A stretch of 64,000 nt of DNA from a virus: IMG/VR virus record IMGVR_UViG_3300043788_000169, positions 68,502 to 132,501 of that record; one strand, written 5' to 3'. The notes beneath the pieces were generated by a model. It was not told the origin of the DNA and ran no database searches. It saw only the letters and a program-made list of their open reading frames with translations. The position numbers were made by a program, and so were the translations under genes. This document shows positions 1 to 64,000 of the stretch, piece after piece; within the stretch, counting starts at the first letter, position 1; every line of letters starts with the position of its first letter.

Positions 1-1792
1 CAAGCCGGTCACCGCCTTCACCGGCACCATCCTGCAAGTCCTCAAGATGCTCAAGCAGCCAGCGGGTGACCTGAACACCGTGCTGGCGCAGATGACCACG
101 GAGTCGGGCGGTAACGAGGACGCGGTCAACCGCACCGACATCAACTGGATCGAGGGCCACCCATCAGTCGGTCTGATGCAGGTGATTGGTCCGACGTTCG
201 ACACCTACGCTGGCCCGTACCGGGATGTCGGGCCCTTCCTGTACGGTGTCTCGACCAACCCGCTGGCGAACATCTACGCGGGCCTGAACTACGCCACCCA
301 CCGGTACGGCGAGGGCTGGACATCCGTCCTGGGCCACGGCCACGGCTACTACACGGGCGGCGACGTCATCAGCGCCGTCAAGCAGGCCACGGCAAACCAG
401 AAGTACCGCGAGGCGATGCTGCTGGGCGCGCAGCTCTCCTCGGGGATGGACCCGGAGTTCGCTCTCGGCGGCAAGCGCTTCGGTGCCTGGTCCCAGCTCC
501 TGGACAAGGACATCACCGAACGCCGGGCCAAGGACCCGTACTACATGGCCCGCCACCTGCTGCCCGCCTTCGAGCGCGGGGTCTCCCACTACGGCTGGGG
601 CCGGGTGCCGCAGGATGCGGCCATGGCGGCCGCCATGGCCGAGAAGGTTGGCAGTTTCTACACCAAGGACGGCGCGGGCGCGGTCAACTTGGCGTGGGGC
701 GATGTGCTGCATGACCTGGGCATCAAGACCCAGACGAGCCCCGGCGCCTCGGGCTCCGGCTCCCAGAAGCCGGGCGGTGAGAGTGGCCTGACGCTGTGGA
801 ACCAGTACGTCCCCAAGCTCAAGGCCGCTGTGCTGGCGGAGCGCAAGGCGTACGACACCCTGTACGGTGCCGGGCCGGGCACGCACTGGGCCGAGAAGTC
901 TGTCGACGGGGTCAAGCGCGGCAGCGCTGACTGGTCTCGCTGGTATGCGATGGACCTGATCCTGCAGGACGAGAAGGGCAAGGTTCTGTCCGACTCCGCC
1001 TCCAGCGACTACTCCAAGATCGAGGCCCAGCTCGCCAACCCGACCGCCATCTCCACAGCGTGGTGGGCCGACATGCTGACCGGGACCAACGACCTCGCGC
1101 AGTGGGAGTACGGGGACAAGATCCCGCCGCGCTCTGCCTGGGCCGCGGAGCGCGCCGGGCACTGGCCGGGCGGCTTCAGCAAGACCCACCCGGCAGGGCG
1201 TCTGCCCAAGGGCTTCGTCCCCGGCCAGATCCAGCCGTCCATTGCCATGTTCCAGAAGCACCAGCGCACCCCGTGGGAGAGGGAGCACGACGCGCTGCTG
1301 GACGTGAGCAAGATCACCGCCGAGACCGAGGCTGTATGGAAAGAGCTGTACGGCCCGGGTGGCTCGCTCGTCACCCACACGGTTACCGGGCCTCCTACGC
1401 CGGGCCCCGGAACGCCCCCGCCGGCCGCCTACTCCGCTGCCCCGAACTACACCGCGGCGATCCTGGCGTACGCAGGCCAGGGCGGCCCGGCCATCCCGCA
1501 GTACGCGGCCGGCGGCTCGGTCGGTGGTCTTGCTTCGATGTTCTCTGGCTTCCAGGCAGGCGGCAGTGTGCCGGACTTCTCCGACTTCACTCCGGCGTTC
1601 CAGCAGCCCGGCATGCAGCAGGCCCCGCGCGCCCTGAGTGAGGCAGCGCAGGCGAGCGGCGCCGGCCAGAGCATCGGGATGCAGGTCAACGGCGGGATCA
1701 ACGTGCATAACCCGCTGCCCGAGCGGGCTAGTGACTCGATAGCCCACCAGGTCAACCGCCTGTCGTTCCTGCACGGAAGGGGCGTGGCCTAG
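1..1792 (+). CDS. Tape measure protein, C-terminal part (5' truncated), with SLT lytic transglycosylase domain
   Basis: Frame open from the window edge; SLT motifs ESGGN, GLMQVIGPTF, NPLANIYAGLNYA..RYG; lies just upstream of a distal-tail-like gene. Confidence 0.85.
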   Translation, partial: KPVTAFTGTILQVLKMLKQPAGDLNTVLAQMTTESGGNEDAVNRTDINWIEGHPSVGLMQVIGPTFDTYAGPYRDVGPFLYGVSTNPLANIYAGLNYATHRYGEGWTSVLGHGHGYYTGGDVISAVKQATANQKYREAMLLGAQLSSGMDPEFALGGKRFGAWSQLLDKDITERRAKDPYYMARHLLPAFERGVSHYGWGRVPQDAAMAAAMAEKVGSFYTKDGAGAVNLAWGDVLHDLGIKTQTSPGASGSGSQKPGGESGLTLWNQYVPKLKAAVLAERKAYDTLYGAGPGTHWAEKSVDGVKRGSADWSRWYAMDLILQDEKGKVLSDSASSDYSKIEAQLANPTAISTAWWADMLTGTNDLAQWEYGDKIPPRSAWAAERAGHWPGGFSKTHPAGRLPKGFVPGQIQPSIAMFQKHQRTPWEREHDALLDVSKITAETEAVWKELYGPGGSLVTHTVTGPPTPGPGTPPPAAYSAAPNYTAAILAYAGQGGPAIPQYAAGGSVGGLASMFSGFQAGGSVPDFSDFTPAFQQPGMQQAPRALSEAAQASGAGQSIGMQVNGGINVHNPLPERASDSIAHQVNRLSFLHGRGVA

Positions 1793-2682
1793 TGGCGCTC
1801 ACCGGCAACACGAACTTCCCGGCAGATGAATACTGGAGCTTCATGCCGTCCTATGGCCAGTATGCCGGGGTCGACGTCAGCCTCCAGATGCAGCACTGGA
1901 ACATCGCGGTGTTCGGTGGCAGCCGGTTCAGCCTGCCGACGCTGCGCGGCCAGGACATCGAGCAGCCGTACCGCTCCGGTCTGCAGTGGCGGCCCAAGTT
2001 CCCGAACAGCCGAACGCTCACGCTGGGGATGTGGACCGCAGGCATTAACCAGACCACAGGCGTGCCCGACACAGCTGACCAGCGCCTGGCGTTCAACAAC
2101 AACCTCCAGCAGCTGCGCGCGATGTTCTTCCAGCGCGGGCCGGCCGGGAGCGTTCAGGGCCAGCTGACCCGGCGGTGGTGGCTGACCCAGGGTGGCCTGA
2201 ACCAGATCGTCACCGCTTACGCCATGGCCGAGGTTGCCGGCACCATGGAGCCCACCAACATGGGCCGCACGAGCGCGAGCTTCAGCGTCGACCTGCTGCT
2301 GGCCGACCCGTATTTCTACGGAGCTGCCCGGGAGGTCGCTGTCACCACCAGCGGTGCCTCGATCTTCGGCTATGGCGAGGGCGTGGTCGGTGAGGGCTAC
2401 CCGAGCGATGTGAGCGCCTTCACGATTCAGCTCACTGCGGGCCCGGTCACGGTCACCAACAGCACGGCCGGGGTCTCGGTCACCTACGGGGCAGCTATCG
2501 CCAACTCCCCGGTCACCCTCGACATCCTCAACAACACCGCCACAGACGATGCGGGCAACAACGTGATCGCCAACGTCACACACGCCGGGGCCCGTCCCTG
2601 GATGACGCTCGTGCCCGGATCGAACGTCATCGCCGTGTCCGATGGGACCGCCACCTTCACCTTCTCCGACGCCTACGTATAG
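1792..2682 (+). CDS. Distal tail (Dit-like) protein
   Basis: Directly after the tape measure gene; 296 aa with RTLTL..W and FSVDLLLADPYFYG motifs, ending in LVPGSNVI like siphovirus Dit. Confidence 0.75.
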   Translation: MALTGNTNFPADEYWSFMPSYGQYAGVDVSLQMQHWNIAVFGGSRFSLPTLRGQDIEQPYRSGLQWRPKFPNSRTLTLGMWTAGINQTTGVPDTADQRLAFNNNLQQLRAMFFQRGPAGSVQGQLTRRWWLTQGGLNQIVTAYAMAEVAGTMEPTNMGRTSASFSVDLLLADPYFYGAAREVAVTTSGASIFGYGEGVVGEGYPSDVSAFTIQLTAGPVTVTNSTAGVSVTYGAAIANSPVTLDILNNTATDDAGNNVIANVTHAGARPWMTLVPGSNVIAVSDGTATFTFSDAYV

Positions 2683-2715
2683 AGGTACTCAGATGCCCAA
2701 GAACGTGGCCAGCTG

Positions 2716-3624
2716 ATGGCCAGTCGCTACTACTCCTCGGTCGCTGTCCCGGGCAACCTGGGAGCCTCGATCTCCAACAGCGCGACCAGCTTCTACATGT
2801 CCACTACCCCTGACGGCTATCCAGGGCAGTTCCCGTTCACGATGTGCCTGGACGGCGGGGAGCCGAACATGGAGCTGGTCTCGGTCACGGGCGGCTCCGG
2901 CACGGCGGGCACCCCGTGGACCTGCACCCGCGGGTTCGACGGCACCACCGCCTCGGCCCACACCGGGGGCGCCGGGGTTTCTCACGACTTCAGCGCCTAC
3001 GACCTGACCACCAGCCGCAGCCACGAGGCGAGCGGTTCCGGCTCGGGCGTGCACGGCCTGCCGGCCAGTGCCTGGTCGACTGCGGCGAATGCCGTGATCA
3101 ACGAGACGGTGCTGAACAACTCGACCACCGCGGTGCAGACCTGGAGTGGCATCCCCGGCACCTACAACCACCTGATGATCCTCGTGCTCGGCCGGCTGAC
3201 GGAGACCTCCGAGCAGACCGACTACATCACCCTGCAGATAAACGGGGACACCGGGGCGAACTACTCCACCTGCCAGATTGAGACCAACAATGTCGGCGGC
3301 ACGCTCAACAGCCCGAACTCGGTGGCCTCCTACGGACAGACGTCGTTCCCGATCGGCCGGCTGACCGCGAGTGGCGGCGGCGGGGCCGCCAACGCGGGCG
3401 CCCTGGTCGCTTACATCCCCTGGTATGCAGGCACCACCTTCAACAAGGTGGTGCAGTCTCAGAGCGGTGGCGGCAACGGCACCAGCGCGCTTGTGGACTG
3501 CCGGATGTTCTGGGGCTTCTACAACCCCACGGTCCAGGCTGCTATCACGTCTCTGTCCATCTCCGCGCCGAGCGGGAGCGATTTCAAGACGGGCACCAGC
3601 TTCGCCCTGCTGGGGGTGAGCTAG
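2716..3624 (+). CDS. Minor tail protein
   Basis: Ser/Thr/Gly-rich; ELV.VT...TRGFDGTTASAH motif typical of actinophage minor tail proteins; tail operon context. Confidence 0.7.
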   Translation: MASRYYSSVAVPGNLGASISNSATSFYMSTTPDGYPGQFPFTMCLDGGEPNMELVSVTGGSGTAGTPWTCTRGFDGTTASAHTGGAGVSHDFSAYDLTTSRSHEASGSGSGVHGLPASAWSTAANAVINETVLNNSTTAVQTWSGIPGTYNHLMILVLGRLTETSEQTDYITLQINGDTGANYSTCQIETNNVGGTLNSPNSVASYGQTSFPIGRLTASGGGGAANAGALVAYIPWYAGTTFNKVVQSQSGGGNGTSALVDCRMFWGFYNPTVQAAITSLSISAPSGSDFKTGTSFALLGVS

Positions 3625-3626
3625 CG

Positions 3627-3863
3627 GTGCATGTCGAGCACATTGTGGACTGCGGCGCGCAGCGCACCAACCACAGTGCGGTAGATGAAGATCTCTCGCC
3701 ACAGCGCATGGCGGAGTTCTCCGTCCCCGGGGAGCTGACGTTCGCTCACATCGAGGATCGCAACCGCCGCCAGCGCGCGGCGCTGGACCGGTTGCAGATG
3801 GCCGCGGTTACCGACGAGCATCTCCGCGACATCCTCATCGTGCTGGGGGTGGAGGACCAGTGA
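3627..3863 (+). CDS. Small tail-associated hypothetical protein
   Basis: 78 aa, tightly packed in the tail operon. Confidence 0.55.
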   Translation: MHVEHIVDCGAQRTNHSAVDEDLSPQRMAEFSVPGELTFAHIEDRNRRQRAALDRLQMAAVTDEHLRDILIVLGVEDQ

Positions 3864-4039
3864 GCGAGCCCAACGTGATCACCGCTGAGACGGAGGAGAT
3901 CACCCTGACGGAGGGAGTGGAGATCGTCCAGCTGGTCCGTCCCGGCCGCCCGTACCCGGCCGACCCGTTCCCCGGCCCCGCCCGCCGGGTCATGGCTGCC
4001 GCGCCGGACCGGGGCCAGGGCTCACGCCCGCGGCGGTAG
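3860..4039 (+). CDS. Small hypothetical protein (59 aa, absent from ORF track)
   Basis: GTGA overlap with the upstream stop; GGAGG upstream; TAG at 4037-4039 just before the next start. Confidence 0.5.
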   Translation: MSEPNVITAETEEITLTEGVEIVQLVRPGRPYPADPFPGPARRVMAAAPDRGQGSRPRR

Positions 4040-4042
4040 CTC

Positions 4043-7000
4043 ATGGCCACAGGAATCGGAACCACCACCCCGAGCATCCCGGAGCTGATCCCGGCCCCGG
4101 TCCAGACCTCCCAGCCAGGCCCCGGCGAGCCCGGTGGCCCTGGCGGCCCTGGCGGGTCAGCAGCACCTGGGCTGGGCTCCGGCTACGAGATAGCTATCCG
4201 TGCCGCCCCGGACTACAACACGCTCATGGCGGTGCTGCCGAGGTACGAGTCGCTTCAGTTCACCAAGATGCTGAACGACAAGGGCTCCGGCTCTGCGGTG
4301 TCCAACCTGGACGACGAGTGGTTCGAGACGGCCACGCTCGCGCTGCCTGCCCCGACCGCCCCGGTGGTCATAGCTCAGGGCAGCTCTGATGCGACAGCTA
4401 ACGTGTTCACCGCCGACGTCGAGACCGCTGCGGTGCAGGGCAGCGCGGTCACGGTCGTGTCCAGTGCGAGCGGGTCGAATACCCCCATCACCTGCGTGGA
4501 TACCGAAGGCAACATCTACCTCAACACCCTCGCCGCGCTGCTGTCCTCCAACCCGTACTTTGAGCAGAACGGCGCCGGGTCGGTAGCCGACTGGGCTGGA
4601 TTCAACTGCACAATTGTCCCTCAGGCGCTGAGCGGGCTGCCGGTGCCGTACGGCGTTCTGCTGACGGTAACCACGGCGGGGTGTGCGTGCGAGGGCAGCC
4701 CGTCCAAGTTCACGATCACACCAGGTGCCTCCTACCTCGTCACTGCGCTGGTCTGGCTGCCGGAAGCGGGCACCGTCGTCCTCGGGGCCGACTGGGATTC
4801 CAGCGGCGGGTCCTACGTCTCGACCAGCACCAGCAGCATCTCCGTGGAGGCGGAGACCTGGACGGCGATCGGGACGGTGATCACGGCCCCGGGCAGTGGT
4901 GTGGGCAAGGCATACCCCCGGTGCGGGTACAGCACCGGGACGGGCGCTGGCACCACCATGCAGCTCACCGCCCTGGCGATGCAGCCCGCGGCCAGCATGC
5001 AGGTCTTCCAGGCCCTGAACATCACCGCGCTGACCCTGAATGATGCGATCAGCGTCACCTACGCGGCCGACGACGCTCAGCAGACCAACCTCATCGCGGT
5101 AAACATGACCGGGATCCAGCCGCAGACCGCGGTCGACGTCGCCGTGGCCGCCTCCGGCACCTCCGCGCACGCCACCGCCTCCGGTACCCCGTCCGAGCTT
5201 GGCGAGCTGGGCCTGTTCTTTGTCAACAATGCCGCGGCTGGTGGCGCTCCCTCGGTGCCTGCGAACTGGAGTGAGCTGACCCAGCTGGCCGGAACCGGGC
5301 GGGGCGAGGCCCAGCGGATGCTGATCGGGCTGTACTCCTACCCGCCGAGCGCCTTCTGGACAGCAGCAATCGATGCAGCGCCGACGACGGGCATCATCAT
5401 CGCCAACGTCGACAGCGGCCCGGGCGCCGGCCAGGAGTCCAACTTCCTGGCGGTCTACCAGGAGGCAGCAGCCGCGGGCATCACCCTGGTCGGCTACGTG
5501 TCCACGAACTATGGCGCGGTGAGCCAGACCAGCCTGCAGAACCAGATTCAGCAGTGGAATGATTACTACGGAATCACTAGCATATTCTTTGATACAGTTA
5601 ACCCCGCTGCGGATTACGTCGACTACTACCAGGAAGCGGTGCAGTATGTGCACGCTCAGCCCGGTGGTGGTGATGCGATAGTCGTCCTCAATCCGGGGTC
5701 TCCGCCGACGCAGGCGCTGTTCGGGATCCTGGGCGAGAACGACATCATCCAGGTCTGTGAAGATACATATGCGAATTTCGCAGGCGACGGCGCGACCGCT
5801 CCCGCGTACCTGCTTGATGAGAACTCCGCGAATATAGCGATCACCTGTTACGACTGCCCGAACAGCACGGACATGAATACCGTGCTCGGGATCGCGGCGA
5901 GCGATTTCAACGCGGGCTGGGTGTGGGTGACAGATGGAACTTTGCCGAACCCGTACGCGAACGAGCCTGCCTACTTCACCACAGAAGTGTCAGCGCTCGC
6001 AGGCACCGGCACGACCGAGCAGTACACCACGGTCTACTACTCCGAGCTGACCAGTGACGCGGCGCAGTCTCCCTCGGCCACCATTACCAGTGCTGCCTGG
6101 CAGGCGCAGCTGCTTACCCTGGAGGGCACCGGCTCGGCACCGGCCTCCACGCTGTGGGATAACGAGCACCTGTGGCAGGTCATGCTCGACGGCATTGTCG
6201 TCTTCGAGTTCTTTGCCGAAACGATAACCGAGCAGCAGGTCGACCAGAGCGAGCAGCGTAACGTCACCACCACTGGCCCCGGAACGATAACCGCATTGTC
6301 GTGGGCTGCTGCGATGCCTCCCGGTTTCCCCAACATCATTTTCAAATGCGATGCAATCCAGGACGGCTTCGCAGAAATTGATGAGAATGGCAACCTGGAG
6401 GTCGACACCAGCCTGTGGAACATCATCAGCCCGACCGACATGGTCACGCTGAATCCGTCCGGCACGCTGCAGCTCACCGCCTCGCAAGATACAACCTACT
6501 GCGGTGCCACTCCCTATGACCTGACCGAGTCGCTGATCTCTGCGCAGATAGCCCCGCTCGGCCAGGGAACCGAGAACAGCACCGACATCACCGTGGCGCT
6601 CGACGGCTCCCAGGTCACGCAGTTCTACATCCAGAGCAACGCCAACGCGGACGACTATATTTTGATGGGAGTTACCGCGGCGGGCATCTACTGCCAGCTT
6701 GGGGATACCGAGTCCGGCCCCCAGACCAAGGAACTAGGCGCCTACAACTCCCAGACCCAGCTGTACTGGCAGATGAGTGCCGACTACCTGGACGCCGACT
6801 CCGGCGCGGTGCAGGTCACCTTCTGGACCTCCGCAGATGGGCAGACGTACACCCCGGTGTGGGTGGTGAACCCGAGCTGGGTGCCCGACAACGTCACAGT
6901 GTTCTTCGCTTGTTCTTACGATCAGAACAACAGCCAGGTGATGAGCATCACCAACGTGAACGGCAATGTCGTCACGCCGAGCAGCAGCGGCAACATCTAC

Positions 7001-9700
7001 TTCGGTGAGCCGATCATGGCTGTCTGGGACTCGATCTTCACCGCGGCGCAGGAGCGCGGCACCATCCCGTTCATCACCACCGCGCTGGACGGGGCGACGG
7101 ACAGCTTCGGCAACCCCTGGACCGACAGCGAGAGCGTGCAGATCGAGAATGGGACCGACCTGTACTCGCTGCTGCAGTCCCACACCGCGATTGTCGACGC
7201 CGACTACATCATGCAGCCCGGCTTCGTGCTGCAGGTGGGCCTGCCGGTGGAGGGCTCGATCACCCTCGGGGTCGACCGCAGCGAGCAGGTGGTCTTCCGC
7301 GAGGGACAGTGGATCCAGCAGAAGCAGTACACCCGCGACCGCAGCCAGATCGCCAACCTCGATGGCGGGGTCAACAGCGACGGCACTACGATCAGCGCCT
7401 CGGACGAGGACTCCATCCTGGAGTGGGGGCAGCGCGAGGGGTGGGTTCAGACCGCGGTCCAGGTCAACCCGCAGTCCATGGAGATCGCTGTCCAGGCGAG
7501 CGTGCAGCAGACCGCGGATGAGGTGGAGAGCTATACCATCCAGGTCGACCCGGCCCAGCCCGGCTGCCGTGCGTGGAAGGACTACAACGTCGGGGACTGG
7601 ATCGGCCTGGAAGCTCCCGGGCCAGAGCCGGGTGGCCCGGACTTCAGCGCGAACTCGGTCTCGGCCGTCCGCGTCACTGCGATTGCCATCTCGGTCGACG
7701 CCACCGGCCTGGTTACCTGCCAGCTCACCCTCATGACCTACCTGCAGTGGCTCCAGGAGCAGCTGCAGTATCTGGTGAACAAGATGGGCGGGCAGTTCAT
7801 CAACTCGCTCGGCACCACCCCGGTCACCAGCTCGGCCAACGGTGTCCCTACTCAGCTGCCGACGATCTTCGCCCCCAACATCAACGGGCTCAACGGGGCG
7901 AATGTGCTTGGCACCACAGGCATCCCGAACGGTGCGCAGCTGGTCTATAACGCCATCACCGGCCAGTGGCAGGCCGCGTCCAGCCAGGACCCGGTAACCG
8001 GGTCCACGCTCAGCCCGACCGGCGCGAACCTGTCGACGCTGCAGTACAGCACGCCGCAGGCGAGCCAGGGCAACCTGATCGCCTCGATCAGCAACGCCGG
8101 CGGCACCGACCCGACCGGGAACGCCTACCTGCCTGGCGTGGTGAGCTACGGCTCGACCGAGAGCCAGACCATCCAGCTCTACATGGGTCAGGTCGCGATC
8201 GGGCAGGCACCAGGAACCCAGATCGTGCTCAACCCCGATGCTGACCAGGTCTTCAACATCACCACCGCGATCGCCGGGACGCTGCAGGCCATCGCTGAGT
8301 TCACCACCAACGACACGAACGAGGTGCTGCCGGGAGTCGCGGGCTCGCTGGTGCTCAACCCGGGGGCCTCCCAGAAGATGGCCACCGCACTGACCAGCCC
8401 GCTGAACGCCAACTCCGCGGCGTGCGTGGTGCTGGAGACCGAGAACGATGCGGGCACCGACACCCCGGTGATCACCTTCGGTCAGGTCACCACCCCGGAC
8501 GACTCGACGTTCGTCTTCACCCCGATTGCCACGCTCACCCCGTGGGCGTTCCTGCTCTACGGTGGCTCGGGCGGCACGGTCGTGGAGACGATCGACGGCC
8601 CGTCTTCCGGCAACTGGCCGGTGCCCGCCACGGTCTCGGTGGTCAAGGCTGAGGTCTGGGGCATGGCCGCGGGAGCCGGCGGCTCGAATCACGGCTTCTG
8701 GACCGTCCAGGCGGGCGGTGGCTCGGGTGGTGGCGGGTACTCCTGTGAGCCGGCCCTGGCGGTCACGCCGGGCGGTAACTGCCCGTATGTGCTGCCAGCC
8801 GGCGGGGCCGGTGGCGTCGGGTCGACGGGCTCGCCCGGCGGGGCTGCTGATGCCACGTTCCAGGGCAGTGCGGCCACGGTCACTGCGCACGGCGGCCTGC
8901 CGGGAGCCGGTGCCGCCTCGCCCGGCAACGGCCAGGGTGGCGATGGGGCTGCGGCCTCGGGCAACACGATCAGCTATCCCGGCGGCCAGGGTGCAACCGG
9001 CGGATATAACGATGGTGGCGGTGGCGGTGGTGCCGCCGGCACGGGCGGCCCTGGTGGCGGGGGCGCGATCAATGGCGGTGGCTCGCCTGGCAGTGGTGGT
9101 GGCAAGGGCGGAAATGGTGGCGTGTCCGGAGGTCCCGGAAGCGGCAGTAACGGTTCCAGTCCGGGTGGCGGGGCTGGTGGCGGGGCGGGCACGTCGGCCA
9201 GCGGGACAGTGGATGGCGGCAGCGGCGGGGCTGCGCGGGCCCGGGTCACCTATACCACCGGGGCCCCGGACATCATGGCCAGCTTCGCGGCCGCCGCGGG
9301 CACCGACCAGTTCGGCAACACCTACCCCGAAGGCACGCTGCTGGCCGGGGCCGATGCCGGATGGACCTACGTCGGCACGGGCGGAGCCCCCGGGTTCGGC
9401 TCGGGCTGGAGCAACGCAGGCAGCGGGAACGCTGATCTGGCGTACCGGATGGTCGGCGCCCCGCACAACTGCGTGCTCATCCTCGGGTATGTGACCAACG
9501 GGACGGCGGCCAATACGGCGTCGATCTTCACTCTGCCTACCGCTTACCGCCCGGCCAGCCAGCAGATCTTCCCATCCGTCGAGAACGGAGGGACCTACGG
9601 CAACTCGGTGGTTGTGGAGACCAGCGGTGCGGTGAAGATGTTCAACAGCGCTGGCACCGGGAACTACGCGGTCTTCGCTATGGTCAGCCTGGACATTTAG
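4043..9700 (+). CDS. Large minor tail/hub protein with CBM-like and spherulin-4 (GH135)-like inserts and Gly-rich C-terminus
   Basis: Tal-like segments (FTKMLNDKGSGS; WGQREG; DYNVGDWI); spherulin-4 motifs LYSYP, NVDSGPG, LVGYVSTNYG, IFFD, VVLNPG at about 5318-5995; Gly-rich tract near 8.6-9.2 kb. Confidence 0.8.
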   Translation: MATGIGTTTPSIPELIPAPVQTSQPGPGEPGGPGGPGGSAAPGLGSGYEIAIRAAPDYNTLMAVLPRYESLQFTKMLNDKGSGSAVSNLDDEWFETATLALPAPTAPVVIAQGSSDATANVFTADVETAAVQGSAVTVVSSASGSNTPITCVDTEGNIYLNTLAALLSSNPYFEQNGAGSVADWAGFNCTIVPQALSGLPVPYGVLLTVTTAGCACEGSPSKFTITPGASYLVTALVWLPEAGTVVLGADWDSSGGSYVSTSTSSISVEAETWTAIGTVITAPGSGVGKAYPRCGYSTGTGAGTTMQLTALAMQPAASMQVFQALNITALTLNDAISVTYAADDAQQTNLIAVNMTGIQPQTAVDVAVAASGTSAHATASGTPSELGELGLFFVNNAAAGGAPSVPANWSELTQLAGTGRGEAQRMLIGLYSYPPSAFWTAAIDAAPTTGIIIANVDSGPGAGQESNFLAVYQEAAAAGITLVGYVSTNYGAVSQTSLQNQIQQWNDYYGITSIFFDTVNPAADYVDYYQEAVQYVHAQPGGGDAIVVLNPGSPPTQALFGILGENDIIQVCEDTYANFAGDGATAPAYLLDENSANIAITCYDCPNSTDMNTVLGIAASDFNAGWVWVTDGTLPNPYANEPAYFTTEVSALAGTGTTEQYTTVYYSELTSDAAQSPSATITSAAWQAQLLTLEGTGSAPASTLWDNEHLWQVMLDGIVVFEFFAETITEQQVDQSEQRNVTTTGPGTITALSWAAAMPPGFPNIIFKCDAIQDGFAEIDENGNLEVDTSLWNIISPTDMVTLNPSGTLQLTASQDTTYCGATPYDLTESLISAQIAPLGQGTENSTDITVALDGSQVTQFYIQSNANADDYILMGVTAAGIYCQLGDTESGPQTKELGAYNSQTQLYWQMSADYLDADSGAVQVTFWTSADGQTYTPVWVVNPSWVPDNVTVFFACSYDQNNSQVMSITNVNGNVVTPSSSGNIYFGEPIMAVWDSIFTAAQERGTIPFITTALDGATDSFGNPWTDSESVQIENGTDLYSLLQSHTAIVDADYIMQPGFVLQVGLPVEGSITLGVDRSEQVVFREGQWIQQKQYTRDRSQIANLDGGVNSDGTTISASDEDSILEWGQREGWVQTAVQVNPQSMEIAVQASVQQTADEVESYTIQVDPAQPGCRAWKDYNVGDWIGLEAPGPEPGGPDFSANSVSAVRVTAIAISVDATGLVTCQLTLMTYLQWLQEQLQYLVNKMGGQFINSLGTTPVTSSANGVPTQLPTIFAPNINGLNGANVLGTTGIPNGAQLVYNAITGQWQAASSQDPVTGSTLSPTGANLSTLQYSTPQASQGNLIASISNAGGTDPTGNAYLPGVVSYGSTESQTIQLYMGQVAIGQAPGTQIVLNPDADQVFNITTAIAGTLQAIAEFTTNDTNEVLPGVAGSLVLNPGASQKMATALTSPLNANSAACVVLETENDAGTDTPVITFGQVTTPDDSTFVFTPIATLTPWAFLLYGGSGGTVVETIDGPSSGNWPVPATVSVVKAEVWGMAAGAGGSNHGFWTVQAGGGSGGGGYSCEPALAVTPGGNCPYVLPAGGAGGVGSTGSPGGAADATFQGSAATVTAHGGLPGAGAASPGNGQGGDGAAASGNTISYPGGQGATGGYNDGGGGGGAAGTGGPGGGGAINGGGSPGSGGGKGGNGGVSGGPGSGSNGSSPGGGAGGGAGTSASGTVDGGSGGAARARVTYTTGAPDIMASFAAAAGTDQFGNTYPEGTLLAGADAGWTYVGTGGAPGFGSGWSNAGSGNADLAYRMVGAPHNCVLILGYVTNGTAANTASIFTLPTAYRPASQQIFPSVENGGTYGNSVVVETSGAVKMFNSAGTGNYAVFAMVSLDI

Positions 9701-9708
9701 GAGAGATC

Positions 9709-10140
9709 ATGCCGGTAACCGACAGCGGTGTGGCCGTGTTCGGCCAGATGCTGGCCCGCGGCTCCCGGATCGGCATTGGTGTGGGTGGCGGCAGCAATCC
9801 AGAGGATCGCGCAGCGGCCGCGCTGGGCGGAGATGGCAGCCCGCACACCGCCTGGTACCGCCCCGCCGATACCGGCTTCCCTCAGCTTCAGGCTGATGGA
9901 ACTATGATGCTGAGAGTCAGCTTCGACCCGGACGAGGCCAACTTCCTGTGGCGGGAATACTGCATCTTCGTCACCACCGGGAAGATGACTCCGCACCACA
10001 CTCTGGCCGAGGTGGGCAGGGGAGCGGCCATGCTCAGCCGCCGGGTGCCCGCGGCGCCTTTGCACGGCGAGGCCAAGACCCGCGAGAGCTGGCGGACGTG
10101 GGTGTTCCAGGTGCCGGTGAGGTTCCGCTCTCCCGATTAA
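9709..10140 (+). CDS. Putative structural (baseplate/tail-associated) protein
   Basis: EANFLWREYCIF...MLSRRV...K...W pattern seen in phage tail-region proteins; context. Confidence 0.55.
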   Translation: MPVTDSGVAVFGQMLARGSRIGIGVGGGSNPEDRAAAALGGDGSPHTAWYRPADTGFPQLQADGTMMLRVSFDPDEANFLWREYCIFVTTGKMTPHHTLAEVGRGAAMLSRRVPAAPLHGEAKTRESWRTWVFQVPVRFRSPD

Positions 10141-10146
10141 CTGACC

Positions 10147-11892
10147 ATGGCGCTGAACCAGGTCACGCTCACACTCGATGCCTACAACGGCGCCGATGTC
10201 GCGGTGGGCGCGGGCACCGCCTACCTGACGCCGAGCGCCGCGGTGGCCTTCCCTTCCGATCAGACCTACCTGTGGCAGGTCCCGATCGAGGTCAGCCTGG
10301 TACCGCCCGAGGGTGCATCGGATGCTTGGCTGCCGACCGTCACGCTGATATCCAACGACAACAGCGGGGGCAACCCCTCAACCTGGTACTGGGTGATCAG
10401 CTACCAGTCGCCGGGCGCCCCGCCTGGGTTCACCTTCGCGCTGGACTACTCCAACGGCGCGAGCCAGAACCTGTCGGCCCAGGTGCCGGTGCAGTCCAGC
10501 CAGGCAGGCTTCGCTTACCTGCCGCTGCCGACCGGCACGCCCACAGCCGGCCAGGTGCCGGTGGTCCAGACCAACGGGGTGGCACAGACGGCCTGGGGAA
10601 GCGGTGGCGGAGGCGGCTCCTACGTCCCGCTGGCCGGCGGGAACATGACCGGGGCCCTCACTATCAGTGAGTCGGGCGCGTCCGGTGGCCTGCTGGTGGT
10701 CACCAACACCCACAGCACGCCGAGCGCACCGAGCATCCAGCTCGTCAGCCATGCTGCCGCGGATATTGCTCTCGGGCTGGATGTCAGCGGCGACGCGGAC
10801 TACCGCTTTGAGATCGACTCCAACGGCAAGATGTACTGGGGTTCTGGCTCCGCTGCCTCCGATGTGTCCCTGGCCCGGAACTCCTCGGGCCTGCTTCAGG
10901 TTGGCGGGGCGCTCAAGGCGACCGGCGGCGCTGCCGCAGGCAGCGTTTTCACTGTCCAGAACACGACCAGCTCTCCAACCAGCCCCAATGCCATTGTTGT
11001 TGCCGCCGCCGCGGCCGACTCAAGCTTCGGTATCGAGGTCAGCGGCGATGCGGACTTCCGGTTCACCGTCGACTCCAACGGCAAGCACAGCTGGGGCTCT
11101 GGCAGCGCGGTGGCCGACACTACGCTCTCTCGCAGTGCTGCCGGAATCCTCTCTGTAGGCTCTGCTCTCTCGGTGACGGGCCTGACGGGGGCCACGTCGG
11201 CCAGCCGTCTTATCGGGGCAACTGCCAGCGGGGCACCCGCCAGTGGCACCTTCGCCATAGGCGATGTGAATATTGACCAGACCGGGACGCTGGAGATCTG
11301 CACTTCAGCCGGCTCCCCCGGCAACTGGGCGGCTTTGCTCGGCGCTTATTCCTTCCCCACCATCTCGCAGCTCGGCATCCTTGCCCAGAACTACCCGAGC
11401 CTGCTGGCCAGCGTCGCGTCGGCCGCCCTTACATCCGGTCTCATTTACCTTCTCCGGATAAACCTGTCGGGCGCGAGCATCACTGTCACAAACGTGCTCC
11501 TCGGCGTTTACACCGCAGGCTCCAGCCTTACCCTCAATGAATGCTGGTGCGGTCTCTATGATAACAATGGCAATGAGATTGGCATTAGCGCCAACCAGTC
11601 AAGCAACTGGACGACCGCGGGCCTGAAGTCGATGGCCCTGGCGGGAGGCCCGTTTACCGGAACGTGGCCTTTCGTTGATGTAGCCGTCCTGTCAAACGGG
11701 TCGACCAACCCGATCTTCGCCCGTGCGTCCGGCGGGGGCGTGGGCGTAGCTATGGCGAACCTTAACGCCACGGGAGCAGGCTTGATGTGCTCGGTGAACG
11801 GCACAGGAGCGACGGTGCTGCCGGGCAGCTTCACCTACTCCAGCAACAGCACCGCCAACAACCCGCAGTCGATCTGGTGCGGGGTGTCGTGA
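10147..11892 (+). CDS. Tail fibre protein 1
   Basis: N-terminus paralogous to 12166..14427; YVPLAGGNMTGAL fibre motif; repeated VSGD..RF..DSNGK..WGSG units. Confidence 0.75.
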   Translation: MALNQVTLTLDAYNGADVAVGAGTAYLTPSAAVAFPSDQTYLWQVPIEVSLVPPEGASDAWLPTVTLISNDNSGGNPSTWYWVISYQSPGAPPGFTFALDYSNGASQNLSAQVPVQSSQAGFAYLPLPTGTPTAGQVPVVQTNGVAQTAWGSGGGGGSYVPLAGGNMTGALTISESGASGGLLVVTNTHSTPSAPSIQLVSHAAADIALGLDVSGDADYRFEIDSNGKMYWGSGSAASDVSLARNSSGLLQVGGALKATGGAAAGSVFTVQNTTSSPTSPNAIVVAAAAADSSFGIEVSGDADFRFTVDSNGKHSWGSGSAVADTTLSRSAAGILSVGSALSVTGLTGATSASRLIGATASGAPASGTFAIGDVNIDQTGTLEICTSAGSPGNWAALLGAYSFPTISQLGILAQNYPSLLASVASAALTSGLIYLLRINLSGASITVTNVLLGVYTAGSSLTLNECWCGLYDNNGNEIGISANQSSNWTTAGLKSMALAGGPFTGTWPFVDVAVLSNGSTNPIFARASGGGVGVAMANLNATGAGLMCSVNGTGATVLPGSFTYSSNSTANNPQSIWCGVS

Positions 11893-11907
11893 TCCGAAGA
11901 GCCTCTC

Positions 11908-12162
11908 ATGCAGATCACCGTTGACAAGCTCCGTCAGATGGCCGGGGAGCTGGCCCTGGAGAATCGTCTCAAGGATGAGACGATCATCGTTCTCCAGTCA
12001 CGGGCCGCGGAGCTGGAGAGCCGGCTGCGCGAGCTGGAGCCGGAAACGCCCCCGGCAGCCGTCCGGGAAGAGGCACCGGCCACGACGACTCCGAACGGGG
12101 TGCTGGTTCGGGACAGGCGCCGCCGCCCGGCCGCCGCTGAGGAGCCTAAGCCCGATAAATGA
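11908..12162 (+). CDS. Small coiled-coil protein
   Basis: 84 aa with heptad-like N-terminal half, between the two fibre genes. Confidence 0.6.
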   Translation: MQITVDKLRQMAGELALENRLKDETIIVLQSRAAELESRLRELEPETPPAAVREEAPATTTPNGVLVRDRRRRPAAAEEPKPDK

Positions 12163-12165
12163 CGT

Positions 12166-14427
12166 GTGTCTCTCAACACTGTCACCCTGACGCTTGATGC
12201 GTATGCGGGCGACGGTGACCCCATCACCCAGGGCACCGCGTTTCTGGTTCCCAGCGAGCTGCTGGTGGATACCACCGACCACAAGACGGTGTTCCAGACA
12301 CCCGTCACTGTGGCTCTGGAGCCTCCGGAAGACGCCTCTGAGGGCTGGCTGCCGACCGTCGAGCTGTTCAGTTGCGATAGCTCGAACCTGAGCCCGTCCG
12401 GGTGGCTGTGGGAGATCAGTTTTGAGGGGATGTCGGGGGCCCCTGCTCCCTACAGCTTCGCGCTGGACTACTCCAATGGCGCCGATCAGTACCTGTCTGC
12501 GCAGACTCCGGTGGCGGCCGCCCCGTCGAGCCCCACTCAGTACCTGCCGCAGCCCACCGGCTCCCAGCTTCTCGGGTTCGTGCCGGTCAGTCTGGGCGGA
12601 AGCGCTGAGTCCGAATGGTTCCCCGGGCCAGGGCTGCCCCCGAGTGGAGATCCGACGGGAGCGTCGGACACGGTCAATATCCAGAATCTGCTGAACCTGA
12701 CCGGCCAGGCGCAGCTGCAGTACGGCGTGTTCGAGGTGAACGGCCCGTTTGTGCCGCCATCCGGCAAGCAGCTCTGGGTCCGCGGGTACAAGGGCGGCAC
12801 GCAGTCCGGAGCCGGGGCCGGCAACAACATCGGCACCGTGGTCAAGGCCGTGGCCGGCTGGACAGGCACCGGGCTTCCGGTCACCGCGATGTTCAGCGTG
12901 CTCTACGGCAACGGGACCACCAACACGGCGATCAACGAGGCCCTGGACCTGCGTGACTTGTGGATCGATCTCTCGGCCGGGCCAGCGAACGTGGATGCTA
13001 TTGCCAGCTGGGGAGCGATGCATGGCCTGGTTATGCAGAACCTGGGGATCAACGCTCCCACCGGAAACGGGATCAACCTGCAGAAGAACAGCAACTTCAC
13101 CTCCTCCAATTTCGGGACCGGGGTGAAAGCCGACACCATCGTCATCCAGAACGGTGCCGGTGTCGGGGTGATCAACAACAACACCGATGGCACATGGGTT
13201 AACGTCCACCCGCAAGGCTGTGCCCTCGGGGGATGGCAGGTCAAGGCCGCCAACAACCGGCACATCGGCTGCCGGGCGGACCTGTCCGGGTTCGTCAACG
13301 GGGTTCCCAGCGGCAACCATGCTCCGGGAGTCCTGATCGACTCCCCCGGCCCTGGCGGCGGGTACCTGGATGCGAACACGTTCATCGGGTTCGGCACCCA
13401 GCGCAACGATGGACCCGCCTTCCTGATCACCAACTCCAGCACCTCGGGCACGTCCCCGCGCAACCCGGTGATCATCCGGGGCGCGTCGCTGGACGGGGAC
13501 TGGGTGAACGGTGGAGCGGGCGCCGCTGGCAAGGGCGCCGTTCAGGTGCAGGGCCGCAACATCGTGGTGATCGACGGCGATGTGCTCGTGCACACCGAGG
13601 ACGTGGCCGCCGGGTGCCCGGACTACGCGCTGAACACCGAGACCATCGGCACAGCACCCGGCGCTCCGCTCGTAATCTCCTGGGACGGCGGCCACGTCAA
13701 TGCGATGGTCGGGGACTTCCTGGACTCGGCCAACGTCGGTGCGCTGCTGCTCGTGAGCCCGCTGGTGACCGAGGAGATCGGCGCTCAGGGCGGCTCGGCC
13801 GTGTCTTTGCAGTACAACGCCAAGCTGCCGGTTAACCGGCTTGTGTGGGGTGCTTCCGGCGTCACCGACGTCACCTTGCAGCGCACCGCAGCAGGCCAGC
13901 TGCAGCTGGTGTCCACGTCGTCCGTATCACCGCGGCTGCAGATCAGCTCTGTCTTCTCCAATGCCTCCCAGCCCCTGATACAGCTGATCAACAACGCCTC
14001 CGGGGATCTGGCGTTCACCGGGCAGGTGTCCGGTGACTCCTCCAGCCGGTACCGCATGGACTCCAACGGCCAGATGAAGTGGGGCCCGGGAACCGCCACG
14101 CAGGATTGCGAGCTGTCCCGCCTGGCCGCCAACATCCTGGGCACCACCACCACGCACCTTGCGGTCGACTCGGCCGGGTACGGCCTGCAGGTCAAGGAAG
14201 GCACCAACGCCAAGCAGGGTGTTGCCACTCTGACTGCGGGCACGGTCGTGGTGGCCAACACGTCAGTCACAGCTAACAGCCGCATCCACCTGACCGCCCA
14301 GGACAACAACTCGACCGGCGCGCTGCGGGTGTCAGCCCGGACCCCGGCCACGTCGTTCACGATTACGTCCAGCAACGCCGGGGACACGGGGGTCGTGGCT
14401 TACGAGATCTTCGAGCCTGCGCCGTGA
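12166..14427 (+). CDS. Tail fibre/spike protein 2 with putative beta-helix depolymerase region
   Basis: GDPTGASDTVNIQNLLN beta-helix cap motif, Asn/Gly-rich rungs, C-terminal KEGTNAKQGVATLTAGTVVV fibre domain. Confidence 0.75.
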   Translation: MSLNTVTLTLDAYAGDGDPITQGTAFLVPSELLVDTTDHKTVFQTPVTVALEPPEDASEGWLPTVELFSCDSSNLSPSGWLWEISFEGMSGAPAPYSFALDYSNGADQYLSAQTPVAAAPSSPTQYLPQPTGSQLLGFVPVSLGGSAESEWFPGPGLPPSGDPTGASDTVNIQNLLNLTGQAQLQYGVFEVNGPFVPPSGKQLWVRGYKGGTQSGAGAGNNIGTVVKAVAGWTGTGLPVTAMFSVLYGNGTTNTAINEALDLRDLWIDLSAGPANVDAIASWGAMHGLVMQNLGINAPTGNGINLQKNSNFTSSNFGTGVKADTIVIQNGAGVGVINNNTDGTWVNVHPQGCALGGWQVKAANNRHIGCRADLSGFVNGVPSGNHAPGVLIDSPGPGGGYLDANTFIGFGTQRNDGPAFLITNSSTSGTSPRNPVIIRGASLDGDWVNGGAGAAGKGAVQVQGRNIVVIDGDVLVHTEDVAAGCPDYALNTETIGTAPGAPLVISWDGGHVNAMVGDFLDSANVGALLLVSPLVTEEIGAQGGSAVSLQYNAKLPVNRLVWGASGVTDVTLQRTAAGQLQLVSTSSVSPRLQISSVFSNASQPLIQLINNASGDLAFTGQVSGDSSSRYRMDSNGQMKWGPGTATQDCELSRLAANILGTTTTHLAVDSAGYGLQVKEGTNAKQGVATLTAGTVVVANTSVTANSRIHLTAQDNNSTGALRVSARTPATSFTITSSNAGDTGVVAYEIFEPAP

Positions 14428-14508
14428 TCCGCTGAGCAGCGTGGCCCGGCGCGGTTCGCCCGCCGTATGGTGGAATGCATCTGCTTTCCCTGAAGCAGGA
14501 GGATTCCG

Positions 14509-14715
14509 ATGCTCGTGGATGCCCGCAGCGGCCGCTCCAGCTCACGTAACCAGCCCGCACTGCACGAGCCTGAGTGCGCGCCGGCCGAGGCAGCCGCGCC
14601 ACGGCCAGAGCACCAGCCCCCGGACGAGAAGTCCTACCGTCCGCGCGAGCTGGGCGACATCGTCTACCTGGGCGATACGGGATCGGGCTGGCGCGGCATG
14701 GGATGGGACTGCTGA
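14509..14715 (+). CDS. Hypothetical protein
   Basis: Strong RBS (AGGAGG) before ATG 14509. Confidence 0.55.
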   Translation: MLVDARSGRSSSRNQPALHEPECAPAEAAAPRPEHQPPDEKSYRPRELGDIVYLGDTGSGWRGMGWDC

Positions 14716-14726
14716 GGGCTTCCGTA

Positions 14727-14757
14727 GTTGACACGTGTCTACCTGAGCAGTTATCTT
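14727..14757 (+). promoter_or_regulatory. Palindrome copy 1 / sigmaA-type promoter, leaderless
   Basis: GTTGACACGTGTCTAC 14727-14742; TTGACA-N18-TATCTT; ATG at 14765. Confidence 0.8.
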
Positions 14758-14764
14758 GTTCTGC

Positions 14765-15040
14765 ATGATGAATCTTCCGGTGGACGAGTTCTGTGACGGC
14801 TGCGGTCAGCCTGCTGGTCTCTGCGGCGGCGAGTGCAGCTCTGCTCTCATCGAGTACACCCCCGTGATCCGGTATGCCGACGAGGTTCTGCATCTGGTGA
14901 ACACCAAAGGCCGGCCGGTGCTGCTCGATCGCTATCCGTCCCCGCACGTGCGCGTGCCGGTCGGGCTCTTCGAGATCACCCGCCACGGCCCCCGGATTCA
15001 CCGGACCCCGGTGCAGCCGCGGGAATGGTGGGAGGACTGA
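14765..15040 (+). CDS. Hypothetical Cys-containing protein (leaderless)
   Basis: ATG 7 nt after the -10 box; CxxC...CxxxC. Confidence 0.6.
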   Translation: MMNLPVDEFCDGCGQPAGLCGGECSSALIEYTPVIRYADEVLHLVNTKGRPVLLDRYPSPHVRVPVGLFEITRHGPRIHRTPVQPREWWED

Positions 15041-15162
15041 TACCTCCCCGATGCTGACACGCTACCCTGGTCAGCCCTGGGTGGTCCGCCGGCGTTCCCT
15101 GTAATCCTCCCCACGCGCCTAGCCGTCCACCTTTCAGCAGCATGCGCGCGTGGAGGTGGGGA

Positions 15163-15498
15163 GTGGTTGCCCGGTCCGTCCGCAAGATCGTCAAGACCCA
15201 GCGCCGGCTAAGCGAGGAATGCCTCGGGGCGGGCCACTGGGTCATCGAAGGTTACGACGTGCACCGGGCGACCGGCTCGGGCTCGGTCAAGCGGTGGCTC
15301 ATAGACGATCCCGGCGGTAACAGGGTCGGACAGCCGGCCACACTTGGACAGGCACGGCAAATGATCAGAGATCTGCTGGGGGAGTTACGTGGTGTTGGCA
15401 GCGCTGACCATCTACAGCCTCATCGGCGGTACGATGGTGTTCTTTGTGTGGGCAGGTCTCACCGGCCAGCTGCCGTATCTGTTCGGCGCCAGTCCTGA
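15163..15498 (+). CDS. Hypothetical protein
   Basis: GGAGGTGG RBS before GTG 15163; overlaps next ORF. Confidence 0.45.
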   Translation: MVARSVRKIVKTQRRLSEECLGAGHWVIEGYDVHRATGSGSVKRWLIDDPGGNRVGQPATLGQARQMIRDLLGELRGVGSADHLQPHRRYDGVLCVGRSHRPAAVSVRRQS

Positions 15499-15694
15499 AC
15501 GCAGAGAGCGTCGCCGGCGCTACCGGCAGGTGATGCGCTGCCGCACCATCCGGGCTCAGTCGGCCATGCTCCAGGAGGCGTGCCCGGAAGACCACGGCAA
15601 CGGCCATGTGGTGCTGTGGGCCGACCACAGGCCCTCCGCGGTCCGGCTTGATCTGCTGTGGGGCCTGTTCACCTTCACCCGCGATCCAAGTTGA
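15389..15694 (+). CDS. Hypothetical membrane protein
   Basis: N-terminal hydrophobic helix; GGGGAG upstream. Confidence 0.5.
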   Translation: MVLAALTIYSLIGGTMVFFVWAGLTGQLPYLFGASPERRERRRRYRQVMRCRTIRAQSAMLQEACPEDHGNGHVVLWADHRPSAVRLDLLWGLFTFTRDPS

Positions 15695-15720
15695 CACGTG
15701 TCTACCACTCTAAGTAGGCT
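15690..15720 (+). promoter_or_regulatory. Palindrome copy 2 / promoter, leaderless
   Basis: GTTGACACGTGTCTAC 15690-15705; TTGACA-N18-TAGGCT; ATG at 15727. Confidence 0.8.
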
Positions 15721-15726
15721 TGGGGC

Positions 15727-15993
15727 ATGGGTCATCAGATAATCAAGTGCCCGGACGGCACGCTGGCGGTCTTCTCGAACAATGTGGATTCGTGGGTGCT
15801 GACGAATGCCACGCCGGGGGAGCTGCTGGACTACTACGCTGAGAAGGCCGCTAAGCAGGCGCGGGAAGACACTCAGCGGGTTCTGGATGCCGTCCTGGCT
15901 GGTGAGCCCCGCAGGGTGTACTGCCAGTTCACCATGACCTTTGACGAGGCTGATAAGGCCAGCGTCGAGCACGGCGGGGAGTCCCTGAAGTGA
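15727..15993 (+). CDS. Hypothetical protein (leaderless)
   Basis: ATG 6 nt after -10; first of a coupled operon. Confidence 0.7.
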   Translation: MGHQIIKCPDGTLAVFSNNVDSWVLTNATPGELLDYYAEKAAKQAREDTQRVLDAVLAGEPRRVYCQFTMTFDEADKASVEHGGESLK

Positions 15994-16181
15994 CCCAGGA
16001 CGGCCACTGCCGGCAGCCGGAGTGCACGGCCACCTACGGCCGGCACAAGTGGGGGCAGATCAAGGCACACAATGAGGGCTGGTTTTTCCCGAAGGACAAC
16101 AAGCCCGGCGCCTGGTGCCCGGCGCACCTGCCCGAGTGGGTGCCGGACTGGCGCGCTCGCAAGTCGGCGGCCCGCGGATGA
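15990..16181 (+). CDS. Small Cys/His protein
   Basis: GTGA coupling; C..PEC...WCPAH. Confidence 0.6.
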   Translation: MTQDGHCRQPECTATYGRHKWGQIKAHNEGWFFPKDNKPGAWCPAHLPEWVPDWRARKSAARG

Positions 16182-16441
16182 ACCGGGTCCAGCTTGATCA
16201 GCAGGCCGAGCTGCTGGCCGAGGAGCTGTGGCGTGAGCTTGCCGGGCAGACGATGAAGAAATGGATGCTGCTCACGGGTGAGATGGTCGCTACCCCGGAG
16301 TGGGAGGCGTTCCGGGCCAAGGTCTTCGTCAGAGTAGAGAGCAGGATGAACAACTGGCTGCCCGCCGTCGAGGAGCTGCCCAACGGCCAGGCGCTGTCTG
16401 AGCCGGTCCCAGAGGGCCGCAGGCGCCGGGGGCGGATGTGA
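16178..16441 (+). CDS. Hypothetical protein
   Basis: ATGA coupling at 16178 (MNRVQLD...). Confidence 0.55.
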   Translation: MNRVQLDQQAELLAEELWRELAGQTMKKWMLLTGEMVATPEWEAFRAKVFVRVESRMNNWLPAVEELPNGQALSEPVPEGRRRRGRM

Positions 16442-16758
16442 GCGTCTACCTCATCCACTTCGAGCGCCCGTTTGGACCTGAAGGCGCTCCAGCGGGCAGC
16501 ACGGCCCAGCACTACATCGGCAGCTCGCCCGAGTACCGGCTGCAGGCACGTATCCGCGAGGAGCTGTCCGGCTGTGCGGCCGCCGCAGTGATCATGCAGC
16601 ACGTTATTGCCGCGGGCATCGCGTGCGAGGTGGTGCGGACATGGCCCGGCGGCCGCAAGCGCGAGCGCCAGATCAAGGAACAGGGAAGCGCCCGGAGGGT
16701 GTGCCCGGCATGCGGGGTCAATCCGGGCAAGGGCTGGACGGTCAGGAGCGTGAAATGA
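16438..16758 (+). CDS. GIY-YIG-like endonuclease
   Basis: VYLIHF...HYIGS...R...ER.IK...CPAC pattern. Confidence 0.7.
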   Translation: MSVYLIHFERPFGPEGAPAGSTAQHYIGSSPEYRLQARIREELSGCAAAAVIMQHVIAAGIACEVVRTWPGGRKRERQIKEQGSARRVCPACGVNPGKGWTVRSVK

Positions 16759-16891
16759 TCACTGTTCTCGTGGCGTGCGCGATCGGGCTGGTCCTTGCCG
16801 GGGGCATCTTCTGGTTTGCGTGGTGGACGACTGAGCCGCTTCGGGGCTACATGATTACCCGCGGCTGGCCGGCCGACCGGGTGCGCCGCCC

Positions 16892-17152
16892 GTGAAGGTC
16901 ATCGACATCAGCTGGCACGAGCGGGCCCGCTGCAAGGATGCCGACCCCGATCTGTTCTTCACCAAGACTGGCAAGCATGCGGATGAGGCCAAGGCCCTGT
17001 GCCGCGCCTGCCCGGTCCGGACGCCGTGCCTGGAGGAAGCCCTGAAGCTGTCTTCCACGCGCGACTACGGGATCAGGGGCGGGCTGTCGCAGAGAGAGCG
17101 GCAGGCAATAAGAAAGGCCCGGCGCGCGGCCGAGACCAGACTCTCAGCTTAA
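16892..17152 (+). CDS. whiB: WhiB-family Fe-S transcription factor
   Basis: W...A.C...DPDLFF...AKALC.ACPVR..CL...GIRGGLS..ER; four Cys. Confidence 0.92.
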   Translation: MKVIDISWHERARCKDADPDLFFTKTGKHADEAKALCRACPVRTPCLEEALKLSSTRDYGIRGGLSQRERQAIRKARRAAETRLSA

Positions 17153-17186
17153 CACGCCCGTACGTGCAGGTCAGGAGCATAAATAT

Positions 17187-17220
17187 GTGGCCCGCCCGGC
17201 ATAGCGCCCAGGCGGGCCAC
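17187..17220. terminator. Hairpin between convergent operons
   Basis: GTGGCCCGCC / GGCGGGCCAC inverted repeat. Confidence 0.6.
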
Positions 17221-17336
17221 GAGCTTAGCGTGAGTGCTGTAGTCGATGGTGACGGGGATCTGGTGCAGTTCCCACGTCGGTGCAGCCGAGGAGGTGAGTC
17301 AGGCGGGCAGTTTGGCCGCTGCCCGCCTGGCAAGCC

Positions 17337-17981
17337 CTACTTCAGCAGGCGAGCTACTGTCGTCAGGCTCGTGGTTCTCTCAAGCTGGGACAGCTTCTCC
17401 AGCCGTGCGATGATCAGCGCCAGCTCGTCCAGCTTGAAGCTCATCCGGTCGTCGTGGCGGTAGTCCCTCAGCACCTCGATGCCCAGCACTTCCAGGCGCG
17501 CTGAGAGGTCGTCGCGCTGGAGCTGGAGCCGGTTGCGTGCCGCGGTGGCTTCCTCCCGCTGGCGCCGGTCGTTGTCTTTCTGCCGGGCCATCTGCTGCAT
17601 CACCTCGTCGTAGAGCCCGATGACCGAGGCCATCCGGGTCAGCAGGGTGAGGTAGATCCCGGCGTCAGCGTGCTGCTGCGTCAGCCCCGTGGTGATCGCG
17701 ATCGGCTTGATCCTCATCATCGTGGCGATCTGGTCTGGCAGGGCGTTCTGGCGCCCGATCAGCACCGGGTAGCCGACCGCAGGGGAATAGGTGGGCCGCC
17801 CGGCTGCCGGTTTGGTGTAGCCTGCGTCGCCGCCCGGCAGATATGCGGGATCGGAGGGCAGGTCGCCGCGCCACCTCTGGCGGTAGAGCGTGCTGGACAG
17901 AAACACCAGCGGCTGTGGGTGACTCCACGATCGGTTCTGGTAGGCGTAGACGATGCCTAGTTTGATGTCCTGTTTCCTCAT
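17337..17981 (-). CDS. Hypothetical protein with C-terminal coiled coil
   Basis: ATGA coupling within a leftward operon. Confidence 0.65.
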   Translation of the reverse strand: MRKQDIKLGIVYAYQNRSWSHPQPLVFLSSTLYRQRWRGDLPSDPAYLPGGDAGYTKPAAGRPTYSPAVGYPVLIGRQNALPDQIATMMRIKPIAITTGLTQQHADAGIYLTLLTRMASVIGLYDEVMQQMARQKDNDRRQREEATAARNRLQLQRDDLSARLEVLGIEVLRDYRHDDRMSFKLDELALIIARLEKLSQLERTTSLTTVARLLK

Positions 17982-18472
17982 CGCTGGAAGTCCTCCGCTT
18001 GGCGGATCAGCAGCACCAGATCGCCGGGGCCGAGAGTGAGCGGGTATCCACGGCCACCATTCGGGTGGGTGCCGAGCAGCACGAGGTGGTCATAGATCCA
18101 CTCCCACCCCTCCCTGATCGCCTGTGCTGTCGTGGCCTGTTCGGCCGCGTCTTTGCACGCTTTCTCCCACGCGAGCGGGGTGAAGTACCAGACCTCGTTG
18201 GTTGGGCTGCGGTCGTATGGGTCCTTGTCGTTCTTCCCGACCTTGCGCACGGTGCCGTCGGCTGTGAGCTTGGCCATTGCCCGGGTGACCTGACCCTGGA
18301 AGGCGACGACCGCCCGCTGCTCGGCCCCGGTGCGGGCGTGTGCGTAGTCGTCCCAGAGGCCCATTCCCTGAGCGACGGCTTGTGTTGCCTCGTAGGACGC
18401 CACCCGCTGGTTGGTGGCTGCGATGTACTTGCGCGCAGCGTCCAGGACCGCGGCTGCTGTGACCTGGATCAT
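17978..18472 (-). CDS. Hypothetical protein, possible winged helix
   Basis: VTRAMAKLTADGTVRKVG...WYF; coupled. Confidence 0.6.
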   Translation of the reverse strand: MIQVTAAAVLDAARKYIAATNQRVASYEATQAVAQGMGLWDDYAHARTGAEQRAVVAFQGQVTRAMAKLTADGTVRKVGKNDKDPYDRSPTNEVWYFTPLAWEKACKDAAEQATTAQAIREGWEWIYDHLVLLGTHPNGGRGYPLTLGPGDLVLLIRQAEDFQR

Positions 18473-18798
18473 GATCGCCCCACCGAAGTCACCGTGAAAG
18501 AGTTGGCCACCACCGGCTTGATCACCATCTCCTCGCCTTTCGGCACGGTCGCCCGGATGCTGAGTTCCCCGTCTTTCAGCTCGACGTCGAACGACGTCCC
18601 TTCGTGCTTGTGGCCGAACCGCACCATCACGCCGGAGCCGAGAGGCCGGGGGGTGTCGGAGAACGGGTCAGCTACGGTGTCGCTGTCCTCGGGGCCGGCC
18701 GTGAGCTTGGTCTGTGTGGCTGCGAGACGGTTCTCCAGAAGTGCGACGTGTTGCTGTACCCATGCGGGCAGCTTGCTGGTGTTGCGTGTCTGGTTCAT
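18469..18798 (-). CDS. Hypothetical protein
   Basis: GGAGG RBS; SKLPAWVQQHV..LE N-terminus. Confidence 0.65.
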   Translation of the reverse strand: MNQTRNTSKLPAWVQQHVALLENRLAATQTKLTAGPEDSDTVADPFSDTPRPLGSGVMVRFGHKHEGTSFDVELKDGELSIRATVPKGEEMVIKPVVANSFTVTSVGRS

Positions 18799-18807
18799 CG
18801 TTGCCTC

Positions 18808-19149
18808 CTAGTTCTGCTCTTCCAGCAGGTCGGCCCACCGTCCGGTGAACTCCTCGACTGCGGCGTCCACGATCGGCCACGCCCAGTGCGGGTAGTTGCC
18901 GGGCCCGTAGAAGGGCTCCCTGACCTCTCGTGTGCCCACGGTGCCGTCCTGCTTGATCACGTGGCTGTAGAAGTTGCCGCCGAAGATGCGCCAGGCGTTG
19001 CCGCCCTGGTAGCGCAGCTCGATGCGGATGCTGTGCGCGCGCAGCGTCCAGGGGTTGTACTTGTGCTGGTAGTCCGGCCAGTCGTCCTCGGGCCCGCGCT
19101 CGACGGTGATGTTGCCTCTTGCGTGAGCGCCCATCATGATCTTTGGCAT
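18808..19149 (-). CDS. Hypothetical protein
   Basis: GGAGG RBS; operon packing. Confidence 0.65.
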   Translation of the reverse strand: MPKIMMGAHARGNITVERGPEDDWPDYQHKYNPWTLRAHSIRIELRYQGGNAWRIFGGNFYSHVIKQDGTVGTREVREPFYGPGNYPHWAWPIVDAAVEEFTGRWADLLEEQN

Positions 19150-19590
19150 TTATGCCTCCTCCTGGAGCTTGGCCAGCCCGGCGTCGGTGAGCCCGTACTG
19201 GAGCCGGTGCATTGTGGGTGTTCCGAAAGACCGCACCGTGCTGTCGAGCAGGCCGAGGCGCACCAGCCTCTGGGCCAAGCCCGCCATTCTGGCCGGGGTG
19301 CTCTCCAGCGCTTCCGCGAGCATGACGTGTGTGGTGGCACCCTCGTGCACGGCGTTGAGCACCGTCCACAGGCCGTCGGCCATCCGCCTGTCCCGCTCGG
19401 CGGGCAGCAGCGTTGCGTAGATGTCGTGCTGGTCTGTGCGAGCCTGCTCCAGCACCTGCTGCAGTGCGTCGATGTTCCTGACCTTGATCATTTCGGCCTC
19501 GTCGGCCGCGAGGATCCACACCCGGCCCTGGTCGTCCACGCCGATCTGCGCGTCCGACTCGGGTACGTCGTAGGTGATTCGCATGTCCAT
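19150..19590 (-). CDS. Winged-helix (MarR/PadR-like) DNA-binding protein
   Basis: C-terminal VLNAV..G..T...LAEAL...LVRLGLL...YGLTDAG wHTH pattern. Confidence 0.7.
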   Translation of the reverse strand: MDMRITYDVPESDAQIGVDDQGRVWILAADEAEMIKVRNIDALQQVLEQARTDQHDIYATLLPAERDRRMADGLWTVLNAVHEGATTHVMLAEALESTPARMAGLAQRLVRLGLLDSTVRSFGTPTMHRLQYGLTDAGLAKLQEEA

Positions 19591-19596
19591 AGGTGA

Positions 19597-19863
19597 TCAG
19601 CTCCCGTCACGCATCGCTGCGCGGATCTGGCGCCAGCGAACGACGTCGACCCGGCCGGCCCAGACCACCATGTTGGGGTGCTCGGGCACGATGTCTGTGT
19701 CGTTGTTGCGCTGCTCTGGTTCTGGTACCCGCAGTGTGGCGGGCGTGGCATCGCAGACTGGGCAGCATGGTCCAGGACGCACCCGGCCGCGGAGGTGGTC
19801 CCACTGCAGGCCGGTGCCCTTGCACGGCTGTGCCTGCAGCGGGTCTGTGTTCGGCACGGTCAT
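19597..19863 (-). CDS. Hypothetical Cys-containing protein
   Basis: Preceded by conserved leader AGCCCAGAGAACGGAGG. Confidence 0.6.
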   Translation of the reverse strand: MTVPNTDPLQAQPCKGTGLQWDHLRGRVRPGPCCPVCDATPATLRVPEPEQRNNDTDIVPEHPNMVVWAGRVDVVRWRQIRAAMRDGS

Positions 19864-19896
19864 CTTTCAGCCTCCGTTCTCTGGGCTAGTGCTCAT

Positions 19897-19942
19897 ACAT
19901 TAACACATCAGGTTGACACGTGTCTACCGACTCTGCTAGGTT
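19897..19942. promoter_or_regulatory. Palindrome copy 3 / bidirectional promoter
   Basis: Palindrome 19912-19927; + TTGACA-N18-TAGGTT; - TAGACA-N18-TAATGT; leader motifs on both sides. Confidence 0.8.
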
Positions 19943-19977
19943 TCTCTCATGACCACAGCCCAGTAAACGGAGGCCAG

Positions 19978-20910
19978 ATGGAAACCTACACGTACGCTGA
20001 CCCGGAGCTGTCGCCCCTGCCCATGCTGTGGGCGTGGCCCGGCTACATCCCGCGGCTGTGCATGACCATGGGATACGGCGAAGGCGGCACCATGAAAGGG
20101 CTGTCGGTCGTCAGCCTGCTGTCGCTGTTCAGCAACGGTCAGGACATGCCGGATGGCAGCCCGAACGGCTTCGGCAAGCCCGTCACCGTGGTCAATATCA
20201 CGGGCGAGGATCTGCGGCGGGAGGGCATGGCATGGCGCTACCGCGCGGCCGGCGCCGACACCCGCAACATCGTGGACCTGAGCACCGACGAGGATGGCAT
20301 GCCGTTCAAGCTGAGCAAGAAAGGTCTCGCCCTCATCCGCGAGGAGATCTGCAAGATCAATGCTCACGAGCCGGGAACCAAATACCAGCACATGGCCGAC
20401 TTCGGGATCTTGTACCTCGATCCCATGATGAGCATCGCGCCGCGGAACGTGTCCCAGAACACGACCTTCCGCTCGGTGCTGCTGGAGCCGCTGGACGCGC
20501 TGTGCTACGAGTTCAAGGCTGCTTGCTGGCTCATGAACCACACCACCAAGGACGGCAAGACCGTGGCCGGCTCGGCCGCCGCGACGCAGGGCCCGCGGAT
20601 GGTGCTCGGCTTCCGGCAGAGTGCCCGCAACCCCACGCACCGTGAGCTGTACCGGTTCAAGACCAACATCACCGAGAACACCCCCGCTCCGGTCCCGTAC
20701 ATGAGCGAGGGCCGGGACACGAGTCTGCGGGTGCGGTGGATGACGGACTCCTGGGAGCAGCGCCGCAGCGGGTCCGGTGTCCTGAGCCGGTACGGCTCGC
20801 GCGCCTCGGAGGCCATGGCCCCCTCGCCAGTCCCGGCCCCGTACGCTGCCCCCATTCCGGAGCCGGCCAGCGTTGGCGAGATGTGGAAGAATCTCCAGTC
20901 CAGCATGTGA
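19978..20910 (+). CDS. AAA_25/RepA-like RecA-fold ATPase with degenerate Walker A
   Basis: LWAWPGYIP, GEGGTMKG, ITGED, ILYLDP, LMNHTTK, GS motifs; start set by CGGAGG leader. Confidence 0.75.
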   Translation: METYTYADPELSPLPMLWAWPGYIPRLCMTMGYGEGGTMKGLSVVSLLSLFSNGQDMPDGSPNGFGKPVTVVNITGEDLRREGMAWRYRAAGADTRNIVDLSTDEDGMPFKLSKKGLALIREEICKINAHEPGTKYQHMADFGILYLDPMMSIAPRNVSQNTTFRSVLLEPLDALCYEFKAACWLMNHTTKDGKTVAGSAAATQGPRMVLGFRQSARNPTHRELYRFKTNITENTPAPVPYMSEGRDTSLRVRWMTDSWEQRRSGSGVLSRYGSRASEAMAPSPVPAPYAAPIPEPASVGEMWKNLQSSM

Positions 20911-20917
20911 GGCAGTC

Positions 20918-21193
20918 ATGGAACGTATGCAGCTTGCCGACGCCCGATCAGGACTCGCGCTGCGTGAGGCTGTGTTCCTTGCGCGCGACCAGCGGCTTAC
21001 GACCGAGATCATCGAGGACGGCGTGGTGATCGCTGTCATCGGGCCAGCGCAGAGCGCGGAGCCGGGACAGGCCGCCCGCGACCAGGCGCCGGATGCGATC
21101 GAGCAGGGCATCGCTGCGGCCAGCCGGCTGAATGCTCAGCTCGGCCTGGAGCTGACCCGTGTCCGCGATCTTGTTGCACAGCAGAGAAGGTAG
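20918..21193 (+). CDS. Phd/YefM-like antitoxin-fold protein
   Basis: MQLADAR..L..AV..AR....T.I...G.VIAVIGP N-terminal pattern. Confidence 0.5.
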   Translation: MERMQLADARSGLALREAVFLARDQRLTTEIIEDGVVIAVIGPAQSAEPGQAARDQAPDAIEQGIAAASRLNAQLGLELTRVRDLVAQQRR

Positions 21194-21201
21194 CTCACCT
21201 G

Positions 21202-21259
21202 GTTGACACGTGTCTACCTAGCACGTAGTGTTAGATCCAATCAGCCCAGCAAACGGAGG
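21202..21259 (+). promoter_or_regulatory. Palindrome copy 4 / promoter + leader
   Basis: Palindrome 21202-21217; TTGACA-N17-TAGTGT; AGCCCAGCAAACGGAGG. Confidence 0.8.
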
Positions 21260-21268
21260 ATGATGCAA

Positions 21269-21817
21269 ATGAAAGGTATCTGGACCAGAAACCACTTCGA
21301 CGTGATTGCTGCGGTGCTGCAGCGTGCTGTCGACACGGCTGACCACATCGAGGGGCCGCAGGGGAGCAGTGCGCACCGCGCGCTGGAGTTCGTGTGCGAG
21401 GCGTTCGTCGCGGTCTTCAACGCTGACAGCGAGCGCTTCCAGCCCGACCGGTTCCGCCAGGCAGCCGGCCTCGACCCCAAGGGCACCGCGGTCCAGCTCG
21501 ATGAGCGGGAGATGTTCTTCTACGAGCACGCCAACTGGGCCGGGAAGTTCGACGGCGAGAGCGCGGCGCATGCCCGCGGCCGCACCGCGATCTTGCTGGC
21601 CGACGCGGAGCGGTGCCTGGAGAAGGCACCGGACACCCGCGTCGAGTGGGAGCGCGACCCTGCAGGCAAGGTCGGCACCGGTTTCTGGGGTGCCTACCTG
21701 TACCAGGGCGGCAGTTTCCTCGGCTCGGACGACGTGGAGCTGACCGGCGACCCGGGGAAGGACTCCATTCGCAAGAGAGTCACCACCGCGGTCCTCGCGC
21801 TGGAGTACCTTGCCTGA
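21269..21817 (+). CDS. Hypothetical protein
   Basis: Start inferred from the leader RBS (alternative ATG 21263). Confidence 0.7.
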   Translation: MKGIWTRNHFDVIAAVLQRAVDTADHIEGPQGSSAHRALEFVCEAFVAVFNADSERFQPDRFRQAAGLDPKGTAVQLDEREMFFYEHANWAGKFDGESAAHARGRTAILLADAERCLEKAPDTRVEWERDPAGKVGTGFWGAYLYQGGSFLGSDDVELTGDPGKDSIRKRVTTAVLALEYLA

Positions 21818-21911
21818 CAGGAGGTGAGTGGACTCCACCTCGGAGCACCAGTTCTGCGCTGCAGGCTGGTGCTCCGCTGTGTGCGAGGGTACTCCGTAAG
21901 GCCGTGGGTAG

Positions 21912-21973
21912 GTTGACACGTGTCTACCGTACCACTACCATGGGGATAGATGAAAGCCCACCGAACGGAGGCC
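21912..21973 (+). promoter_or_regulatory. Palindrome copy 5 / promoter + leader
   Basis: Palindrome 21912-21927; TTGACA-N17-TACCAT; AGCCCACCGAACGGAGGC. Confidence 0.8.
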
Positions 21974-21976
21974 GCC

Positions 21977-22273
21977 ATGACAGCCATACGGGTCACTGTG
22001 GAAGCGATGAAGCATCCGGAGGTGCGGGAAACCCTGGAGGTCGATACTGATCTGCCGCTCCCGCTCACTGCGGACGGGGTAGCGCAGCTCCGGAACTCCC
22101 TGAACGGCCAGAGCAAGGTCACGGCCGTCGCGGGGTCGTTCTGGATTCGCCACGTGCGCGACGAGCACGGCGGCTGCGTGGAGTGCGGCATGCTCGTCTC
22201 CGGCCGGTTCGGCCATGGCCCGTCGTGCTCGGTGCCGACCGGCGGCGAGCCTGCCCCGGTGCTGTTCTCGTGA
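21977..22273 (+). CDS. Hypothetical protein with C-terminal CxxC..H..C
   Basis: Start from leader RBS (upstream in-frame ATG at 21950 also possible). Confidence 0.65.
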   Translation: MTAIRVTVEAMKHPEVRETLEVDTDLPLPLTADGVAQLRNSLNGQSKVTAVAGSFWIRHVRDEHGGCVECGMLVSGRFGHGPSCSVPTGGEPAPVLFS

Positions 22274-22495
22274 GGCCGCACCGCTGCTCGCGCCGGCTGT
22301 GCTTCCGCATCGCCCCGATCTGGGTAGGCGTCCCCGGCACGTGGCCAGCCCCGTCGGCCGTCGGCCGGTGGTCCTGCCGACGGCATGCAGGACGGCTGCG
22401 CACCAAGCTGATCCGCGAGATGAGGAAGCACCACCCGTGGCACTTCCACGGGTGAAGATCCCCGATTATCTGTATCAGCAGAGAGGAGGCAGTTC

Positions 22496-22726
22496 ATGAT
22501 CATTCTTACGGCTGGCGAGCCCGACCTAGGCCGGGCCGAGACCATGCACGAGCTTGCGTGTGCTGCCTACGATGCAGCTCGCGCGGAAGTTCTCCGGCTC
22601 ATCGAAGAGCTGGACGCGACGTACCAGCGGCTGAGTGCGAACACACAGCTTGTCGACACGTCCGCGGTCAACCTCGCGGATACCTGCCAGGCGGCCGGCC
22701 TCACGCCGGTCCTGGAGCCAGCCTAG
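22496..22726 (+). CDS. Hypothetical coiled-coil protein
   Basis: AGGAGG RBS. Confidence 0.6.
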   Translation: MIILTAGEPDLGRAETMHELACAAYDAARAEVLRLIEELDATYQRLSANTQLVDTSAVNLADTCQAAGLTPVLEPA

Positions 22727-22740
22727 GCTGGCACAGCGCT

Positions 22741-22768
22741 CGGGCCCGGGACTAGCTCCCCGGGCCCG
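22741..22768. terminator. Hairpin between convergent genes
   Basis: CGGGCCCGGG / CCCGGGCCCG stem. Confidence 0.65.
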
Positions 22769-22799
22769 TTCGCATGTGTGCAGGACTGTTCGGATCTGT

Positions 22800-23126
22800 T
22801 CAGACCTCCGGCCGGCTCGGCCACGGAAACGCGCGCCGCAGCTCGGTCAGGTCGGTCAGGTCGGGTGGCTCCGGCAGGTCGTATGGTGCCTCGTCCGGCG
22901 TCACGAGCGTGAAGTCCTGTACGTCGATGATCTCGTACCCGGCAGCCTGCGCCTGCGCGGCCGCGTCGTCGCTGTCACGCGCTTGGTAGCTCGGCCCGGT
23001 CCATCCGCTAGGGGACATCACCGTGTACGTCTCCAGGAAGCTCTGCGGGCCGACTGGAGCGGCTTCCTCGTCCGGCTCGCCTGCGGGCTGCATGCGGAGG
23101 AGGTCTTTGGTCTGCTGTGCGTCCAT
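22800..23126 (-). CDS. Acidic hypothetical protein
   Basis: GAGGAG RBS before MDAQQTK. Confidence 0.6.
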   Translation of the reverse strand: MDAQQTKDLLRMQPAGEPDEEAAPVGPQSFLETYTVMSPSGWTGPSYQARDSDDAAAQAQAAGYEIIDVQDFTLVTPDEAPYDLPEPPDLTDLTELRRAFPWPSRPEV

Positions 23127-23130
23127 GCGG

Positions 23131-23415
23131 CTACTCCTCGCCCGTGCAGGTGCCCGCGGCCATCGCAAAGAGCGTGGCGAGGTTGACCTCCGCAACGGGC
23201 TTGCCGTCCTGGTACAGCGTGACGTACATCTCCAGGGCTGGCCAGTCGTAGCCGTGCCGGGTCTGCTCCTCCTCGCCCCAGAAGCCGGCGTTGTCGAAGC
23301 TGTGACCCTGGACCTCTGCGGTCACCTCTCGCTCGTCCGGCTCGTGCCAGTCGGCCCGCATGCCAAGCTCGCGTGCAACGGCCTGCAGCTCGGCCTGTGT
23401 GTGAATCATCTTCAT
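23131..23415 (-). CDS. Hypothetical protein
   Basis: GGAGG RBS; LGMRADWHEPDE motif. Confidence 0.7.
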   Translation of the reverse strand: MKMIHTQAELQAVARELGMRADWHEPDEREVTAEVQGHSFDNAGFWGEEEQTRHGYDWPALEMYVTLYQDGKPVAEVNLATLFAMAAGTCTGEE

Positions 23416-23425
23416 GGGTGCCTCC

Positions 23426-23980
23426 CTACTGCAGCACGATCCGGGTCTTGTCCTCCAGAGCGCTAGGCTCCACGTGGGCCGGGTATTCCGACCCGTCGCG
23501 CGCCCGGACCATCAGCGGAAGGTCACTCTGCAGCGAGGGATCGGTTGCCGGGATGATGATCTCCCCGGACGCTTCGATCTGGTAGGCCGGCGTGGCGGGC
23601 AGAGACACCACGGTGCACATGCTGAAGAGCATGATCCGGAACTCGCCCGCGGCGACCTCCAGGACCGCCGGCGTGCCTTGCGGAGCGTAGGTGCCTGGCG
23701 TCGCACAGCGGCACGGGGTGTCTGGCTGGCTGTCGTGGTAGTGGCCGGCCTCGTCTTCCGGGATGACCCGGCCGATCGACCACGAGCCTTCCGCGAGCAC
23801 GTCTCCGTCTTCGTCCGTCACGGTGATCTCTCCGCCGCTGGCCACGGTCCACGCGCTCATCGGTGGCATGTCGTAGTCAGGACTTAGCGCAACGATGTCC
23901 AGCGCATCGCTCGCGTCGCTGGCCACGATGGTCACGTTCGCGTAGAGCACGCGCTCCAGTCGCACATCAAACTCTGGCAT
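23426..23980 (-). CDS. Acidic hypothetical protein
   Basis: Leader-like ACAACCAGAACGGAAG upstream; operon packing. Confidence 0.65.
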   Translation of the reverse strand: MPEFDVRLERVLYANVTIVASDASDALDIVALSPDYDMPPMSAWTVASGGEITVTDEDGDVLAEGSWSIGRVIPEDEAGHYHDSQPDTPCRCATPGTYAPQGTPAVLEVAAGEFRIMLFSMCTVVSLPATPAYQIEASGEIIIPATDPSLQSDLPLMVRARDGSEYPAHVEPSALEDKTRIVLQ

Positions 23981-24034
23981 GGGTCATCACTTCCGTTCTG
24001 GTTGTGGGGGTTCTCCGGTTGGCCGGAGGCGCGC

Positions 24035-24521
24035 TCAGCGGATCCAGTAGTCGACTCCGCCGAAGCTGACCGAGGTGTAGTCGATCTTGAGTTCGTTGGC
24101 TGCCGCTTCCCAGTCGATGTGATTCAGCGGCCACTGCGCGTTGCGGGAGATCGCGCCGATGTCGCTGGCCAGATCTTCCGCGTAGGTCTCGAAGTAGGAG
24201 TCACGGATCAGGGACTCCCCGTGCTCCCAGTCGGGCGCGTAGCCGGAAGCCTCCCCGGCCAGCTCGCGGAGCTGCTCCAGCTCTTTCCGTCTGGTCCTCG
24301 TCCAGCCCGACCCCGTACTTCTCTGCCTGCTCGCGCAGGCTGGCCAGCTCGGCCGCCTCGTCGTCGGACACCCCCGGGTGTGTCTCCAGTGCGCGCAGTT
24401 CCGCGAGCCGGCGCTCTTGCGCTTCCAGCTCGGACAGCTCTTCGATCCGCGCGATCACGTCGCGGCTGTCAATCAAGTCCTCGTCGTTGGTGATCGGGTC
24501 GGTAGCTGTGATCTCTGCCAT
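24035..24521 (-). pseudogene. ArdA-like acidic antirestriction protein interrupted by a one-base frameshift
   Basis: MAEITATD...DEDQTE, then after one extra A (24284-24286) ELEQLRELAGEASGYAPDWEHGESLIRDSYFETYAEDLASDIG...HIDWEAAANELKIDYTSVSFGGVDYWIR*; span 487 nt = 3n+1. Confidence 0.7.
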
Positions 24522-24528
24522 GTCCATC

Positions 24529-24584
24529 GCCTCCGTTTGCTGGGCTGTGCTCACAGCTTAGCGGATAGGTAGACACGTGTCAAC
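24529..24584 (-). promoter_or_regulatory. Palindrome copy 6 / promoter + leader
   Basis: GTAGACACGTGTCAAC 24569-24584; TTGACA-N17-TAAGCT; nearly identical to 25495-25551. Confidence 0.85.
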
Positions 24585-24620
24585 CAGTTAGGGAACTCCG
24601 GCAGCGGGCATAATGGAGCT

Positions 24621-24785
24621 GTGACCATTCTGGTGCTCAGCCTTCTGGCGCTCGCCTTCCTGTGCCGCCGGCCGATCGGCGCATGGGCGGTGCGCAAGCT
24701 CACGCGCCTGGCGATCAAGCTCCGCCCGTTCGGTATCGCCTATGTGCTGCTGCTCGCGTTTTTCTTTGGTGTCCTGCACGTCTGA
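24621..24785 (+). CDS. Small membrane protein (54 aa, absent from ORF track)
   Basis: GTG 6 nt after CATAAT; MTILVLSLLALAFLC...IAYVLLLAFFFGVLHV*; followed by hairpin. Confidence 0.55.
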   Translation: MTILVLSLLALAFLCRRPIGAWAVRKLTRLAIKLRPFGIAYVLLLAFFFGVLHV

Positions 24786-24816
24786 GGGCCCGCCCAGACG
24801 CATCTAGGCGGGCCCT
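24785..24816. terminator. Hairpin between convergent genes
   Basis: AGGGCCCGCC / GGCGGGCCCT. Confidence 0.6.
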
Positions 24817-24830
24817 GGAGTGCTTGTGCG

Positions 24831-25490
24831 CTACTCCTCGTCGTCCTCGTAGGGCTTGACCTGTGCGCGCTGGTCTCCGTCGAAGAATGCACGGGTCTCC
24901 AGGTTGTTGCTGAGGATCAGGCCAAGGGTGCCGTAGTCGGCCTCCACGGTCCACGTGCCCTCGTAGGGGTCCGAGGCGAACATCACCGTGTCACCCTCGG
25001 AGAACTGGACACCCTCCAGCGGCTTGAGCTTCAGCTCGGTCTCTCCGTCCTCCTGGAACGCGTAGACCTCCGCGCCAATGTCGTCCGTGTTGCCGCGCTC
25101 GTTCTGGTACCACGCGTTGGGGTAGCACCCGGACTCCACCATGAGCTTGGCCAGCTCGTAGGTGGCGATCTCGCGCGTGGGATATCCCGGCTCGCGCCAG
25201 TAGGCCGGGCGGTGCGTGCCTTCCATGACCACGCGGTAGGTGCCGCGGTCCTCGGTCACGTAGGCGTCGAACTCGTCGGGCCGGTCCTCCCAGTCAGCGA
25301 GCATGGCCGACGCGTCCAGCGTGGCATTGGCGAGCGCACCGTGCAGCTCGTCCATGTCGGTATGGAGCCGGCCACACTCAATCTCCACCTCATCCCCGCT
25401 GTCCGTGGTGATCTTGAGGGTGATGGCTCCGTACTCGTCATCGGCGCGAGTGATCTCGAATGATGGGTTGCCGTTCAGTGTGAGCTTCAT
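24831..25490 (-). CDS. Highly acidic hypothetical protein
   Basis: Start MKLTLNG set by leader RBS; D/E-rich. Confidence 0.75.
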   Translation of the reverse strand: MKLTLNGNPSFEITRADDEYGAITLKITTDSGDEVEIECGRLHTDMDELHGALANATLDASAMLADWEDRPDEFDAYVTEDRGTYRVVMEGTHRPAYWREPGYPTREIATYELAKLMVESGCYPNAWYQNERGNTDDIGAEVYAFQEDGETELKLKPLEGVQFSEGDTVMFASDPYEGTWTVEADYGTLGLILSNNLETRAFFDGDQRAQVKPYEDDEE

Positions 25491-25494
25491 GTGC

Positions 25495-25549
25495 GCCTCC
25501 GTTTGTGGGCTGTGCTCACAGCTTAGCGGATAGGTAGACACGTGTCAAC
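25495..25549 (-). promoter_or_regulatory. Palindrome copy 7 / promoter + leader
   Basis: Palindrome 25534-25549; TTGACA-N17-TAAGCT. Confidence 0.85.
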
Positions 25550-25550
25550 C

Positions 25551-25582
25551 AAAAGGCCCCCGGAAGTTAGATCCGGGGGCCT
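25551..25582 (-). terminator. Intrinsic terminator
   Basis: AGGCCCCCGGA / TCCGGGGGCCT stem with AAAA (U-tract on the minus strand). Confidence 0.75.
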
Positions 25583-25598
25583 CCGTAAGGCCGGAGCG

Positions 25599-25994
25599 CT
25601 AGGAGACCAGCGCGAGGAATGGCGCGGTGCTCCGTGGTCGGCGGTACGGTGCGTACTGCCTGACCTGCCTGATGAAGTCAGCGCGTCCCTTGTACTGGCC
25701 GATGATCGCATCCGGGTCGATCTTGAAGAGGTGCGCGATCATCCAGCCGTAGTCATCCCACGACGCGGCGCGTAGCTCGTCGTCCAGCGGGTAGCTGCCG
25801 ATAGTGCGGTGCGCGGTCGGCCTCGTGCCGTGGTGGCTGTAGGCGTAGAACTGCACGCCCTGGCTGTAGCCGGCCAGCCGCGGGCGGAAGTCCCGAACAT
25901 CGTCGGGCCAGATGTCCGCTCCGTTCAGCAGACGCGCCAGGCGGAAAGCCTCGCGCACGTCGTCTGAGGTGATCTTGGTGCTGTAGACCTTCAT
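25599..25994 (-). CDS. Hypothetical protein
   Basis: AASWDDYGW...LF..DPDA.IG.Y....DF motif; leader RBS. Confidence 0.75.
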   Translation of the reverse strand: MKVYSTKITSDDVREAFRLARLLNGADIWPDDVRDFRPRLAGYSQGVQFYAYSHHGTRPTAHRTIGSYPLDDELRAASWDDYGWMIAHLFKIDPDAIIGQYKGRADFIRQVRQYAPYRRPRSTAPFLALVS

Positions 25995-26001
25995 GGGCTT
26001 G

Positions 26002-26064
26002 GCCTCCGTTTAGTGGGCTTGGCTTCCATCACCTATCGAAGCACATTGGTAGACACGTGTCAAC
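26002..26064 (-). promoter_or_regulatory. Palindrome copy 8 + leader
   Basis: Palindrome 26049-26064; -10 box weak or unclear; AGCCCACTAAACGGAGGC. Confidence 0.7.
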
Positions 26065-26100
26065 CACCATAGGGAACTCCGTAAGGCCGCGGGCAGCAAA

Positions 26101-26130
26101 GACCGCCCGTACCGGCAGGCACGAGCGGTC
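26101..26130 (-). terminator. Hairpin terminator
   Basis: GACCGC...GCGGTC stem preceded by AAA. Confidence 0.5.
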
Positions 26131-26160
26131 TCCAGGCCCGATGCAGTTATTCCGAGAGAG

Positions 26161-26439
26161 CTAGGGATAGAACCGGATAGTCGGAACCCCGTTCGCGTCC
26201 CGCTCGGTCACGGTCTCCTCGCGCGGCTCGTAGGCGATCCAGTCTCCGTCGTCAGTGATCGCCCGTACGGGTATCACGTTGCCGGCCGCGTCGGTGGCCA
26301 GCACGAGTCCGGGCCCTAGCACGTCCGCCTCCAGGTAGTAGGTTGCCGACTCAAGGCTGGGCTTAGGCAGGGACAGATGAATCTTGCCATCCCTGCCAGT
26401 GAACGCCGCGACATAGGGGGCTTGGTGTGCAGTGCTCAT
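26161..26439 (-). CDS. Hypothetical protein
   Basis: MSTAHQAP start with GGAG upstream. Confidence 0.55.
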   Translation of the reverse strand: MSTAHQAPYVAAFTGRDGKIHLSLPKPSLESATYYLEADVLGPGLVLATDAAGNVIPVRAITDDGDWIAYEPREETVTERDANGVPTIRFYP

Positions 26440-26466
26440 AGAGATCAGCTCCATTCTCCGATGCAT

Positions 26467-26655
26467 CTATTTTGGCAATAGGCCAAGCTCGCGCATGTCA
26501 TCCATCACCACCCCGAACGGGCTGGAGCCGTCCGGGATCGCTGCCACGCGCCTGGCGAGATCAGTCAGGTACAGCCGCACCGCAAGCGCGTAGGTCTCAG
26601 GCGTGCCGTGGAATTGCCAGGGCACGCGCACGGCCGACTCATCCGTCGCTGCCAT
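26467..26655 (-). CDS. Hypothetical protein
   Basis: AAGGAGG RBS. Confidence 0.6.
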   Translation of the reverse strand: MAATDESAVRVPWQFHGTPETYALAVRLYLTDLARRVAAIPDGSSPFGVVMDDMRELGLLPK

Positions 26656-26998
26656 GCGCCTCCTTGCCGGGCCAGCGCGGCACGTGTGGCCCGTTGCCGG
26701 CCGGATAGCAGTGATCGTCCCCGGACGTGTCGAATACGCGTCCGTCGCTCGCTAGGTGCACGTAGTCACCACAGCCACGACAGGTCACACCAGGGAGGTG
26801 CGGGGATACCTGAATCAGGAACTGTGAGCCGGCCGCATCGGTGTAGATGAAAGACGCGCCCGTGTTCCATTCCTCCGGCTCAGAGCAGCCGCTCAGGATG
26901 AGATCTCCGGTTGACAGCTCTTGCGCGACGGACAGCGCATGCTCTGGTTTGGCCAGCGCGCAGAACTCATCCCACAGGGGATCATGCGGTGTGCTCAC
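26639..26998 (-). CDS. Hypothetical protein with C-terminal CxxC
   Basis: GTG 26998 coupled to the upstream stop; GAGG RBS. Confidence 0.55.
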   Translation of the reverse strand: MSTPHDPLWDEFCALAKPEHALSVAQELSTGDLILSGCSEPEEWNTGASFIYTDAAGSQFLIQVSPHLPGVTCRGCGDYVHLASDGRVFDTSGDDHCYPAGNGPHVPRWPGKEAHGSDG

Positions 26999-27156
26999 AG
27001 CCTCACCCCACGATGCACAGGATGATTGATGGGGGTAGCTCGCAAGCGCCGGCGGGCCCGCTTCTGGAGTTCGTGCCATCCTGGCCACGGTCTCAGCAGA
27101 TACAGCATGTGCCGGCGGCACTCCGGGCAGATCAGGAGGAGCACGAGCGCTGTCAT
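26995..27156 (-). CDS. Small hypothetical protein
   Basis: ATGA coupling at 27156; hydrophobic N-terminus + CPEC. Confidence 0.45.
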   Translation of the reverse strand: MTALVLLLICPECRRHMLYLLRPWPGWHELQKRARRRLRATPINHPVHRGVRL

Positions 27157-27428
27157 GACGCCGGCCGCGGGGGAGCAATCCAGCATCCTGGCTGGCTCGC
27201 GTCGAAACGCTCATACCATGCATCGCTGGCAGCCTCCGCCTGTGCGTGCGCCTCCGCGCTGTCACGCGGCTGTGCGTCAAGCTCAGCCTGCCTAGCTGTG
27301 CGCTGGTGATACGCGAAATTCTGTTCCGCTATCCTGTTGTACGCTCCGCCCTGCGCGACGTGGCCACAAGTGCAGGTGATGAAACGCTCACCTAGCATTG
27401 TCCGGTCGCTGGAAATCTCGTGCTTCAT
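27153..27428 (-). CDS. Hypothetical protein
   Basis: Start MKHEISS from leader RBS; CTCG motif. Confidence 0.65.
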   Translation of the reverse strand: MKHEISSDRTMLGERFITCTCGHVAQGGAYNRIAEQNFAYHQRTARQAELDAQPRDSAEAHAQAEAASDAWYERFDASQPGCWIAPPRPAS

Positions 27429-27435
27429 GGTCCTA

Positions 27436-27542
27436 GCCTCCGTTTGTGGGCTTTGCTGTGTCCTCATTGTCTCATGCCGGTAGACACGTGTCAACCACAG
27501 CCGCGGACCCCCGCACCTCTGCAGGCACGGGGGTCCGCGGCT
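27436..27542 (-). promoter_or_regulatory. Palindrome copy 9 / promoter + leader + upstream hairpin
   Basis: Palindrome 27480-27495; TTGACA-N17-GACAAT; hairpin 27499-27542. Confidence 0.8.
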
Positions 27543-27602
27543 CTAGGTGGCCTCCTAGTCGCGGCCGGCTGTGCCCGCGGGGAGGTCATCCCACGCGGTG
27601 TG

Positions 27603-28817
27603 CTATATGCGCCATCCGTCTCGGCCTACTTCGCGCAGAACCGTGCACGAGCGTGCCTTGACTTTGTCTCCCAGAGCGATCATGGAAGCCACGTCCACGG
27701 CACAGGCCATGAAGCGCGTTGCGGAGCGGTCATAGCCGAGCGCTTCCCCCACCGTGGCACAGAAGTGCAGACCGTTGCCGCAAACCTCGGTTGGCCGGTA
27801 GTCCGGGGCGGTCACGGTCCGGCCTGGCAGGTACAGGCCAACGCCATTCGCTTGGCCGTTGTCTGACCAGCCGTCCGCACGCACAGCCTTGTAAAGCTCC
27901 ACCGTGGCCGGCAGTTCGCTGTTCGGCGTGGCTATGAGGCGATGCCCGGCCAGCCATTCCGCACGCTCACGGGGGATACGCTCGCGCGCTTCCTTGCGAG
28001 CCTGCGCCTCCGCGCGCTTGCGTGCCCGCGCTGCTTTCTCCGCCGCGTGCCGCTCCGCCTCTTCCCGCGCTGCGCGCTCTTCCGGCAGTTCCGGCATGCG
28101 CCGCGCGTCCGGATCGATCACCATGCCGGAGCTGTCCACGCGGATACCGTCATAGAAGATCACCGGTCGTTGCTGTGAGCCGTAGTCGGCAGCCTTCGAG
28201 CCGTGGCAGTTGTGGCATGTGGCCTTGTGGCGGCCGATCACACCCTGCCCGCGGTGCCTGTTCCATTGCCCGACTACGGACGTTCGCATGGGCTGGTCAG
28301 TCAGCGGCCGGCCGTTCCGTCGTAGTGGTTGCGGTGTGGTCCGGACTGCTGAGGGGTGCTGCAGATCGTAGTTCACGCTCCACTCGCTACCCGGGTAGGT
28401 CTCTCCGTCTACCTCAGTCATCCATGCTGAGTAGTCGGCCGTCCGGTAGTAGCTGACCCTGCCCCAGTCGTCTACGGTGACCAGCCCCGTGCCCTTGCAC
28501 GTCCGGCACTTCTGGACCTTGGCCGGCATGCGGGGGTCGGAACTGTGCCACACAGCCCAGACGCCACGGTGTGAGTACACCCGCGCGGGCCCGTAGCCAT
28601 TGATCCTGTCTTTGGTGGTGACGGTCTCCCACCCGCCAGTGTTCAGGGTGTACGTGCCGTCTGCATGGATGGTCACCACGTCTGTGTTGTGGAGCCGCAC
28701 CGCGTAGTCTTCCCCGCGCTGCACTAGATAAGTGTTGTTCTGGAGCAAGCGCCGCTTGCCGTAACCGCGATCTTGTGCACGCGCCATCCTGGTCTGTGCG
28801 TCTTGGTAGCTGAGCAT
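27603..28817 (-). CDS. Mosaic hypothetical protein with split CxxCxG zinc motifs
   Basis: N-terminal RLHNTDVV...LNTGGW.TVTTKDRIN; CRTCKGTG and CHNCHGS; C-terminal YKAV...CGNGLHFC...DKVKA module. Confidence 0.8.
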   Translation of the reverse strand: MLSYQDAQTRMARAQDRGYGKRRLLQNNTYLVQRGEDYAVRLHNTDVVTIHADGTYTLNTGGWETVTTKDRINGYGPARVYSHRGVWAVWHSSDPRMPAKVQKCRTCKGTGLVTVDDWGRVSYYRTADYSAWMTEVDGETYPGSEWSVNYDLQHPSAVRTTPQPLRRNGRPLTDQPMRTSVVGQWNRHRGQGVIGRHKATCHNCHGSKAADYGSQQRPVIFYDGIRVDSSGMVIDPDARRMPELPEERAAREEAERHAAEKAARARKRAEAQARKEARERIPRERAEWLAGHRLIATPNSELPATVELYKAVRADGWSDNGQANGVGLYLPGRTVTAPDYRPTEVCGNGLHFCATVGEALGYDRSATRFMACAVDVASMIALGDKVKARSCTVLREVGRDGWRI

Positions 28818-28824
28818 TGGTGCC

Positions 28825-28927
28825 GCCTCCGTTTGTGGGCTTGACCTTGTGACCTCACCTTAGCATGGCTGGTAGACACGTGTCAACTAGAAACCTCCCG
28901 TACCCTGTGGCGGATACGGGAGGTTTC
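28825..28927 (-). promoter_or_regulatory. Palindrome copy 10 / promoter + leader + upstream hairpin
   Basis: Palindrome 28872-28887; TTGACA-N18-TAAGGT; hairpin 28890-28927. Confidence 0.85.
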
Positions 28928-28943
28928 CGGGGTGAGCTGAGAG

Positions 28944-29474
28944 CTAGTCAGGCTCGCCTAGCGGGTCGGTCTGGCTGAGAATGTTGGTGATCAGCTCCGC
29001 GCGGTTGGGGATCGCCGGCGAACTCTCCAGCGCTTCCGTGATCTTGCGCCATTCCGCACGGGTGAGGTACGCGCTGAGAATGTCATCGTCGGCAATGCCG
29101 AACGTGTCCGACTCCCAGACGTAGAGCCGGCAGTTGTCGGCCACGTCGTAGGGGAAGTGCTCCTCCACCATGCTCTGTATGGCACGGTTCCACGTGTCCG
29201 GCCGGCCGCGGAAGAGCGGCGCATTGGCGCGCTTGTTGTCGAAGCTGGCAGCGAGGTTATACAGGGTGTCCGCCTTCGCACGGATCTTCCATGCGTCCTC
29301 ATACTGGCCGGCGTCCGCGTAGCTGACCGCGGTGTCCCCTGCCTGATCGGCCGACTCGCTCAGCATGCGCCGCGCTTCATCGGCAACGTCGCGCCACGTC
29401 GTGGCCACGCTGAAATTATCGTCGCTCGCGTCCGGCCCGTATCCGGGCAGCCCGTAGGCAAGGATGTAGCGCAT
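28944..29474 (-). CDS. Hypothetical protein
   Basis: GGGGAGG RBS; Y.LPGY.PD N-terminus. Confidence 0.7.
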   Translation of the reverse strand: MRYILAYGLPGYGPDASDDNFSVATTWRDVADEARRMLSESADQAGDTAVSYADAGQYEDAWKIRAKADTLYNLAASFDNKRANAPLFRGRPDTWNRAIQSMVEEHFPYDVADNCRLYVWESDTFGIADDDILSAYLTRAEWRKITEALESSPAIPNRAELITNILSQTDPLGEPD

Positions 29475-29479
29475 GGCGG

Positions 29480-29662
29480 TTACCTCCCCTGCCTGATCAG
29501 GTATCCGAAGCCGGCCGCGTCACGCTGGTCAGCGCGGAATGCGGCACGCTGCAGACTGGCACGCCGGCGGGCACGCTGCACGCGGCCGGCCTTGACGGCC
29601 AGGCGTTCAGCCAGCGGCGCACGCGGAGCCGCGTGCCGTGGGGTGGGGTTGGTGTCGTTCAT
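29480..29662 (-). CDS. Small basic hypothetical protein
   Basis: Leader RBS upstream. Confidence 0.6.
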   Translation of the reverse strand: MNDTNPTPRHAAPRAPLAERLAVKAGRVQRARRRASLQRAAFRADQRDAAGFGYLIRQGR

Positions 29663-29669
29663 TGTTCTA

Positions 29670-29746
29670 GCCTCCGTTTGGTGGGCTTGCTTACAAGGTC
29701 AATCCTGCCATGGCGGTAGACACGTGTCAACCGCTCGTGTTAGTCT
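29670..29746. promoter_or_regulatory. Palindrome copy 11 / bidirectional promoter
   Basis: GCGGTAGACACGTGTCAACCGC 29713-29734; - TTGACA-N17-CAGGAT; + TAGACA-N18-TAGTCT. Confidence 0.8.
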
Positions 29747-29752
29747 GTTCTC

Positions 29753-29932
29753 ATGAAGCGCAGAGTACCTAGCCGGCTGGCAAGCGCTCGCGCTTACTGG
29801 CGGCTGGCAGCTAAATCTCGCCTGTCGGGTGACTACCGGCAAGGTGATCACTGGCAGTCTGTAGGTGATCGGTTCTATCGGATGTATCAGAGAGATCTGG
29901 AAAGATCACTAGGGAACTCCGGCCGGCCGTAA
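29753..29932 (+). CDS. Leaderless small basic protein (59 aa, absent from ORF track)
   Basis: ATG 6 nt after TAGTCT; MKRRVPSRLASARAYWRLAAKSRLSGDYRQGDHWQSVGDRFYRMYQRDLERSLGNSGRP*. Confidence 0.55.
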   Translation: MKRRVPSRLASARAYWRLAAKSRLSGDYRQGDHWQSVGDRFYRMYQRDLERSLGNSGRP

Positions 29933-29953
29933 GCATGCACCGATGCCCAGAGC

Positions 29954-30556
29954 ATGCCTGTAGTCGACTCCCCGGACGTCTCAGATCTTCCGCCGGCGTT
30001 GCGGCCGCGTAAGGCCAGCCTGCCGGACGTACTGTCTGATCTTCCTGTCGGGTTTAACGTGCTAGCTCAGCCGCTAGCGCAGGGCCAGCGCGCGGAGCCG
30101 GAGCCGCTAGTTGTCCAGTGCTATCACTGCGCGCGTATCCGCCACAGTAAGTGCGCGCGCATCGCGGGCACCGGTCCCTGTCTGTGCTATCAGTGCCACA
30201 GATTCAGGATCATTGCCGACGCTGAGAGCGCGCTCGTGTCGCATGACGCGCGGCGCATGGCGGAATCGCTGCAGCTCACGCTGATCTTGCTCGCTCAGCG
30301 CGCCAAGCGTGAGCCAATAGACAATCCGGACCCTTACCCCCCGCGGGCATGCGCGTGCGGCTGTGGCCGGCTCGTCTACAGCTCACCTCTTGGAGGCGCA
30401 CGGAAGAAATACGCGCGTCGCTCGTGCCGTGAGGCTGCGAGCATGCGAAGGTTCCGGGCCCGCAAACGTGAGGGTAAAACAGGGACGTTTGTATTCATCT
30501 CAGCGTTTGATGAGAATGGCTTTCCCCTGCCTGGCATGGTGGCTCCGCCGGCCTAG
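29954..30556 (+). CDS. Cys-rich putative zinc-finger DNA-binding protein
   Basis: CYHC...C...CLCYQC and CACGCGR...KKY...SCR...R.FRARK motifs. Confidence 0.55.
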   Translation: MPVVDSPDVSDLPPALRPRKASLPDVLSDLPVGFNVLAQPLAQGQRAEPEPLVVQCYHCARIRHSKCARIAGTGPCLCYQCHRFRIIADAESALVSHDARRMAESLQLTLILLAQRAKREPIDNPDPYPPRACACGCGRLVYSSPLGGARKKYARRSCREAASMRRFRARKREGKTGTFVFISAFDENGFPLPGMVAPPA

Positions 30557-30620
30557 GCGGGCCCTAGACCGGACGGTATGCCACGATGCAGCTATTTTGC
30601 GAGCTGTGGCGTGGCCAGCC

Positions 30621-30995
30621 TCACCAGTCCACGTCTATCCAGCAGATAGCCTCCCCGGGGCAGTCGCAGCGCTGACCGCGGTGTGAGCCGTCCGGAGCCG
30701 CGAGGTAGAGATCAGTGCGCAGCACCATTTCGGGTAGCGGGTAGTCAAGCGCGTGCGCCTCATCTACCAGAGCTTGCGCCGCGCGCTTGACTTCCGCCTC
30801 CGTGCCCACAGCTAGACGCGCGTCGTTTGGCTGCATCGGCTGGCACTGCCACAGCTCCCACTTAGGGCACCTGCCACACGTGCACGGACGCCGGCCCGGT
30901 TCCAGCCGCTGCAGCTCAGCACACGTGTGGATACCGTCCGGATACTCGCGGCCGACGCGTGCCACTTCGTCTATGGTCTCTTGGCTGATCTTCAT
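30621..30995 (-). CDS. Cys-containing hypothetical protein
   Basis: ATGA coupling to upstream gene. Confidence 0.6.
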   Translation of the reverse strand: MKISQETIDEVARVGREYPDGIHTCAELQRLEPGRRPCTCGRCPKWELWQCQPMQPNDARLAVGTEAEVKRAAQALVDEAHALDYPLPEMVLRTDLYLAAPDGSHRGQRCDCPGEAICWIDVDW

Positions 30996-31936
30996 GAGAG
31001 CGCGCCAATCTGGTAACCGAGCCGGCTGGACATGGCGCGCATGCCGTCAAGGTCTCCGGCGCAACGGGGGTCGGCTGTGGCAATCGAGAGCGTGAGCGCC
31101 CCCCATACCATCCATAGCTCAGCGACTGACAGCACCCATGGCTGTGGGTCGCTGAGCTTGCCGCGGAGCGCGCGGAGCCGCGCGGCGTTGGCTTCCGTCA
31201 CGCCGGCGTTCTCCAGCGTGCTCAGCGTGTTCTCTGCGGCATCCTGAGCCATGGCACGCTCAGCGCTCGTGAGCAGTCCGGCCGGCCGCGGGTAGGTCTG
31301 TATCGGCTGTGCTTTCCCGTTGACGTTCTGGACGTGATCGCCGGCGTACTCAGCCGACCACACTCGCTCGCGGTCGGCTTCCTGCGCCCACAGCTCAGAA
31401 GCCATGAGCGCGGCCGAGTCAAAGCCGATCCCCGCGTACTGCTCTAGCGCTTGCGCTATGAGTCCCCAGCATGCGCACGTTCCCGCGTGCACCGGATTGC
31501 CGCACGTGTGGCACCAATCGGGGCCACCCCGTGAGCGCAGCCACGCGTCTACCGCGTCCGTGACCGCATTGGCCATGGCCGTCTCAGCATCGCTGAACAT
31601 CACCTCGCTCAGGTCATCCCCGCGCGGCTGGTAGCCGTCAAGCGCGCTGATCACGTACTCGTTGGCGTCCACATGATCATGCAGCTCAGCAAACGAGCGC
31701 GCGGTGTCCGGGATGACGCCGGCTGTCATGTCCTCCGTGATCATGCGCTGAACGTCGGCCGCGTAGCGCTGAATCTGTGCCGGCTCCGGCACTATCGCCT
31801 GTGCCTCACGGTGAGCTGTCGACCGTAGGCAGTTCCCGCACGTGACGTCCGACCATGCGTTCGTGTCCATGACCGTACGTGCGCGCAGTCCGCATGCGGT
31901 GTAGTCGCTTGGTGGTGTCCTGTGGTGAGTCTTCAC
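30992..31936 (-). CDS. Mosaic hypothetical protein with zinc-ribbon motifs
   Basis: TACG...VTCGNCL; SFAELHDHVDANEY; CHTCG...C.C; leader RBS. Confidence 0.75.
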   Translation of the reverse strand: MKTHHRTPPSDYTACGLRARTVMDTNAWSDVTCGNCLRSTAHREAQAIVPEPAQIQRYAADVQRMITEDMTAGVIPDTARSFAELHDHVDANEYVISALDGYQPRGDDLSEVMFSDAETAMANAVTDAVDAWLRSRGGPDWCHTCGNPVHAGTCACWGLIAQALEQYAGIGFDSAALMASELWAQEADRERVWSAEYAGDHVQNVNGKAQPIQTYPRPAGLLTSAERAMAQDAAENTLSTLENAGVTEANAARLRALRGKLSDPQPWVLSVAELWMVWGALTLSIATADPRCAGDLDGMRAMSSRLGYQIGALS

Positions 31937-31944
31937 TGTGCCTA

Positions 31945-32041
31945 GCCTCCGTTTGTGGGCTGTGGAGTCTCCACCGTATCATGCACGGTTGACACGTGTC
32001 TACTCAGCACAAGACCCCCGCACCAATCGGCGCGGGGGTCT
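31945..32041 (-). promoter_or_regulatory. Palindrome copy 12 / promoter via TAGACA + leader + hairpin
   Basis: Palindrome 31988-32003 in opposite orientation; TAGACA-N18-TACGGT; hairpin 32012-32041. Confidence 0.8.
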
Positions 32042-32058
32042 GTGTGGCTGTGCTGGCC

Positions 32059-32292
32059 CTAGTGCCGGCAGTGACAGCTAGCTAGGCATGCGGGACAGCC
32101 GAACGCCGTTCCGGGGGAGTGCGGCGAGGTGTGCTGTGGCGTGCTGTCGGCGCGCTCGTGCTGCCACGCGCTGGGCAGGAAACCTCCCCCGGACAGCCAT
32201 TCATCCAGACCGGCCATAGCGTCGGCCGCCTCCGTGGCATCCCCGTTTGCGTATGCCGCGCGGAAGTTGGCTAGTGCTGCGTTCGGGTCCAT
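32059..32292 (-). CDS. Hypothetical protein
   Basis: MDPNAAL...LDEWLSGGGFLPSAW motif; leader RBS. Confidence 0.75.
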   Translation of the reverse strand: MDPNAALANFRAAYANGDATEAADAMAGLDEWLSGGGFLPSAWQHERADSTPQHTSPHSPGTAFGCPACLASCHCRH

Positions 32293-32300
32293 TGCTCTGT

Positions 32301-32407
32301 GCCTCCGTTTGCTGGGCTGTGGAGACTCCATAGTCCCATGCAGGGTAGACACGTGTCAACCGGACACGCTAGACTCATCCCACGATGCACCGCCCACAAA
32401 CGGAGGC
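32301..32407. promoter_or_regulatory. Palindrome copy 13 / bidirectional promoter with two leaders
   Basis: Palindrome 32345-32360; - TTGACA-N18-GACTAT; + TAGACA-N18-TAGACT. Confidence 0.85.
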
Positions 32408-32416
32408 AAGACTCAG

Positions 32417-32737
32417 ATGGCAAAGATCTCAGCCCGTGGCGCAACCGCGCTATGCCAAGTCAAGGCCAGCAAACCGGAGCCAGGCACACAGCTCACGCAC
32501 GACGGCAAGGTGCACCTCACGCTGACACTGGCCAGCGACGGTCGTGTTCTGCGTCAGGTGCACCACAACTTCCGCAGCTCCACAGCCAAGAGCGGTTACC
32601 GGCGCTCAGCCTCCGGCATGACGGTCGTAACCAAGCTCACCCGTGACGACATGGCCACGCGCTCCACAGCTCAGCTCAGCGCCGGACTGGCCCGCCTAGC
32701 GTGCCGGCTTGGCTTCACTCCAGACAGTGAGGCGTGA
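32417..32737 (+). CDS. Hypothetical protein
   Basis: MAKISARG start from leader RBS. Confidence 0.7.
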   Translation: MAKISARGATALCQVKASKPEPGTQLTHDGKVHLTLTLASDGRVLRQVHHNFRSSTAKSGYRRSASGMTVVTKLTRDDMATRSTAQLSAGLARLACRLGFTPDSEA

Positions 32738-32949
32738 TCGCCATGGCCTACAGCGAGACGTACACAGCCGACGTCGCGGCACAGTTCCTAGCGGATGCTG
32801 CTGTGCTTACGGCGGACGGACACGCACAGCTCGTGAACGCGCCGCATGGCGAGGTGAGCGGCACGGACACCCGCGCAAGCTTCGTGATCATGCTTGACGG
32901 CACGCCCTTTCGCGTGAGCGTGACGCCGGCCACAGCAGCGGAGGTGTGA
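32734..32949 (+). CDS. Hypothetical protein
   Basis: GTGA coupling. Confidence 0.6.
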   Translation: MIAMAYSETYTADVAAQFLADAAVLTADGHAQLVNAPHGEVSGTDTRASFVIMLDGTPFRVSVTPATAAEV

Positions 32950-33152
32950 TCGCCATGGCTGTCAGGGCACCGGACGTACGCGAGGTGCGCGCCACCCCGG
33001 ACGAGCTAGCGGACTGGCGCAAGCGCTACCCCCGCCGTGCCAATCACCCGCCTTACCGCGTCGAGTGCCGGAGGTGCGGGACGCGTATGTGGCTGTCCGG
33101 CATCGGGCTAGGTGCCCACAGGCGCAAGTGCCCCGGAGCCGGGCAGTCCTAG
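32946..33152 (+). CDS. Small zinc-finger-like protein
   Basis: CRRCG...H...C; GTGA coupling. Confidence 0.6.
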   Translation: MIAMAVRAPDVREVRATPDELADWRKRYPRRANHPPYRVECRRCGTRMWLSGIGLGAHRRKCPGAGQS

Positions 33153-33453
33153 TCCCCACGTTCAGCCAAACGGGCCGGAGGCGCACAGCAGCTCTCCGGC
33201 CCGTTCTCATGCGCCTAGGCGGGCCCCCCACAGGCCCTGCAGCTCTCCGCACAGCCGTTGCCCCATGGCGTCACATGGGGTTTCGTCCGGGCATGGCTGT
33301 AGGCATGATGTACTAAATTGCAGCTCCCCCGCCTACAGCCCGCTAGTAGCGTCTGCCCAGCGCTGAGATTCACGCTGGCAGCCGTTCAGCCCTACCCGCA
33401 TGAGAGACCGGGTAGGGCAACCGGCAGAATCGCTCTCAGGGACGTACAGCCGC

Positions 33454-34524
33454 TTACAAGCGCTGCAGCCACGCGTCATCTATCGCGGCGTCCGTGTTGC
33501 GGTGGCGCCCCGTGTAGTCGCTCGGTATGTCCCACAGCTCTCCGGCGTGGCGTCCGCTCGTGGCGTCCTCTGCCTCCGCTATCGCTGACGCGCTGCAGCT
33601 CCCCGGAATCGGGCAGTCTGGCCCTAGCCGGCAGACACAGCCGGAATCGCTCAGCAGCTCCGCGCAGAAACAGGGGTCCGCACCATGCACGGGGCAGCCC
33701 GCGGCGTTGTCCGAGAGCGTGAGCGCAACTGCCACGGCAAGCACCTCCGCCTCACTGGGCACCGGAACGGCTACCGCGTCCAGCAGCGCGCACATGGCGC
33801 GGCAGTTGGGGCACACGGGCACGTCCTCGCCCATGAGTTCGCTGTAGGCGGTCAGCGTGCCGTCACACGGTGCTGAGCACTCTTCACAGCTCACGAGTTC
33901 GTCAGGGCAGGCAGCGGTAACCAGGAACGTCGTGTGGCACACGGGGCACATGGTCTCCCCGCCGGCCTGCGGGTAGTCAATCCAGACGCCGCAGCACTGC
34001 AGCATGAGCTGTGGAACCGGCTGTGCGGAGACTCGCGTGCTCAGCCCGTGTCGCTCGCTGATCTCGTCAATGAGCGCGTTCGTCTCCGCTACCTCGCGTG
34101 CGGCATCCGCCGGCAGCAGCTCCACGGGCTGATCCGGCCCCCACACGCCAAACTCAAAGAGGTCCGTCTCCGTGGCAAGCGCGGTGGTGAACCGCGCCGG
34201 CTTGGTGTTCTCATACCCCACGTAGTAGGGCTGGCCGTCGCGTTCGCACTGCTCAGCAACCGCGAGCATGGCCGGCTTGTCGCTCACGGCGTTCCAGCCG
34301 TGCGCCTCCGCCACCATGTCCCATGCCATGCGCTGACGCGGGCCAAGCGCCCTGTACTCTGCGCGGTAGGTGCCCGGACCGTCCGTACATCCGCTGTCCA
34401 GTGCTGACTCTTCCACGGCCGGCGCTATCCCGTGCGCACGCCTGTGCAGGTCGTTAATGCGTGCGTGCACGCTGAGCTGCAGATTCGCGTATGACGTGGC
34501 CTCTTGCGCGTAGTGGCTGTGCAT
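33454..34524 (-). CDS. Cys-rich hypothetical protein
   Basis: Leader RBS; several CxxC pairs in the C-terminal half. Confidence 0.65.
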   Translation of the reverse strand: MHSHYAQEATSYANLQLSVHARINDLHRRAHGIAPAVEESALDSGCTDGPGTYRAEYRALGPRQRMAWDMVAEAHGWNAVSDKPAMLAVAEQCERDGQPYYVGYENTKPARFTTALATETDLFEFGVWGPDQPVELLPADAAREVAETNALIDEISERHGLSTRVSAQPVPQLMLQCCGVWIDYPQAGGETMCPVCHTTFLVTAACPDELVSCEECSAPCDGTLTAYSELMGEDVPVCPNCRAMCALLDAVAVPVPSEAEVLAVAVALTLSDNAAGCPVHGADPCFCAELLSDSGCVCRLGPDCPIPGSCSASAIAEAEDATSGRHAGELWDIPSDYTGRHRNTDAAIDDAWLQRL

Positions 34525-34531
34525 GTCCTGT

Positions 34532-34598
34532 GCCTCCGTTTGGTGGGCTGGTTGGGTTGTGCATGCTCAGACTCCCAATGCAGTAGACACGTGTCTAC
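34532..34598 (-). promoter_or_regulatory. Palindrome copy 14 (perfect GTAGACACGTGTCTAC) + leader
   Basis: Palindrome 34583-34598; TAGACA-N17-GAGTCT; AGCCCACCAAACGGAGGC. Confidence 0.75.
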
Positions 34599-34734
34599 CC
34601 GTTAAGCCTCTATTGTTATCAACCTGTGACCTGCCCAAATGATCAGCCTCCGTTTAGCGCCAGGCGCCTGGCCAGCCACGACTCACCATCCGCCGGCTAG
34701 CCCGGTACTCAATTAGATGGGCACAGCCTCCGTT

Positions 34735-34965
34735 TAGCTCCCCCGTTCTCACACCCCGATAGTCCCACCCAATGAGACACCCCCCGCGCCGCAGCTCAGC
34801 TCACGCCGCAGCCATGCCGCACAGCTCCCCGTGCGCCGCGCTCAGCTCCCCCCACAGCCACGCTCAGCCCCTGCCCTGTGTCAGGACATGGCCAGCCACG
34901 CACAGACGCTCTCAGCCCCGCGGGCGCACAGCTCAGCTCCCCGCGCCCGTCCGTCCGGCTCCCCC
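34735..34965 (+). repeat. Cluster of CAGCTC(CCC)-like direct repeats
   Basis: Copies or variants at 34735, 34792, 34822, 34843, 34863, 34911, 34929/34934, 34957. Confidence 0.55.
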
Positions 34966-35090
34966 TGCCGCCGGCTAGGCGTGCGCCCCCGCCGCGGCCG
35001 CCCCCCGTCGTGCGGCGCACGCGGGTTAGGAGTCCCGTTCCTCCGCCCCCGCACTGACCGGCGCCTTCCATTAACAGATGCACCCGCGAC

Positions 35091-35311
35091 GTCACAGCAC
35101 ATCACCCGTCCCCGCGGGATGCAGGGTTTGATGACCGGGGGAAGTGATTGTGATGTGTGATGGAGCCCCCTGACCTGTGATAAGACCAGGAAAGGTGGTC
35201 ACTGTGATGTGGCGGGTCACAGTACCCCCCAGATGATGTCACATGCCGCTGACCTGGGCGCATCACTATCTTGTGATGGGGGACATCACAGCCGCCGCCG
35301 GGTGGTGTGAT
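35091..35311. repeat. Array of TGTGAY hexamers
   Basis: TGTGAT at 35149, 35156, 35176, 35203, 35272, 35306; RTCACA at 35091, 35216, 35238, 35285. Confidence 0.75.
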
Positions 35312-35450
35312 CTGGCGCCTGGCCGGTAATAATGGCAGGGCGTGCCCCAGGGAGCCTGCGGAACGATGATCAGCGTCCCCGTTCCGGCAAACCAGGACCG
35401 TTACCCCCTGGGGCCGCCCCGCCAGGCGAAACGGAAGGCGGAGAAGTCCC

Positions 35451-35750
35451 ATGACTACGATGACCGCAGGACAGCCGGAGTGGTTCCCGGAAGGCACGAC
35501 CGCCGCGCAGCTGGGGGACCGCATCCACACGGCGCTGGAGATTGCGCCCCTCGCCCAGTTCGATGGAGCCCACCACAAGATGTGGGTGGCTGACCAGATG
35601 GTGCGGGCGCTGCTGGGGTGCGGGACGGAGCAGCGGGAGTTCACCGGGGCTGGCGGGAGCACTTATACCGCGCGGGTGCAGGGCGAGAACGACGCCTACC
35701 GGCGGTTCGTGGCACAGCACCCGGACTGGGACGAGGGCATCGCGCCGTGA
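35451..35750 (+). CDS. Phage hypothetical protein
   Basis: DGAHHKMWVADQMVRAL...WDEGIAP motif; GGAG RBS. Confidence 0.75.
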   Translation: MTTMTAGQPEWFPEGTTAAQLGDRIHTALEIAPLAQFDGAHHKMWVADQMVRALLGCGTEQREFTGAGGSTYTARVQGENDAYRRFVAQHPDWDEGIAP

Positions 35751-36067
35751 ACGTTAAGACAGGACAGCAGCCGGAGCCGGGCAGGTCACGGTGGCAGGAC
35801 CGCGTCGACCCGGCTGTTGCCGCCGCCGGCGAACTGGACGGCCCGCTGCCCATCCGCCAGCACCCGGACAGCCCTCCCGGCCCCGCCGTCGGGGCGTACT
35901 GGATGCACGGGAAGATCCTCGTCGTCGGCATCTACCCGGACGAGACCCACGGCACCGTGTACCGCTGGGACGCCGGCCTGGACGCCGCGCCCACGGTCAT
36001 CCACTGGGAAGCCCCGCACTGCGCTGACGACGAGTGCGGCTCCCCGTGTGTGCACAGCCGTGGCTAG
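35747..36067 (+). CDS. Hypothetical protein
   Basis: GTGA coupling (MNVKTGQ...). Confidence 0.55.
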   Translation: MNVKTGQQPEPGRSRWQDRVDPAVAAAGELDGPLPIRQHPDSPPGPAVGAYWMHGKILVVGIYPDETHGTVYRWDAGLDAAPTVIHWEAPHCADDECGSPCVHSRG

Positions 36068-36644
36068 GCGGCGCCGCAGGAGGTTCCAGGCGGGCTGGCT
36101 GAGCTGGGCGGTGCCGGTGGCCGGGGGTGTGTGGATCTGGACGTCCCTGCACGATCCTGGACGCCAAGCGGGCATGTGGACGATCGAGGGCGCCGCGGTG
36201 CTGGCGTGGCCGCTGGCGCTGACCGCGGTGTTCTACGTGCTGCCCGCGACTGCGATGTCTGTGGTGCCCAGAGGGCTGCGCAGGTGGTGGCGCAGGGGCT
36301 ACACCGTGCGGCCTGCGATTCCTGGCTTTATCCGCCGGGCTGTGATGTCTGCCGACTCTCACAGGTGCGTGCACTGCGGGCAGTGGGTGGATCTGCAGCT
36401 CGACCACGTCTTCCCCTGGAGCCTCGGCGGCCTGAGCGTGCTGTTTAACCTGATGGTGCTGTGCGGGACCTGCAACCGGGTCAAGTCCAACTACTGGCGC
36501 TTCCGCTCGGGCCATGAGATCTACCGGGCGTTCGACAACGCCGGCAACATCCGGATGGCACGGGAGATCCTGAGGTCGGAGAAGCTGGCGAGGATCAGCC
36601 CGCTGCGGTGGTACCGCGCGGCGCTGGCCCTGGGGGTGATCTAG
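36060..36644 (+). CDS. HNH endonuclease with N-terminal transmembrane helices
   Basis: CVHCG...LDHVFPWSLGG...NL.VLC..CN..KS; two hydrophobic segments N-terminal; GTG 36060. Confidence 0.8.
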   Translation: MARRRRRRFQAGWLSWAVPVAGGVWIWTSLHDPGRQAGMWTIEGAAVLAWPLALTAVFYVLPATAMSVVPRGLRRWWRRGYTVRPAIPGFIRRAVMSADSHRCVHCGQWVDLQLDHVFPWSLGGLSVLFNLMVLCGTCNRVKSNYWRFRSGHEIYRAFDNAGNIRMAREILRSEKLARISPLRWYRAALALGVI

Positions 36645-36968
36645 GTGGTTCTGGCATTCGGCGCGCTGGCTGCCCTGCTGGTCTCTGCGGTGGCGGGTGC
36701 AGCTTTCGCGGGGATCCGGCACGCGAGCCGGACGGAGGAGAAGCCGGCCAGCCAGCAGGTCGTGTACCTCTACCACCGCCGGCTCGCCCGCGGCGAGGAG
36801 TTCGGCGTCTTCGAGAGCCACGACGATGCGAAGGCTGCAGCTGCCGGCAAGCACGGCTATCTGGTCGAGGTCATCAGCTGCACGGTCATCCCGGCTGGTT
36901 CCCGGCACAAAGGCCACCGCCGGGCACGCCGTCCGGCAGACTGGATGGCAAAGCAGGTGAAGCCGTGA
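36645..36968 (+). CDS. Membrane-anchored hypothetical protein
   Basis: N-terminal TM helix. Confidence 0.55.
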   Translation: MVLAFGALAALLVSAVAGAAFAGIRHASRTEEKPASQQVVYLYHRRLARGEEFGVFESHDDAKAAAAGKHGYLVEVISCTVIPAGSRHKGHRRARRPADWMAKQVKP

Positions 36969-37264
36969 TAGACGACCGGATGTTTGATGACCCCGTATGG
37001 CCGCGCCGCGTCCCCCAGACGGCCCAGGGGGCGTGGCTGGCTTACCGGCGGCAGCGGCGCAGGCGCATCCTGCGGGATGCTGTCACCGTGCCGCTGTGGT
37101 GCCTGGATGCCACGCTGGGCGGGGTGAGCCTCTCCGTGGCGCTGACAGCCGCCACCGGGGTCTATCTCGGTGCGCTGTTCGAGATGCCGCTGTGGCTGGT
37201 CTGCACCATCCTGTTCGTGGCCAGCGTCCTGCCCGCGCCCCCGGATCACACCTCACAGCAGTGA
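36965..37264 (+). CDS. Membrane hypothetical protein
   Basis: GTGA coupling at 36965; two C-terminal TM segments. Confidence 0.55.
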   Translation: MIDDRMFDDPVWPRRVPQTAQGAWLAYRRQRRRRILRDAVTVPLWCLDATLGGVSLSVALTAATGVYLGALFEMPLWLVCTILFVASVLPAPPDHTSQQ

Positions 37265-37288
37265 TCTGGCCAGCTCAGCGGTGTGACA

Positions 37289-39322
37289 TCACTGCTGGGG
37301 CGGAGGCGGCGTCTTCGGGTACCAGCGGCCGTTCTTGCTGGCGATCAGCTCAGCGTCGCGGTCCTTGCCCAGCTCACGCTGGATGTGCGCGCGGTCGACC
37401 CCGATCCCTTCTTTCTTGAGGATCGTGAAGATCTCGCTGGTCGCGATGCCCAGCAGCGCGCGCTCGGCAATCAGCGCGTAGGCGCGCAGCTTCCACGCCG
37501 GGGCGTTGCCCTGCGGGGTGTATCCCTGGGCGAAGGTGGACAGGTCGGCCAGGGTGTCGCCCATCATCTCCTGGAACTCCGCCAGCTGCGCACGCCTCTG
37601 TTCCTCGCGGTCGATCACCGCGGTGGCTGCGGTGGTGCGAGCCGGGGTGGCCGGGGGCTCGGGAGCCAGGCTCTGGAACAGCTCGGAGCGCGTCCACCGC
37701 TCGGTGTAGTCGCTGCCCAGCACCGCGAGGTCGGCCGCGTCAAAGACTGGCCGTATGACCGAGCAGCGGGCCGCGATCCGGTCGACCTTCGCGCGGTCCT
37801 CGGGGTGCTCGTCGCCTGGGTCGAGCCGGAAGAACTTCCACACCTTCAGCTTCCGGTCACGGTCGCCCATCCGCCAGATGAGTCCGGTGCCGACGTGGGC
37901 CAGGCGGGAGATCGCCTTGGCCGCCGGGTCGGAGTCCGGCACCGCAGAGCGCGCGTCCATCTCCGTCATCTGGCCGAGGGTTATCCTCAGCCCGCACTGG
38001 CTCTTGAGGTCGCCGGACCCGGCCTGGGAAACGGTTGGCCGCTGTGTGGTCCAGATTGGGTCGATGGCCGAGGGCCGGCCTTTCCGGGTGATGTCGTTGG
38101 CCCAGGCGACCATCTGGACGTTGGAGACGCCGGCCAGCTGCTGCTTCTCGCGCGGGGCGTCGAGCATGAAAATGTCAGCCACCTCGTCGCCCAGAACCAT
38201 CACGGCCGGCTTGGCCCGGGACGGCACGAGCTTGGTCCGGCGCATGCTGGCGTTCTCCTCCCGGCGCCCCATCACGAGCCGGTCGGCTGCCTTGAACATC
38301 AGGTACGCCTCTTCGCGGGTGGTGGCCACCCAGTCGATGCACGGGCGCAGGCCCTTGCCCCCGTTGTTGAGTACCTCGTCGTTGATCCATGGCTGGATCC
38401 AGGGGCCCGACAGGGAGCCGCCGCCGAGGTCGACACACCAGACGATGACGTCTTCGCATGCGGAGAACTGGGCGATCAGGACGTTGAGAAGATTGCTCTT
38501 GCCCCAGCCTCGCAGGCCGGTCAGGAACGTCGCTACCTCGCGGAACAGGAGGCGGCCCAGCTCACCGATGGCTGCCATGCCGACCGGGATGGGCTTGGTG
38601 ATGGTGAGGACTTCGTCGTGCTCGGGGAACGGCACGGTCTCCGCAAAGATGTCTTCCTCGTTGAGGGTCATGATGGCTTCGCCACCATGCTTGCCTCCCT
38701 CGAAGGTGATCGCCCCCGGGTCCATCTTCAGCGGGATGCAGAGCTTCTCCACACAGGACCGCAGGGTGTTCAGGGTGACCGAGCCGTCCGTCGGTAGGCG
38801 CAGGTACACGATGCGGTTGCCCCGGGATTCCTCGATCAGGGTGACCTGGATGTTCGTCAGGCCGATCCGGGTGAAGGCCGCGATGATCTTGCGCCGTGCC
38901 GCCGCTGCGGCGAACGTTGCCACGCGCTCGCTTGCCTGGCGGCTTTCCATATCGTGGCGTTCCCAGACTAGGCCGCCGGCGACAATCACCGCCCCGACAA
39001 CCGCGACCAGAGAAACCAACGCCGGCCAGTGCCACACGCCGGTCAGCTTCGCATACACCAGCCACCCCGGAACAGTGACCGCGACCGCCAGGGAGCAAAT
39101 GACGACCGAGGAGGACTTCGACCGGATCGAGATCCCGGTCGCAATTGAGACGGAGAGCACGAGCGCGAGCGCCCCTGCCGGGAACGCGTGGATCTTGGTG
39201 AGAGCGAACAGGAACAGGGCCACGCCCACAGCCAGCCCGGTCTCGATCATGTGCGTCCACACATGACGAGGTGCCGGGTCAAGGGACTTCGCCGGGACGG
39301 GCTGGCTGCGGGTCGTGGTCAT
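37289..39322 (-). CDS. traB: TraB-like FtsK/SpoIIIE conjugative DNA translocase
   Basis: N-terminal TM helices; Walker A GLRGWGKS; VDLGGG; Walker B VLGDEVAD; RKGR...TTQRPT; C-terminal winged helix. Confidence 0.85.
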   Translation of the reverse strand: MTTTRSQPVPAKSLDPAPRHVWTHMIETGLAVGVALFLFALTKIHAFPAGALALVLSVSIATGISIRSKSSSVVICSLAVAVTVPGWLVYAKLTGVWHWPALVSLVAVVGAVIVAGGLVWERHDMESRQASERVATFAAAAARRKIIAAFTRIGLTNIQVTLIEESRGNRIVYLRLPTDGSVTLNTLRSCVEKLCIPLKMDPGAITFEGGKHGGEAIMTLNEEDIFAETVPFPEHDEVLTITKPIPVGMAAIGELGRLLFREVATFLTGLRGWGKSNLLNVLIAQFSACEDVIVWCVDLGGGSLSGPWIQPWINDEVLNNGGKGLRPCIDWVATTREEAYLMFKAADRLVMGRREENASMRRTKLVPSRAKPAVMVLGDEVADIFMLDAPREKQQLAGVSNVQMVAWANDITRKGRPSAIDPIWTTQRPTVSQAGSGDLKSQCGLRITLGQMTEMDARSAVPDSDPAAKAISRLAHVGTGLIWRMGDRDRKLKVWKFFRLDPGDEHPEDRAKVDRIAARCSVIRPVFDAADLAVLGSDYTERWTRSELFQSLAPEPPATPARTTAATAVIDREEQRRAQLAEFQEMMGDTLADLSTFAQGYTPQGNAPAWKLRAYALIAERALLGIATSEIFTILKKEGIGVDRAHIQRELGKDRDAELIASKNGRWYPKTPPPPQQ

Positions 39323-39332
39323 TGTGTGCCTC

Positions 39333-41084
39333 CTAGCCGTTCAGCCACATGTGGTGTGCCGAGCGGTGTGTCTGGAACGCGTCGGCCGCCGCGTCCCCGG
39401 TGCTGGACAGAGCCGACGCGTACTCCCTCAGGCTTTCGATGAACGCCTGGTGGATATGCTCGTCTGTCATCCCGTCCGCCGCGGTGCGGATTGCCTTCGC
39501 GATGACGCCAGGCAGCTCGGCCATCTGCCGGGCCCAGGTGTCCAGATCGGAGCCGCTGGCCGGGTGGAACGCGGCAATGTGGTCATGGACGGCCTCCTCG
39601 ACCGCCTCGATTCCTGCCATAGGGCCTCCTCTTGTTGATGGTGCTCGCTGCCTGCGCACCTGTGGCGCCTGCAGCCGTGGTGCCGGAGCGGGTGCCGGCC
39701 TCGACGTTCCCTGGGTGGGAGCTGGGGCCGGGGCTGGCGCCGCAGCGGGCTTCTGGCTCTCCCGCCTGGCGCGCTCGCGCTCTTTGCGTTCCTTCCTCAT
39801 GCGCTCGTTCCAGATCTGCTGCCAGCGGCGCCCGAGCTGGTTTCCGTAGTGCAGCCCCGGAATCCGCCGTGGCTGGACCTGCTGGGGCTCTCCCAGCCTC
39901 GGGACCGGACGCCACTGGCCCTTGCGCTGCGCCTTGCGCAGTTTGTGCCTGCGGTACAGCTGGCGAAGCCCGGCCACTGCAGCGATGGGAGCCAGCAGCT
40001 TGCTGGTCCAGCGCTTCCGTGCCTGGCTGCGCAGCTGCTTGCCCCGTGCCCTTCGCTGATTCCGGGTCTGGGTTCGCATCTGCCTGATCTGGCGCCGCAT
40101 CTGCCGGCGCTGGGCCCTGGACTGGCCGCGCAGCTGCTTGCCTCGCTGCCTGCGCAGCTGGCGGCCGTGGCCTTTGGCTCCCGGGCCCCACCGGACCTGA
40201 GGAGCCGCTGGCCGGGCCGATCCGGGGCTGTGCCGCCGGAGCCTTCCCGGAACCAGCCGGCGCAGTGTCTTGCGCGTACGCCCTGGCTTGGGCGTGGCCG
40301 TGCCCGGGGGCTTTGCCCCAGCTGGCCGCAGGCCGCGGGGACGGCTGCGCGGGCGACCGCCCGCTCCTGGCCGTCCTCCTGGCCCCCCGGTGGCCCGTCG
40401 CCGGGCTGGGATGAGCCTCCTGAGCCCACCTCGCGGCCGGCTGCTGGTGCCGGGACGGTGACCGGTACCCGGCCGTCCTCCGCCTGGACGGGATCCCGCC
40501 GGCCTGTGCGGCAGGAACCGCCGCAGACCCCGGCCGCCCGCACCGGTACCTGTGCCGGTGCGCCGTCGACCCGCGCCCGGACCAGTTCCCGTACGGCGCC
40601 TTCCGCTCCCCAGACCGCCGCCTGGGGACAGAGTGCGCCTGCGCGAGCGCCCGGACGATCCGGAAGCGCCTGACCCGGAGCGCTTGCCCCGTCCCAGGCC
40701 CAGACCGCCGCGCCCTGATCCGCCGCCGGACCGCCGGCCACCGCCCGCACCGCGCGAGCGGCCGCCAGAGCCGAGCTTGGGCAGTGCCCGCCCGCCCGAG
40801 GAGGACCGGCGGACGGACCGCCGTTCCCTGCGGGACGAGCCCGGAGGACGTGCGAAGTGCCTCCGGATACGCGGGTACTGCCAGATCCCGACTCCGCCGG
40901 CCCCGGCTGCCCCGGTCCCAGCCGCTGCCATCTCCACCGGGCCTGCGCCGAAACCGTGGACAGCTCCGACCACGGTTGCGATGCCCCCCAGCAGGTAGAG
41001 CAGCGGTCTGCGGCCCCGGACATGTCCGGGGCGCTGCTCTGGGCCTGCACGCGGCTCTTCATCGAGGGTCTCTTCATCAGCCAC
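39333..41084 (-). CDS. TraA-like protein: TM N-terminus, Arg/Gly-rich tract, helical C-terminal domain
   Basis: Directly upstream of traB; C-terminal domain ending AFQTHRSAH; internal GAGGAGG-ATG at 39620. Confidence 0.6.
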   Translation of the reverse strand: MADEETLDEEPRAGPEQRPGHVRGRRPLLYLLGGIATVVGAVHGFGAGPVEMAAAGTGAAGAGGVGIWQYPRIRRHFARPPGSSRRERRSVRRSSSGGRALPKLGSGGRSRGAGGGRRSGGGSGRGGLGLGRGKRSGSGASGSSGRSRRRTLSPGGGLGSGRRRTGTGPGAGRRRTGTGTGAGGRGLRRFLPHRPAGSRPGGGRPGTGHRPGTSSRPRGGLRRLIPARRRATGGPGGRPGAGGRPRSRPRGLRPAGAKPPGTATPKPGRTRKTLRRLVPGRLRRHSPGSARPAAPQVRWGPGAKGHGRQLRRQRGKQLRGQSRAQRRQMRRQIRQMRTQTRNQRRARGKQLRSQARKRWTSKLLAPIAAVAGLRQLYRRHKLRKAQRKGQWRPVPRLGEPQQVQPRRIPGLHYGNQLGRRWQQIWNERMRKERKERERARRESQKPAAAPAPAPAPTQGTSRPAPAPAPRLQAPQVRRQRAPSTRGGPMAGIEAVEEAVHDHIAAFHPASGSDLDTWARQMAELPGVIAKAIRTAADGMTDEHIHQAFIESLREYASALSSTGDAAADAFQTHRSAHHMWLNG

Positions 41085-41850
41085 TAGCCACCTCCTGTGC
41101 CATTCCTCGTGCTGCTGCCAGCACCTGCCTTGCGATGTGACGACTGCTCAGGCCGTACGCTTCGCGGAGTCCCCGCTCAGTGAAGCTCGCGCCCTTGCTG
41201 ATTTCCTTGGAGATTTCTTGCACGAGCTGGCGCATCGCCGGGTCGGTGTCGAGCTTCGGCTTCGGGCCGCGCTTCGCGTGGATGTCGACCACGTTCTTCT
41301 CGTGTGGCTTCTCGGCGCGCTCGGTCACCACCGCCGGCCGCTTCGGCTTAGGCTGCCTGGCCAGCTCCTCGGCCGCCCTGGCGGTGGCCACAGCGTCCTT
41401 GACCAGGCCGAGGCCAAAGCCAAGTGCGATGGTGGCAGCGAGCGGGGCGATGGCGCTGCCAAGCTTCACGGCGACGCCGGCGTGCAGTCCATCGTGCACA
41501 GCGTTTCCCAGGACCGACGATGCCAGAGCGCCGGTAGTCACGACCCACGCCCAGCCGCGGGTGCGCCACCGGGTGTCTCTGCGCAGGGCACACAGGAACA
41601 GCCGCAGTTCTCCCATGGCTATGAGCCAGTCAATTATGATGGGATATCCAGCAGCCCATGCCCCGCGAAGATGAAGGTAGGTATAACCGAACTCGAACAG
41701 CCCTCGGTAGGACTCCGCAAAAGCCCAGGACGTCGCTGAAACGATAATGACAGACAGACCCCATAGAGCAATGGGGTCAGCGCGCTGAAGCGTCCTGCTC
41801 AGCCTGCCTGTCTGCGCTGCGCTGCGGATCTTTCCCATCCTGCCGGCCAT
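41077..41850 (-). CDS. DUF2637/Spd-like membrane protein with C-terminal HTH-like region
   Basis: AFAESY.GL...AW...PIIID...S..GNAVH...IAPLA pattern; start at 41850 with GGAGG. Confidence 0.7.
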   Translation of the reverse strand: MAGRMGKIRSAAQTGRLSRTLQRADPIALWGLSVIIVSATSWAFAESYRGLFEFGYTYLHLRGAWAAGYPIIIDWLIAMGELRLFLCALRRDTRWRTRGWAWVVTTGALASSVLGNAVHDGLHAGVAVKLGSAIAPLAATIALGFGLGLVKDAVATARAAEELARQPKPKRPAVVTERAEKPHEKNVVDIHAKRGPKPKLDTDPAMRQLVQEISKEISKGASFTERGLREAYGLSSRHIARQVLAAARGMAQEVASG

Positions 41851-42034
41851 CCCGGACCCTCCAGGGTTCGTAGTCGGGTGGTTACAGCTCTCGGTGCGAG
41901 TTACTGTAGCCATAACGATTGTGGAGCGCGATTGTTCCTGCGTATGCTGGCCTGTTCGGTGTTTGCCTTTGACACAGTGCTGGCCCTCGCCAGTTAGATG
42001 GACGCACTTATGCCTACGGCGTCGTGGCCTGCCG

Positions 42035-42430
42035 ATGAACGCCTTCATGGACAGGAACCTAAGCCGTCTGCTCCAGACGGGGCACTCGATTCCCGCAGAT
42101 CTCCAGCAAGACGACACCGGCCCGCAGGTAGACGCAGCGGCGGCCGGGTGGGCACGGGTGCGCCAGATCCGCGGTACGCAGGCGGATCCGCGGATGTCCC
42201 GGGTGCAGACTCCGTCCCCGGAGCCAGGGCGGCCGCCGGTCAACCACGCGCTGAGGCAGTTCCTGGCCACCGGCTCCTCGGCACCTCCGGGTGTGCGTGC
42301 CACCGGCCGCACGCCGCAGGCTCCCCGCGAGGTGCCGCCTGCCAAGGAAGACGGCCCGTGGACCGGCCCCGGTTCAGCGGCGGCCGCGGTCCCGGTTGGC
42401 TTGGAGCAGGCGATGGGGCAGGATCGGTAG
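42035..42430 (+). CDS. Pro/Ala-rich hypothetical protein
   Basis: MNAFMDRNL start; divergent from the tra cluster. Confidence 0.4.
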   Translation: MNAFMDRNLSRLLQTGHSIPADLQQDDTGPQVDAAAAGWARVRQIRGTQADPRMSRVQTPSPEPGRPPVNHALRQFLATGSSAPPGVRATGRTPQAPREVPPAKEDGPWTGPGSAAAAVPVGLEQAMGQDR

Positions 42431-42760
42431 CTGCCCCGTAATAGGGTCAGGTGCGGCGGTCAGGGAGGCCCGAGGATCTTGCCGCCGCACCGCAGATGTC
42501 TCAGGCACGACAGCTGTCCTGCGCCCGCCAGAGGCTGGGCGCGGTCCCGAGCCCGGAGTCTGAGACGCGGAGACGAGGGAGGGGCCTTTAAGCAGGTCCC
42601 CTGTAGGTCCCTCCCGACTCTCGGCGCCGGAAGATCACGACTTGGCAGCTCCCCCTTTTCGGTCTTGTCATTTTCTGGACACGACCGGTAGCCTCCAGCC
42701 GATAAGAGACGCCCTTGAGGCGCAGGTCACCACGTCTTGCACCTCGGCTAGGGGGCGTTC

Positions 42761-43102
42761 ATGAATGCTGCTGCGAAGGTCCGGCACGAGCCGGCCGTCT
42801 ACTTCGTCACGGTCCTGGGCACGCTCGTCGCGCTCATCGTGGCGTTCGCCCATCTCTCCCAGACCGATGCCGCCTATCTCGGCATGCTGGTTACCGGGCT
42901 GGGCACGATCATTACCGCCCTGCTGGCCCAGCCGCGCCACGTCGCGGTCATCGGCGGGGCAGCCGCTGACATCCTGCAGTCCCTCGTGCTGTTCAAGATT
43001 CACCTGAGCAGCGGGGAGCAGGCTGCGATCCTCCAGGCGGTGGCGCTGCTCACTGGCTATCTGGCGATGCGGCCGAACCTCACGCCCGACCACAGCGACT
43101 GA
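42761..43102 (+). CDS. Holin-like membrane protein
   Basis: EPA...LS..(E)QAAI...R..LTP pattern of actinophage holins; about 4 TM with internal duplication. Confidence 0.65.
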   Translation: MNAAAKVRHEPAVYFVTVLGTLVALIVAFAHLSQTDAAYLGMLVTGLGTIITALLAQPRHVAVIGGAAADILQSLVLFKIHLSSGEQAAILQAVALLTGYLAMRPNLTPDHSD

Positions 43103-43126
43103 TCCGGGCGGAGCGGGGACCAGCAC

Positions 43127-43855
43127 ATGATGCTCATCGGTGGTACTTGCGTTTCCCAGGAACAGGCCGTCCATGCCCTCGACGTCCTGCGCGAAAGCCC
43201 TGGGATGATGGTCCGGCAGCCTCTCCAGCGGGCCGGGAACCCGCTGGCGGCCTGCGACTACCACGCGGCCGCTGCGCCGTTCCGTCCCCGGCCCCAGGAC
43301 GTGCCTGCGGCCGGGCGGGGCGCTGCCGGGCGGCACCTGACCAAGCCCGCGTTCGTGCTGGCGATCGAGACAGCTCTGGCTCTCGATCGCCAGGCGGCCG
43401 AGCGCAAAGCCGAGCTGGAGCGGGCGGTGGCCGCCCTGCAGCCGCCCGTGTCCCGTGAGGATGTCGACGCGGCTATGGCGGCCTTCGCCGTTGATTGCTC
43501 TTACGTGACCTCGATGGCCAGCAACGCCGTCGCGGTGCTGCGCAAGCGCTACGCCGCGGGCAGGAGGGTTGCCCTCCGCGCGGCCTCTCAGGCGGCCGTG
43601 GCGCTGTGCTCCAGCCGCCCGGGTGCGTTCCGGTGCGCGGCGGTCGCGCCGTGCGGGACGGGCGACTGCAGGCTCGCCCGCGGGGTGCTGGCGGGACTCG
43701 ACGTCCCGGCGGTCAGGGAAGTGCGCGGCCCGGCGCTGGCCCGGCCCGGCAATCACGTGGCGGCCGGGGACCGGTTCGCGCCTGATGTCATGCTCGACCC
43801 CCTGCTGGAGCGGCAGCCCTGGACCGCTGGCGGTGGCCTGGCTGTCGCCGTATAG
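43127..43855 (+). CDS. Hypothetical protein sharing a domain with the sigma-like protein at 56124
   Basis: IGG...ALDVLRESPGMMVRQPL..AG.PLA; Cys cluster in the C-terminal half. Confidence 0.65.
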   Translation: MMLIGGTCVSQEQAVHALDVLRESPGMMVRQPLQRAGNPLAACDYHAAAAPFRPRPQDVPAAGRGAAGRHLTKPAFVLAIETALALDRQAAERKAELERAVAALQPPVSREDVDAAMAAFAVDCSYVTSMASNAVAVLRKRYAAGRRVALRAASQAAVALCSSRPGAFRCAAVAPCGTGDCRLARGVLAGLDVPAVREVRGPALARPGNHVAAGDRFAPDVMLDPLLERQPWTAGGGLAVAV

Positions 43856-43923
43856 TGGCCGGTGCCTAACACCCACCCCGGTGTGCGGCGGTCCAGCCCC
43901 AGCAGGCGAGCAGGGCTGATGGG

Positions 43924-43956
43924 CAGAAGGCCGGGACTCGGACTCCCGGCCTTCTG
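43924..43956. terminator. Hairpin
   Basis: CAGAAGGCCGGGA / TCCCGGCCTTCTG 13-bp stem. Confidence 0.6.
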
Positions 43957-44402
43957 TGTCCCCCGATGTACTGCCCGTGGAGTTCAGTGACGATCAGCGC
44001 GCCGCGGTCATCCTCGGCGCTGCCGACGGCCTGACTCTGGCTATCTCCGAGATCCTCGGCCTGCGGCTGCACGAGACCGCGATCTTCCATTCGGGCCTGT
44101 CGGCCGGGCTGGGCGAGCTGGTCGGGATGACCGCGGCTTTGTGGCTGTCTGCGGACAAGCCGAAGGGCTTCCTCGCGGCGCTTGGGTGCGGGATTGCCAC
44201 GCTGCTGGCCTGTGCGCTGCCCTGCGTGCCGTTCGTGGTCGGCGGGTCTCCCGGAGCCTGGATCGCCGCAGTGGGGATGATTGCTGGCCTGGGGGCTCTG
44301 GTGTGCTGGCTGCGGCCGCAGCGCGGCCTGCGTGCGGTGGTCGAGACCTACGGTGTGCTGGCCGCCGCCGGGCTGCTGTGCTTTGTGTCGTCCCTGATCT
44401 GA
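43956..44402 (+). CDS. VIT1/CCC1-like membrane protein (short)
   Basis: R.AVILGAADGL...G...GM.A..WLS and LPCVPF motifs; several TM. Confidence 0.65.
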   Translation: MSPDVLPVEFSDDQRAAVILGAADGLTLAISEILGLRLHETAIFHSGLSAGLGELVGMTAALWLSADKPKGFLAALGCGIATLLACALPCVPFVVGGSPGAWIAAVGMIAGLGALVCWLRPQRGLRAVVETYGVLAAAGLLCFVSSLI

Positions 44403-44415
44403 CGATGGCGCGGGC

Positions 44416-44859
44416 ATGAACGTCGTCACGGCGCCTGACCCGCGCTCTGCGCGGCTGCCGGTCCGCAGTCTTCTGTTCATCGCCGCGCTCTGCGTGCTCG
44501 CGGTCTTCTACACGATCCACATGCGCCAGTGCCAGTCCGAGGCGTGGCGGATCATCGGCTCGCGCGACCCCACGGGCGCCTGGTACGGGTTCTGGTCGGG
44601 GCTGGGTGGCTCGCTGCCGGACATCGCGCTGTTCACCGGGGTGGCTGCGTGGTACCTGCACCACACCTGCCATATGAGCCCCTGGTGCCTTCGCTGGGGC
44701 AAGTTCGAGGCTGCCGGAGGAGTGTTCAGGCTGTGCCGTCACCATCATCCAGACATCGCCGCGCTGAAGCATCTTTCACGCCGCGACATGATTCACAAGC
44801 TGCACCGGGAGCACCTGGACCGGACCTCTCGCCGGGCACCGGCCAAGCCAAGGGCCTGA
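44416..44859 (+). CDS. Membrane protein with His/Cys-rich C-terminus
   Basis: WYGFWSGLGGSL; HTCH..WC.RWG...LCRHHHP. Confidence 0.65.
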   Translation: MNVVTAPDPRSARLPVRSLLFIAALCVLAVFYTIHMRQCQSEAWRIIGSRDPTGAWYGFWSGLGGSLPDIALFTGVAAWYLHHTCHMSPWCLRWGKFEAAGGVFRLCRHHHPDIAALKHLSRRDMIHKLHREHLDRTSRRAPAKPRA

Positions 44860-45212
44860 ACACCCACCACAAGGCCGCGCTCGCGACGATCTCGGCCTGC
44901 TCGGCTCTCACGATGCTGTGGGGCTGGCTGTTCTCGCTGGCTGAGCATCTGCCCGTCACCACCGGCCTGTACTGGAGCGTGATCACCGCGGCGACCGTCG
45001 GCTACGGCGACGTGATCCCGCACAACCCGCTTGGCCGGCTGATCGCCGTGGCGGCCGCCATCACCGCGATCCCGCTCTACTCGGCCAGCGTCGGCCTGTT
45101 CATCGGGGGAGTGGCCGCCCGGGTCATCCACAACGTTGTGCACGATGCCAAGACCGAAATCAAGGACCATGTCGAGGAGCGGCTGCGTCATCATCTGCAA
45201 AACCGCATGTAG
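44856..45212 (+). CDS. Minimal 2-TM potassium channel (KcsA-like)
   Basis: LYWSVITAATVGYGDVIP...GR filter signature; start uncertain (CTG 44856 or a downstream ATG). Confidence 0.85.
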   Translation: MNTHHKAALATISACSALTMLWGWLFSLAEHLPVTTGLYWSVITAATVGYGDVIPHNPLGRLIAVAAAITAIPLYSASVGLFIGGVAARVIHNVVHDAKTEIKDHVEERLRHHLQNRM

Positions 45213-45282
45213 CCTGCGCGTTTGCCTGCGCTGGGCACTCCACCTGCGGTAAGTTCGCCGCGCAGCCACCGGAAGGGACGCC

Positions 45283-45885
45283 ATGAGCAAGCTGGACCGC
45301 CGCGACGCACTCCGGATCGAGGCGCTGCACGCCGCAGTCGCCTTCGCGGCCTCGGCTGATCCTGATGCAGTGCTGCTTGCAGTAGCCGACGACTGTTTCG
45401 GCTGGCTCGTACGGCATGAGACGGAGAAGCTTGCCATCTCCGTTAAGGTGACCCGTCCCGATGAGACAGTCGCGTTCACCGCCCAGATCACCCAGTCCGC
45501 AGGAGAAGGGAACACGCCGCTCATGACCGCTATGTTCGACGCAGACACCGCCACCATCACCATCGAGCCGGAAGACTCGATGAACCAGCCGACCGGCGAC
45601 AGCCTGACCGTTGCGCAGAGCGACAGCGGCACGCCGACGACCGGCGGCGCCCCGGCCACGCCTGGCACGGTTGCCAACGTCACCTACACCACCGACGACA
45701 ACGGCGCGATCACCGACGTCACGGTCGCCCCGGTGGCCACGGGCTCGGTCACGATCACGGTGTCGGACCCGAGCGCGCCGAGCGTGGCCCCGTTCACCAA
45801 CACCTTCGACGTCGCTGCGGGCGCAACCGCGTCACTGGTCGGCAACGTCACGGTCAACGCAGGGGCGAACTCGCCGTCTGCCTGA
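45283..45885 (+). CDS. Protein with C-terminal Ig-like Thr/Val-rich domain
   Basis: VTVAPVATGSVTITVSD beta-strand pattern. Confidence 0.6.
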   Translation: MSKLDRRDALRIEALHAAVAFAASADPDAVLLAVADDCFGWLVRHETEKLAISVKVTRPDETVAFTAQITQSAGEGNTPLMTAMFDADTATITIEPEDSMNQPTGDSLTVAQSDSGTPTTGGAPATPGTVANVTYTTDDNGAITDVTVAPVATGSVTITVSDPSAPSVAPFTNTFDVAAGATASLVGNVTVNAGANSPSA

Positions 45886-45896
45886 TTTACCGGACG

Positions 45897-46411
45897 ATGC
45901 CCAGGAAGTGAGTCCTGAGGCACGTGCCGGCGCAGCCGGGAACTGGCGGTCCTATCCTCCTCTGGTCCGCCAGTTCGTCCGGCTGACGCGTCACCAGCGC
46001 GCCGTGTCCGCCGAAGTCCGGCGGCCGGTGCGTTTTCGTGACCCGGTCACGGGCGACGAGCTGACCCTGGCCGAGGAAGCCTCCTGGAAGATGCAGGGGA
46101 TCATCCGGCGCTGGACGTTCGTGGTGGTCGTCACCCTGGTAACGGCTGCGGTCTGGACCTATGTCGGGGTGTCGGCGGGATGGTCGCTTCGCAGCGGCGC
46201 GCTGGCCGACCTGACGTGGTGGAACCTCGGGGCCTCCTATCTCGCCATCCTCATCGAGTCGACGGTCGGCATCGCAATGTTCAGCCAGACCCGGCGCGAT
46301 GCAGTGAAGATCCGCAAGATCGAGGCCATCGCTGAAAGCCAGACCGCGCTCATGTCCCTGATCTGCGCGCACCTGGGCATAGAGGTGCCCGATAGCAAGC
46401 CACCGGTATAA
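45897..46411 (+). CDS. DUF1003-like membrane protein (start uncertain)
   Basis: RRWTFV...W...WNLGASYLAI...SQTRRD pattern. Confidence 0.55.
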
Positions 46412-46416
46412 GAGAC

Positions 46417-48138
46417 GTGATCGCTGACGTCAGAACGTGGGATCCGCGTGTCCGCATGCAGGCTGCCTGGATTGCCCACGAGGCGCCCGACATCACCGAC
46501 TACGAGGTTCCAGCCTGCTGGAACGATAGAGTCTGCCTCCAGCACCGGCAGTCTTCCGGCAGCTGCCCGCTGTGCGGCTCGGGCCGCAGCCCGCACCTGT
46601 GCCCGCTGTGCGACTACTGCGGGGTCATGCTCCGGCGCCATCAGCGGACCGGTTCCATGTGGCTGTTCCTGGCGGGAGATGCCCTGCTGGCGGACACGGT
46701 GGGCCTGGGCAAGACGCCCTCGGTGACCGGGATGCTCGCCTTCTGCAGGGAATCCGGCGAGCTGAGCCTGCAGAACCGGGCGGTGGTCGTCGCCAAGTCC
46801 AGTGCCGTTGGCCAGTGGGCCACGCAGCTGACCCGCATGATCCCGTCGCTGCGGGTGATCGCCACGACCGGCAGCATGTCCAAGCAGCAGCGGATCAACG
46901 CCTACCTGACCCCGTGGGAGGTAGCGGTCATCTCCGAGCGCACGCTGGCCTCGGCCCGCGGGGCGAAGCGGAGCAAGGAAGGCGACCTCACGTATTTGTC
47001 GCACTTCCCGGTCGGGATCGTCGTTGCCGACGACACCGATGCCATGCGCACTCGTACGACCCGGACGTCGCACGCGGTCCGCGAGCTGGCTGGCCGGGCG
47101 TCCCGGGTGGTCATCGTGCACGGTACGCCGCTCCAGAAGAAGATGGATGAGCTTTACAACTTCCTGGAGCCGATCGGTGGCCCGGCCCGCCTCGGCAGCC
47201 AGCGGCAGTTCCACTACCGGTACGTCACCACCTCGACCGACGTCTACTACACCCGCGACAGCACCGGGCAGGTGGTCGAGTGCGAGCGCACCACCGACAC
47301 CGGGGTCAAGAACGAGCAGGAGCTGCAGCAGCTGATCGCCCCGCTGATCCTGCGCCGCCGGCCCGAGCACGTGGACGACATGACCCTGCCCGCGATTCAG
47401 CCGAACGTCGTCTGGCTCGACCCCTCCCCGGCGCAGGCCCGGCGCTATGCCGAGCTGCAGGACGGTGTGCTGCGCCTGATACGTGAGCAGGGCGAGACCA
47501 TCAGCCGTCCGCAGGCGGCCGCGCTGTGGACCCACGGCTGGCAGATCTGCTCCGGGCTGGCCACCCTGGACGAGGGCCCGGGCGACGACAGCATCAAGCT
47601 CGACTGGATCATGGAGCACGTCGAGCCGCCGGGCGCCATGAGCCTGGGCGGGTTCGCTGGCGATAAGGCCGTGGTGTTCGTCAACTTCAAGCCGAACGTG
47701 GAGGCCCTGTCCCGGCGGCTGGACGTCGCGGGCATCCGGCATGTAGTCATGTGGGGGAACGAGACCGGGCAGGCCGAGCGTGACCGCCGGCTGACCGCGT
47801 TCCGCCAGGACCCTGGCTGCCGGATGCTGATCGGGACGACGACTATCGAGATGAGCCTGAACCTCCAGGCCGCACGTCATCTCATTGCCGTCGATACCAT
47901 CCCGAATCCCGCGCGCATGACGCAGCTGGCGGGGCGCGTGAGGCGCGCGGGATCTCCGTTCAGCACGGTGTACTTTCATCAGCTTCTGCTTCGTGGGACG
48001 CAGGAGGAGGGTATTCTCAACCAGCTGTACTCCGAGCAGGAGACCGCGGACACCGTCTGGGGAGAGCAGGGAGACCTGTTCCAGGACAGGACCCCGCTGG
48101 AGATGCTGCGGATGATCGCAGCCCGGAGGGCGGCATAG
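46417..48138 (+). CDS. SNF2-like SF2 helicase
   Basis: LADTVGLGKT; VVADDTD; HGTPLQ; LILRR; SLNLQAA; Q..GRVRRAG. Confidence 0.85.
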   Translation: MIADVRTWDPRVRMQAAWIAHEAPDITDYEVPACWNDRVCLQHRQSSGSCPLCGSGRSPHLCPLCDYCGVMLRRHQRTGSMWLFLAGDALLADTVGLGKTPSVTGMLAFCRESGELSLQNRAVVVAKSSAVGQWATQLTRMIPSLRVIATTGSMSKQQRINAYLTPWEVAVISERTLASARGAKRSKEGDLTYLSHFPVGIVVADDTDAMRTRTTRTSHAVRELAGRASRVVIVHGTPLQKKMDELYNFLEPIGGPARLGSQRQFHYRYVTTSTDVYYTRDSTGQVVECERTTDTGVKNEQELQQLIAPLILRRRPEHVDDMTLPAIQPNVVWLDPSPAQARRYAELQDGVLRLIREQGETISRPQAAALWTHGWQICSGLATLDEGPGDDSIKLDWIMEHVEPPGAMSLGGFAGDKAVVFVNFKPNVEALSRRLDVAGIRHVVMWGNETGQAERDRRLTAFRQDPGCRMLIGTTTIEMSLNLQAARHLIAVDTIPNPARMTQLAGRVRRAGSPFSTVYFHQLLLRGTQEEGILNQLYSEQETADTVWGEQGDLFQDRTPLEMLRMIAARRAA

Positions 48139-48140
48139 CC

Positions 48141-48335
48141 ATGGCCGTAACCGATCGGTTCTGGCGAGTGACCTTGAAACTGCCCCACGGAGCCGTGATG
48201 ATGTTTTCCGTAACGGGCGCTACGCGCCATGACGCTGCTGCGGCCACGTTTTACCACCTGCTGCACCACGGGCCGCCCCCTGGCAAGATCAGTGACATCA
48301 AGCTGCTGCAGCAGGCTCACCACGTTAAGTCGTGA
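48141..48335 (+). CDS. Small hypothetical protein
   Basis: GGAGG RBS; coupled to the sigma gene. Confidence 0.55.
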   Translation: MAVTDRFWRVTLKLPHGAVMMFSVTGATRHDAAAATFYHLLHHGPPPGKISDIKLLQQAHHVKS

Positions 48336-49015
48336 CGCCGGAGATCGAGCGTCTTGTTGCGGAGCTGATGCCCCAGGCCAAGGCCGAGGCTTGGAAGCTG
48401 TTCAACTCGGCGCCCCAGCAGCTGAGCCTGGACGAGCTGGTCTCGTGGGCTTATCTCGGGCTGGCCAAGGCTGGGGACCGGTGGCAGGGGTACTGCGAGA
48501 AGAACAGCTACAGCCCGGACGCCACGCAGTATTTCGCTGCGTATGCGCTGCGCTACATCCGCGGGACGATGGTCGACTCCCTGCGCTCCTCCGACCACGT
48601 CACCCGTTCGATGCGCCGCCGGGCCAAGGATCTGCGCGAGGCCGGCCAGGATCTTGGCGTCGGTGAGGGCGAGCTGGCGGAGAAGACCGGCCTGACCGTC
48701 CAGCAGATCCGGGCCACGGTCGCCGCGGTGGCCCGGCGGCCGGTGTCCATGGATGCCGAGCCCGTCGACATCGCGGATGACGACGACGTGGAGGGCCAGG
48801 CGGTGGTCAATACCGTGCTGGCCGCCGCGGTGCAGGTGCTGCTGGCCCAGCCCCCTGACGTCCAGGCTGTGATCGCGCTGCGCTACCACCAGGGGATGGA
48901 TCTTCGGGCGGTGGCTGCGCAGCTGGGGCGCCCGGAGGCCGAAGTAGGTGACCTGCACACCGCTGGCATCCTCGCCGTGCACGAGGCCATGCTCTCAGCG
49001 GTTGATGAATCCTAG
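48332..49015 (+). CDS. FliA/WhiG-family sigma factor
   Basis: ELVSWAYLGL; FAAYA..YIRG.MVD.LR..D.V.RS.R; region 4 VIALRY.QGM.L..VA..LG. Confidence 0.85.
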   Translation: MTPEIERLVAELMPQAKAEAWKLFNSAPQQLSLDELVSWAYLGLAKAGDRWQGYCEKNSYSPDATQYFAAYALRYIRGTMVDSLRSSDHVTRSMRRRAKDLREAGQDLGVGEGELAEKTGLTVQQIRATVAAVARRPVSMDAEPVDIADDDDVEGQAVVNTVLAAAVQVLLAQPPDVQAVIALRYHQGMDLRAVAAQLGRPEAEVGDLHTAGILAVHEAMLSAVDES

Positions 49016-49077
49016 GGATCACCATCGGGAGCAGCCCCGTGACCGGTATAAACGAGCGGGTGTGGGGGAGGCGCAGT

Positions 49078-49455
49078 ATGCACGCATATTCTGATGAAGA
49101 GGTGGCCCAGGTAGCGCACGGAGCGCTCCGCAGCCTGCAGGGTATCCACCGGAACCCGTGGCCGGCTGAGCCCTGGGAGGAACTGGGCTCGGACGCCCGG
49201 GCGTCGGTCATCGCTGGTGTCCGGCAGGCTCGGTCCGGGGTGACACCCCGCGGCCTGCACGAGGCGTGGGTGGAGTACCGCCGGCTGGAGGGCTGGCTTC
49301 CGGGGGAAGCCAAGGACCCGGTGCTGCGCACCCACCCGAACCTGGTTCCGTGGGATGAGCTGGACCCCGCCGAGAGGGATAAGGACGTGCTGTTCCTCAT
49401 GGTCGTGACCGCGCTGACGCTCGACATGCGCGGGATGCTGCTCTCCGGTCTGTAA
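49078..49455 (+). CDS. RyR-domain protein
   Basis: HEAW...EGW..G..KD...THPNLVPWDEL...E.DKD. Confidence 0.85.
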   Translation: MHAYSDEEVAQVAHGALRSLQGIHRNPWPAEPWEELGSDARASVIAGVRQARSGVTPRGLHEAWVEYRRLEGWLPGEAKDPVLRTHPNLVPWDELDPAERDKDVLFLMVVTALTLDMRGMLLSGL

Positions 49456-49462
49456 CAGCCTC

Positions 49463-49927
49463 ATGCTGGACCGTGCAGAGAAGCTGGCAGGGCGCTGGTT
49501 CAAGGCGCAGATGGATGCCTACCTGGACCGCCTGAACGCCGAGGACCCGCCGAACTTCGTGGTGCCCGAGGTGCTGCGCAACCCGCGCCACGACTGCGCG
49601 CACCGCGGCGGGGTCTCGACGTCCTTCAAGATGGCAGAGATCTATGTCACCTCGCCGGAGATCTGGATCTGCTACTGCAGCGCGACTGGCCTGATGGGGC
49701 CGGACTTCCCTCATGACGACTGCCAGGGCGGCGTCGTGGCTGCGCCGGAGGCCCGTTTCGGGTTCCTGTACTCCGAAGGCCGGTGCCGCTGCGGGATCCA
49801 CGGCCGCTCGCCGTCCGGCCGCATTACCGATGCCTACGACCGACCACCGATCGGAAGGGTACGGGCGTGGCAGACGACGGTCATGGCGGCAAAGTCCCCG
49901 GGAAGTGGAAGGACGCCCTCCCGGTAG
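49463..49927 (+). CDS. Cys-rich hypothetical protein
   Basis: Operon packing. Confidence 0.6.
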   Translation: MLDRAEKLAGRWFKAQMDAYLDRLNAEDPPNFVVPEVLRNPRHDCAHRGGVSTSFKMAEIYVTSPEIWICYCSATGLMGPDFPHDDCQGGVVAAPEARFGFLYSEGRCRCGIHGRSPSGRITDAYDRPPIGRVRAWQTTVMAAKSPGSGRTPSR

Positions 49928-50481
49928 TTCCCGATAAGGTCGCGGAGCACCTCGATGCGGGCCGCGACGTGCCGCTGGAAGCCATGGTCAGCGACGCGGC
50001 CATGGAGCAGTTCGAGGACCACGTCAAGCGCCAGGCAGAGCCGGTGCACGCTGAGGATCTGATCCCGGTCGCCCGCAACGACCCGCGGATTCAGGGCCCT
50101 GCCCCGGGCAACGGCTCGGTGCTGCCCAAGGTGCCGGTCCGGCGCCGAGTCATCCCGGCCCCGTTCAAGCGGCCGAGCATCCACATCGACCACCACGGCA
50201 AGAGCTGGCAGGTCAAGCACGCCGGGTCGGTGCAGGCCGGGGACATCGTGCCAGATGTCGGCCGGGTGGCCAAGGCTGAGCAGCGGACCCGGTACGTGCG
50301 GATGTCGGAAGTGATGAGGCTGGAGGATCTTCAGCTGCACGCCCTGAACCCGCACAAGCAGGTGGCGGTCGGCCTCGAAGTCGTGCTCACTGGTATAGAT
50401 GGCCGTGAGCACCTATTTGAGCCGTCTCAGCGCATACGAGTCTTCACCGCGGGAGAGCACGCAGGTGCCCGCGCCGACTAA
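49867..50481 (+). CDS. Hypothetical protein
   Basis: GTG 49867 (VADDGHG...) overlapping the upstream gene. Confidence 0.55.
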   Translation: MADDGHGGKVPGKWKDALPVVPDKVAEHLDAGRDVPLEAMVSDAAMEQFEDHVKRQAEPVHAEDLIPVARNDPRIQGPAPGNGSVLPKVPVRRRVIPAPFKRPSIHIDHHGKSWQVKHAGSVQAGDIVPDVGRVAKAEQRTRYVRMSEVMRLEDLQLHALNPHKQVAVGLEVVLTGIDGREHLFEPSQRIRVFTAGEHAGARAD

Positions 50482-50671
50482 GGCCCGCGCCGAGCTGGGA
50501 GCTGTCCCGGCCGAGATGGTCACCGGCCTGCGCCCGCATGACTGCATCAACTGCAGCTGGGCCATGGTCCACAAGGTGTGGACCCTGAAGTTCATCCATT
50601 CCGAGTGCCCGGCGCACCGCGGCCTGCCGCGCGCCACCGACGGGCTGCGCTCCTGGATGCTTGCCGGATGA
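50465..50671 (+). CDS. Small Cys/His protein
   Basis: CINC...ECPAH; ATGA-coupled to the methyltransferase. Confidence 0.5.
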   Translation: MPAPTKARAELGAVPAEMVTGLRPHDCINCSWAMVHKVWTLKFIHSECPAHRGLPRATDGLRSWMLAG

Positions 50672-51276
50672 AGACAGGCAGCCTCTGCACGGGCTACAGC
50701 GGCCTGGAGCTGGGTGCCGCCGCCCACTTCGACATCGACCTGCAGTGGGTGGCTGACAATGACCCTGACGCCGCGGTGGCGCTGGCTGAGCACCATCCCG
50801 GTGTGCCGAACCTCGGTGACATCAAAGAGGTCGACTGGTCCCGCGTCACCCCGGTCGAGCTGCTGCTCCTGGGCTTCCCGTGCCAGGACGTCTCGTCGGC
50901 CGGCAGGCGGGCGGGGCTCCAGCCCGGTAACAGGAGCGGGATCTGGTCGCACTGTGCTTATGCGATAGGAGTGCTACGACCCCAGCTGGTGATCATAGAG
51001 AACGTAAAGGGGCTGCTCAGTGCTCGTGCCCACAGCGACGTGGAATCCTGTTCGTGGTGTCTGGGAAACACCACAGAGCGCAGCTTGCGGGCACTTGGTG
51101 CCGTACTTGGCGACCTTGCCACGCTCGGGTATGATGCGGAATGGACGACTCTACCCGCCTCTGACGCGGGATGCTGCCATCCCCGCGACCGGGTCTTCAT
51201 CATCGCTTGGCTTGCGGCTGTTCAAGACGCCGACAGCCCAGCTGGGGATCAACGGCGGGAGCCAGCACCCGTCTAA
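50668..51276 (+). CDS. C5 cytosine DNA methyltransferase, catalytic part (motifs I-VIII)
   Basis: SLCTGYSG, GDI, GFPCQDVS.AG, IENVKG, HPRDRVFI. Confidence 0.9.
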   Translation: MKTGSLCTGYSGLELGAAAHFDIDLQWVADNDPDAAVALAEHHPGVPNLGDIKEVDWSRVTPVELLLLGFPCQDVSSAGRRAGLQPGNRSGIWSHCAYAIGVLRPQLVIIENVKGLLSARAHSDVESCSWCLGNTTERSLRALGAVLGDLATLGYDAEWTTLPASDAGCCHPRDRVFIIAWLAAVQDADSPAGDQRREPAPV

Positions 51277-51805
51277 GCGCAAGGCAGGCGGCCACGGCCC
51301 GACCTTGGCTGACGAGGCTGAGAACGAGCTGTCCTTCTTGCCCACCCCCAACGCTACGGACTGCAAGGGCAGTGGCGGCCTGGGGGACATGGATCTTCCG
51401 GAGGCTGTCTCCCTGCTGCCGACGCCCGCGGCCCGCGACTACAAGTCTGGCGAGTCGAATCTGCTGGAGCGCAACGCGCGGCCGCTCAATGAGGTGGCTG
51501 TCAACCAGCTGCGGCCTGTCGGCGGGATCGTGGACTGGGGCCGGTACGCCCGTGCGGTGCTGTGGTGGGAGCAGGTGTTCGGCCGGATGGCGCCCTGCCC
51601 GCTGGAGCCCGGCCGGGGTAGCAACCTCGTGCTTGCTCCCGTGTTCGTGGAGTGGATGATGGGTCTCCCCCTTGGCTGGGTGACGGATCTCCCCCTCTCC
51701 CGTAACGCCCAGCTCAAGCTGCTCGGCAATGGCGTGGTCCCCCAGCAGGTAGTCCTGGGACTGTCCATCCTGTTGCCGCGGGTACCAGTGCTGTGGAAGC
51801 AATAG
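51020..51805 (+). CDS. C5 methyltransferase second part (TRD, motifs IX-X) in an overlapping frame
   Basis: LPTP repeats; EWMMGLP.GW; QLKLLGNGVVPQQ. Confidence 0.8.
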   Translation: MLVPTATWNPVRGVWETPQSAACGHLVPYLATLPRSGMMRNGRLYPPLTRDAAIPATGSSSSLGLRLFKTPTAQLGINGGSQHPSKRKAGGHGPTLADEAENELSFLPTPNATDCKGSGGLGDMDLPEAVSLLPTPAARDYKSGESNLLERNARPLNEVAVNQLRPVGGIVDWGRYARAVLWWEQVFGRMAPCPLEPGRGSNLVLAPVFVEWMMGLPLGWVTDLPLSRNAQLKLLGNGVVPQQVVLGLSILLPRVPVLWKQ

Positions 51806-53274
51806 ACCATGGAAAGCGGGTCCTGGGCACGATACTGGGCCACCAGGACCGGCAGGCTCTCGACTACGCCCTGCGGTGGCTCCAGCCCGAGCACTTCACC
51901 GACGTCGTCCAGGCCAACATCTGGGTGATGTGCCAGCGGTACCTGGATCAGGCTGGCCACGTGCTTACCCGCAGCGCGCTGGAAGACATCATGAGCCACC
52001 AGCCGCCCGGCACCGCCCTCATGTATACGGAGATGTTCGACAGCCTCGTGACGTGGAAGGCCGACGCTACTGCGGCCGGGGTCGCTGCGTTCCAGTGGTC
52101 GGTGCAGCAGCTGCGCGATCTGGCCGCCGAGCGGATGACGGGTGAGGCGCTGACCAGGGCGATGGAGATCATGCGCCGCGGGTATACCGAGGGCCGCCAG
52201 TCCTGGTCCGGCCACGACGACGCCCGCCGCTGGCTGATCACCCGGTTCTCCGAAATCGAGCGCCAGCTGCGTTACGCCGAGGTTCCCGAGGGCGACATGC
52301 GCACCGAGGCCACGGCCATGCTGAGCGAGTACGGAAACCGCAAGGCCCTGGCCGCCCGGGGGGAGACCGGTCTCATCGCCACCGGGATCCCGGAGCTGGA
52401 CAGGCTGCTCGGTGGTGGCCTGGGCCGCGGCGAGCTGGACTTCGTCGCTGCCTACACCAGCGTCGGCAAGACCAGCATGTGTGTCCACCTCGCCTGGCAC
52501 GCCGCAGTGATGCAGGGCAAGAATGTCGTCTACTTCACCAGCGAGACGCTGCGCGAGCAGATCCGGGTCAAGGTGCTGTCCCGTCACTCCCGGCTGGAGA
52601 AATTCGGGCTGAAGTTCGGCCTCAACAGCAAGGACATCAAGTCCGGCCAGCTCACCCCGGAGGCGGAGCGGGCTCTCTCCATGGTGGCTGACGACTTCTC
52701 CCGGATCGCCGGTCGGCTGTTCATCGCCCAGATCCCCAAGGGCGCCACGGTCAGCGTCATCGACGCGAGCCTGGAGCGCGTCACCCGGGACTGGGAGGCC
52801 GATCTGGTCATCCTGGACTCGGTGAGCCTGCTGCGGCCCGAGGAGGCCCGCCGGTCCGGCTGGGAGGAGCACGCCCGCACGATCAAGGCGTCCAAGGAAC
52901 TGGCAGCCACCTACCACGAGGGCCGCGGGGTGCCGCTGGTCAGCCCGTGGCAGATCTCCAGGGAAGGCCAGCGCGCAGCGCGCGAGCGCGGCTACTACCT
53001 GATTGGTGACCTCGCTGAGGCCCATGAAGCCGGAACCAGCTCGGACGTGGCTTTGTCGCTCATGAGCCCGGCGGACTTCGGCGGCGGCCGCAACGTCACG
53101 CTGGAGATGAGCGTGCTCAAGAACCGTGACGGAGAGTCTCTCCAGGGAGCGGCCGCCACGCTCAAGCTGCGGACCGACTACGCCACGAGTTACTTCATGG
53201 CCCAGGGCGGGGGCGCCGACAGCGTCACCCAGCTGATGCAGTACCAGGCCAACGGGTCCAATGTCTTTGGGTGA
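51793..53274 (+). CDS. dnaB: DnaB-like replicative helicase
   Basis: TGIPELDRLLGGGL..GEL; AAYTSVGKT; YFTSE; VILD; QISR; KNRDG. Confidence 0.9.
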   Translation: MEAIDHGKRVLGTILGHQDRQALDYALRWLQPEHFTDVVQANIWVMCQRYLDQAGHVLTRSALEDIMSHQPPGTALMYTEMFDSLVTWKADATAAGVAAFQWSVQQLRDLAAERMTGEALTRAMEIMRRGYTEGRQSWSGHDDARRWLITRFSEIERQLRYAEVPEGDMRTEATAMLSEYGNRKALAARGETGLIATGIPELDRLLGGGLGRGELDFVAAYTSVGKTSMCVHLAWHAAVMQGKNVVYFTSETLREQIRVKVLSRHSRLEKFGLKFGLNSKDIKSGQLTPEAERALSMVADDFSRIAGRLFIAQIPKGATVSVIDASLERVTRDWEADLVILDSVSLLRPEEARRSGWEEHARTIKASKELAATYHEGRGVPLVSPWQISREGQRAARERGYYLIGDLAEAHEAGTSSDVALSLMSPADFGGGRNVTLEMSVLKNRDGESLQGAAATLKLRTDYATSYFMAQGGGADSVTQLMQYQANGSNVFG

Positions 53275-53830
53275 GCTGGCCGGCAGCGAGCTGATCGCCC
53301 TGGCCAACCGGATCGTGCCTTTCCCGCTGGCGTGCCGCGAGGCCGGGATGGATAACGTGCCCGAGCCCCGGCAGAGCGGCAGCCGGGCCTACTGCCCGTT
53401 CGGTGAGTTCAGCCACCCCGATGGTGGCCGGGATCAGGCGCTGCGCGTCTACTACGACCACGGGTTCTGCTTCGCGGAATGGCTGTACCTGTCCCCGGTC
53501 AAGATCCTCGCGCTGGCCCGGGACCTAGCACCGGAAGAGGCTGCCAGGCACCTGCTCGACCGCGTCGGGTACCAGCCGGCCTCATGGCAGGAGCGGTGGG
53601 AGGAGCTGCTGGAAGAGAGGCCGGAACCGGATTACGCTGCCCTGGCCCGTGCTCTTCGTTCCCGGCTGGAGGTTAGGTACGCTGACTGGGGGAATCGCCA
53701 ACTCGATTCTAATGTTTCGACAATGCTGGCCAGCTGCCTTGGGCTGCTGACACGGGTCCACTCGGAGGCGGACTGCAAGCTTTGGCTGGAGCGGTCCTCA
53801 GAAGTGATGGCGCAGGCACTAGGAGGATGA
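53261..53830 (+). CDS. Primase zinc-binding-domain-like protein lacking TOPRIM
   Basis: CPF...H.DG....R.Y....CFA pattern; only 189 aa. Confidence 0.6.
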   Translation: MSLGELAGSELIALANRIVPFPLACREAGMDNVPEPRQSGSRAYCPFGEFSHPDGGRDQALRVYYDHGFCFAEWLYLSPVKILALARDLAPEEAARHLLDRVGYQPASWQERWEELLEERPEPDYAALARALRSRLEVRYADWGNRQLDSNVSTMLASCLGLLTRVHSEADCKLWLERSSEVMAQALGG

Positions 53831-53831
53831 G

Positions 53832-54128
53832 ATGACTGCAAAGACCACGCTGAACGTCCCAAAGCTGCCCGGATGGATCACGCTGACCGAGGCGTGCAAA
53901 ATCCTGCTGATCTCCCGGTGGGCGGTCCACAAGATGTGCGACCGGGAAGCTCTCAAGCCGGGTGAGAAGCCGGTGCTGAATGCTTTCTACATCGGGGATC
54001 CGGACCGCCCGGTCTACCTCGTGCGGGAGGCGGAAGTCCTGGCCCTGAAGAGGGAACGGGAACGGCAGGCACAGGGCTACCCCGTGGCCGCCCTCGAAGC
54101 GGCGGCGCCTGAGGTGCAGACGGCGTAA
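53832..54128 (+). CDS. Excisionase/MerR-like HTH protein
   Basis: WITLTEACKILLISRWAVHKM; AGGAGG RBS. Confidence 0.7.
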   Translation: MTAKTTLNVPKLPGWITLTEACKILLISRWAVHKMCDREALKPGEKPVLNAFYIGDPDRPVYLVREAEVLALKRERERQAQGYPVAALEAAAPEVQTA

Positions 54129-54135
54129 CAAGAGC

Positions 54136-54172
54136 AGGGCCCTGGGATCGCGGGCGGCGGCCCCAGGGCTCT
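54136..54172 (+). terminator. Hairpin
   Basis: AGGGCCCTGGG / CCCAGGGCTCT. Confidence 0.5.
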
Positions 54173-54192
54173 TCACGTTGGAGGGTGGGGAT

Positions 54193-54687
54193 ATGGCGAT
54201 CTTCGCGGACATGGTGGCTGAGCAGGCGGCGGAAGCTGCTGCCACCTACGATGGTCACCGCTGGCAGTGGCTGGTCGAGCAGTGGGGACGCCCGGTACTT
54301 AGATACGGTCTTGTCTCCCCGGAACAGCTGGGGAGCGATGGAGCGGTCATCGACGTAGCAGGCGCTTTGACCTGCGATGCTGTCATGAGGCGCTGGCTGG
54401 GACTGCCTGGCGAGGAGAACGCCCCCAGGCGGCGGGCTGCCCTGGAGCTGCAGGAAGCCCTGCATGGCTTTGAGATGGAGCGTGCGGCCCGCCCGCCGCA
54501 GGTGACTTACTCGATGCCGCTCAGTGCTCCGGTGGCGGAAGACCTGTACGGCAGCACCTATCTCATCTCCGCACCTGCCACTAGCCCGGCAACCATGCCC
54601 GTGCCCGCGGTGCATCCAGCCCGGCCAGGGCTGATCGAGACCACCCATCAGGTCCGGTCGTTCTTCAGGGATCACCTGCGCAGATGA
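54193..54687 (+). CDS. Hypothetical protein
   Basis: GGAGG upstream of MAIFAD. Confidence 0.6.
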   Translation: MAIFADMVAEQAAEAAATYDGHRWQWLVEQWGRPVLRYGLVSPEQLGSDGAVIDVAGALTCDAVMRRWLGLPGEENAPRRRAALELQEALHGFEMERAARPPQVTYSMPLSAPVAEDLYGSTYLISAPATSPATMPVPAVHPARPGLIETTHQVRSFFRDHLRR

Positions 54688-55088
54688 AAACCCTCCTCAC
54701 GTTCATGGCGCCCCGGGAGATGCTGTCTCCCGCACAGCTGTGGTTCCAGGCCGGCCAGGACTCCACGCGCTATCTGGAGCTGATGCGTGAGTACGGGTAC
54801 ATCGTGCCTTCCAGCGGCGCTCCCGCCCAGCCGCTGCCGTGTGGCTGGCCAGACAACGGGCACCGGGCGTCGTTCACATACGACGACACCCTGGTCTGGG
54901 AGGAGCCCTCGGACAGTGGCAATGGTGTCTACCTCGTCCGCCAGCTGGCCGATGGGCGCTGGTACTGCCCGTGCTCGGATTTCGAGTACCGCGGCATGGA
55001 GCGGCCGTGCAAGCACATCGTGCGTCGGCAGCGGAAGATCGCAGAGGCTGTCGCAAGCCAGGACGGCAGAGGTAGGGTATCGGCGTGA
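54684..55088 (+). CDS. SWIM zinc-finger protein
   Basis: WYCPCSDF...PCKHI. Confidence 0.75.
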   Translation: MKTLLTFMAPREMLSPAQLWFQAGQDSTRYLELMREYGYIVPSSGAPAQPLPCGWPDNGHRASFTYDDTLVWEEPSDSGNGVYLVRQLADGRWYCPCSDFEYRGMERPCKHIVRRQRKIAEAVASQDGRGRVSA

Positions 55089-55336
55089 ATGAGCTGCTGG
55101 AGGAACGCGGGTGGGAAGAGCTTCCTCCAGGGGAGCTGTGCTGGCTGGACTGTGCCAGGCAGGCCCTGCACAAGGAATGGCATCACAGCGAGATAGATCT
55201 CTGCGAACCGCACGCCCTGGTGCTGGAGTCCGGGCGGAAGAATGCCACCTACGCCGGGGCGCTGACCCCGTCCGACTCAGTCGCGATCGAATGGCCGTGG
55301 CGCCGCATTGCCCGTCAGCTTGTCGACGTCGTATAA
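55085..55336 (+). CDS. Hypothetical protein
   Basis: GTGA coupling; C..C...LCEPH. Confidence 0.55.
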   Translation: MNELLEERGWEELPPGELCWLDCARQALHKEWHHSEIDLCEPHALVLESGRKNATYAGALTPSDSVAIEWPWRRIARQLVDVV

Positions 55337-55341
55337 GCCTC

Positions 55342-55605
55342 ATGGCTGGACGGTGTGAGGGCTGCGGCAAGAGAGGCCCGGTGGGCAAGATCTCCAGCCA
55401 CATCCAGGTATGCGATGACTGGCTGAAGCTGTATGTCCAGGACCCGGCTCTGGCTCTGTCTCCGGAAGAGTCGGCCCGGCGGTGGAAAGGCGGGGGCCGC
55501 GCTTCCGAGCGCGCGGCATACCTGCTGGCTGTAACCTCTGACATCGAGGAGCGCCGGGCCGCTGCCCTGGAGCGCTTCCGTCCCGTTGACATCCTGGCCG
55601 ATTAG
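55342..55605 (+). CDS. Small zinc-finger-like protein
   Basis: CEGCG...H...C. Confidence 0.6.
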   Translation: MAGRCEGCGKRGPVGKISSHIQVCDDWLKLYVQDPALALSPEESARRWKGGGRASERAAYLLAVTSDIEERRAAALERFRPVDILAD

Positions 55606-55612
55606 GAGCGCC

Positions 55613-56053
55613 ATGCCCGATGATGCGCAGCCCACGACCAACGCCAGGATCGAGAACATGAAGCGGGCGCGGGAGAAGCAGTTCGCGGAATGGTTCGAGA
55701 CCCGGCACTGGCGGGTGGCCGAGGAGACCAACGGCCTGCGGACGCGCGAGGGCATCACCATCCTGTACGACCACGGGGAGTTCTGGGTCCAGCATCCCGG
55801 TGTGTTCAAGACCCCGCTCGGCCACCGCGGCAAGCGCGGGTTCCTGGTCAAAGAGACCGACGCCGACGGAAAAGACCTTGATCCTGCGTCGGTGCAAGCC
55901 TTCGGTCACCTGACCCTGAAGACGGCCGGGGAGAAGTACGGGACGATCCACGGCCTGCCGGCCGAGCCCCGCAAAGAGCCACCTGAGGAGCTGCTGGAGC
56001 AGCTGGATCCCCCGCACCCAGACTCGGACGACCCTCCTGGGCAGACTGGCTGA
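55613..56053 (+). CDS. Hypothetical protein
   Basis: AGGAG RBS before MPDDAQ. Confidence 0.65.
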   Translation: MPDDAQPTTNARIENMKRAREKQFAEWFETRHWRVAEETNGLRTREGITILYDHGEFWVQHPGVFKTPLGHRGKRGFLVKETDADGKDLDPASVQAFGHLTLKTAGEKYGTIHGLPAEPRKEPPEELLEQLDPPHPDSDDPPGQTG

Positions 56054-56088
56054 GAACTGTCGCCCCTGGGTGGTAGGATTCCCTTCCA

Positions 56089-56118
56089 GTTGACACGGGT
56101 CTACCACCCGGCTAGTCT
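56089..56118 (+). promoter_or_regulatory. Palindrome copy 15 (one mismatch) / leaderless promoter
   Basis: GTTGACACGGGTCTAC; TTGACA-N17-TAGTCT; ATG at 56124. Confidence 0.75.
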
Positions 56119-56123
56119 GCTAG

Positions 56124-57269
56124 ATGGAAGAGCCCAGCCCGTCTGGGCGCGCATTCCAGCTCGGAAGCAGGAGGATGCGCATGCCGCAACCTGTAAGTGC
56201 AGTGCCGTCGTCGCCGGAAGAGTTCGTCAGGCTGTACCGCGATTATGTCGTGCATCTGGTCCGCAAGCTTGGGGTTCCGGACCAGGACTGCGAGGACGTC
56301 GCGAACGACATCCTGGAAAAAGAGCTGAAGGCCAGGAACCGTCTCGATCAGGAGGTCGGGATCCTGGCACTCTACGACCCCGACTTCGAGGTCGAGTTCC
56401 AGGGTGAGCGCAAGAAGGTGACCTTCCGCGCGTTCCTGTCTGCCCGGGTGGCCCGGCGGGTGCGGGGCAAGCGCGAGACCATCCAGCGCCGGGCCGGCCG
56501 TGAGCTGCTGATCTGCGACACCGCGGTTAACGATGGCCAGAGCTGGATCGACCTGTTCGGGGGATCGGTCACCGACGACTACAGCCACCTGGACGCCGAG
56601 GAGTGGCTGGCCGCCATGCGCGACCGGCTGGCCCGCGTCCCCCGCAGCTCCCCCAGTGACAGCTGCGATCTCATCGCCTTGTTTGATGAGCTGGTCAGCC
56701 AGATCAAGCGCACCGGGGCGATCGACCGGGCCGCAGTTCAGGCCCGCTTCGACGTTGCCGACACCACGGTGACCAACTGGCTGTCGCGGCTGCGCGGCAT
56801 CATGGGCGCCGTCCCCGGCACCGAGCTGGCCCAGCCGGAGAGCCGCGTCATCGGCGGCGTGACGCTGACCATGGCGGACATCCGGACGGCGCTCAACGTC
56901 CTGCGTGAGGCCCCCGGCATCATGGTCCGGCAGCCGCTGGCCAAGGCTGGGCACCCGCTGGCCCTGGCCGAGGCGGGCTGGTACCACCCCTTCTCCAAGG
57001 AAGAGATCAAGGCTTTCCCCGAGATCGCGATCGACCCCCAGACCCACCGCAAGCCCGCCGGGCACGTGAAGCTCGCCGTGATCCACCGGCTGGAGCGGAT
57101 GCTCGGGCTGCTCATGGCCGAGGCCCCGGCGCCTGAGCCGGAAGAGCCGCTGACCGAGTGGGAGCTGACCGAGGCCCGCCTGTGGTCGGCCGGCCTGAAG
57201 GACACCTCGGTGCTGGACGAGATCCACAAGTGGTGGGAGACCAGCCACTCGGCGGTATCAGTCGCATGA
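56124..57269 (+). CDS. Sigma-factor-like regulator with extra C-terminal domain
   Basis: Region-2-like FVRLY..YV..LV..LGV...D.EDVA.D...YDP...F..FL; HTH IDRAAVQARFDVADTTVTNWLSRLR. Confidence 0.65.
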   Translation: MEEPSPSGRAFQLGSRRMRMPQPVSAVPSSPEEFVRLYRDYVVHLVRKLGVPDQDCEDVANDILEKELKARNRLDQEVGILALYDPDFEVEFQGERKKVTFRAFLSARVARRVRGKRETIQRRAGRELLICDTAVNDGQSWIDLFGGSVTDDYSHLDAEEWLAAMRDRLARVPRSSPSDSCDLIALFDELVSQIKRTGAIDRAAVQARFDVADTTVTNWLSRLRGIMGAVPGTELAQPESRVIGGVTLTMADIRTALNVLREAPGIMVRQPLAKAGHPLALAEAGWYHPFSKEEIKAFPEIAIDPQTHRKPAGHVKLAVIHRLERMLGLLMAEAPAPEPEEPLTEWELTEARLWSAGLKDTSVLDEIHKWWETSHSAVSVA

Positions 57270-57412
57270 TGGCAGAACAGGCGGTTGTCGTTCAGGGTCT
57301 GGATGTCCTGGGCATCGTTGCAAGTATCGGGCTGGTGGTACTGATCTTTGGTCTTGTGTGGGTCATCAATCTCCTGGGTGACATCCGCAGAGAGTTGCGG
57401 AGGCATCGGTGA
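57266..57412 (+). CDS. Small membrane protein
   Basis: ATGA coupling; single TM. Confidence 0.55.
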   Translation: MMAEQAVVVQGLDVLGIVASIGLVVLIFGLVWVINLLGDIRRELRRHR

Positions 57413-58197
57413 TCGTCGGGCACGACCGCGTCATGACCGAGCTGCTGTGCTGCTCCGAGCCGGCCATGCTCCTGCAGGGCCCCTCCAGCGTCGGCAAGTT
57501 CACCACCGCCCGCCACGTTGCCTACTCCTGGGAAGTGCAGCCGGCGGATCTGTTCTGCATCGAGAAGCTTTCAGCAAACGATGCCAAGCAGGTAGCTGAC
57601 CAGCTGGCTTACATCCCGCCGTTCGGTGATCTCAAGGTGTTCATCATCCGGACGGACGGGGCCACCCCGATTGCCCAGAACATCCTGCTGAAGACCCTGG
57701 AAGAGCCCACGCCGGGCGTCCGGTTCTTCCTGGTGGCTTCTGAGCCCGTGCTGCCTACGGTCGCCTCGCGGTGCCGCCTGTTCCAGTTCGGGCTGCTCAG
57801 CGACGCCGAGGTCGAGCGGGTGCTGAGCCTGACCGGGATGAATGCCGAATCCGCCGCTTTCCATGCCCCGCTCGGCGCGGGCCGGGTGCGGGCGGCCAGG
57901 GAAGGGGTCAGTCCCCATGCCCGCGGGCAGGTCGTCTCGGCGCTGCGCGCGCTGGCGGCCCGGGACGCATCCATGCTGCCCGCCGCCCTGCGGGAGTGGG
58001 ACGACGCCGCGCATAGCCTGCTCAAGCAGTGGGCTGCTGAGGCCGCTTCCGGCCGGTGGCGCGTGTTCACCGAGGAGACCGTCCCTGGTCTCGGCCCGGC
58101 CGCGGCGCGGAGGCTGCTTGGTCGGCTGGGCAGCTACTCCCAGAGTGCTCCCAAGCTGGCGGCTTACGCCGCGCTCGACTCTTTGTGCTGGAGCTGA
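57409..58197 (+). CDS. holB: DNA Pol III clamp-loader delta'-like subunit
   Basis: GPSSVGK; AQN.LLKTLEEP; LPTVASRC. Confidence 0.85.
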   Translation: MIVGHDRVMTELLCCSEPAMLLQGPSSVGKFTTARHVAYSWEVQPADLFCIEKLSANDAKQVADQLAYIPPFGDLKVFIIRTDGATPIAQNILLKTLEEPTPGVRFFLVASEPVLPTVASRCRLFQFGLLSDAEVERVLSLTGMNAESAAFHAPLGAGRVRAAREGVSPHARGQVVSALRALAARDASMLPAALREWDDAAHSLLKQWAAEAASGRWRVFTEETVPGLGPAAARRLLGRLGSYSQSAPKLAAYAALDSLCWS

Positions 58198-58259
58198 TCT
58201 CCTGCGCGATACCTCTCCTGTCGTGCAGCATTGCACCGACCACACAGGAGGGAATCACG

Positions 58260-58817
58260 ATGCCTGACGAGATTGGCGCTGTCGACCTCAGCGGACTGGC
58301 TGACAGCATGGATGCCGCGCGGCGGCAGCGGAGCGCGCCGCCTCACCCGCAGCGCCCCCCGACCAGGACCACCGCCCGGGTGGCTTCGGCGGTGACCAAC
58401 CCAGATGGATCGGGCGTCGCCCAGATCATGGTCACGGACGACTCTCCGCCGTGGATGACTCCCGAGCTGGAGCAGAGCCACAAAGACCTGCTCGGCCTGA
58501 GTGAGCAGGTGAAGCAGCGCGGTACGGAGGTGCTGCGCTACGGGGGGCACATCCCCATGGACAGCATGTTCTCCCTGCAGCTGTTCACTCTGGTCGACAT
58601 GCTCTTCCCGCGGACCACCGAGCGCGGCCAGCGGCAGTTTCTGGAGTATCAGACCCGGGTGCAGAAGCGGCTGCTGGAGATCCTCGACTCCGTTGAGGAC
58701 CAGATCCACCAGGCAGCCCTGGCCGCCGGGAGCCATGTGCCCCCGGAGGCCCTGGCCCGGATGGCGGAGCGTGCCGGGATACCAACCCCGGCGGCCGAGC
58801 AGAGACGAGGTGGGTGA
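58260..58817 (+). CDS. Hypothetical protein
   Basis: AGGAGG RBS before MPDEIG. Confidence 0.65.
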   Translation: MPDEIGAVDLSGLADSMDAARRQRSAPPHPQRPPTRTTARVASAVTNPDGSGVAQIMVTDDSPPWMTPELEQSHKDLLGLSEQVKQRGTEVLRYGGHIPMDSMFSLQLFTLVDMLFPRTTERGQRQFLEYQTRVQKRLLEILDSVEDQIHQAALAAGSHVPPEALARMAERAGIPTPAAEQRRGG

Positions 58818-59786
58818 TTGGCGACCTACGGGCAATGGGCTAAGAAACGGGAGCTGGGCAGGATCAGCTGGGTCTGCGGCAATGAGCCGGTGCTGATCGA
58901 GGAGATCGTCGCTACGGCGCTGGCCCAGGCTACGGCCAGCTTCGTCCTTGATGCAGGTCAGTGCCGCGAGGCTGACATCTGGTCTGCGGCTGCCTCTCCG
59001 CCGTCTGACCCGGATGAGCGCCTGCTGGTTCTCGTCCGCAGCGCTCAGCGGATGAAGCGGTGGGATCAGCTTGGCCAGCTGCTCGCCGCCCGGGATCTTG
59101 GTCAGGTCCGGGTGCTGTTTGTCTCTTCCGAGGACCGCCTGGCAAAGCGCCGCGGGGAGGACGAGGAGAAGGCGGTCCTCGCCCCGCATCTGGCCATGCT
59201 GCGCGACAGCCGGTCCGGGATGGTGGTGGAGTGCCGGGTGCCGGAGGACTGGCGGGATATGCCCGAGTGGCTGCTTGAGTGGGCCAGCACAGTGCTCGGC
59301 GGCGCCGGGCGCGTGGCCGGGGAGATGCTGCTCATGCTGTCCGGCAGCGTCACCGAGGCCGCCGCGGTGGCCGCCAAGCTCACCGGGGCCGGAATCGCCC
59401 CGAGCCGGGAGATGATCTCCGCTCTGGCCGACCCGGCCGGGTCCTACACCGAGGCTGTGATAGCTGGCCGCACGGCGGAGGCCCTGGCAGCGGCCGCAGG
59501 CATGACCCCGGAGGATACCGGGGCTGCGATTGGGCTGCTCGCCTCCCGGCTCGACCTGCTGCTTGCCCTCCACGAGGCCGCCATGAGGCACTGGGACGCC
59601 CGGGAGACAGCGGTGAGGGCGAACGTGCCCAGCTTCCTGCAGCTGCGCTACAGGGCCGCTGCGGCCTCGTACAGCTATGAGCGTGCCCGCGCGCTCCGGC
59701 TGGTTCTGGCGGACGCCGACGCGGCGTGGCGCTCGGGAGTACAGGATGGGGTGCCAGAGTTTGTCGCGGTGCTGTGGGCAGCCTAG
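58818..59786 (+). CDS. holA: DNA Pol III clamp-loader delta-like subunit
   Basis: W.CG.E..LIEE N-terminus; RLLVLVR.A; C-terminal L..LADAD...RSG; about 320 aa next to holB. Confidence 0.65.
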   Translation: MATYGQWAKKRELGRISWVCGNEPVLIEEIVATALAQATASFVLDAGQCREADIWSAAASPPSDPDERLLVLVRSAQRMKRWDQLGQLLAARDLGQVRVLFVSSEDRLAKRRGEDEEKAVLAPHLAMLRDSRSGMVVECRVPEDWRDMPEWLLEWASTVLGGAGRVAGEMLLMLSGSVTEAAAVAAKLTGAGIAPSREMISALADPAGSYTEAVIAGRTAEALAAAAGMTPEDTGAAIGLLASRLDLLLALHEAAMRHWDARETAVRANVPSFLQLRYRAAAASYSYERARALRLVLADADAAWRSGVQDGVPEFVAVLWAA

Positions 59787-59800
59787 GAGGTAGCAGGGAC

Positions 59801-60235
59801 ATGACTACCAAGCCACGCCAGCGTCCTGGCGATCAGCCGCTGCCGGTCCCGAACGACCGTCCCTCGATTCATGATCTGGTGCTGGAAGACCTTGAGCAGA
59901 TGCATCTGGACGGACCGGCTTCCCTGATCCTGCTCTCCCGCAGGCAGCTTGGGCTGGACCGCTATGACTCGCTGCTTCAGGCGTTCAACAACCGGGACGC
60001 CTTCCGGGATCTGGTGGAGGAGCTGGCCGACGCCAGTGTCTACGCCCGTCAGCTGATCGAGGAGCATAAAGAGGCCGGAACACCGGCTGGACCTCAGCTC
60101 ATCCGGCTGCAGATTGTCGCTACCTCCCTGCTGTTCCTGCTCAACGATGTTCTTACGCTCTCGCTCCCCACGCCAAAGCCGCGCTATGGTGATGGTGAGC
60201 AGGCAGGAGAGCCTGCGGACGGAGCTGGTTCATGA
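59801..60235 (+). CDS. MazG-like nucleotide pyrophosphohydrolase-fold protein
   Basis: R..LG..RY...L...N.RD...D..EELADA.VY. Confidence 0.55.
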   Translation: MTTKPRQRPGDQPLPVPNDRPSIHDLVLEDLEQMHLDGPASLILLSRRQLGLDRYDSLLQAFNNRDAFRDLVEELADASVYARQLIEEHKEAGTPAGPQLIRLQIVATSLLFLLNDVLTLSLPTPKPRYGDGEQAGEPADGAGS

Positions 60236-60624
60236 CAGGTGCAGCCCCGCCCAGCTGGCGGGTTTACCAGAAGGAATGGACCGTCGTCTACACCAGTGAT
60301 GAAACTGATGAGGAAGGCGCGGCGGAAGTCAGCCGGTTCCTTGCTGAGCACTACGATGGGCGCCTGCGTGACGAGGACATCCGGCTGAGCATCTCGGTCC
60401 CTGTCCTCGTGAATGGCCAGCGTCCCGAGAAGTACGAGCCTGTGCACTCGCTCGGGTCGGTACGGCTCTGGAACCGGCGCGGGGAGTGGGGTCTTGAGAA
60501 GGACGCCCGCAATCACGCCGAGAGGATCTGGGCCGCGGAAGGTGTAGTCCCTACTGTGGTAGGGGCAGAAACACCACAGGAGCAGGAGCTGCTCGATTAC
60601 GGGAAGAGGATGCTGCCCGCATGA
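60232..60624 (+). CDS. Hypothetical protein
   Basis: ATGA coupling. Confidence 0.6.
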   Translation: MTGAAPPSWRVYQKEWTVVYTSDETDEEGAAEVSRFLAEHYDGRLRDEDIRLSISVPVLVNGQRPEKYEPVHSLGSVRLWNRRGEWGLEKDARNHAERIWAAEGVVPTVVGAETPQEQELLDYGKRMLPA

Positions 60625-60797
60625 GCCCAGTTGCTGTCGAGGCACTCGAAACCAGGCTGGCGCAGATAGAGCGCGAGCGCGACTTCGCGAACACGGTGGC
60701 TGCGGAGGCCGTCCGCATGCTCAGCGATGATCAGCTCCACGCACTGCGCCGGCGGCTGGCGGGGTGCGACGAGCCTGCGCTCGCCCGCACGGGCTGA
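60621..60797 (+). CDS. Small coiled-coil protein (58 aa, absent from ORF track)
   Basis: ATGA and TGATG coupling on both sides. Confidence 0.55.
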   Translation: MSPVAVEALETRLAQIERERDFANTVAAEAVRMLSDDQLHALRRRLAGCDEPALARTG

Positions 60798-61138
60798 TGC
60801 GTGTCTACCGTAATCGCTCGGGGCGTGTCGTCGGCACGTCCCAGGGCTGCTTGTCCTACTTCATCGGATGGTCGTTCGGGGTCATCCTCATGCTTGGGGT
60901 AATCGCCCTCATCTTCCTGTGGCCGCTAGCGGCCTTCCAGGGACCTGACGACTGGCAGCCCCGGCTCTTCTGGTTCTTCACCCAGTGGTTCCTTGTTTCC
61001 CTGATCGTCCGCCGGGTCTCCCGCGCCGCCAGGCGCCGCCGGCTCGCCGCGCAGGCCGACCGGGCCGTCGCTGAAAAGTACGGGTCCGGCCCGAGGGACT
61101 GGTCGCCCATGAATGACGACGGCCGGCGGGCGATCTGA
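60797..61138 (+). CDS. Membrane protein
   Basis: TGATG coupling; two TM. Confidence 0.6.
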   Translation: MRVYRNRSGRVVGTSQGCLSYFIGWSFGVILMLGVIALIFLWPLAAFQGPDDWQPRLFWFFTQWFLVSLIVRRVSRAARRRRLAAQADRAVAEKYGSGPRDWSPMNDDGRRAI

Positions 61139-63692
61139 GCGTCACACGAGTAATACAGGCGTGAGCCAATCTACGACTGCGTTCGCGCCGGACTACGGTC
61201 TTGTTTCCAGCGACGATGAGTTCGAGCAGCTCTGCCGGAAGCTGGTAGAGGACGGCCTGCCCTTCGGCTTCGACATCGAGACCAGCTACGACGGCGAGCC
61301 CCGCGAGGAAGCCCAGCTGCACCCGGAGACGAACTTCGTCTGCGGGCTGAGCTTCACCAACGCCCTGACCTGGGCCCGGTACGCACCGCTGCGCCACGAC
61401 TTCGGGTTCAACCTGGACAACAAGCGCGCTGCTGTCGCTTTCTGGTCGGCACTGCAGACCAGGCTGGGGATTCCGCATAACGCCAAGTTCGAGCGGCGCT
61501 GCCTGTCCCGCTGGTTCATGGAGTGGCTGGCCGACCATCCGCTGCTCGGCGCCGCGGTGCGTGCAGTCTGCGGGTACTTCGACGTCTTGTCCGACACGAT
61601 GCTGGAATCCTACGTCGAGGCAGCCAACCAGAGGCACGGTCTCAAGGACATCACCCTGGTCAATTTCGGCCACAAGATGGCTGAGATATTCGACCTGTTC
61701 CCGCAGCGCCTGACCAAGGGCGGCAAGGCGCGCAAGCTCACGCAGAAGGAACAGAAGAGCATCCGGTTCAGCGAGCTGGACCAGACCGACCCCAAGGTCA
61801 TCGCGTACGCCAGCGAGGACTCGCTGTGGGCGCTGGCTCACCACTACCGCCGCTACCCGGTGGTCAAAGACAACTGGATCTACCAGCTGGAGATGGCGAT
61901 CCTGCCGATCGCCTGCAAGATGGAGGACCGGGGAATCCAGTACGACTGGAACTTCCTGCGCGAGGGAGCAGTGCGTGCCCGGGCGTTCCAGGACAAGCTG
62001 GCGCGGGTGATCAATGCCGAGCTGACCAAGCTCGTGCGCGGGATGGACCCGGAAGCCGACGAGGTCAGCATCAACCTCGCCTCCCCGGCACAGATCTCCG
62101 CGGTGCTCTACGACCAGCTCGGGTTCACGACCCGGCGCAAGACCAACAGCGGGAAGAACTCGACCGACGAGGTAGCGCTGACCGGGCTGGCCAAGTCCTA
62201 CCCGGTGGTCCAGCGGATCCTGGACTGGAAGTCGCTGAACAAGCTCGCCGGGACCTACCTGGAGGTCTACGAGGAGCGGTTCAGCTACGCACCCGATGGC
62301 AGGGCCCACCCCAGCTGGCTCCAGCATGGCGTGCCGGCCGGCCGGTTCGCGGCCGCCGGGCCGCCGGTCCAGCAGAGCCCCAAGCACTACCACTACAAGA
62401 TCACCCGCGAGGAGTGGCAGGAAGCCACCGGCACCGCGGCGGAGCAGGACATTACCTTTGACTTCAACTTCCGCGACGCAATCGTCGCCCCGCAGGGCTA
62501 CTACCTGATCGGGTTCGACTACAAGAACATGGAGCTGCGGGTGCTGGCCGGCGAGGCCCAGGAGCCCGCGCTGCTGGAGGCGTTCGGCCGGGGCGAGGAC
62601 GTCCACATGCTGACCGCCACGCTCATGCTCGGGCGCCCGGCGGCCCAGATCGCCAAGGACGACCGGGACAAATTCGGCAAGATCATGAACTTCGCCCTGT
62701 CCTATCAGATGGGTGTCGACGGCCTGTCCCAGCGTCTCGGCGTCAGCAAGGATGAGGCTCAGGCTTTGTTCGATCAGTATTTTTCTTCCTACACCCGGAT
62801 CAAGGCGTACATGGACCAGACCGTGGCCAGCGCCAAGGCGCTCGGCTACATCACCACCCGGTTCGGCCGGAAGGTGAAGATCTGGGAGTTCCTGAGCAAC
62901 GAGAGGTGGATCTACGCCGCCGGGGAGCGCCTGGCTGGGAACGCGCCAATTCAGGGCGCCGGGACCGGGGACTACCCGAAGATCGCCATGGTGCGTGCCG
63001 AGGCAGCTTTGCAGCAGGCTGGGCTGGCGGACTCGGCCGAGCTGGTCATGAACATGCACGACGCCCTGTACTGGTACGTGAAGGACGACGTGGCTCCGGC
63101 TGACGTCATCCGCGTCCTGCAGCCCGCGGTTGTCTTCCCGGTCGAGGGCTGGCCGCCTATCGAGGTCGAGTGGTGCGCTGGGTACCGGTGGGGATCAATG
63201 AAGGATCTGGAGGTGCTGCCAGATGGCTCTGTACGGATCGCCGGAGCAGAGGAGCCAGCAGTCGGAGTACGTGAACCGGCTGGAGTACCTGAGCAAGATG
63301 AACCAGCCTCTGAGCCAGTCGGAGCGCGAGTGGAGGCTTCAGAGCCGGCGGTGGCCCGCGTTGCTCCTGCTGTGCTCTCTGGGCCTGACCGCGACCCTGA
63401 CACTGGCCTACCTGCTCTGGGCACTACGCCACGTACTGTGATCGTCACGCTCGACCGTCAGCCCGAGGTCTTGGCCTGGACGGGCTTCTGCGGCTGGCTG
63501 AAGAGCGATGAGATGACTGGGAACAACCGGGTGATCGTGCGCGTGCCTGACGGGGAGACCGAGCTGGATATCCGGTGCCGGCTCGGCCCTGCATGGCAGC
63601 CCAATGTGTCCCTGCTCTTCGGCGGGGCGGTGGTCAACTACGCTCCTGATAGCGTCGATACAGGAGCCCTGGCCGCCGGACTGCGCCTTTAG
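61113..63692 (+). CDS. polA: Family A DNA polymerase with 3'-5' exonuclease and C-terminal extension (start may be GTG 61161)
   Basis: Exo FDIET, HNAKFE, YASEDS; motif A DYKNMELR; motif B KIMNFALSYQM; motif C MHDAL. Confidence 0.92.
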   Translation: MTTAGGRSERHTSNTGVSQSTTAFAPDYGLVSSDDEFEQLCRKLVEDGLPFGFDIETSYDGEPREEAQLHPETNFVCGLSFTNALTWARYAPLRHDFGFNLDNKRAAVAFWSALQTRLGIPHNAKFERRCLSRWFMEWLADHPLLGAAVRAVCGYFDVLSDTMLESYVEAANQRHGLKDITLVNFGHKMAEIFDLFPQRLTKGGKARKLTQKEQKSIRFSELDQTDPKVIAYASEDSLWALAHHYRRYPVVKDNWIYQLEMAILPIACKMEDRGIQYDWNFLREGAVRARAFQDKLARVINAELTKLVRGMDPEADEVSINLASPAQISAVLYDQLGFTTRRKTNSGKNSTDEVALTGLAKSYPVVQRILDWKSLNKLAGTYLEVYEERFSYAPDGRAHPSWLQHGVPAGRFAAAGPPVQQSPKHYHYKITREEWQEATGTAAEQDITFDFNFRDAIVAPQGYYLIGFDYKNMELRVLAGEAQEPALLEAFGRGEDVHMLTATLMLGRPAAQIAKDDRDKFGKIMNFALSYQMGVDGLSQRLGVSKDEAQALFDQYFSSYTRIKAYMDQTVASAKALGYITTRFGRKVKIWEFLSNERWIYAAGERLAGNAPIQGAGTGDYPKIAMVRAEAALQQAGLADSAELVMNMHDALYWYVKDDVAPADVIRVLQPAVVFPVEGWPPIEVEWCAGYRWGSMKDLEVLPDGSVRIAGAEEPAVGVREPAGVPEQDEPASEPVGARVEASEPAVARVAPAVLSGPDRDPDTGLPALGTTPRTVIVTLDRQPEVLAWTGFCGWLKSDEMTGNNRVIVRVPDGETELDIRCRLGPAWQPNVSLLFGGAVVNYAPDSVDTGALAAGLRL

Positions 63693-63706
63693 GGAGTAAC
63701 AGGACC

Positions 63707-64000
63707 ATGGAGATCTCATACAGCTGGGCGAGCGAGTACGCCCGCCGCAAGTTCGGCGTCACATTGAACGATGGAGACGACCTCCGGCGCCTGATCCACG
63801 AGATCAGCCCGGCCCTGGACCCGGATCAGGTGAGTCCGGTTCTGACCACCGATCAGCTGTTCGACCTGCTGAGCCTGGAGGCGGAATACCGCGCGATCAC
63901 TGCCTACGGGATCTACGTCGGCGGTCTGTACGAGGCCGGAGGCGAGGCCGCGCTGCCCGCCGATGCCCAGGACACCGCCGCCCGGCTGCGCAAGCTGGCG
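63707..64000 (+). CDS. Hypothetical protein, 3' truncated
   Basis: ATG 63707 after AGGA; frame open to the window end. Confidence 0.6.
   Translation, partial: MEISYSWASEYARRKFGVTLNDGDDLRRLIHEISPALDPDQVSPVLTTDQLFDLLSLEAEYRAITAYGIYVGGLYEAGGEAALPADAQDTAARLRKLA

Follow-up and report, generated by a model that had tools for sequence, protein, structure and literature searches.

Conjugative plasmids of Streptomyces encode Tra/TraB proteins described as having transmembrane helices at the N terminus, a motor like that of FtsK, and a C-terminal winged helix, and the plasmid modules that carry them are described as acting in cell-to-cell transfer (PMC4447253, PMC3583192). The TraB of pSVH1 is also of this type and is compared here from its literature description only. 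Two further elements define these systems: a clt site, which we take as a set of repeats, direct or inverted, that lie at the 3' end of the gene or next to it and are bound by the winged helix, and a divergent GntR-type kil-override regulator, TraR/KorA. An AICE is defined as an element with att sites at its flanks that combines Int, Rep, and Tra (Ghinet 2011, PMC3218068). The plasmid-phages pZL12 and pFP4, like 86-99-kb terminase-bearing 'plasmids', unite virion genes with a tra module on one element, and conjugation in an episomal DNA form has been described for plasmid-phages, pFP4 among them (PMC4170104). FtsK-like genes have been pointed out in several recently described Streptomyces phages and reportedly occur in many other actinobacteriophages, and the text of Thoma et al. 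(2015) includes a speculation on the spreading of phage DNA. The idea of virion-free spread, raised for the present locus in an earlier note on its sequence, is less new than that note implied because Thoma et al., the plasmid-phages, and the FtsK-like genes of actinophages precede it.

The locus lies on a 132,501-bp contig, the 132.5-kb genome of a soil actinomycete phage, and the analyzed window is a 64,000-nucleotide stretch of that contig. Three co-oriented, tightly coupled genes occupy window positions 37289-41850 on the minus strand, which confirms the three-gene cluster of the earlier note down to its exact position. The first gene (41077..41850) encodes a 257-residue DUF2637 membrane protein recognized by Pfam PF10935 and hydropathy. 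The middle gene (39333..41084) encodes a 583-residue partner protein defined by its coding pattern against the related viral contig L003, its composition, and domain searches. The third gene (37289..39322) encodes a 677-residue TraB/FtsK-like membrane dsDNA translocase assigned by a PHROG match, an AlphaFold model, Foldseek, and hhalign. Each gene is preceded by a GGAGG site, and the three are translationally coupled. The DUF2637 gene starts with ATG at 41850, the middle gene starts with GTG and overlaps the DUF2637 stop by 8 nt, and the translocase ATG lies 10 nt past the middle-gene stop.

The operon is located between lysis genes and replication genes and runs opposite to the plus-strand genes on either side. 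Pfam matches in the window include an SLT domain, a K1-lyase_C tailspike domain, WhiB, DnaB, PolA, and a clamp-loader subunit, and a PHROG search adds a holin. The other half of the contig encodes a Mu-like portal, a major capsid protein, and a head decoration protein. The tailspike, capsid, and replication genes bear out the proposed location on a tailed-phage molecule with a tail module and replisome. Among 78 ORFs of the window (E<=0.01) and 63 from the rest of the contig (E<=1e-4), Pfam gave no match to an integrase, Rep, ParAB, or a GntR regulator, in agreement with the earlier note, which saw no integrase, Rep, or TraR/KorA regulator nearby. The phage differs from the plasmid-phages in its size, in having its own replisome and 31 tRNA genes, and in lacking a Pfam match to the maintenance functions ParAB and Rep in both halves of the contig; the absence of ParA, ParB, and Rep is not proven because many ORFs have no family assignment.

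The translocase matches PHROG 31069, 'FtsK/SpoIIIE-like', with an E of 9.5e-33. Its AlphaFold model (pLDDT 82.3) contains four N-terminal helices at residues 20-40, 46-68, 71-94, and 99-152, a RecA-type motor, and a C-terminal helix-helix-helix-hairpin winged helix at about residues 609-669. Conserved Walker A GxxGxGKS (residues 269-276) and Walker B DE (379-380) motifs are present, and together with the model they substantiate the earlier description of an FtsK/SpoIIIE-like ATPase with N-terminal transmembrane segments and a C-terminal winged helix. The best solved folds in Foldseek are TcpA, the FtsK motor, and EccC, with E values of about 1e-13 for TcpA and the FtsK motor. As modeled, the membrane anchor at the N terminus, the FtsK-like motor, and the winged helix at the C terminus are the features of a TraB/Tra translocase, and pIJ101 Tra and pJV1 TraB are like the window protein in all three. 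Alignment of the translocase family (A1) was compared with these two proteins by hhalign, giving a probability of 96.8% and E of 2.9e-10 for pIJ101 Tra and a probability of 98.2% and E of 3.9e-14 for pJV1 TraB, with just about 18-20% identity to either. By profile comparison the translocase is detectably homologous to the studied Tra/TraB proteins of actinomycete conjugative plasmids. Counted against a role in DNA transfer are its score of 15.8 bits on Pfam FtsK_SpoIIIE (PF01580), which is under the 24-bit cut-off, and the lack of an NCBIfam match at E<=0.01, including to plasmid_TraB (NF041214; cut-off 800 bits). Related translocases score 28-69 bits on plasmid_TraB, which is the best named model for six of the eight tested.

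The middle gene is a real coding sequence. In a comparison with L003, a contig 88-89% identical to the window, most 150-nt bins show substitutions biased toward the third codon position, and in 11 of 12 bins the indels add up to a multiple of three. The partner protein has a single N-terminal transmembrane-like segment (residues 28-46), an R/G/P/S-rich stretch at residues 76-470 with a net charge of +102, and a C-terminal three-helix domain at about residues 491-582 that was delineated by phmmer and HMM searches and modeled with a pLDDT of 86.8. The full protein has no Pfam, PHROG, or NCBIfam family match. The three-helix domain has no match in Pfam or NCBIfam and its PDB fold search was empty at E<=0.001, and the domain is found in 888 clusters among 1.84 billion representatives. 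The earlier designation of this protein as TraA-like did not hold: hhalign of the partner-domain alignment (A2) against pJV1 TraA gave a probability of 0.3%, and the TraA of pJV1/pSN22 has only its position upstream of the pump in common with the window gene. Complex prediction for the partner domain with translocase residues 125-677 returned no answer (score 0.00) and is neutral on binding.

The polycationic tail of the partner, along with a membrane-anchored dsDNA motor predicted to carry a DNA-binding winged helix and the position of the operon between lysis and replication genes, is what one would also expect if the complex handled the phage's own DNA within one cell, drawing the injected 132-kb genome into the cell, or tethering replicating genomes to the membrane and partitioning them there. 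We give this explanation a low probability; such a pump is absent from most phages, and the homologous plasmid modules are those described as acting between cells.

The DUF2637 protein scores 26.1 bits on PF10935, above the gathering cut-off of 22.8. Hydropathy indicates three transmembrane-like segments followed by a basic C-terminal tail, and the protein shares 82% identity with the L003 counterpart. BLAST against phages and plasmids matched nothing. The DUF2637 half of the earlier 'DUF2637/Spd-like' assignment therefore stands on the Pfam score, and the Spd-like half falls on comparison with pIJ101 SpdB, which has no DUF2637 match at E<=0.01 and aligns to the DUF2637-protein alignment (A3) with an hhalign probability of 0.35%.

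Actinomycete plasmid modules have the gene order of the window, and the product of their middle gene carries the same three-helix domain at its C terminus. On a 54.7-kb plasmid of S. longwoodensis a DUF2637 gene is followed by a gene for a 702-aa protein and then by the translocase. The same pair of middle gene and translocase is found on pDSM40587, pSQ10, pFQ12, and pADI95-16c, with a DUF2637 gene further upstream of the pair on pDSM40587. The middle proteins of pDSM40587 and the S. longwoodensis plasmid contain two copies of the domain. The partner domain is encoded just upstream of the translocase in all seven plasmid loci scanned and, as in the window, in phages P1312 and Hiyaa. Of 9 viral loci, 8 have it upstream of and co-oriented with the translocase, as do 40 of the 45 genome loci, and four of the five misses among the genome loci are at contig ends. 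P1312 (Thermobifida) and Hiyaa, Galactica, Spocter, and Keanu (Streptomyces) encode FtsK/SpoIIIE-like proteins of the same PHROG as the window translocase, and Hiyaa gene 98 has a sub-threshold DUF2637 match. The gene pair of Hiyaa consists of gene 102 and a 651-aa ORF upstream of it. An 86-kb circular S. albidoflavus record likewise combines a terminase gene with genes for a partner-domain protein and for a translocase that shares 27.5% identity with the window translocase.

These comparisons show, at the sequence level, that the operon is homologous to the DUF2637/partner/TraB-type modules of actinomycete conjugative plasmids, and its gene structure, folds, homology, and conserved linkage are established. 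Of the description 'Streptomyces-type conjugation module', the transfer module of plasmid type is retained, as indicated by the gene order, the shared domain, and the Tra/TraB homology. 'Streptomyces-type' is not supported; the nearest cellular relatives of the translocase are in Streptosporangiaceae and unclassified Actinomycetota MAGs. Filamentous growth of the host is an assumption, which counts against the DNA-transfer reading.

The conservation of the module with its plasmid-type partners over many phage lineages also bears on the suggestion that the membrane complex excludes competitors, either by blocking the entry of other phages and plasmids or by ejecting their DNA. A superinfection-exclusion gene does lie 4 kb from the translocase in one viral locus (L010), and PHROGs places the family in the category 'moron, auxiliary metabolic gene and host takeover'. 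PADLOC returned just a weak P-loop match (mad8, E 4e-4) for the translocase and none for the two partner genes, and with the conserved partners this makes an exclusion function improbable.

The window translocase falls in a clade of 14 rows that contains only viral contigs and metagenome proteins, with an SH-aLRT support of 99 in both trees (SH-aLRT is the support measure throughout). The translocases of the plasmid modules are 24-30% identical to it and are placed in other clades, and the annotated actinophage FtsK/SpoIIIE-like proteins (23-29% identity) group with the plasmid translocases outside its clade. The rows of chromosomal FtsK are set apart on their own branch (support 100). Placement of the ATPase apart from this branch, with its profile homology to pIJ101 Tra and pJV1 TraB, favors TraB over chromosomal FtsK.

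The sister clade of the window clade is chromosomal and in non-mobile contexts, and the nearest cellular relatives are two-gene chromosomal cassettes amid metabolic genes, with neither integrase nor Rep. The partner domain is also found in chromosomal cassettes that lack mobile-element genes. Because the nearest relatives are in non-mobile chromosomal cassettes, this type of pump need not serve conjugation. The partners in the chromosomal cassettes are 114 aa, acidic, and Asp/Glu-rich, and a crude hydropathy count shows no more than one weak hydrophobic segment in them. SmeA-SffA was considered as the identity of these cassettes and dropped because such partners are unlike a small membrane protein, a judgment made from the partners alone.

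The chromosomal sister clade fits a pump that acts on host development or host DNA, for example in chromosome segregation at sporulation septa as FtsK and SffA paralogues do, so that sporulation would be delayed or phage DNA trapped in spores and there would be no spread between hyphae. The phage also encodes WhiB, and published work on phages treats phage ftsK, parB, and ssgA as possible tools for manipulating development (PMC10117723, PMC13587820). We consider this the less probable course by a clear measure, an unlikely although not negligible one: the translocase is far from chromosomal FtsK and has no FtsK_gamma match, and in architecture and gene partners it matches plasmid transfer modules.

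The antiparallel orientation of the operon and the presence of related modules on plasmids could instead mark it as a passenger, the remnant of a recently inserted AICE or plasmid, or as an assembly chimera. L003 (88-89% nucleotide identity) is collinear with the window over 37089-43935, across both junctions, and its flanking genes match from 27.6 to 50.5 kb. Contigs from a soil run tile both junctions through overlapping pieces; runs X2-X4 give just scattered pieces. The GC content of the operon (0.67-0.70) is close to that of the genome (0.668). No att-like or flanking repeats were found around the operon (36500-37800 and 41800-42800), so that neither the att flanks nor, in the 78 and 63 ORFs scanned, the Int and Rep of an AICE accompany the Tra component. 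DNA search of window positions 36000-43000 against phage records gave no match. The checks on synteny and on the junctions thus both favor residence in the phage: a diverged relative keeps the operon in place, and a chimera is not indicated. A passenger origin is largely refuted already and is given very little weight. As judged from sequence, the operon is neither a chimera nor a fresh insertion, and vertical inheritance as a phage-owned operon is the best explanation; the clade of viral contigs and metagenome proteins and the collinearity of L003 fit the earlier proposal that the phage has domesticated it.

The best explanation of the function, which we hold at slightly less than even confidence, is that this phage-owned operon encodes a plasmid-type pump pushing phage dsDNA across cross-walls, septa, or envelopes. 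Movement of phage dsDNA across septa or envelopes is inferred. The translocase would form a membrane-embedded hexameric pump whose winged helix would select phage DNA at a putative recognition site. The membrane-anchored partner may hold DNA or the wall with its polycationic tail of roughly 400 residues, and its three-helix domain may dock on or assist the pump; the DUF2637 protein would be a membrane component. Acting together, the three proteins would move phage dsDNA, as it replicates, through the cross-walls of hyphae, through sporulation septa, or through cell envelopes, and one infection could reach neighboring compartments without virions. A phage that carries a plasmid-type dsDNA pump operon may therefore also spread without particles. 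A more specific proposal is rather doubtful: that in a large phage seemingly without lysogeny or plasmid functions, the TraB-type pump and polycationic partner drive the replicating genome through cross-walls into neighboring compartments or spores, and that the three-helix domain is a general adaptor of this type of pump on plasmids, phages, and chromosomes.

If the operon does move phage DNA between compartments, spread in mycelial bacteria would not rely solely on particles and receptors. In Streptomyces-like hosts, the growth of plaques, their containment by development, and resistance would have to be reread, and there would be a virion-independent route of infection beyond the reach of receptor-level resistance. 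The more concrete gain is the unannotated partner domain, a near-constant companion of this type of translocase that provides a handle on the assembly of one-protein dsDNA conjugation pumps.

The Tra/TraB plasmid systems differ from the window in their clt site and GntR regulator, neither of which was found here, and in that the window gene is carried by a tailed phage. No clt-like repeat array beyond chance was detected in 36500-37800 or 41800-42800, within the genes themselves, or among clustered 8-mers genome-wide, and a degenerate or distant site is possible. Local k-mer enrichment and strand-skewed or over-represented 7- and 8-mers gave nothing convincing, and the genome has no polar 8-mer. 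No GntR or other HTH match to a KorA/TraR-type regulator was found among the 78 window ORFs. The lack of a clt-like array and of a KorA/TraR-type regulator counts against the DNA-transfer reading. The k-mer enrichments within the middle gene track its repetitive Arg/Gly codons, and a skew in GGTTCGA comes mainly from the cluster of 31 tRNA genes.

No sigma-70-type promoter was found in the upstream control region (41851..42700). A possible divergent ORF of 131 aa on the plus strand (42035-42430) has no credible Pfam match and no GntR or other HTH match. Read in the plus frame, it has a GC pattern of 0.75/0.60/0.82. Conservation is unusually high over 41950-42400, with 5-9 substitutions per 150 nt relative to L003 compared to 12-47 in bins within the three genes.

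The 132,501-bp phage genome is a single contig with a G+C content of 66.8%, of which the window makes up the final 64 kb, and genes in this high-GC DNA were chosen by the GC content at codon positions. Codon-position GC and the gene starts confirm one unit of three minus-strand genes from 37289 to 41850, as the earlier note had described. The DUF2637 gene (41077–41850, 257 amino acids) starts at ATG 41850, which is the end coordinate in that note, and a GGAGG site lies ahead of it. An open frame extending 166 codons further upstream was rejected; its GC pattern is that of a shadow frame. The middle gene (39333–41084, 583 amino acids) starts with GTG, overlaps the stop of the DUF2637 gene by 8 nt and is preceded by GGAGG. 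The translocase gene (37289–39322, 677 amino acids) starts with ATG 10 nt past the middle-gene stop, again behind a GGAGG site.

The operon shares its molecule with tail and replisome genes, as the earlier note held. The contig encodes a Mu-like portal, a major capsid protein, a head decoration protein, a K1-lyase_C tailspike domain, an SLT domain, holin, WhiB, DnaB, PolA, SNF2 helicase, a sliding clamp, a clamp loader and 31 tRNA genes. The note had seen no integrase, Rep or TraR/KorA regulator, and integrase, Rep, ParAB and GntR families were likewise not found in 78 + 63 ORFs; many of these ORFs lack any family assignment, which leaves the absence unproven. An assembly chimera or a fresh insertion is unlikely because of three results. 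First, L003, a 141,724-bp viral contig from another assembly, is collinear with the window over 37089–43935 at 88–89% nucleotide identity, across both operon junctions, and the genes on either side match between 27.6 and 50.5 kb. Second, contigs of a soil run that is possibly the source sample tile the region, one piece covering 37256–41441 and others continuing on both sides through 30-base overlaps, so both junctions (37.2 and 41.9 kb) are traversed; a small allelic bubble lies at 37094–37285. Third, the operon is not distinct from the genome in GC content. Upstream of the operon, positions 41950–42400 carry 5–9 substitutions per 150 nt relative to L003, compared to 12–47 in bins within the three genes. 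This stretch contains a candidate 131-residue plus-strand ORF (42035–42430) for which a family match was sought and none was found.

The translocase scores 15.8 bits against Pfam FtsK_SpoIIIE (cut-off 24) and matches zero NCBIfam models. It does match PHROG 31069, 'FtsK/SpoIIIE-like protein' (E 9.5e-33), and a search of solved structures with a 27-homologue profile recovers the FtsK motor (E 6e-6). The AlphaFold model computed from the 27-homologue alignment has a mean pLDDT of 82.3 and consists, from N to C terminus, of four helices that are also TM-like by hydropathy, a mixed alpha/beta domain, a RecA-type core, and a three-helix plus hairpin unit predicted to be a winged helix. Foldseek identified the pCW3 coupling protein TcpA as the top solved match (E 4e-14), with FtsK motor domains (E 9e-14; TM-score up to 0.71 on target) and EccC also among the best. 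Residues G272, G274, K275 and E380 are invariant across the family. The PHROG match, model, structural matches, hydropathy and invariant residues thus bear out the description of an FtsK/SpoIIIE ATPase that looks intact, with TMs at its N terminus and a winged helix at its C terminus. Two homologues of about 1000–1100 residues (9866–13189 of genome locus L039, and protein P0037) contain a LAGLIDADG domain, a hint of an intein within the motor.

The nearest translocase homologues are 50–91% identical and lie on contigs of up to 139–142 kb. Two quick maximum-likelihood trees (IQ-TREE, LG+G4, SH-aLRT supports only; 52 and 51 rows, 634 columns) combined 12 of 44 homologues, 8 of 9 viral loci, two cultured phages, 17 of 45 genome loci, eight plasmid rows, three chromosomal FtsK proteins and the phage-plasmid-like Streptomyces albidoflavus record L059. 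The window translocase falls, with support 99 in both trees, in a clade of 14 rows whose other members are six loci from IMG/VR and seven proteins from metagenomes; plasmid and chromosomal rows are absent from it. Its sister is a group of 12 chromosomal MAG loci (87/89), and the two are joined with support 98/92. The translocases of Thermobifida phage P1312 and Streptomyces phage Hiyaa cluster with small plasmids (99), and viral contigs L005 and L008 make up an additional viral group. Placement of the plasmid pumps pIJ101 Tra and pJV1 TraB was unstable because of long branches; pJV1 TraB joined the FtsK outgroup in one tree. PHROG 31069 was matched by the translocases of all eight viral loci whose flanks were scanned; these flanks hold genes for endolysins and a primase, in L005 also for an integrase, and in viral contig L010 a gene for superinfection exclusion.

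The translocase family alignment matches pIJ101 Tra (probability 96.8%, E 2.9e-10) and pJV1 TraB (98.2%, E 3.9e-14). Of eight related translocases compared with NCBIfam, six have plasmid_TraB as their best named model, at 28–69 bits against a cut-off of 800. The operon gene order is the same on plasmids, and in RefSeq DUF2637 proteins head the module on two Streptomyces plasmids. The window DUF2637 protein exceeds the Pfam threshold (26.1 versus 22.8 bits), as do its counterparts in L003 (27.2 bits) and L005 (71.0 bits). Those in L008, L010, L011 and Hiyaa (gene 98) score just under it at 18–22 bits, and nothing was detected in the ORFs tested from L004, L006, L007, L009 and P1312. The label 'Spd-like' was not upheld against the one Spd protein compared, pIJ101 SpdB, which lacks a DUF2637 match and has no profile similarity (probability 0.35%). 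L059, a circular 86-kb record filed under the name S. albidoflavus 'plasmid unnamed2', has a terminase adjoining its translocase module and resembles a plasmid-phage, an extrachromosomal phage. Similar translocase matches occur in five other Streptomyces records, of 87–99 kb.

The middle gene matches no Pfam, PHROG or NCBIfam family and its product is 18.7% Arg and 16.6% Gly, so its status as a gene was checked. Relative to L003, substitutions show third-position bias in most 150-nt bins of the frame, and the indels in a bin add up to a multiple of three in 11 of 12 bins. These patterns show that 39333–41084 is a real gene. Its product has a single TM-like segment (residues 28–46), a stretch of about 395 residues with a net charge of +102, and a C-terminal part of ordinary composition that is the most informative piece of the operon analysis. 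This partner domain matches 114-residue acidic proteins in single-sequence phmmer (E 1e-10 to 1e-5 in a small search set), and their genes lie directly upstream of translocase homologues in genome loci. A 40-sequence profile places the domain upstream of the translocase and on its strand in eight of nine viral loci (two E-values weak; L006 has it on the opposite strand) and likewise in 40 of the 45 genome loci; in four of the five loci without it, the match sits at a contig end. It is present in all seven plasmid loci scanned and in P1312 and Hiyaa. The Hiyaa domain (MK279841) ends a 651-residue plus-strand ORF at 3348–5303, directly upstream of the translocase, where the record instead gives minus-strand gene 100 and small gene 101, an annotation that probably picked the wrong strand in Arg/Gly-rich DNA. 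The domain is predicted as a three-helix bundle (pLDDT 86.8), with no similar solved structure at E<=0.001 and no model in Pfam or NCBIfam. It occurs stand-alone and as the end of long proteins, in 888 representative clusters (E<=0.001) among 1.84 billion proteins, and is a concrete new lead. The name 'TraA-like' is not supported: pJV1 TraA, from which a gene in this position upstream of the pump takes that name, is unrelated to the domain (probability 0.3%).

Chromosomes carry two-gene cassettes of a 114-residue acidic three-helix protein and a TraB-like membrane translocase (e.g. L017, 9451–11695) in Streptosporangiaceae and Actinomycetota MAGs among L013–L050. A scan of 130 ORFs within about 10 kb in seven such loci showed metabolic and regulatory neighbors, and no integrase or Rep was found among them. 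Two of the seven, L017 and L048, have the same neighbors (Ppx/GppA upstream, nitroreductase downstream). Hints of mobile elements are limited to L016, where a tail protein matched weakly 9 kb away, and L039, which has an IS-type fragment. Pumps of this type thus also occur outside mobile elements, and any functional reading has to be tempered accordingly.

Homology, gene order and the phage-resident clade support the reading of the operon as a DNA transfer module of plasmid type that belongs to a phage lineage. TraB and Spd proteins are described as a translocation complex for intramycelial spreading, and accounts of newly described Streptomyces phages list FtsK-like genes without functional tests (PMC13587820, PMC10117723). 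The best-supported reading, held tentatively at somewhat under even chances, is that the operon may move phage dsDNA across hyphal cross-walls, sporulation septa or cell envelopes by such a mechanism; its grounds are homology and gene linkage. The operon matched no known defense family. Neither the operon ends nor the rest of the genome yielded a clt-like repeat array, and no polar 8-mer was found in the genome. The functional question remains worthwhile.

The strong genomic strand skew of GGTTCGA is largely explained by the 31-tRNA cluster at 15.6–20.4 kb of the genome contig (L062/L063), outside the window. Some 900 bp free of genes (34525–35450) are packed with short repeats and could be an origin or regulatory hub. 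This stretch holds three copies of CCTCCGTTT, two of which extend to CAGCCTCCGTTTAGC, four copies of AGCTCCCC inside 207 bp, six of TGTGAT, and many GTGATG/CATCAC-like words around 35100–35300. The tail region encodes a 1885-residue protein (4043–9700) with a Spherulin4 domain (E 1e-33), which is unusual for a phage tail protein.

Follow-up and report, generated by a model that had tools for sequence, protein, structure and literature searches.

In bacterial replisomes, the contact between tau and the polymerase subunit alpha couples the polymerases to the clamp loader and, through the clamp loader, to the helicase. To our knowledge, family A polymerases, e.g. those of T7 and T5, are thought to act without such a tether. 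Phages that combine PolA with Pol III accessory proteins were known before: Microcystis phage Ma-LMM01 and Ralstonia phage RSL1 are described as encoding PolA, PolIII beta and PolIII gamma, and the same text already suggested that the clamp serves PolA (Kazlauskas & Venclovas 2011, PMC3201878). The phages analysed here belong to that kind. For the E. coli proteins, the unstructured last 18 residues of tau are described as needed for alpha binding (PMC1888804), and mutation of alpha residues L1097/L1098, Y1119 and L1128 as abolishing the binding of tau (PMC11869525). In-situ polymerase swaps, including PolC to PolA, have been described for Caudoviricetes (Yutin et al. 2024, PMC11348598).

Replication genes of the virus and its relatives

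The window, i.e. the whole stretch of 64,000 nucleotides that was analysed, is the second half of a 132.5-kb virus record (IMGVR_UViG_3300043788_000169). The clade to which it belongs consists of viruses of about 120–150 kb, probably of Actinomycetota. Four replication genes were located in the window:

51793..53274, + strand: DnaB-like replicative helicase, 493 aa (PF03796 DnaB_C, E 7e-20, residues 195-449; a genome search gave the same place)
57409..58197, + strand: delta'-like clamp-loader subunit, 262 aa (PF13177, E 4.7e-14; phrog_5846 clamp loader, E 1.6e-15)
58818..59786, + strand: delta (HolA) homologue, 322 aa (profile of 33 clade homologues against the PDB)
61113..63692, + strand: family A DNA polymerase (PolA), 859 aa, stop included (PF00476, E 3.7e-75; phrog_17, E 3.6e-78)

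The sequence-only reading of this DNA had named DnaB, holB-like and holA-like genes and a PolA with a linker and a tail, and every one of them was found; it was also correct that the window is without a DnaX or clamp gene. The DnaB gene falls outside positions 57409-63692, the interval given in that reading. A search of the rest of the genome for dnaX and dnaN found both, outside the window:

G000:C1:2212-3468: beta clamp (DnaN; PF00712, E 1.4e-7, above the cut-off)
G000:C1:8983-10197: DnaX-like gene, at most 404 aa (PF13177, E 1e-31; PF22608 DNAX_ATPase_lid, E 1.3e-8)

The clamp carries its N- and C-terminal domains in one protein of about 400 aa; PF02768 (E 1.1e-5) scored just under the cut-off, and the homologues carry PF00712, PF02767 and PF02768. 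The genome thus encodes a beta clamp, a DnaX-like protein, delta', delta and DnaB; no DnaE was found in it. Among 33 related records, a clamp-loader ATPase (PF13177) is present in all, the beta clamp (PF00712) in 29, including 22 of the 22 that are at least 90% complete, DnaE (PF07733) in one and a tau C-terminal domain in none. The gene composition of the proposed 'hybrid replisome' is therefore borne out and holds clade-wide. With a beta clamp and loader of its own and an alpha-like tail on PolA (see below), the phage seems to have a bacterial-style replication machine built around a different polymerase.

The delta'-like protein scored 53.1 bits with PF13177 (cut-off 27). In its translation, by eye, the P-loop is degenerate, F coming after GK, and the SRC motif is kept. 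Against the PDB it matched gamma/tau (4e-8) and delta' (2.3e-5), and by score alone it is equally close to gamma and delta'; in 39 of 50 loci there is a homologue close to PolA. The delta sequence by itself gave a weak match to PF21694 (E 0.023) and nothing against the PDB, and the N-terminal Pfam model PF06144 alone did not match it. A profile of 33 clade homologues (A5), 11 of which match PF21694, retrieved 3zh9_B ('DELTA') with an E of 6.3e-16 (profile positions 5-313 of 323 covered) and 1jqj_C, the E. coli delta, with an E of 2.6e-5. These profile comparisons confirm the holA-like gene product as a genuine homologue of delta (HolA). A homologue that is encoded on the PolA strand and ends ahead of the PolA match occurs in 37 of 50 loci.

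The family A polymerase and its C-terminal tail

PolA was divided into the following parts:

About 61245-61862, + strand: N-terminal 3'-5' exonuclease-type region, residues about 45-250, upstream of the polymerase domain
61995..63191, + strand: polymerase domain, residues 295-693 (Pfam envelope)
63225..63431, + strand: Pro/Glu/Ala-rich linker, residues about 705-773, varying in length and sequence among homologues
63432..63641, + strand: domain with a fold like the C-terminal (tau-binding) domain of Pol III alpha, residues 774-843 (AF2 model, Foldseek, DnaE CTD control, hhalign)
63642..63689, + strand: conserved C-terminal peptide, residues 844-859, kept in most of 27 aligned tails

With 253.7 bits for PF00476 over residues 295-693, the polymerase domain is far above the Pfam gathering score of 34.3. 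Residues D54, E56, Y232 and D236, which we take to be the exonuclease motifs, are invariant in alignment A1. By eye, alignments A1 and A3 place D469 within a DYxxxELR stretch and K523 within an NFAxxY stretch, and the third motif is H649-D650-A651, with HDA invariant across the clade; these are presumably the family A catalytic motifs, the Klenow counterpart of HDA being HDE. PolA is probably a replicative polymerase of the proofreading type, which forms part of the explanation that we favour. The start of the gene may alternatively be a GTG 16 codons downstream, as in P0001.

The linker is unconserved among homologues, and the 14 linker residues included in the structure model (760-773) have a mean pLDDT near 52. 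The tail domain begins at R774 (nt 63432) and is conserved over about 70 aa. An exhaustive phmmer search with residues 760-859 as query returned 53 proteins at E<=1e-3. The eight long single-stretch matches tested by Pfam all proved to be family A polymerases with the tail at their C-terminus or close to it; for one further match, P0007 (238 aa), Pfam gave no family. The sole multi-stretch match tested, P0009, is an Ig-repeat protein and was treated as noise. Judged from its sequence, the tail is more than a chance feature. Three PolAs of the clade are without any tail; their phages retain the clamp loader, and the clamp was found in two of the three.

The C-terminal peptide has the consensus SVDxxaLxxGLxL, at the very C-terminus, and residues 850-856 form a low-confidence helix in the AF2 model. 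The motif ends no other ORF of the virus's own genome, and the peptide is missing from the divergent tails L034, L036 and L045.

Similarity of the tail to the C-terminal domain of DnaE

The tail model, built from 27 sequences, has a mean pLDDT of 80.9 (core blocks 91-93) and the topology beta-alpha-beta-beta-alpha-beta. In a Foldseek search of 350,542 PDB chains, ranks 1-6 were all Thermus aquaticus Pol III alpha (2hpi, 3e0d_A and 4iqj A-D; E 0.04-0.33, probability 0.63-0.98, 78-82 columns, 21-23% identity, TMq 0.45-0.52), and E. coli alpha (5fku_A) was at rank 14. By this ranking the tail superposes, among ferredoxin-like folds, best on the alpha C-terminal domain. All E-values were above 0.01, and there was no match at E<=0.001. 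A C-terminal segment of 95 aa from a true DnaE, that of record G019, served as positive control. Its model has the topology of the tail and returned the same PDB entries (2hpi at 7.7e-5, the 4iqj chains at 2.7e-4 to 4.2e-3), but reached E. coli alpha with an E of merely 0.11-0.26, so true homologues of the domain also score weakly. Since the Foldseek output omits the aligned region, the part of alpha that is matched was deduced from this control and from the profile alignments.

With hhalign, the tail profile was compared with a 78-sequence profile of full-length DnaE (1160 alpha positions). The best local alignment fell at residues 1082-1155 of E. coli alpha (score 25.9-26.5 over 66 columns, probability 4.9%, P 0.008). 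None of 150 column shuffles reached this score (mean 14.9, sd 2.5, max 25.0), and the reversed profile scored 18.2. The aligned stretch includes the tau-binding residues L1097/L1098, Y1119 and L1128. A tail profile of 14 sequences against the DnaE CTD (40 sequences) gave an E of 2.7e-4 over 75 collinear columns, with a probability of 41.7%. The identity of the tail to DnaE CTDs is about 15-23%.

Other searches were negative. A narrow 9-sequence DnaE profile found nothing in the tail, Pfam gave no match to the tail at E<=10, and the tail profile had no DnaE among its matches to PDB sequences at the HMM level. PF20914 (DNA_pol_IIIA_C) gave no match in the own genome (E<=10) or in the 33 records (E<=1); this model is narrow, passing its cut-off in one of 14 control genomes and missing also the genuine DnaE of G019. 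The likeness to the tau-binding domain of DnaE, first proposed by eye, is thus supported by the top Foldseek ranks, the DnaE CTD control and hhalign with its shuffles. The support lies in the fold and, with mixed outcomes, in the profile-profile comparisons; the HMM-level tests (PF20914 and the profile against PDB sequences) were negative.

A conserved peptide at the C-terminus of phage DnaX

An intact DnaX P-loop was found by pattern search in 30 of 30 clade sequences examined. The proteins are of gamma length, with open frames of 357-441 aa except for 723 aa (G014) and 1477 aa (G013). Searches for the tau-specific domains IV and V were negative, for PF12170 in the own genome and for PF20964 both there and in all 33 records; without tau domain V, the canonical partner of the tail is missing.

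New here is that the DnaX of tail-bearing phages carries a linker and a short conserved peptide at its C-terminus. The extension is present in 26 of the 26 HMM-positive tail records and in one divergent-tail record (30 DnaX sequences), and it runs 48-67 residues beyond the last conserved domain-III helix (25 sequences in which this anchor was found). The motif is [KRQ]-[LMI]-[ST]-[LI]-x-[DEQ]-[MLI], with a strict match in 21 of 27 and looser variants, by eye, in the other six. In the tail-less G014 and G015, DnaX stops 40 and 29 residues after the domain-III helix, without linker or motif; the third tail-less record, G016, retains a long linker and a degenerate motif. Few independent events lie behind the coupling of tail and DnaX peptide, since G014 and G015 are sister lineages. 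From this co-occurrence we infer a 'mini-tau', in which the DnaX peptide may dock onto the PolA tail. The peptide also resembles the first four positions of a beta-clamp-binding motif, so that it may bind the clamp instead.

Possible roles of the tail

No Pol III alpha accompanies the beta clamp, gamma-length DnaX, delta, delta' and DnaB of the clade, which suggests that PolA takes the place of alpha. We lean slightly towards the view that PolA with its alpha-like docking tail replaces alpha in a replisome resembling the Pol III holoenzyme, with the phage DnaX as a minimal tau. A flexible linker would join PolA to a copy of the small alpha C-terminal domain that binds tau. Phage DnaX, with a three-domain ATPase core, a short Pro/Ala-rich linker and the conserved C-terminal peptide, would supply the counterpart, and by binding the tail this peptide would hold PolA on the clamp loader. 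The arrangement probably arose when PolA replaced PolC, or through the capture of a domain with the docking module kept. Among the points against it, three PolAs of the clade function tail-less, and G016 keeps the DnaX linker and degenerate motif without a tail. More tentatively, the phages may run a natural 'Pol III holoenzyme' of chimeric make-up, with a family A polymerase in place of alpha, a docking domain derived from alpha and a DnaX peptide of ∼10 residues as the tau arm; we would not yet bet on this reading.

[quoted passage not shown] The tail does resemble a tau-binding domain, the own genome and the 33 records are without a tau C-terminal domain, and full-length tau is likely in actinobacterial hosts. 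But the phage itself encodes a complete clamp loader, a clamp and DnaB, which favours a self-contained machine, the DnaX peptide tracks the tail, and with so low an identity to DnaE CTDs the tail is no recent copy tuned to host tau; we regard this possibility as unlikely.

Any polymerase working with a clamp must have a site that binds it, and C-terminal peptides tether gp43 of T4 and RB69 and E. coli Pol II and Pol IV to the clamp. The tail, chiefly through its C-terminal peptide (…GLxL), could thus hold PolA on the phage beta clamp, with the alpha-like domain as a spacer or a source of extra clamp contacts. The peptide is C-terminal, hydrophobic and conserved, it partly resembles what we take to be QLxLxL-type motifs, and all 22 of the records that are at least 90% complete have a beta clamp. 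However, it fits the consensus poorly and ends no other ORF of the genome, the divergent tails lack it, the tail-less phages keep the clamp loader (and, in two of three, a detected clamp), and the tau-binding-domain look of the folded part would go unexplained; such a role is improbable.

That the tail is a generic ferredoxin-like module (DNA-binding, regulatory or oligomerisation) with a convergent likeness to alpha is very doubtful: the fold type is very common, the Foldseek E-values are all above 0.01 and the HMM-level tests negative, but the six best of 350,542 chains are all Pol III alpha and not other ferredoxin-like folds, the DnaE control gives the same list, the best alignment falls on the alpha CTD, collinear over the whole domain and above 150 of 150 shuffles, and the domain lies at the end of a replicative polymerase whose genome also encodes accessory proteins of Pol III.

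If these phages did transfer the docking domain of alpha to a PolA, and the DnaX peptide docks onto it, domain shuffling would be able to reshape a replisome around a polymerase not homologous to alpha, in a clade that retains beta, DnaX, delta, delta' and DnaB and cuts tau to a peptide. The tau-alpha tether would be a portable two-piece module, movable between unrelated polymerase families, and 'polymerase swapping' in phage genomes would gain concrete content. The pair would also be a very small, tractable minimal tau-alpha-like system for the biochemistry of polymerase-clamp-loader coupling.

Comparison with known systems

The best structural and profile match of the tail is the Pol III alpha CTD (DnaE; E. 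coli about 1080-1160; 2HPI, 3E0D, 4IQJ, 5FKU/5FKV), which has the same topology and size and is likewise at the extreme C-terminus of a replicative polymerase. The tail differs in sitting on a family A and not a family C polymerase, in being preceded by a disordered linker and no OB domain, in its extra conserved 16-residue C-terminal peptide, and in its identity of about 15-23% and unmatched PF20914. In the E. coli tau-alpha system as described (Jergic et al. 2007, PMC1888804; Butterworth et al. 2025, PMC11869525), an ATPase, a flexible linker and a C-terminal peptide follow one another as in phage DnaX, and the polymerase C-terminal domain receives the tau peptide, the PolA tail being a putative counterpart. 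Phage DnaX differs from E. coli tau in that it is of gamma length, without the folded domains IV and V, and its binding to the tail is putative.

For Ma-LMM01 and RSL1, compared by described gene content, a gamma homologue is the sole clamp-loader subunit listed in the relevant text (PMC3201878), whereas here delta and delta' are encoded too, together with an alpha-like docking domain on PolA and a C-terminal peptide on DnaX. In the swaps described by Yutin et al. (2024, PMC11348598), as proposed here, the polymerase family is replaced and the remaining replication module kept in place. The terms 'clamp', 'tau' and 'C-terminal' do not occur in the searchable text of that article, so clamps, tau and C-terminal domains appear not to be discussed in it (PMC11348598); a docking domain that was kept or captured would add something new to the picture of such swaps. 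A full-text literature search found no publication on a tau-binding domain of a phage Pol I, although supplements could hold annotations.

The closest isolated phage is Microbacterium phage Magritte, whose gp69 ('DNA polymerase I', OR553905) is 33.7% identical to the present PolA over residues 50-851 and has the same PolA-linker-tail architecture. Its record leaves the tail and the clamp-loader roles unannotated. Upstream, Magritte encodes homologues of delta and delta', which carry the annotation 'ASCE ATPase'; it also has a beta clamp, and its DnaX ends in RKLSLAEMQRG. It is a cultivable relative in which the tail-DnaX idea could be tested.

Replication genes of the window and of the record

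The sequence-only reading had placed a DNA polymerase I (PolA) with a DnaE-like tail beside the clamp-loader subunits delta and delta', as a possible hybrid replisome. The genes on which it was built were all recovered by Pfam, phrog, PDB and profile matches:

51793-53274, plus strand: DnaB, upstream of the stretch first assigned to the replisome
57409-58197, plus strand: delta'-like protein (PF13177, E 4.7e-14; phrog 'clamp loader', E 1.6e-15)
58818-59786, plus strand: holA-like (delta) protein, matched to PDB delta by a homologue profile
61113-63692, plus strand: family A polymerase (PolA), 859 aa (PF00476 at residues 295-693, E 3.7e-75)

The delta'-like protein matched gamma/tau (4e-8) and delta' (2e-5) in the PDB. 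As a single query, the holA-like protein gave only PF21694 (E 0.023) and no match in the PDB. A homologue was present in 37 of the 50 related loci, on the same strand and ending ahead of the start of the PolA match. The profile of 33 such homologues (A5), of which 11 contained PF21694, matched the delta subunit 3zh9_B at near full length (E 6.3e-16) and E. coli delta with an E of 2.6e-5; by this profile evidence the holA-like product is a delta homologue. The small ORFs at 58260-58817, 59801-60235 and 60764-61138 were rejected as conserved partners (each in 1-2 of 50 loci), and the ORF at 60232-60624, between delta' and PolA, was found in 11 of 50.

The replication genes are preceded by a SNF2-family helicase (46417-48138; PF00176, E 4e-24; PF00271, E 4e-15) and a weakly sigma-70-like protein (48332-49015), with regions 2 and 4 both under the Pfam cut-offs. 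A C-5 cytosine DNA methylase ORF (50578-51276; PF00145, E 3.9e-26) matches only profile positions 1-163 of 324 and is overlapped in another frame by a 261-aa ORF (51020-51805) with no Pfam match; the methylase may be split, frameshifted or truncated. The G+C content in the window is 64-70%. ARAGORN found no tRNA genes in the 64-kb window; Magritte, a 133-kb Microbacterium phage and the closest isolated phage, has at least 17 of them, arrayed a few kb downstream of its PolA.

The virus record (G000) is linear, 132,501 bp long and estimated to be 83% complete. Compared with a relative of 141.7 kb (L006, record G001; ~91% identical), it is missing ~8.1 kb where its end would join its start (L006:12886-21025), so that the record represents a ~140-kb genome in permuted and incomplete form. 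As read from L006, the missing segment encodes RecA, an SMC/SbcC-type ATPase, a Mre11-like phosphoesterase, a GH25 hydrolase and unknown ORFs of 127, 210, 483, 176 and 392 aa, and contains no DnaE and no tau. The statement that no DnaX or clamp gene is present holds for the window but not for the genome, where the search located both outside the window:

G000:C1:2212-3468: beta clamp, 418 aa (PF00712, E 1.4e-7; PF02768, E 1.1e-5)
G000:C1:8983-10197: DnaX-like ATPase, at most 404 aa (PF13177, E 1e-31, and the DnaX lid domain)

DnaE was not found in G000, nor were PF20964 and PF12170. The clamp has 16 further homologues (374-460 aa). Ahead of its first clamp domain (the same gene is L002:1408-2664) stands an N-terminal extension of ~30 residues, kept in homologues of 412-433 aa (97-100% query coverage).

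Gene content across the clade

Using the PolA alignment A3, 49 related loci were retrieved. Gene content was surveyed in 33 records (32 virus records and Magritte), 22 of which are at least 90% complete.

Replication families in the related records (all records; records at least 90% complete)
Clamp-loader ATPases, PF13177, usually a DnaX-like and a delta'-like gene: 33/33; 22/22
Beta clamp, PF00712: 29/33; 22/22
DnaE, PF07733 (G019): 1/33; 1/22
Tau C-terminal domain, PF20964: 0/33; 0/22

The hybrid composition suspected from the window is therefore a stable, clade-wide feature. In the record G019, a full DnaE of 1216 aa (L055:1704-5354) occurs in addition to the tailed PolA. It is 72% identical, in the best segment, to a Pseudonocardia DnaE; it looks like a recent host capture, which hints at Pseudonocardiales as hosts of this phage. 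Inteins seem to interrupt several of the clade's replication genes: the DnaX of G014 is a 723-aa open frame with its PF13177 match in two distant pieces, that of G013 lies within a 1477-aa open frame, and in two PolAs of 1209 and 1273 aa (P0019 and P0056) the polymerase match is split, one of the two also containing a LAGLIDADG domain.

Architecture of PolA and distribution of the tail

The polymerase domain of PolA is followed by a Pro/Glu/Ala-rich stretch (residues ~705-773), variable in length and sequence among homologues, and by a conserved block beginning at R774 (nt 63432). In an alignment of 27 tails (A2), the consensus comprises ~70 residues and ends in a C-terminal peptide, SVDxxaLxxGLxL, that is also conserved. 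Residues 760-859 served as query for an exhaustive phmmer search, which gave 53 proteins at E<=1e-3; ten of these were checked against Pfam. Each of the eight long single-stretch matches was a family A polymerase carrying the block at its C-terminal end or close to it, and one also has a LAGLIDADG (intein-type) domain; P0007 (238 aa) had no Pfam family, and P0009, the sole multi-stretch match tested, was an Ig-repeat protein and was treated as noise. A word-indexed search yielded three full-length PolA relatives. Magritte shares the PolA-linker-tail arrangement at 33.7% identity. The third catalytic motif is H-D-E in Klenow polymerase; in this PolA the corresponding triplet, as read by eye, is H-D-A (residues 649-651, nt 63057-63065), invariant in both PolA alignments.

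Of the 50 loci, 35 have a match to a tail HMM, in six-frame translation, that lies at the C-terminal end of PolA or close to it. In three clade PolAs (L022, L024, L025; open frames of 675-679 aa) the protein stops directly behind the polymerase domain; in two (L034, L036) the tail is divergent and visible by eye only. L041 is truncated at the contig end, and nine (L046-L054) are distant, at 20-27% identity. A 14-sequence tail profile (A7) found nothing at E<=1 in the three records without a tail or in the two with a divergent one, and its sensitivity is limited, the divergent tails being missed. The search for further tail-less relatives gave no new records, so that the sample is three records from two lineages.

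Comparison of the tail with the C-terminal domain of DnaE

The C-terminal domain (CTD) of bacterial Pol III alpha (DnaE) binds the clamp-loader subunit tau. The tail was modelled with AlphaFold2 from the 27-sequence alignment (mean pLDDT 80.9; core blocks 91-93), yielding a beta-alpha-beta-beta-alpha-beta topology and a low-confidence C-terminal helix. In a Foldseek search of 350,542 PDB chains, ranks 1-6 were all Thermus aquaticus Pol III alpha (2hpi, 3e0d_A and 4iqj A-D), with probabilities of 0.63-0.98, E-values of 0.04-0.33, 78-82 columns, 21-23% identity and TMq of 0.45-0.52; E. coli 5fku_A was rank 14. No PDB match reached E<=0.001, and the tool does not give the aligned part of alpha. 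The viral library BFVD also gave no match at E<=0.001, the best probability (0.44) being to an unannotated phage DNA polymerase.

As a positive control, the last 95 aa of the genuine DnaE of G019 were folded with 40 DnaE C-termini as alignment. The control had an identical topology and retrieved the same entries at the same matched length (2hpi, E 7.7e-5; 3e0d_A, 1.8e-4; 4iqj chains, 2.7e-4 to 4.2e-3). It scored E. coli alpha at only E 0.11 (5fkv_A) and 0.26 (5fku_A); a true homologue of this small domain may thus give a score no better than that of the tail.

A full-length DnaE profile was built from E. coli, G019 and 76 genomic DnaEs. The best local alignment of the tail profile with it covers residues 1082-1155 of E. 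coli alpha in 66 collinear columns (P 0.008). When the columns of the tail profile were shuffled 150 times, no score came up to the real 26.5 (mean 14.9, sd 2.5, max 25.0), and the reversed profile scored 18.2. The tail profile alone (A7) against the profile of 40 DnaE CTDs (A8) gave an E of 2.7e-4 (probability 41.7%, 75 columns). The aligned stretch includes L1097/L1098, Y1119 and L1128, positions at which mutations abolish the binding of tau in E. coli (PMC11869525). When the DnaE profile was built from just 9 closely related sequences, the tail did not align with it, and a diverse set was needed. The tail profile matched PDB sequences in its PolA part only, and Pfam gave nothing on the tail at E<=10. 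PF20914 (DNA_pol_IIIA_C) matched neither G000 nor any of the 33 related records, and this model misses the genuine G019 DnaE; among 14 control genomes, just one scored above its cut-off. Overall, the likeness to the DnaE CTD, initially seen by eye, is supported by the structural ranks, the control and the profile alignments, and the tail is probably related to the tau-binding domain of alpha, though divergent, or is at the least its close structural counterpart.

Candidate partners of the tail

The DnaX C-terminus was compared in 29 records and G000. An extension was present in all 26 records with an HMM-positive tail and in G024, which has a divergent tail; it reaches 48-67 residues past the last conserved domain III helix (25 with the anchor found). 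It consists of a Pro/Ala-rich linker and a C-terminal motif, [KRQ]-[LMI]-[ST]-[LI]-x-[DEQ]-[MLI], with ...PQTLTLAQMGNGHRISA as the end in G000 and ...RKLSLAEMQRG in Magritte. The strict pattern occurs in 21 of the 27 tail-bearing records and looser variants, by eye, in 6. In the tail-less G015 and G014, DnaX stops 29 and 40 residues past the anchor, without linker and motif; in the tail-less G016 the linker is still long and the motif is present in degenerate form. As G014 and G015 are sister lineages, these records amount to one concordant and one ambiguous event. At the level of sequence, the co-occurrence is suggestive of tail and DnaX peptide forming a coupled pair. In E. coli, tau needs its unstructured last 18 residues to bind alpha (PMC1888804), and a DnaX of gamma length with a linker and short peptide could likewise serve as a minimal tau. 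In a comparison by eye with the C-terminus of E. coli tau, the peptide is too short for a claim of homology.

The likeness to the tau-binding domain would also suit binding of the tail to host tau, which is unlikely beside the co-occurrence with the phage's own DnaX peptide. Binding of the clamp by the conserved C-terminal peptide of the tail is about as unlikely. A predicted complex of the tail with two beta clamp copies, a single prediction without controls, gave ipSAE values of 0.22 and 0.00 against a mark of 0.32, which counts neither for nor against this binding. The PolA motif was also sought at the ends of other ORFs of the genome, as a shared hub-binding peptide, and occurs in PolA alone. 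An unrelated ferredoxin-like module, with which the weak Foldseek E-values of the tail are compatible, is less likely still beside the Thermus ranks and the shuffled profiles.

Proposed mechanism and comparison with known systems

Given which replication genes are present and how the tail resembles alpha in fold and profile, we infer that PolA takes the place of alpha in a Pol III-holoenzyme-like machine. A phage DnaX3-delta-delta' complex would load the phage beta clamp, and PolA would be tethered to this loader through the alpha-like tail and the DnaX C-terminal peptide; a polymerase swap or domain capture may be the origin. Docking of the tail on a clamp loader, as suggested earlier, is plausible, and the DnaX peptide offers a specific candidate for the partner.

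A search of the main text of papers found no description of a tau-binding domain on a phage DNA polymerase I; related searches gave general papers on replisomes and the surveys cited here. Swaps from PolC to PolA are described in phages (PMC11348598); a term search of its text gave no occurrence of 'clamp', 'tau' or 'C-terminal'. The combination of PolA with PolIII beta and PolIII gamma was previously noted in phages Ma-LMM01 and RSL1 (PMC3201878); the pattern at the DnaX C-terminus is a new observation.
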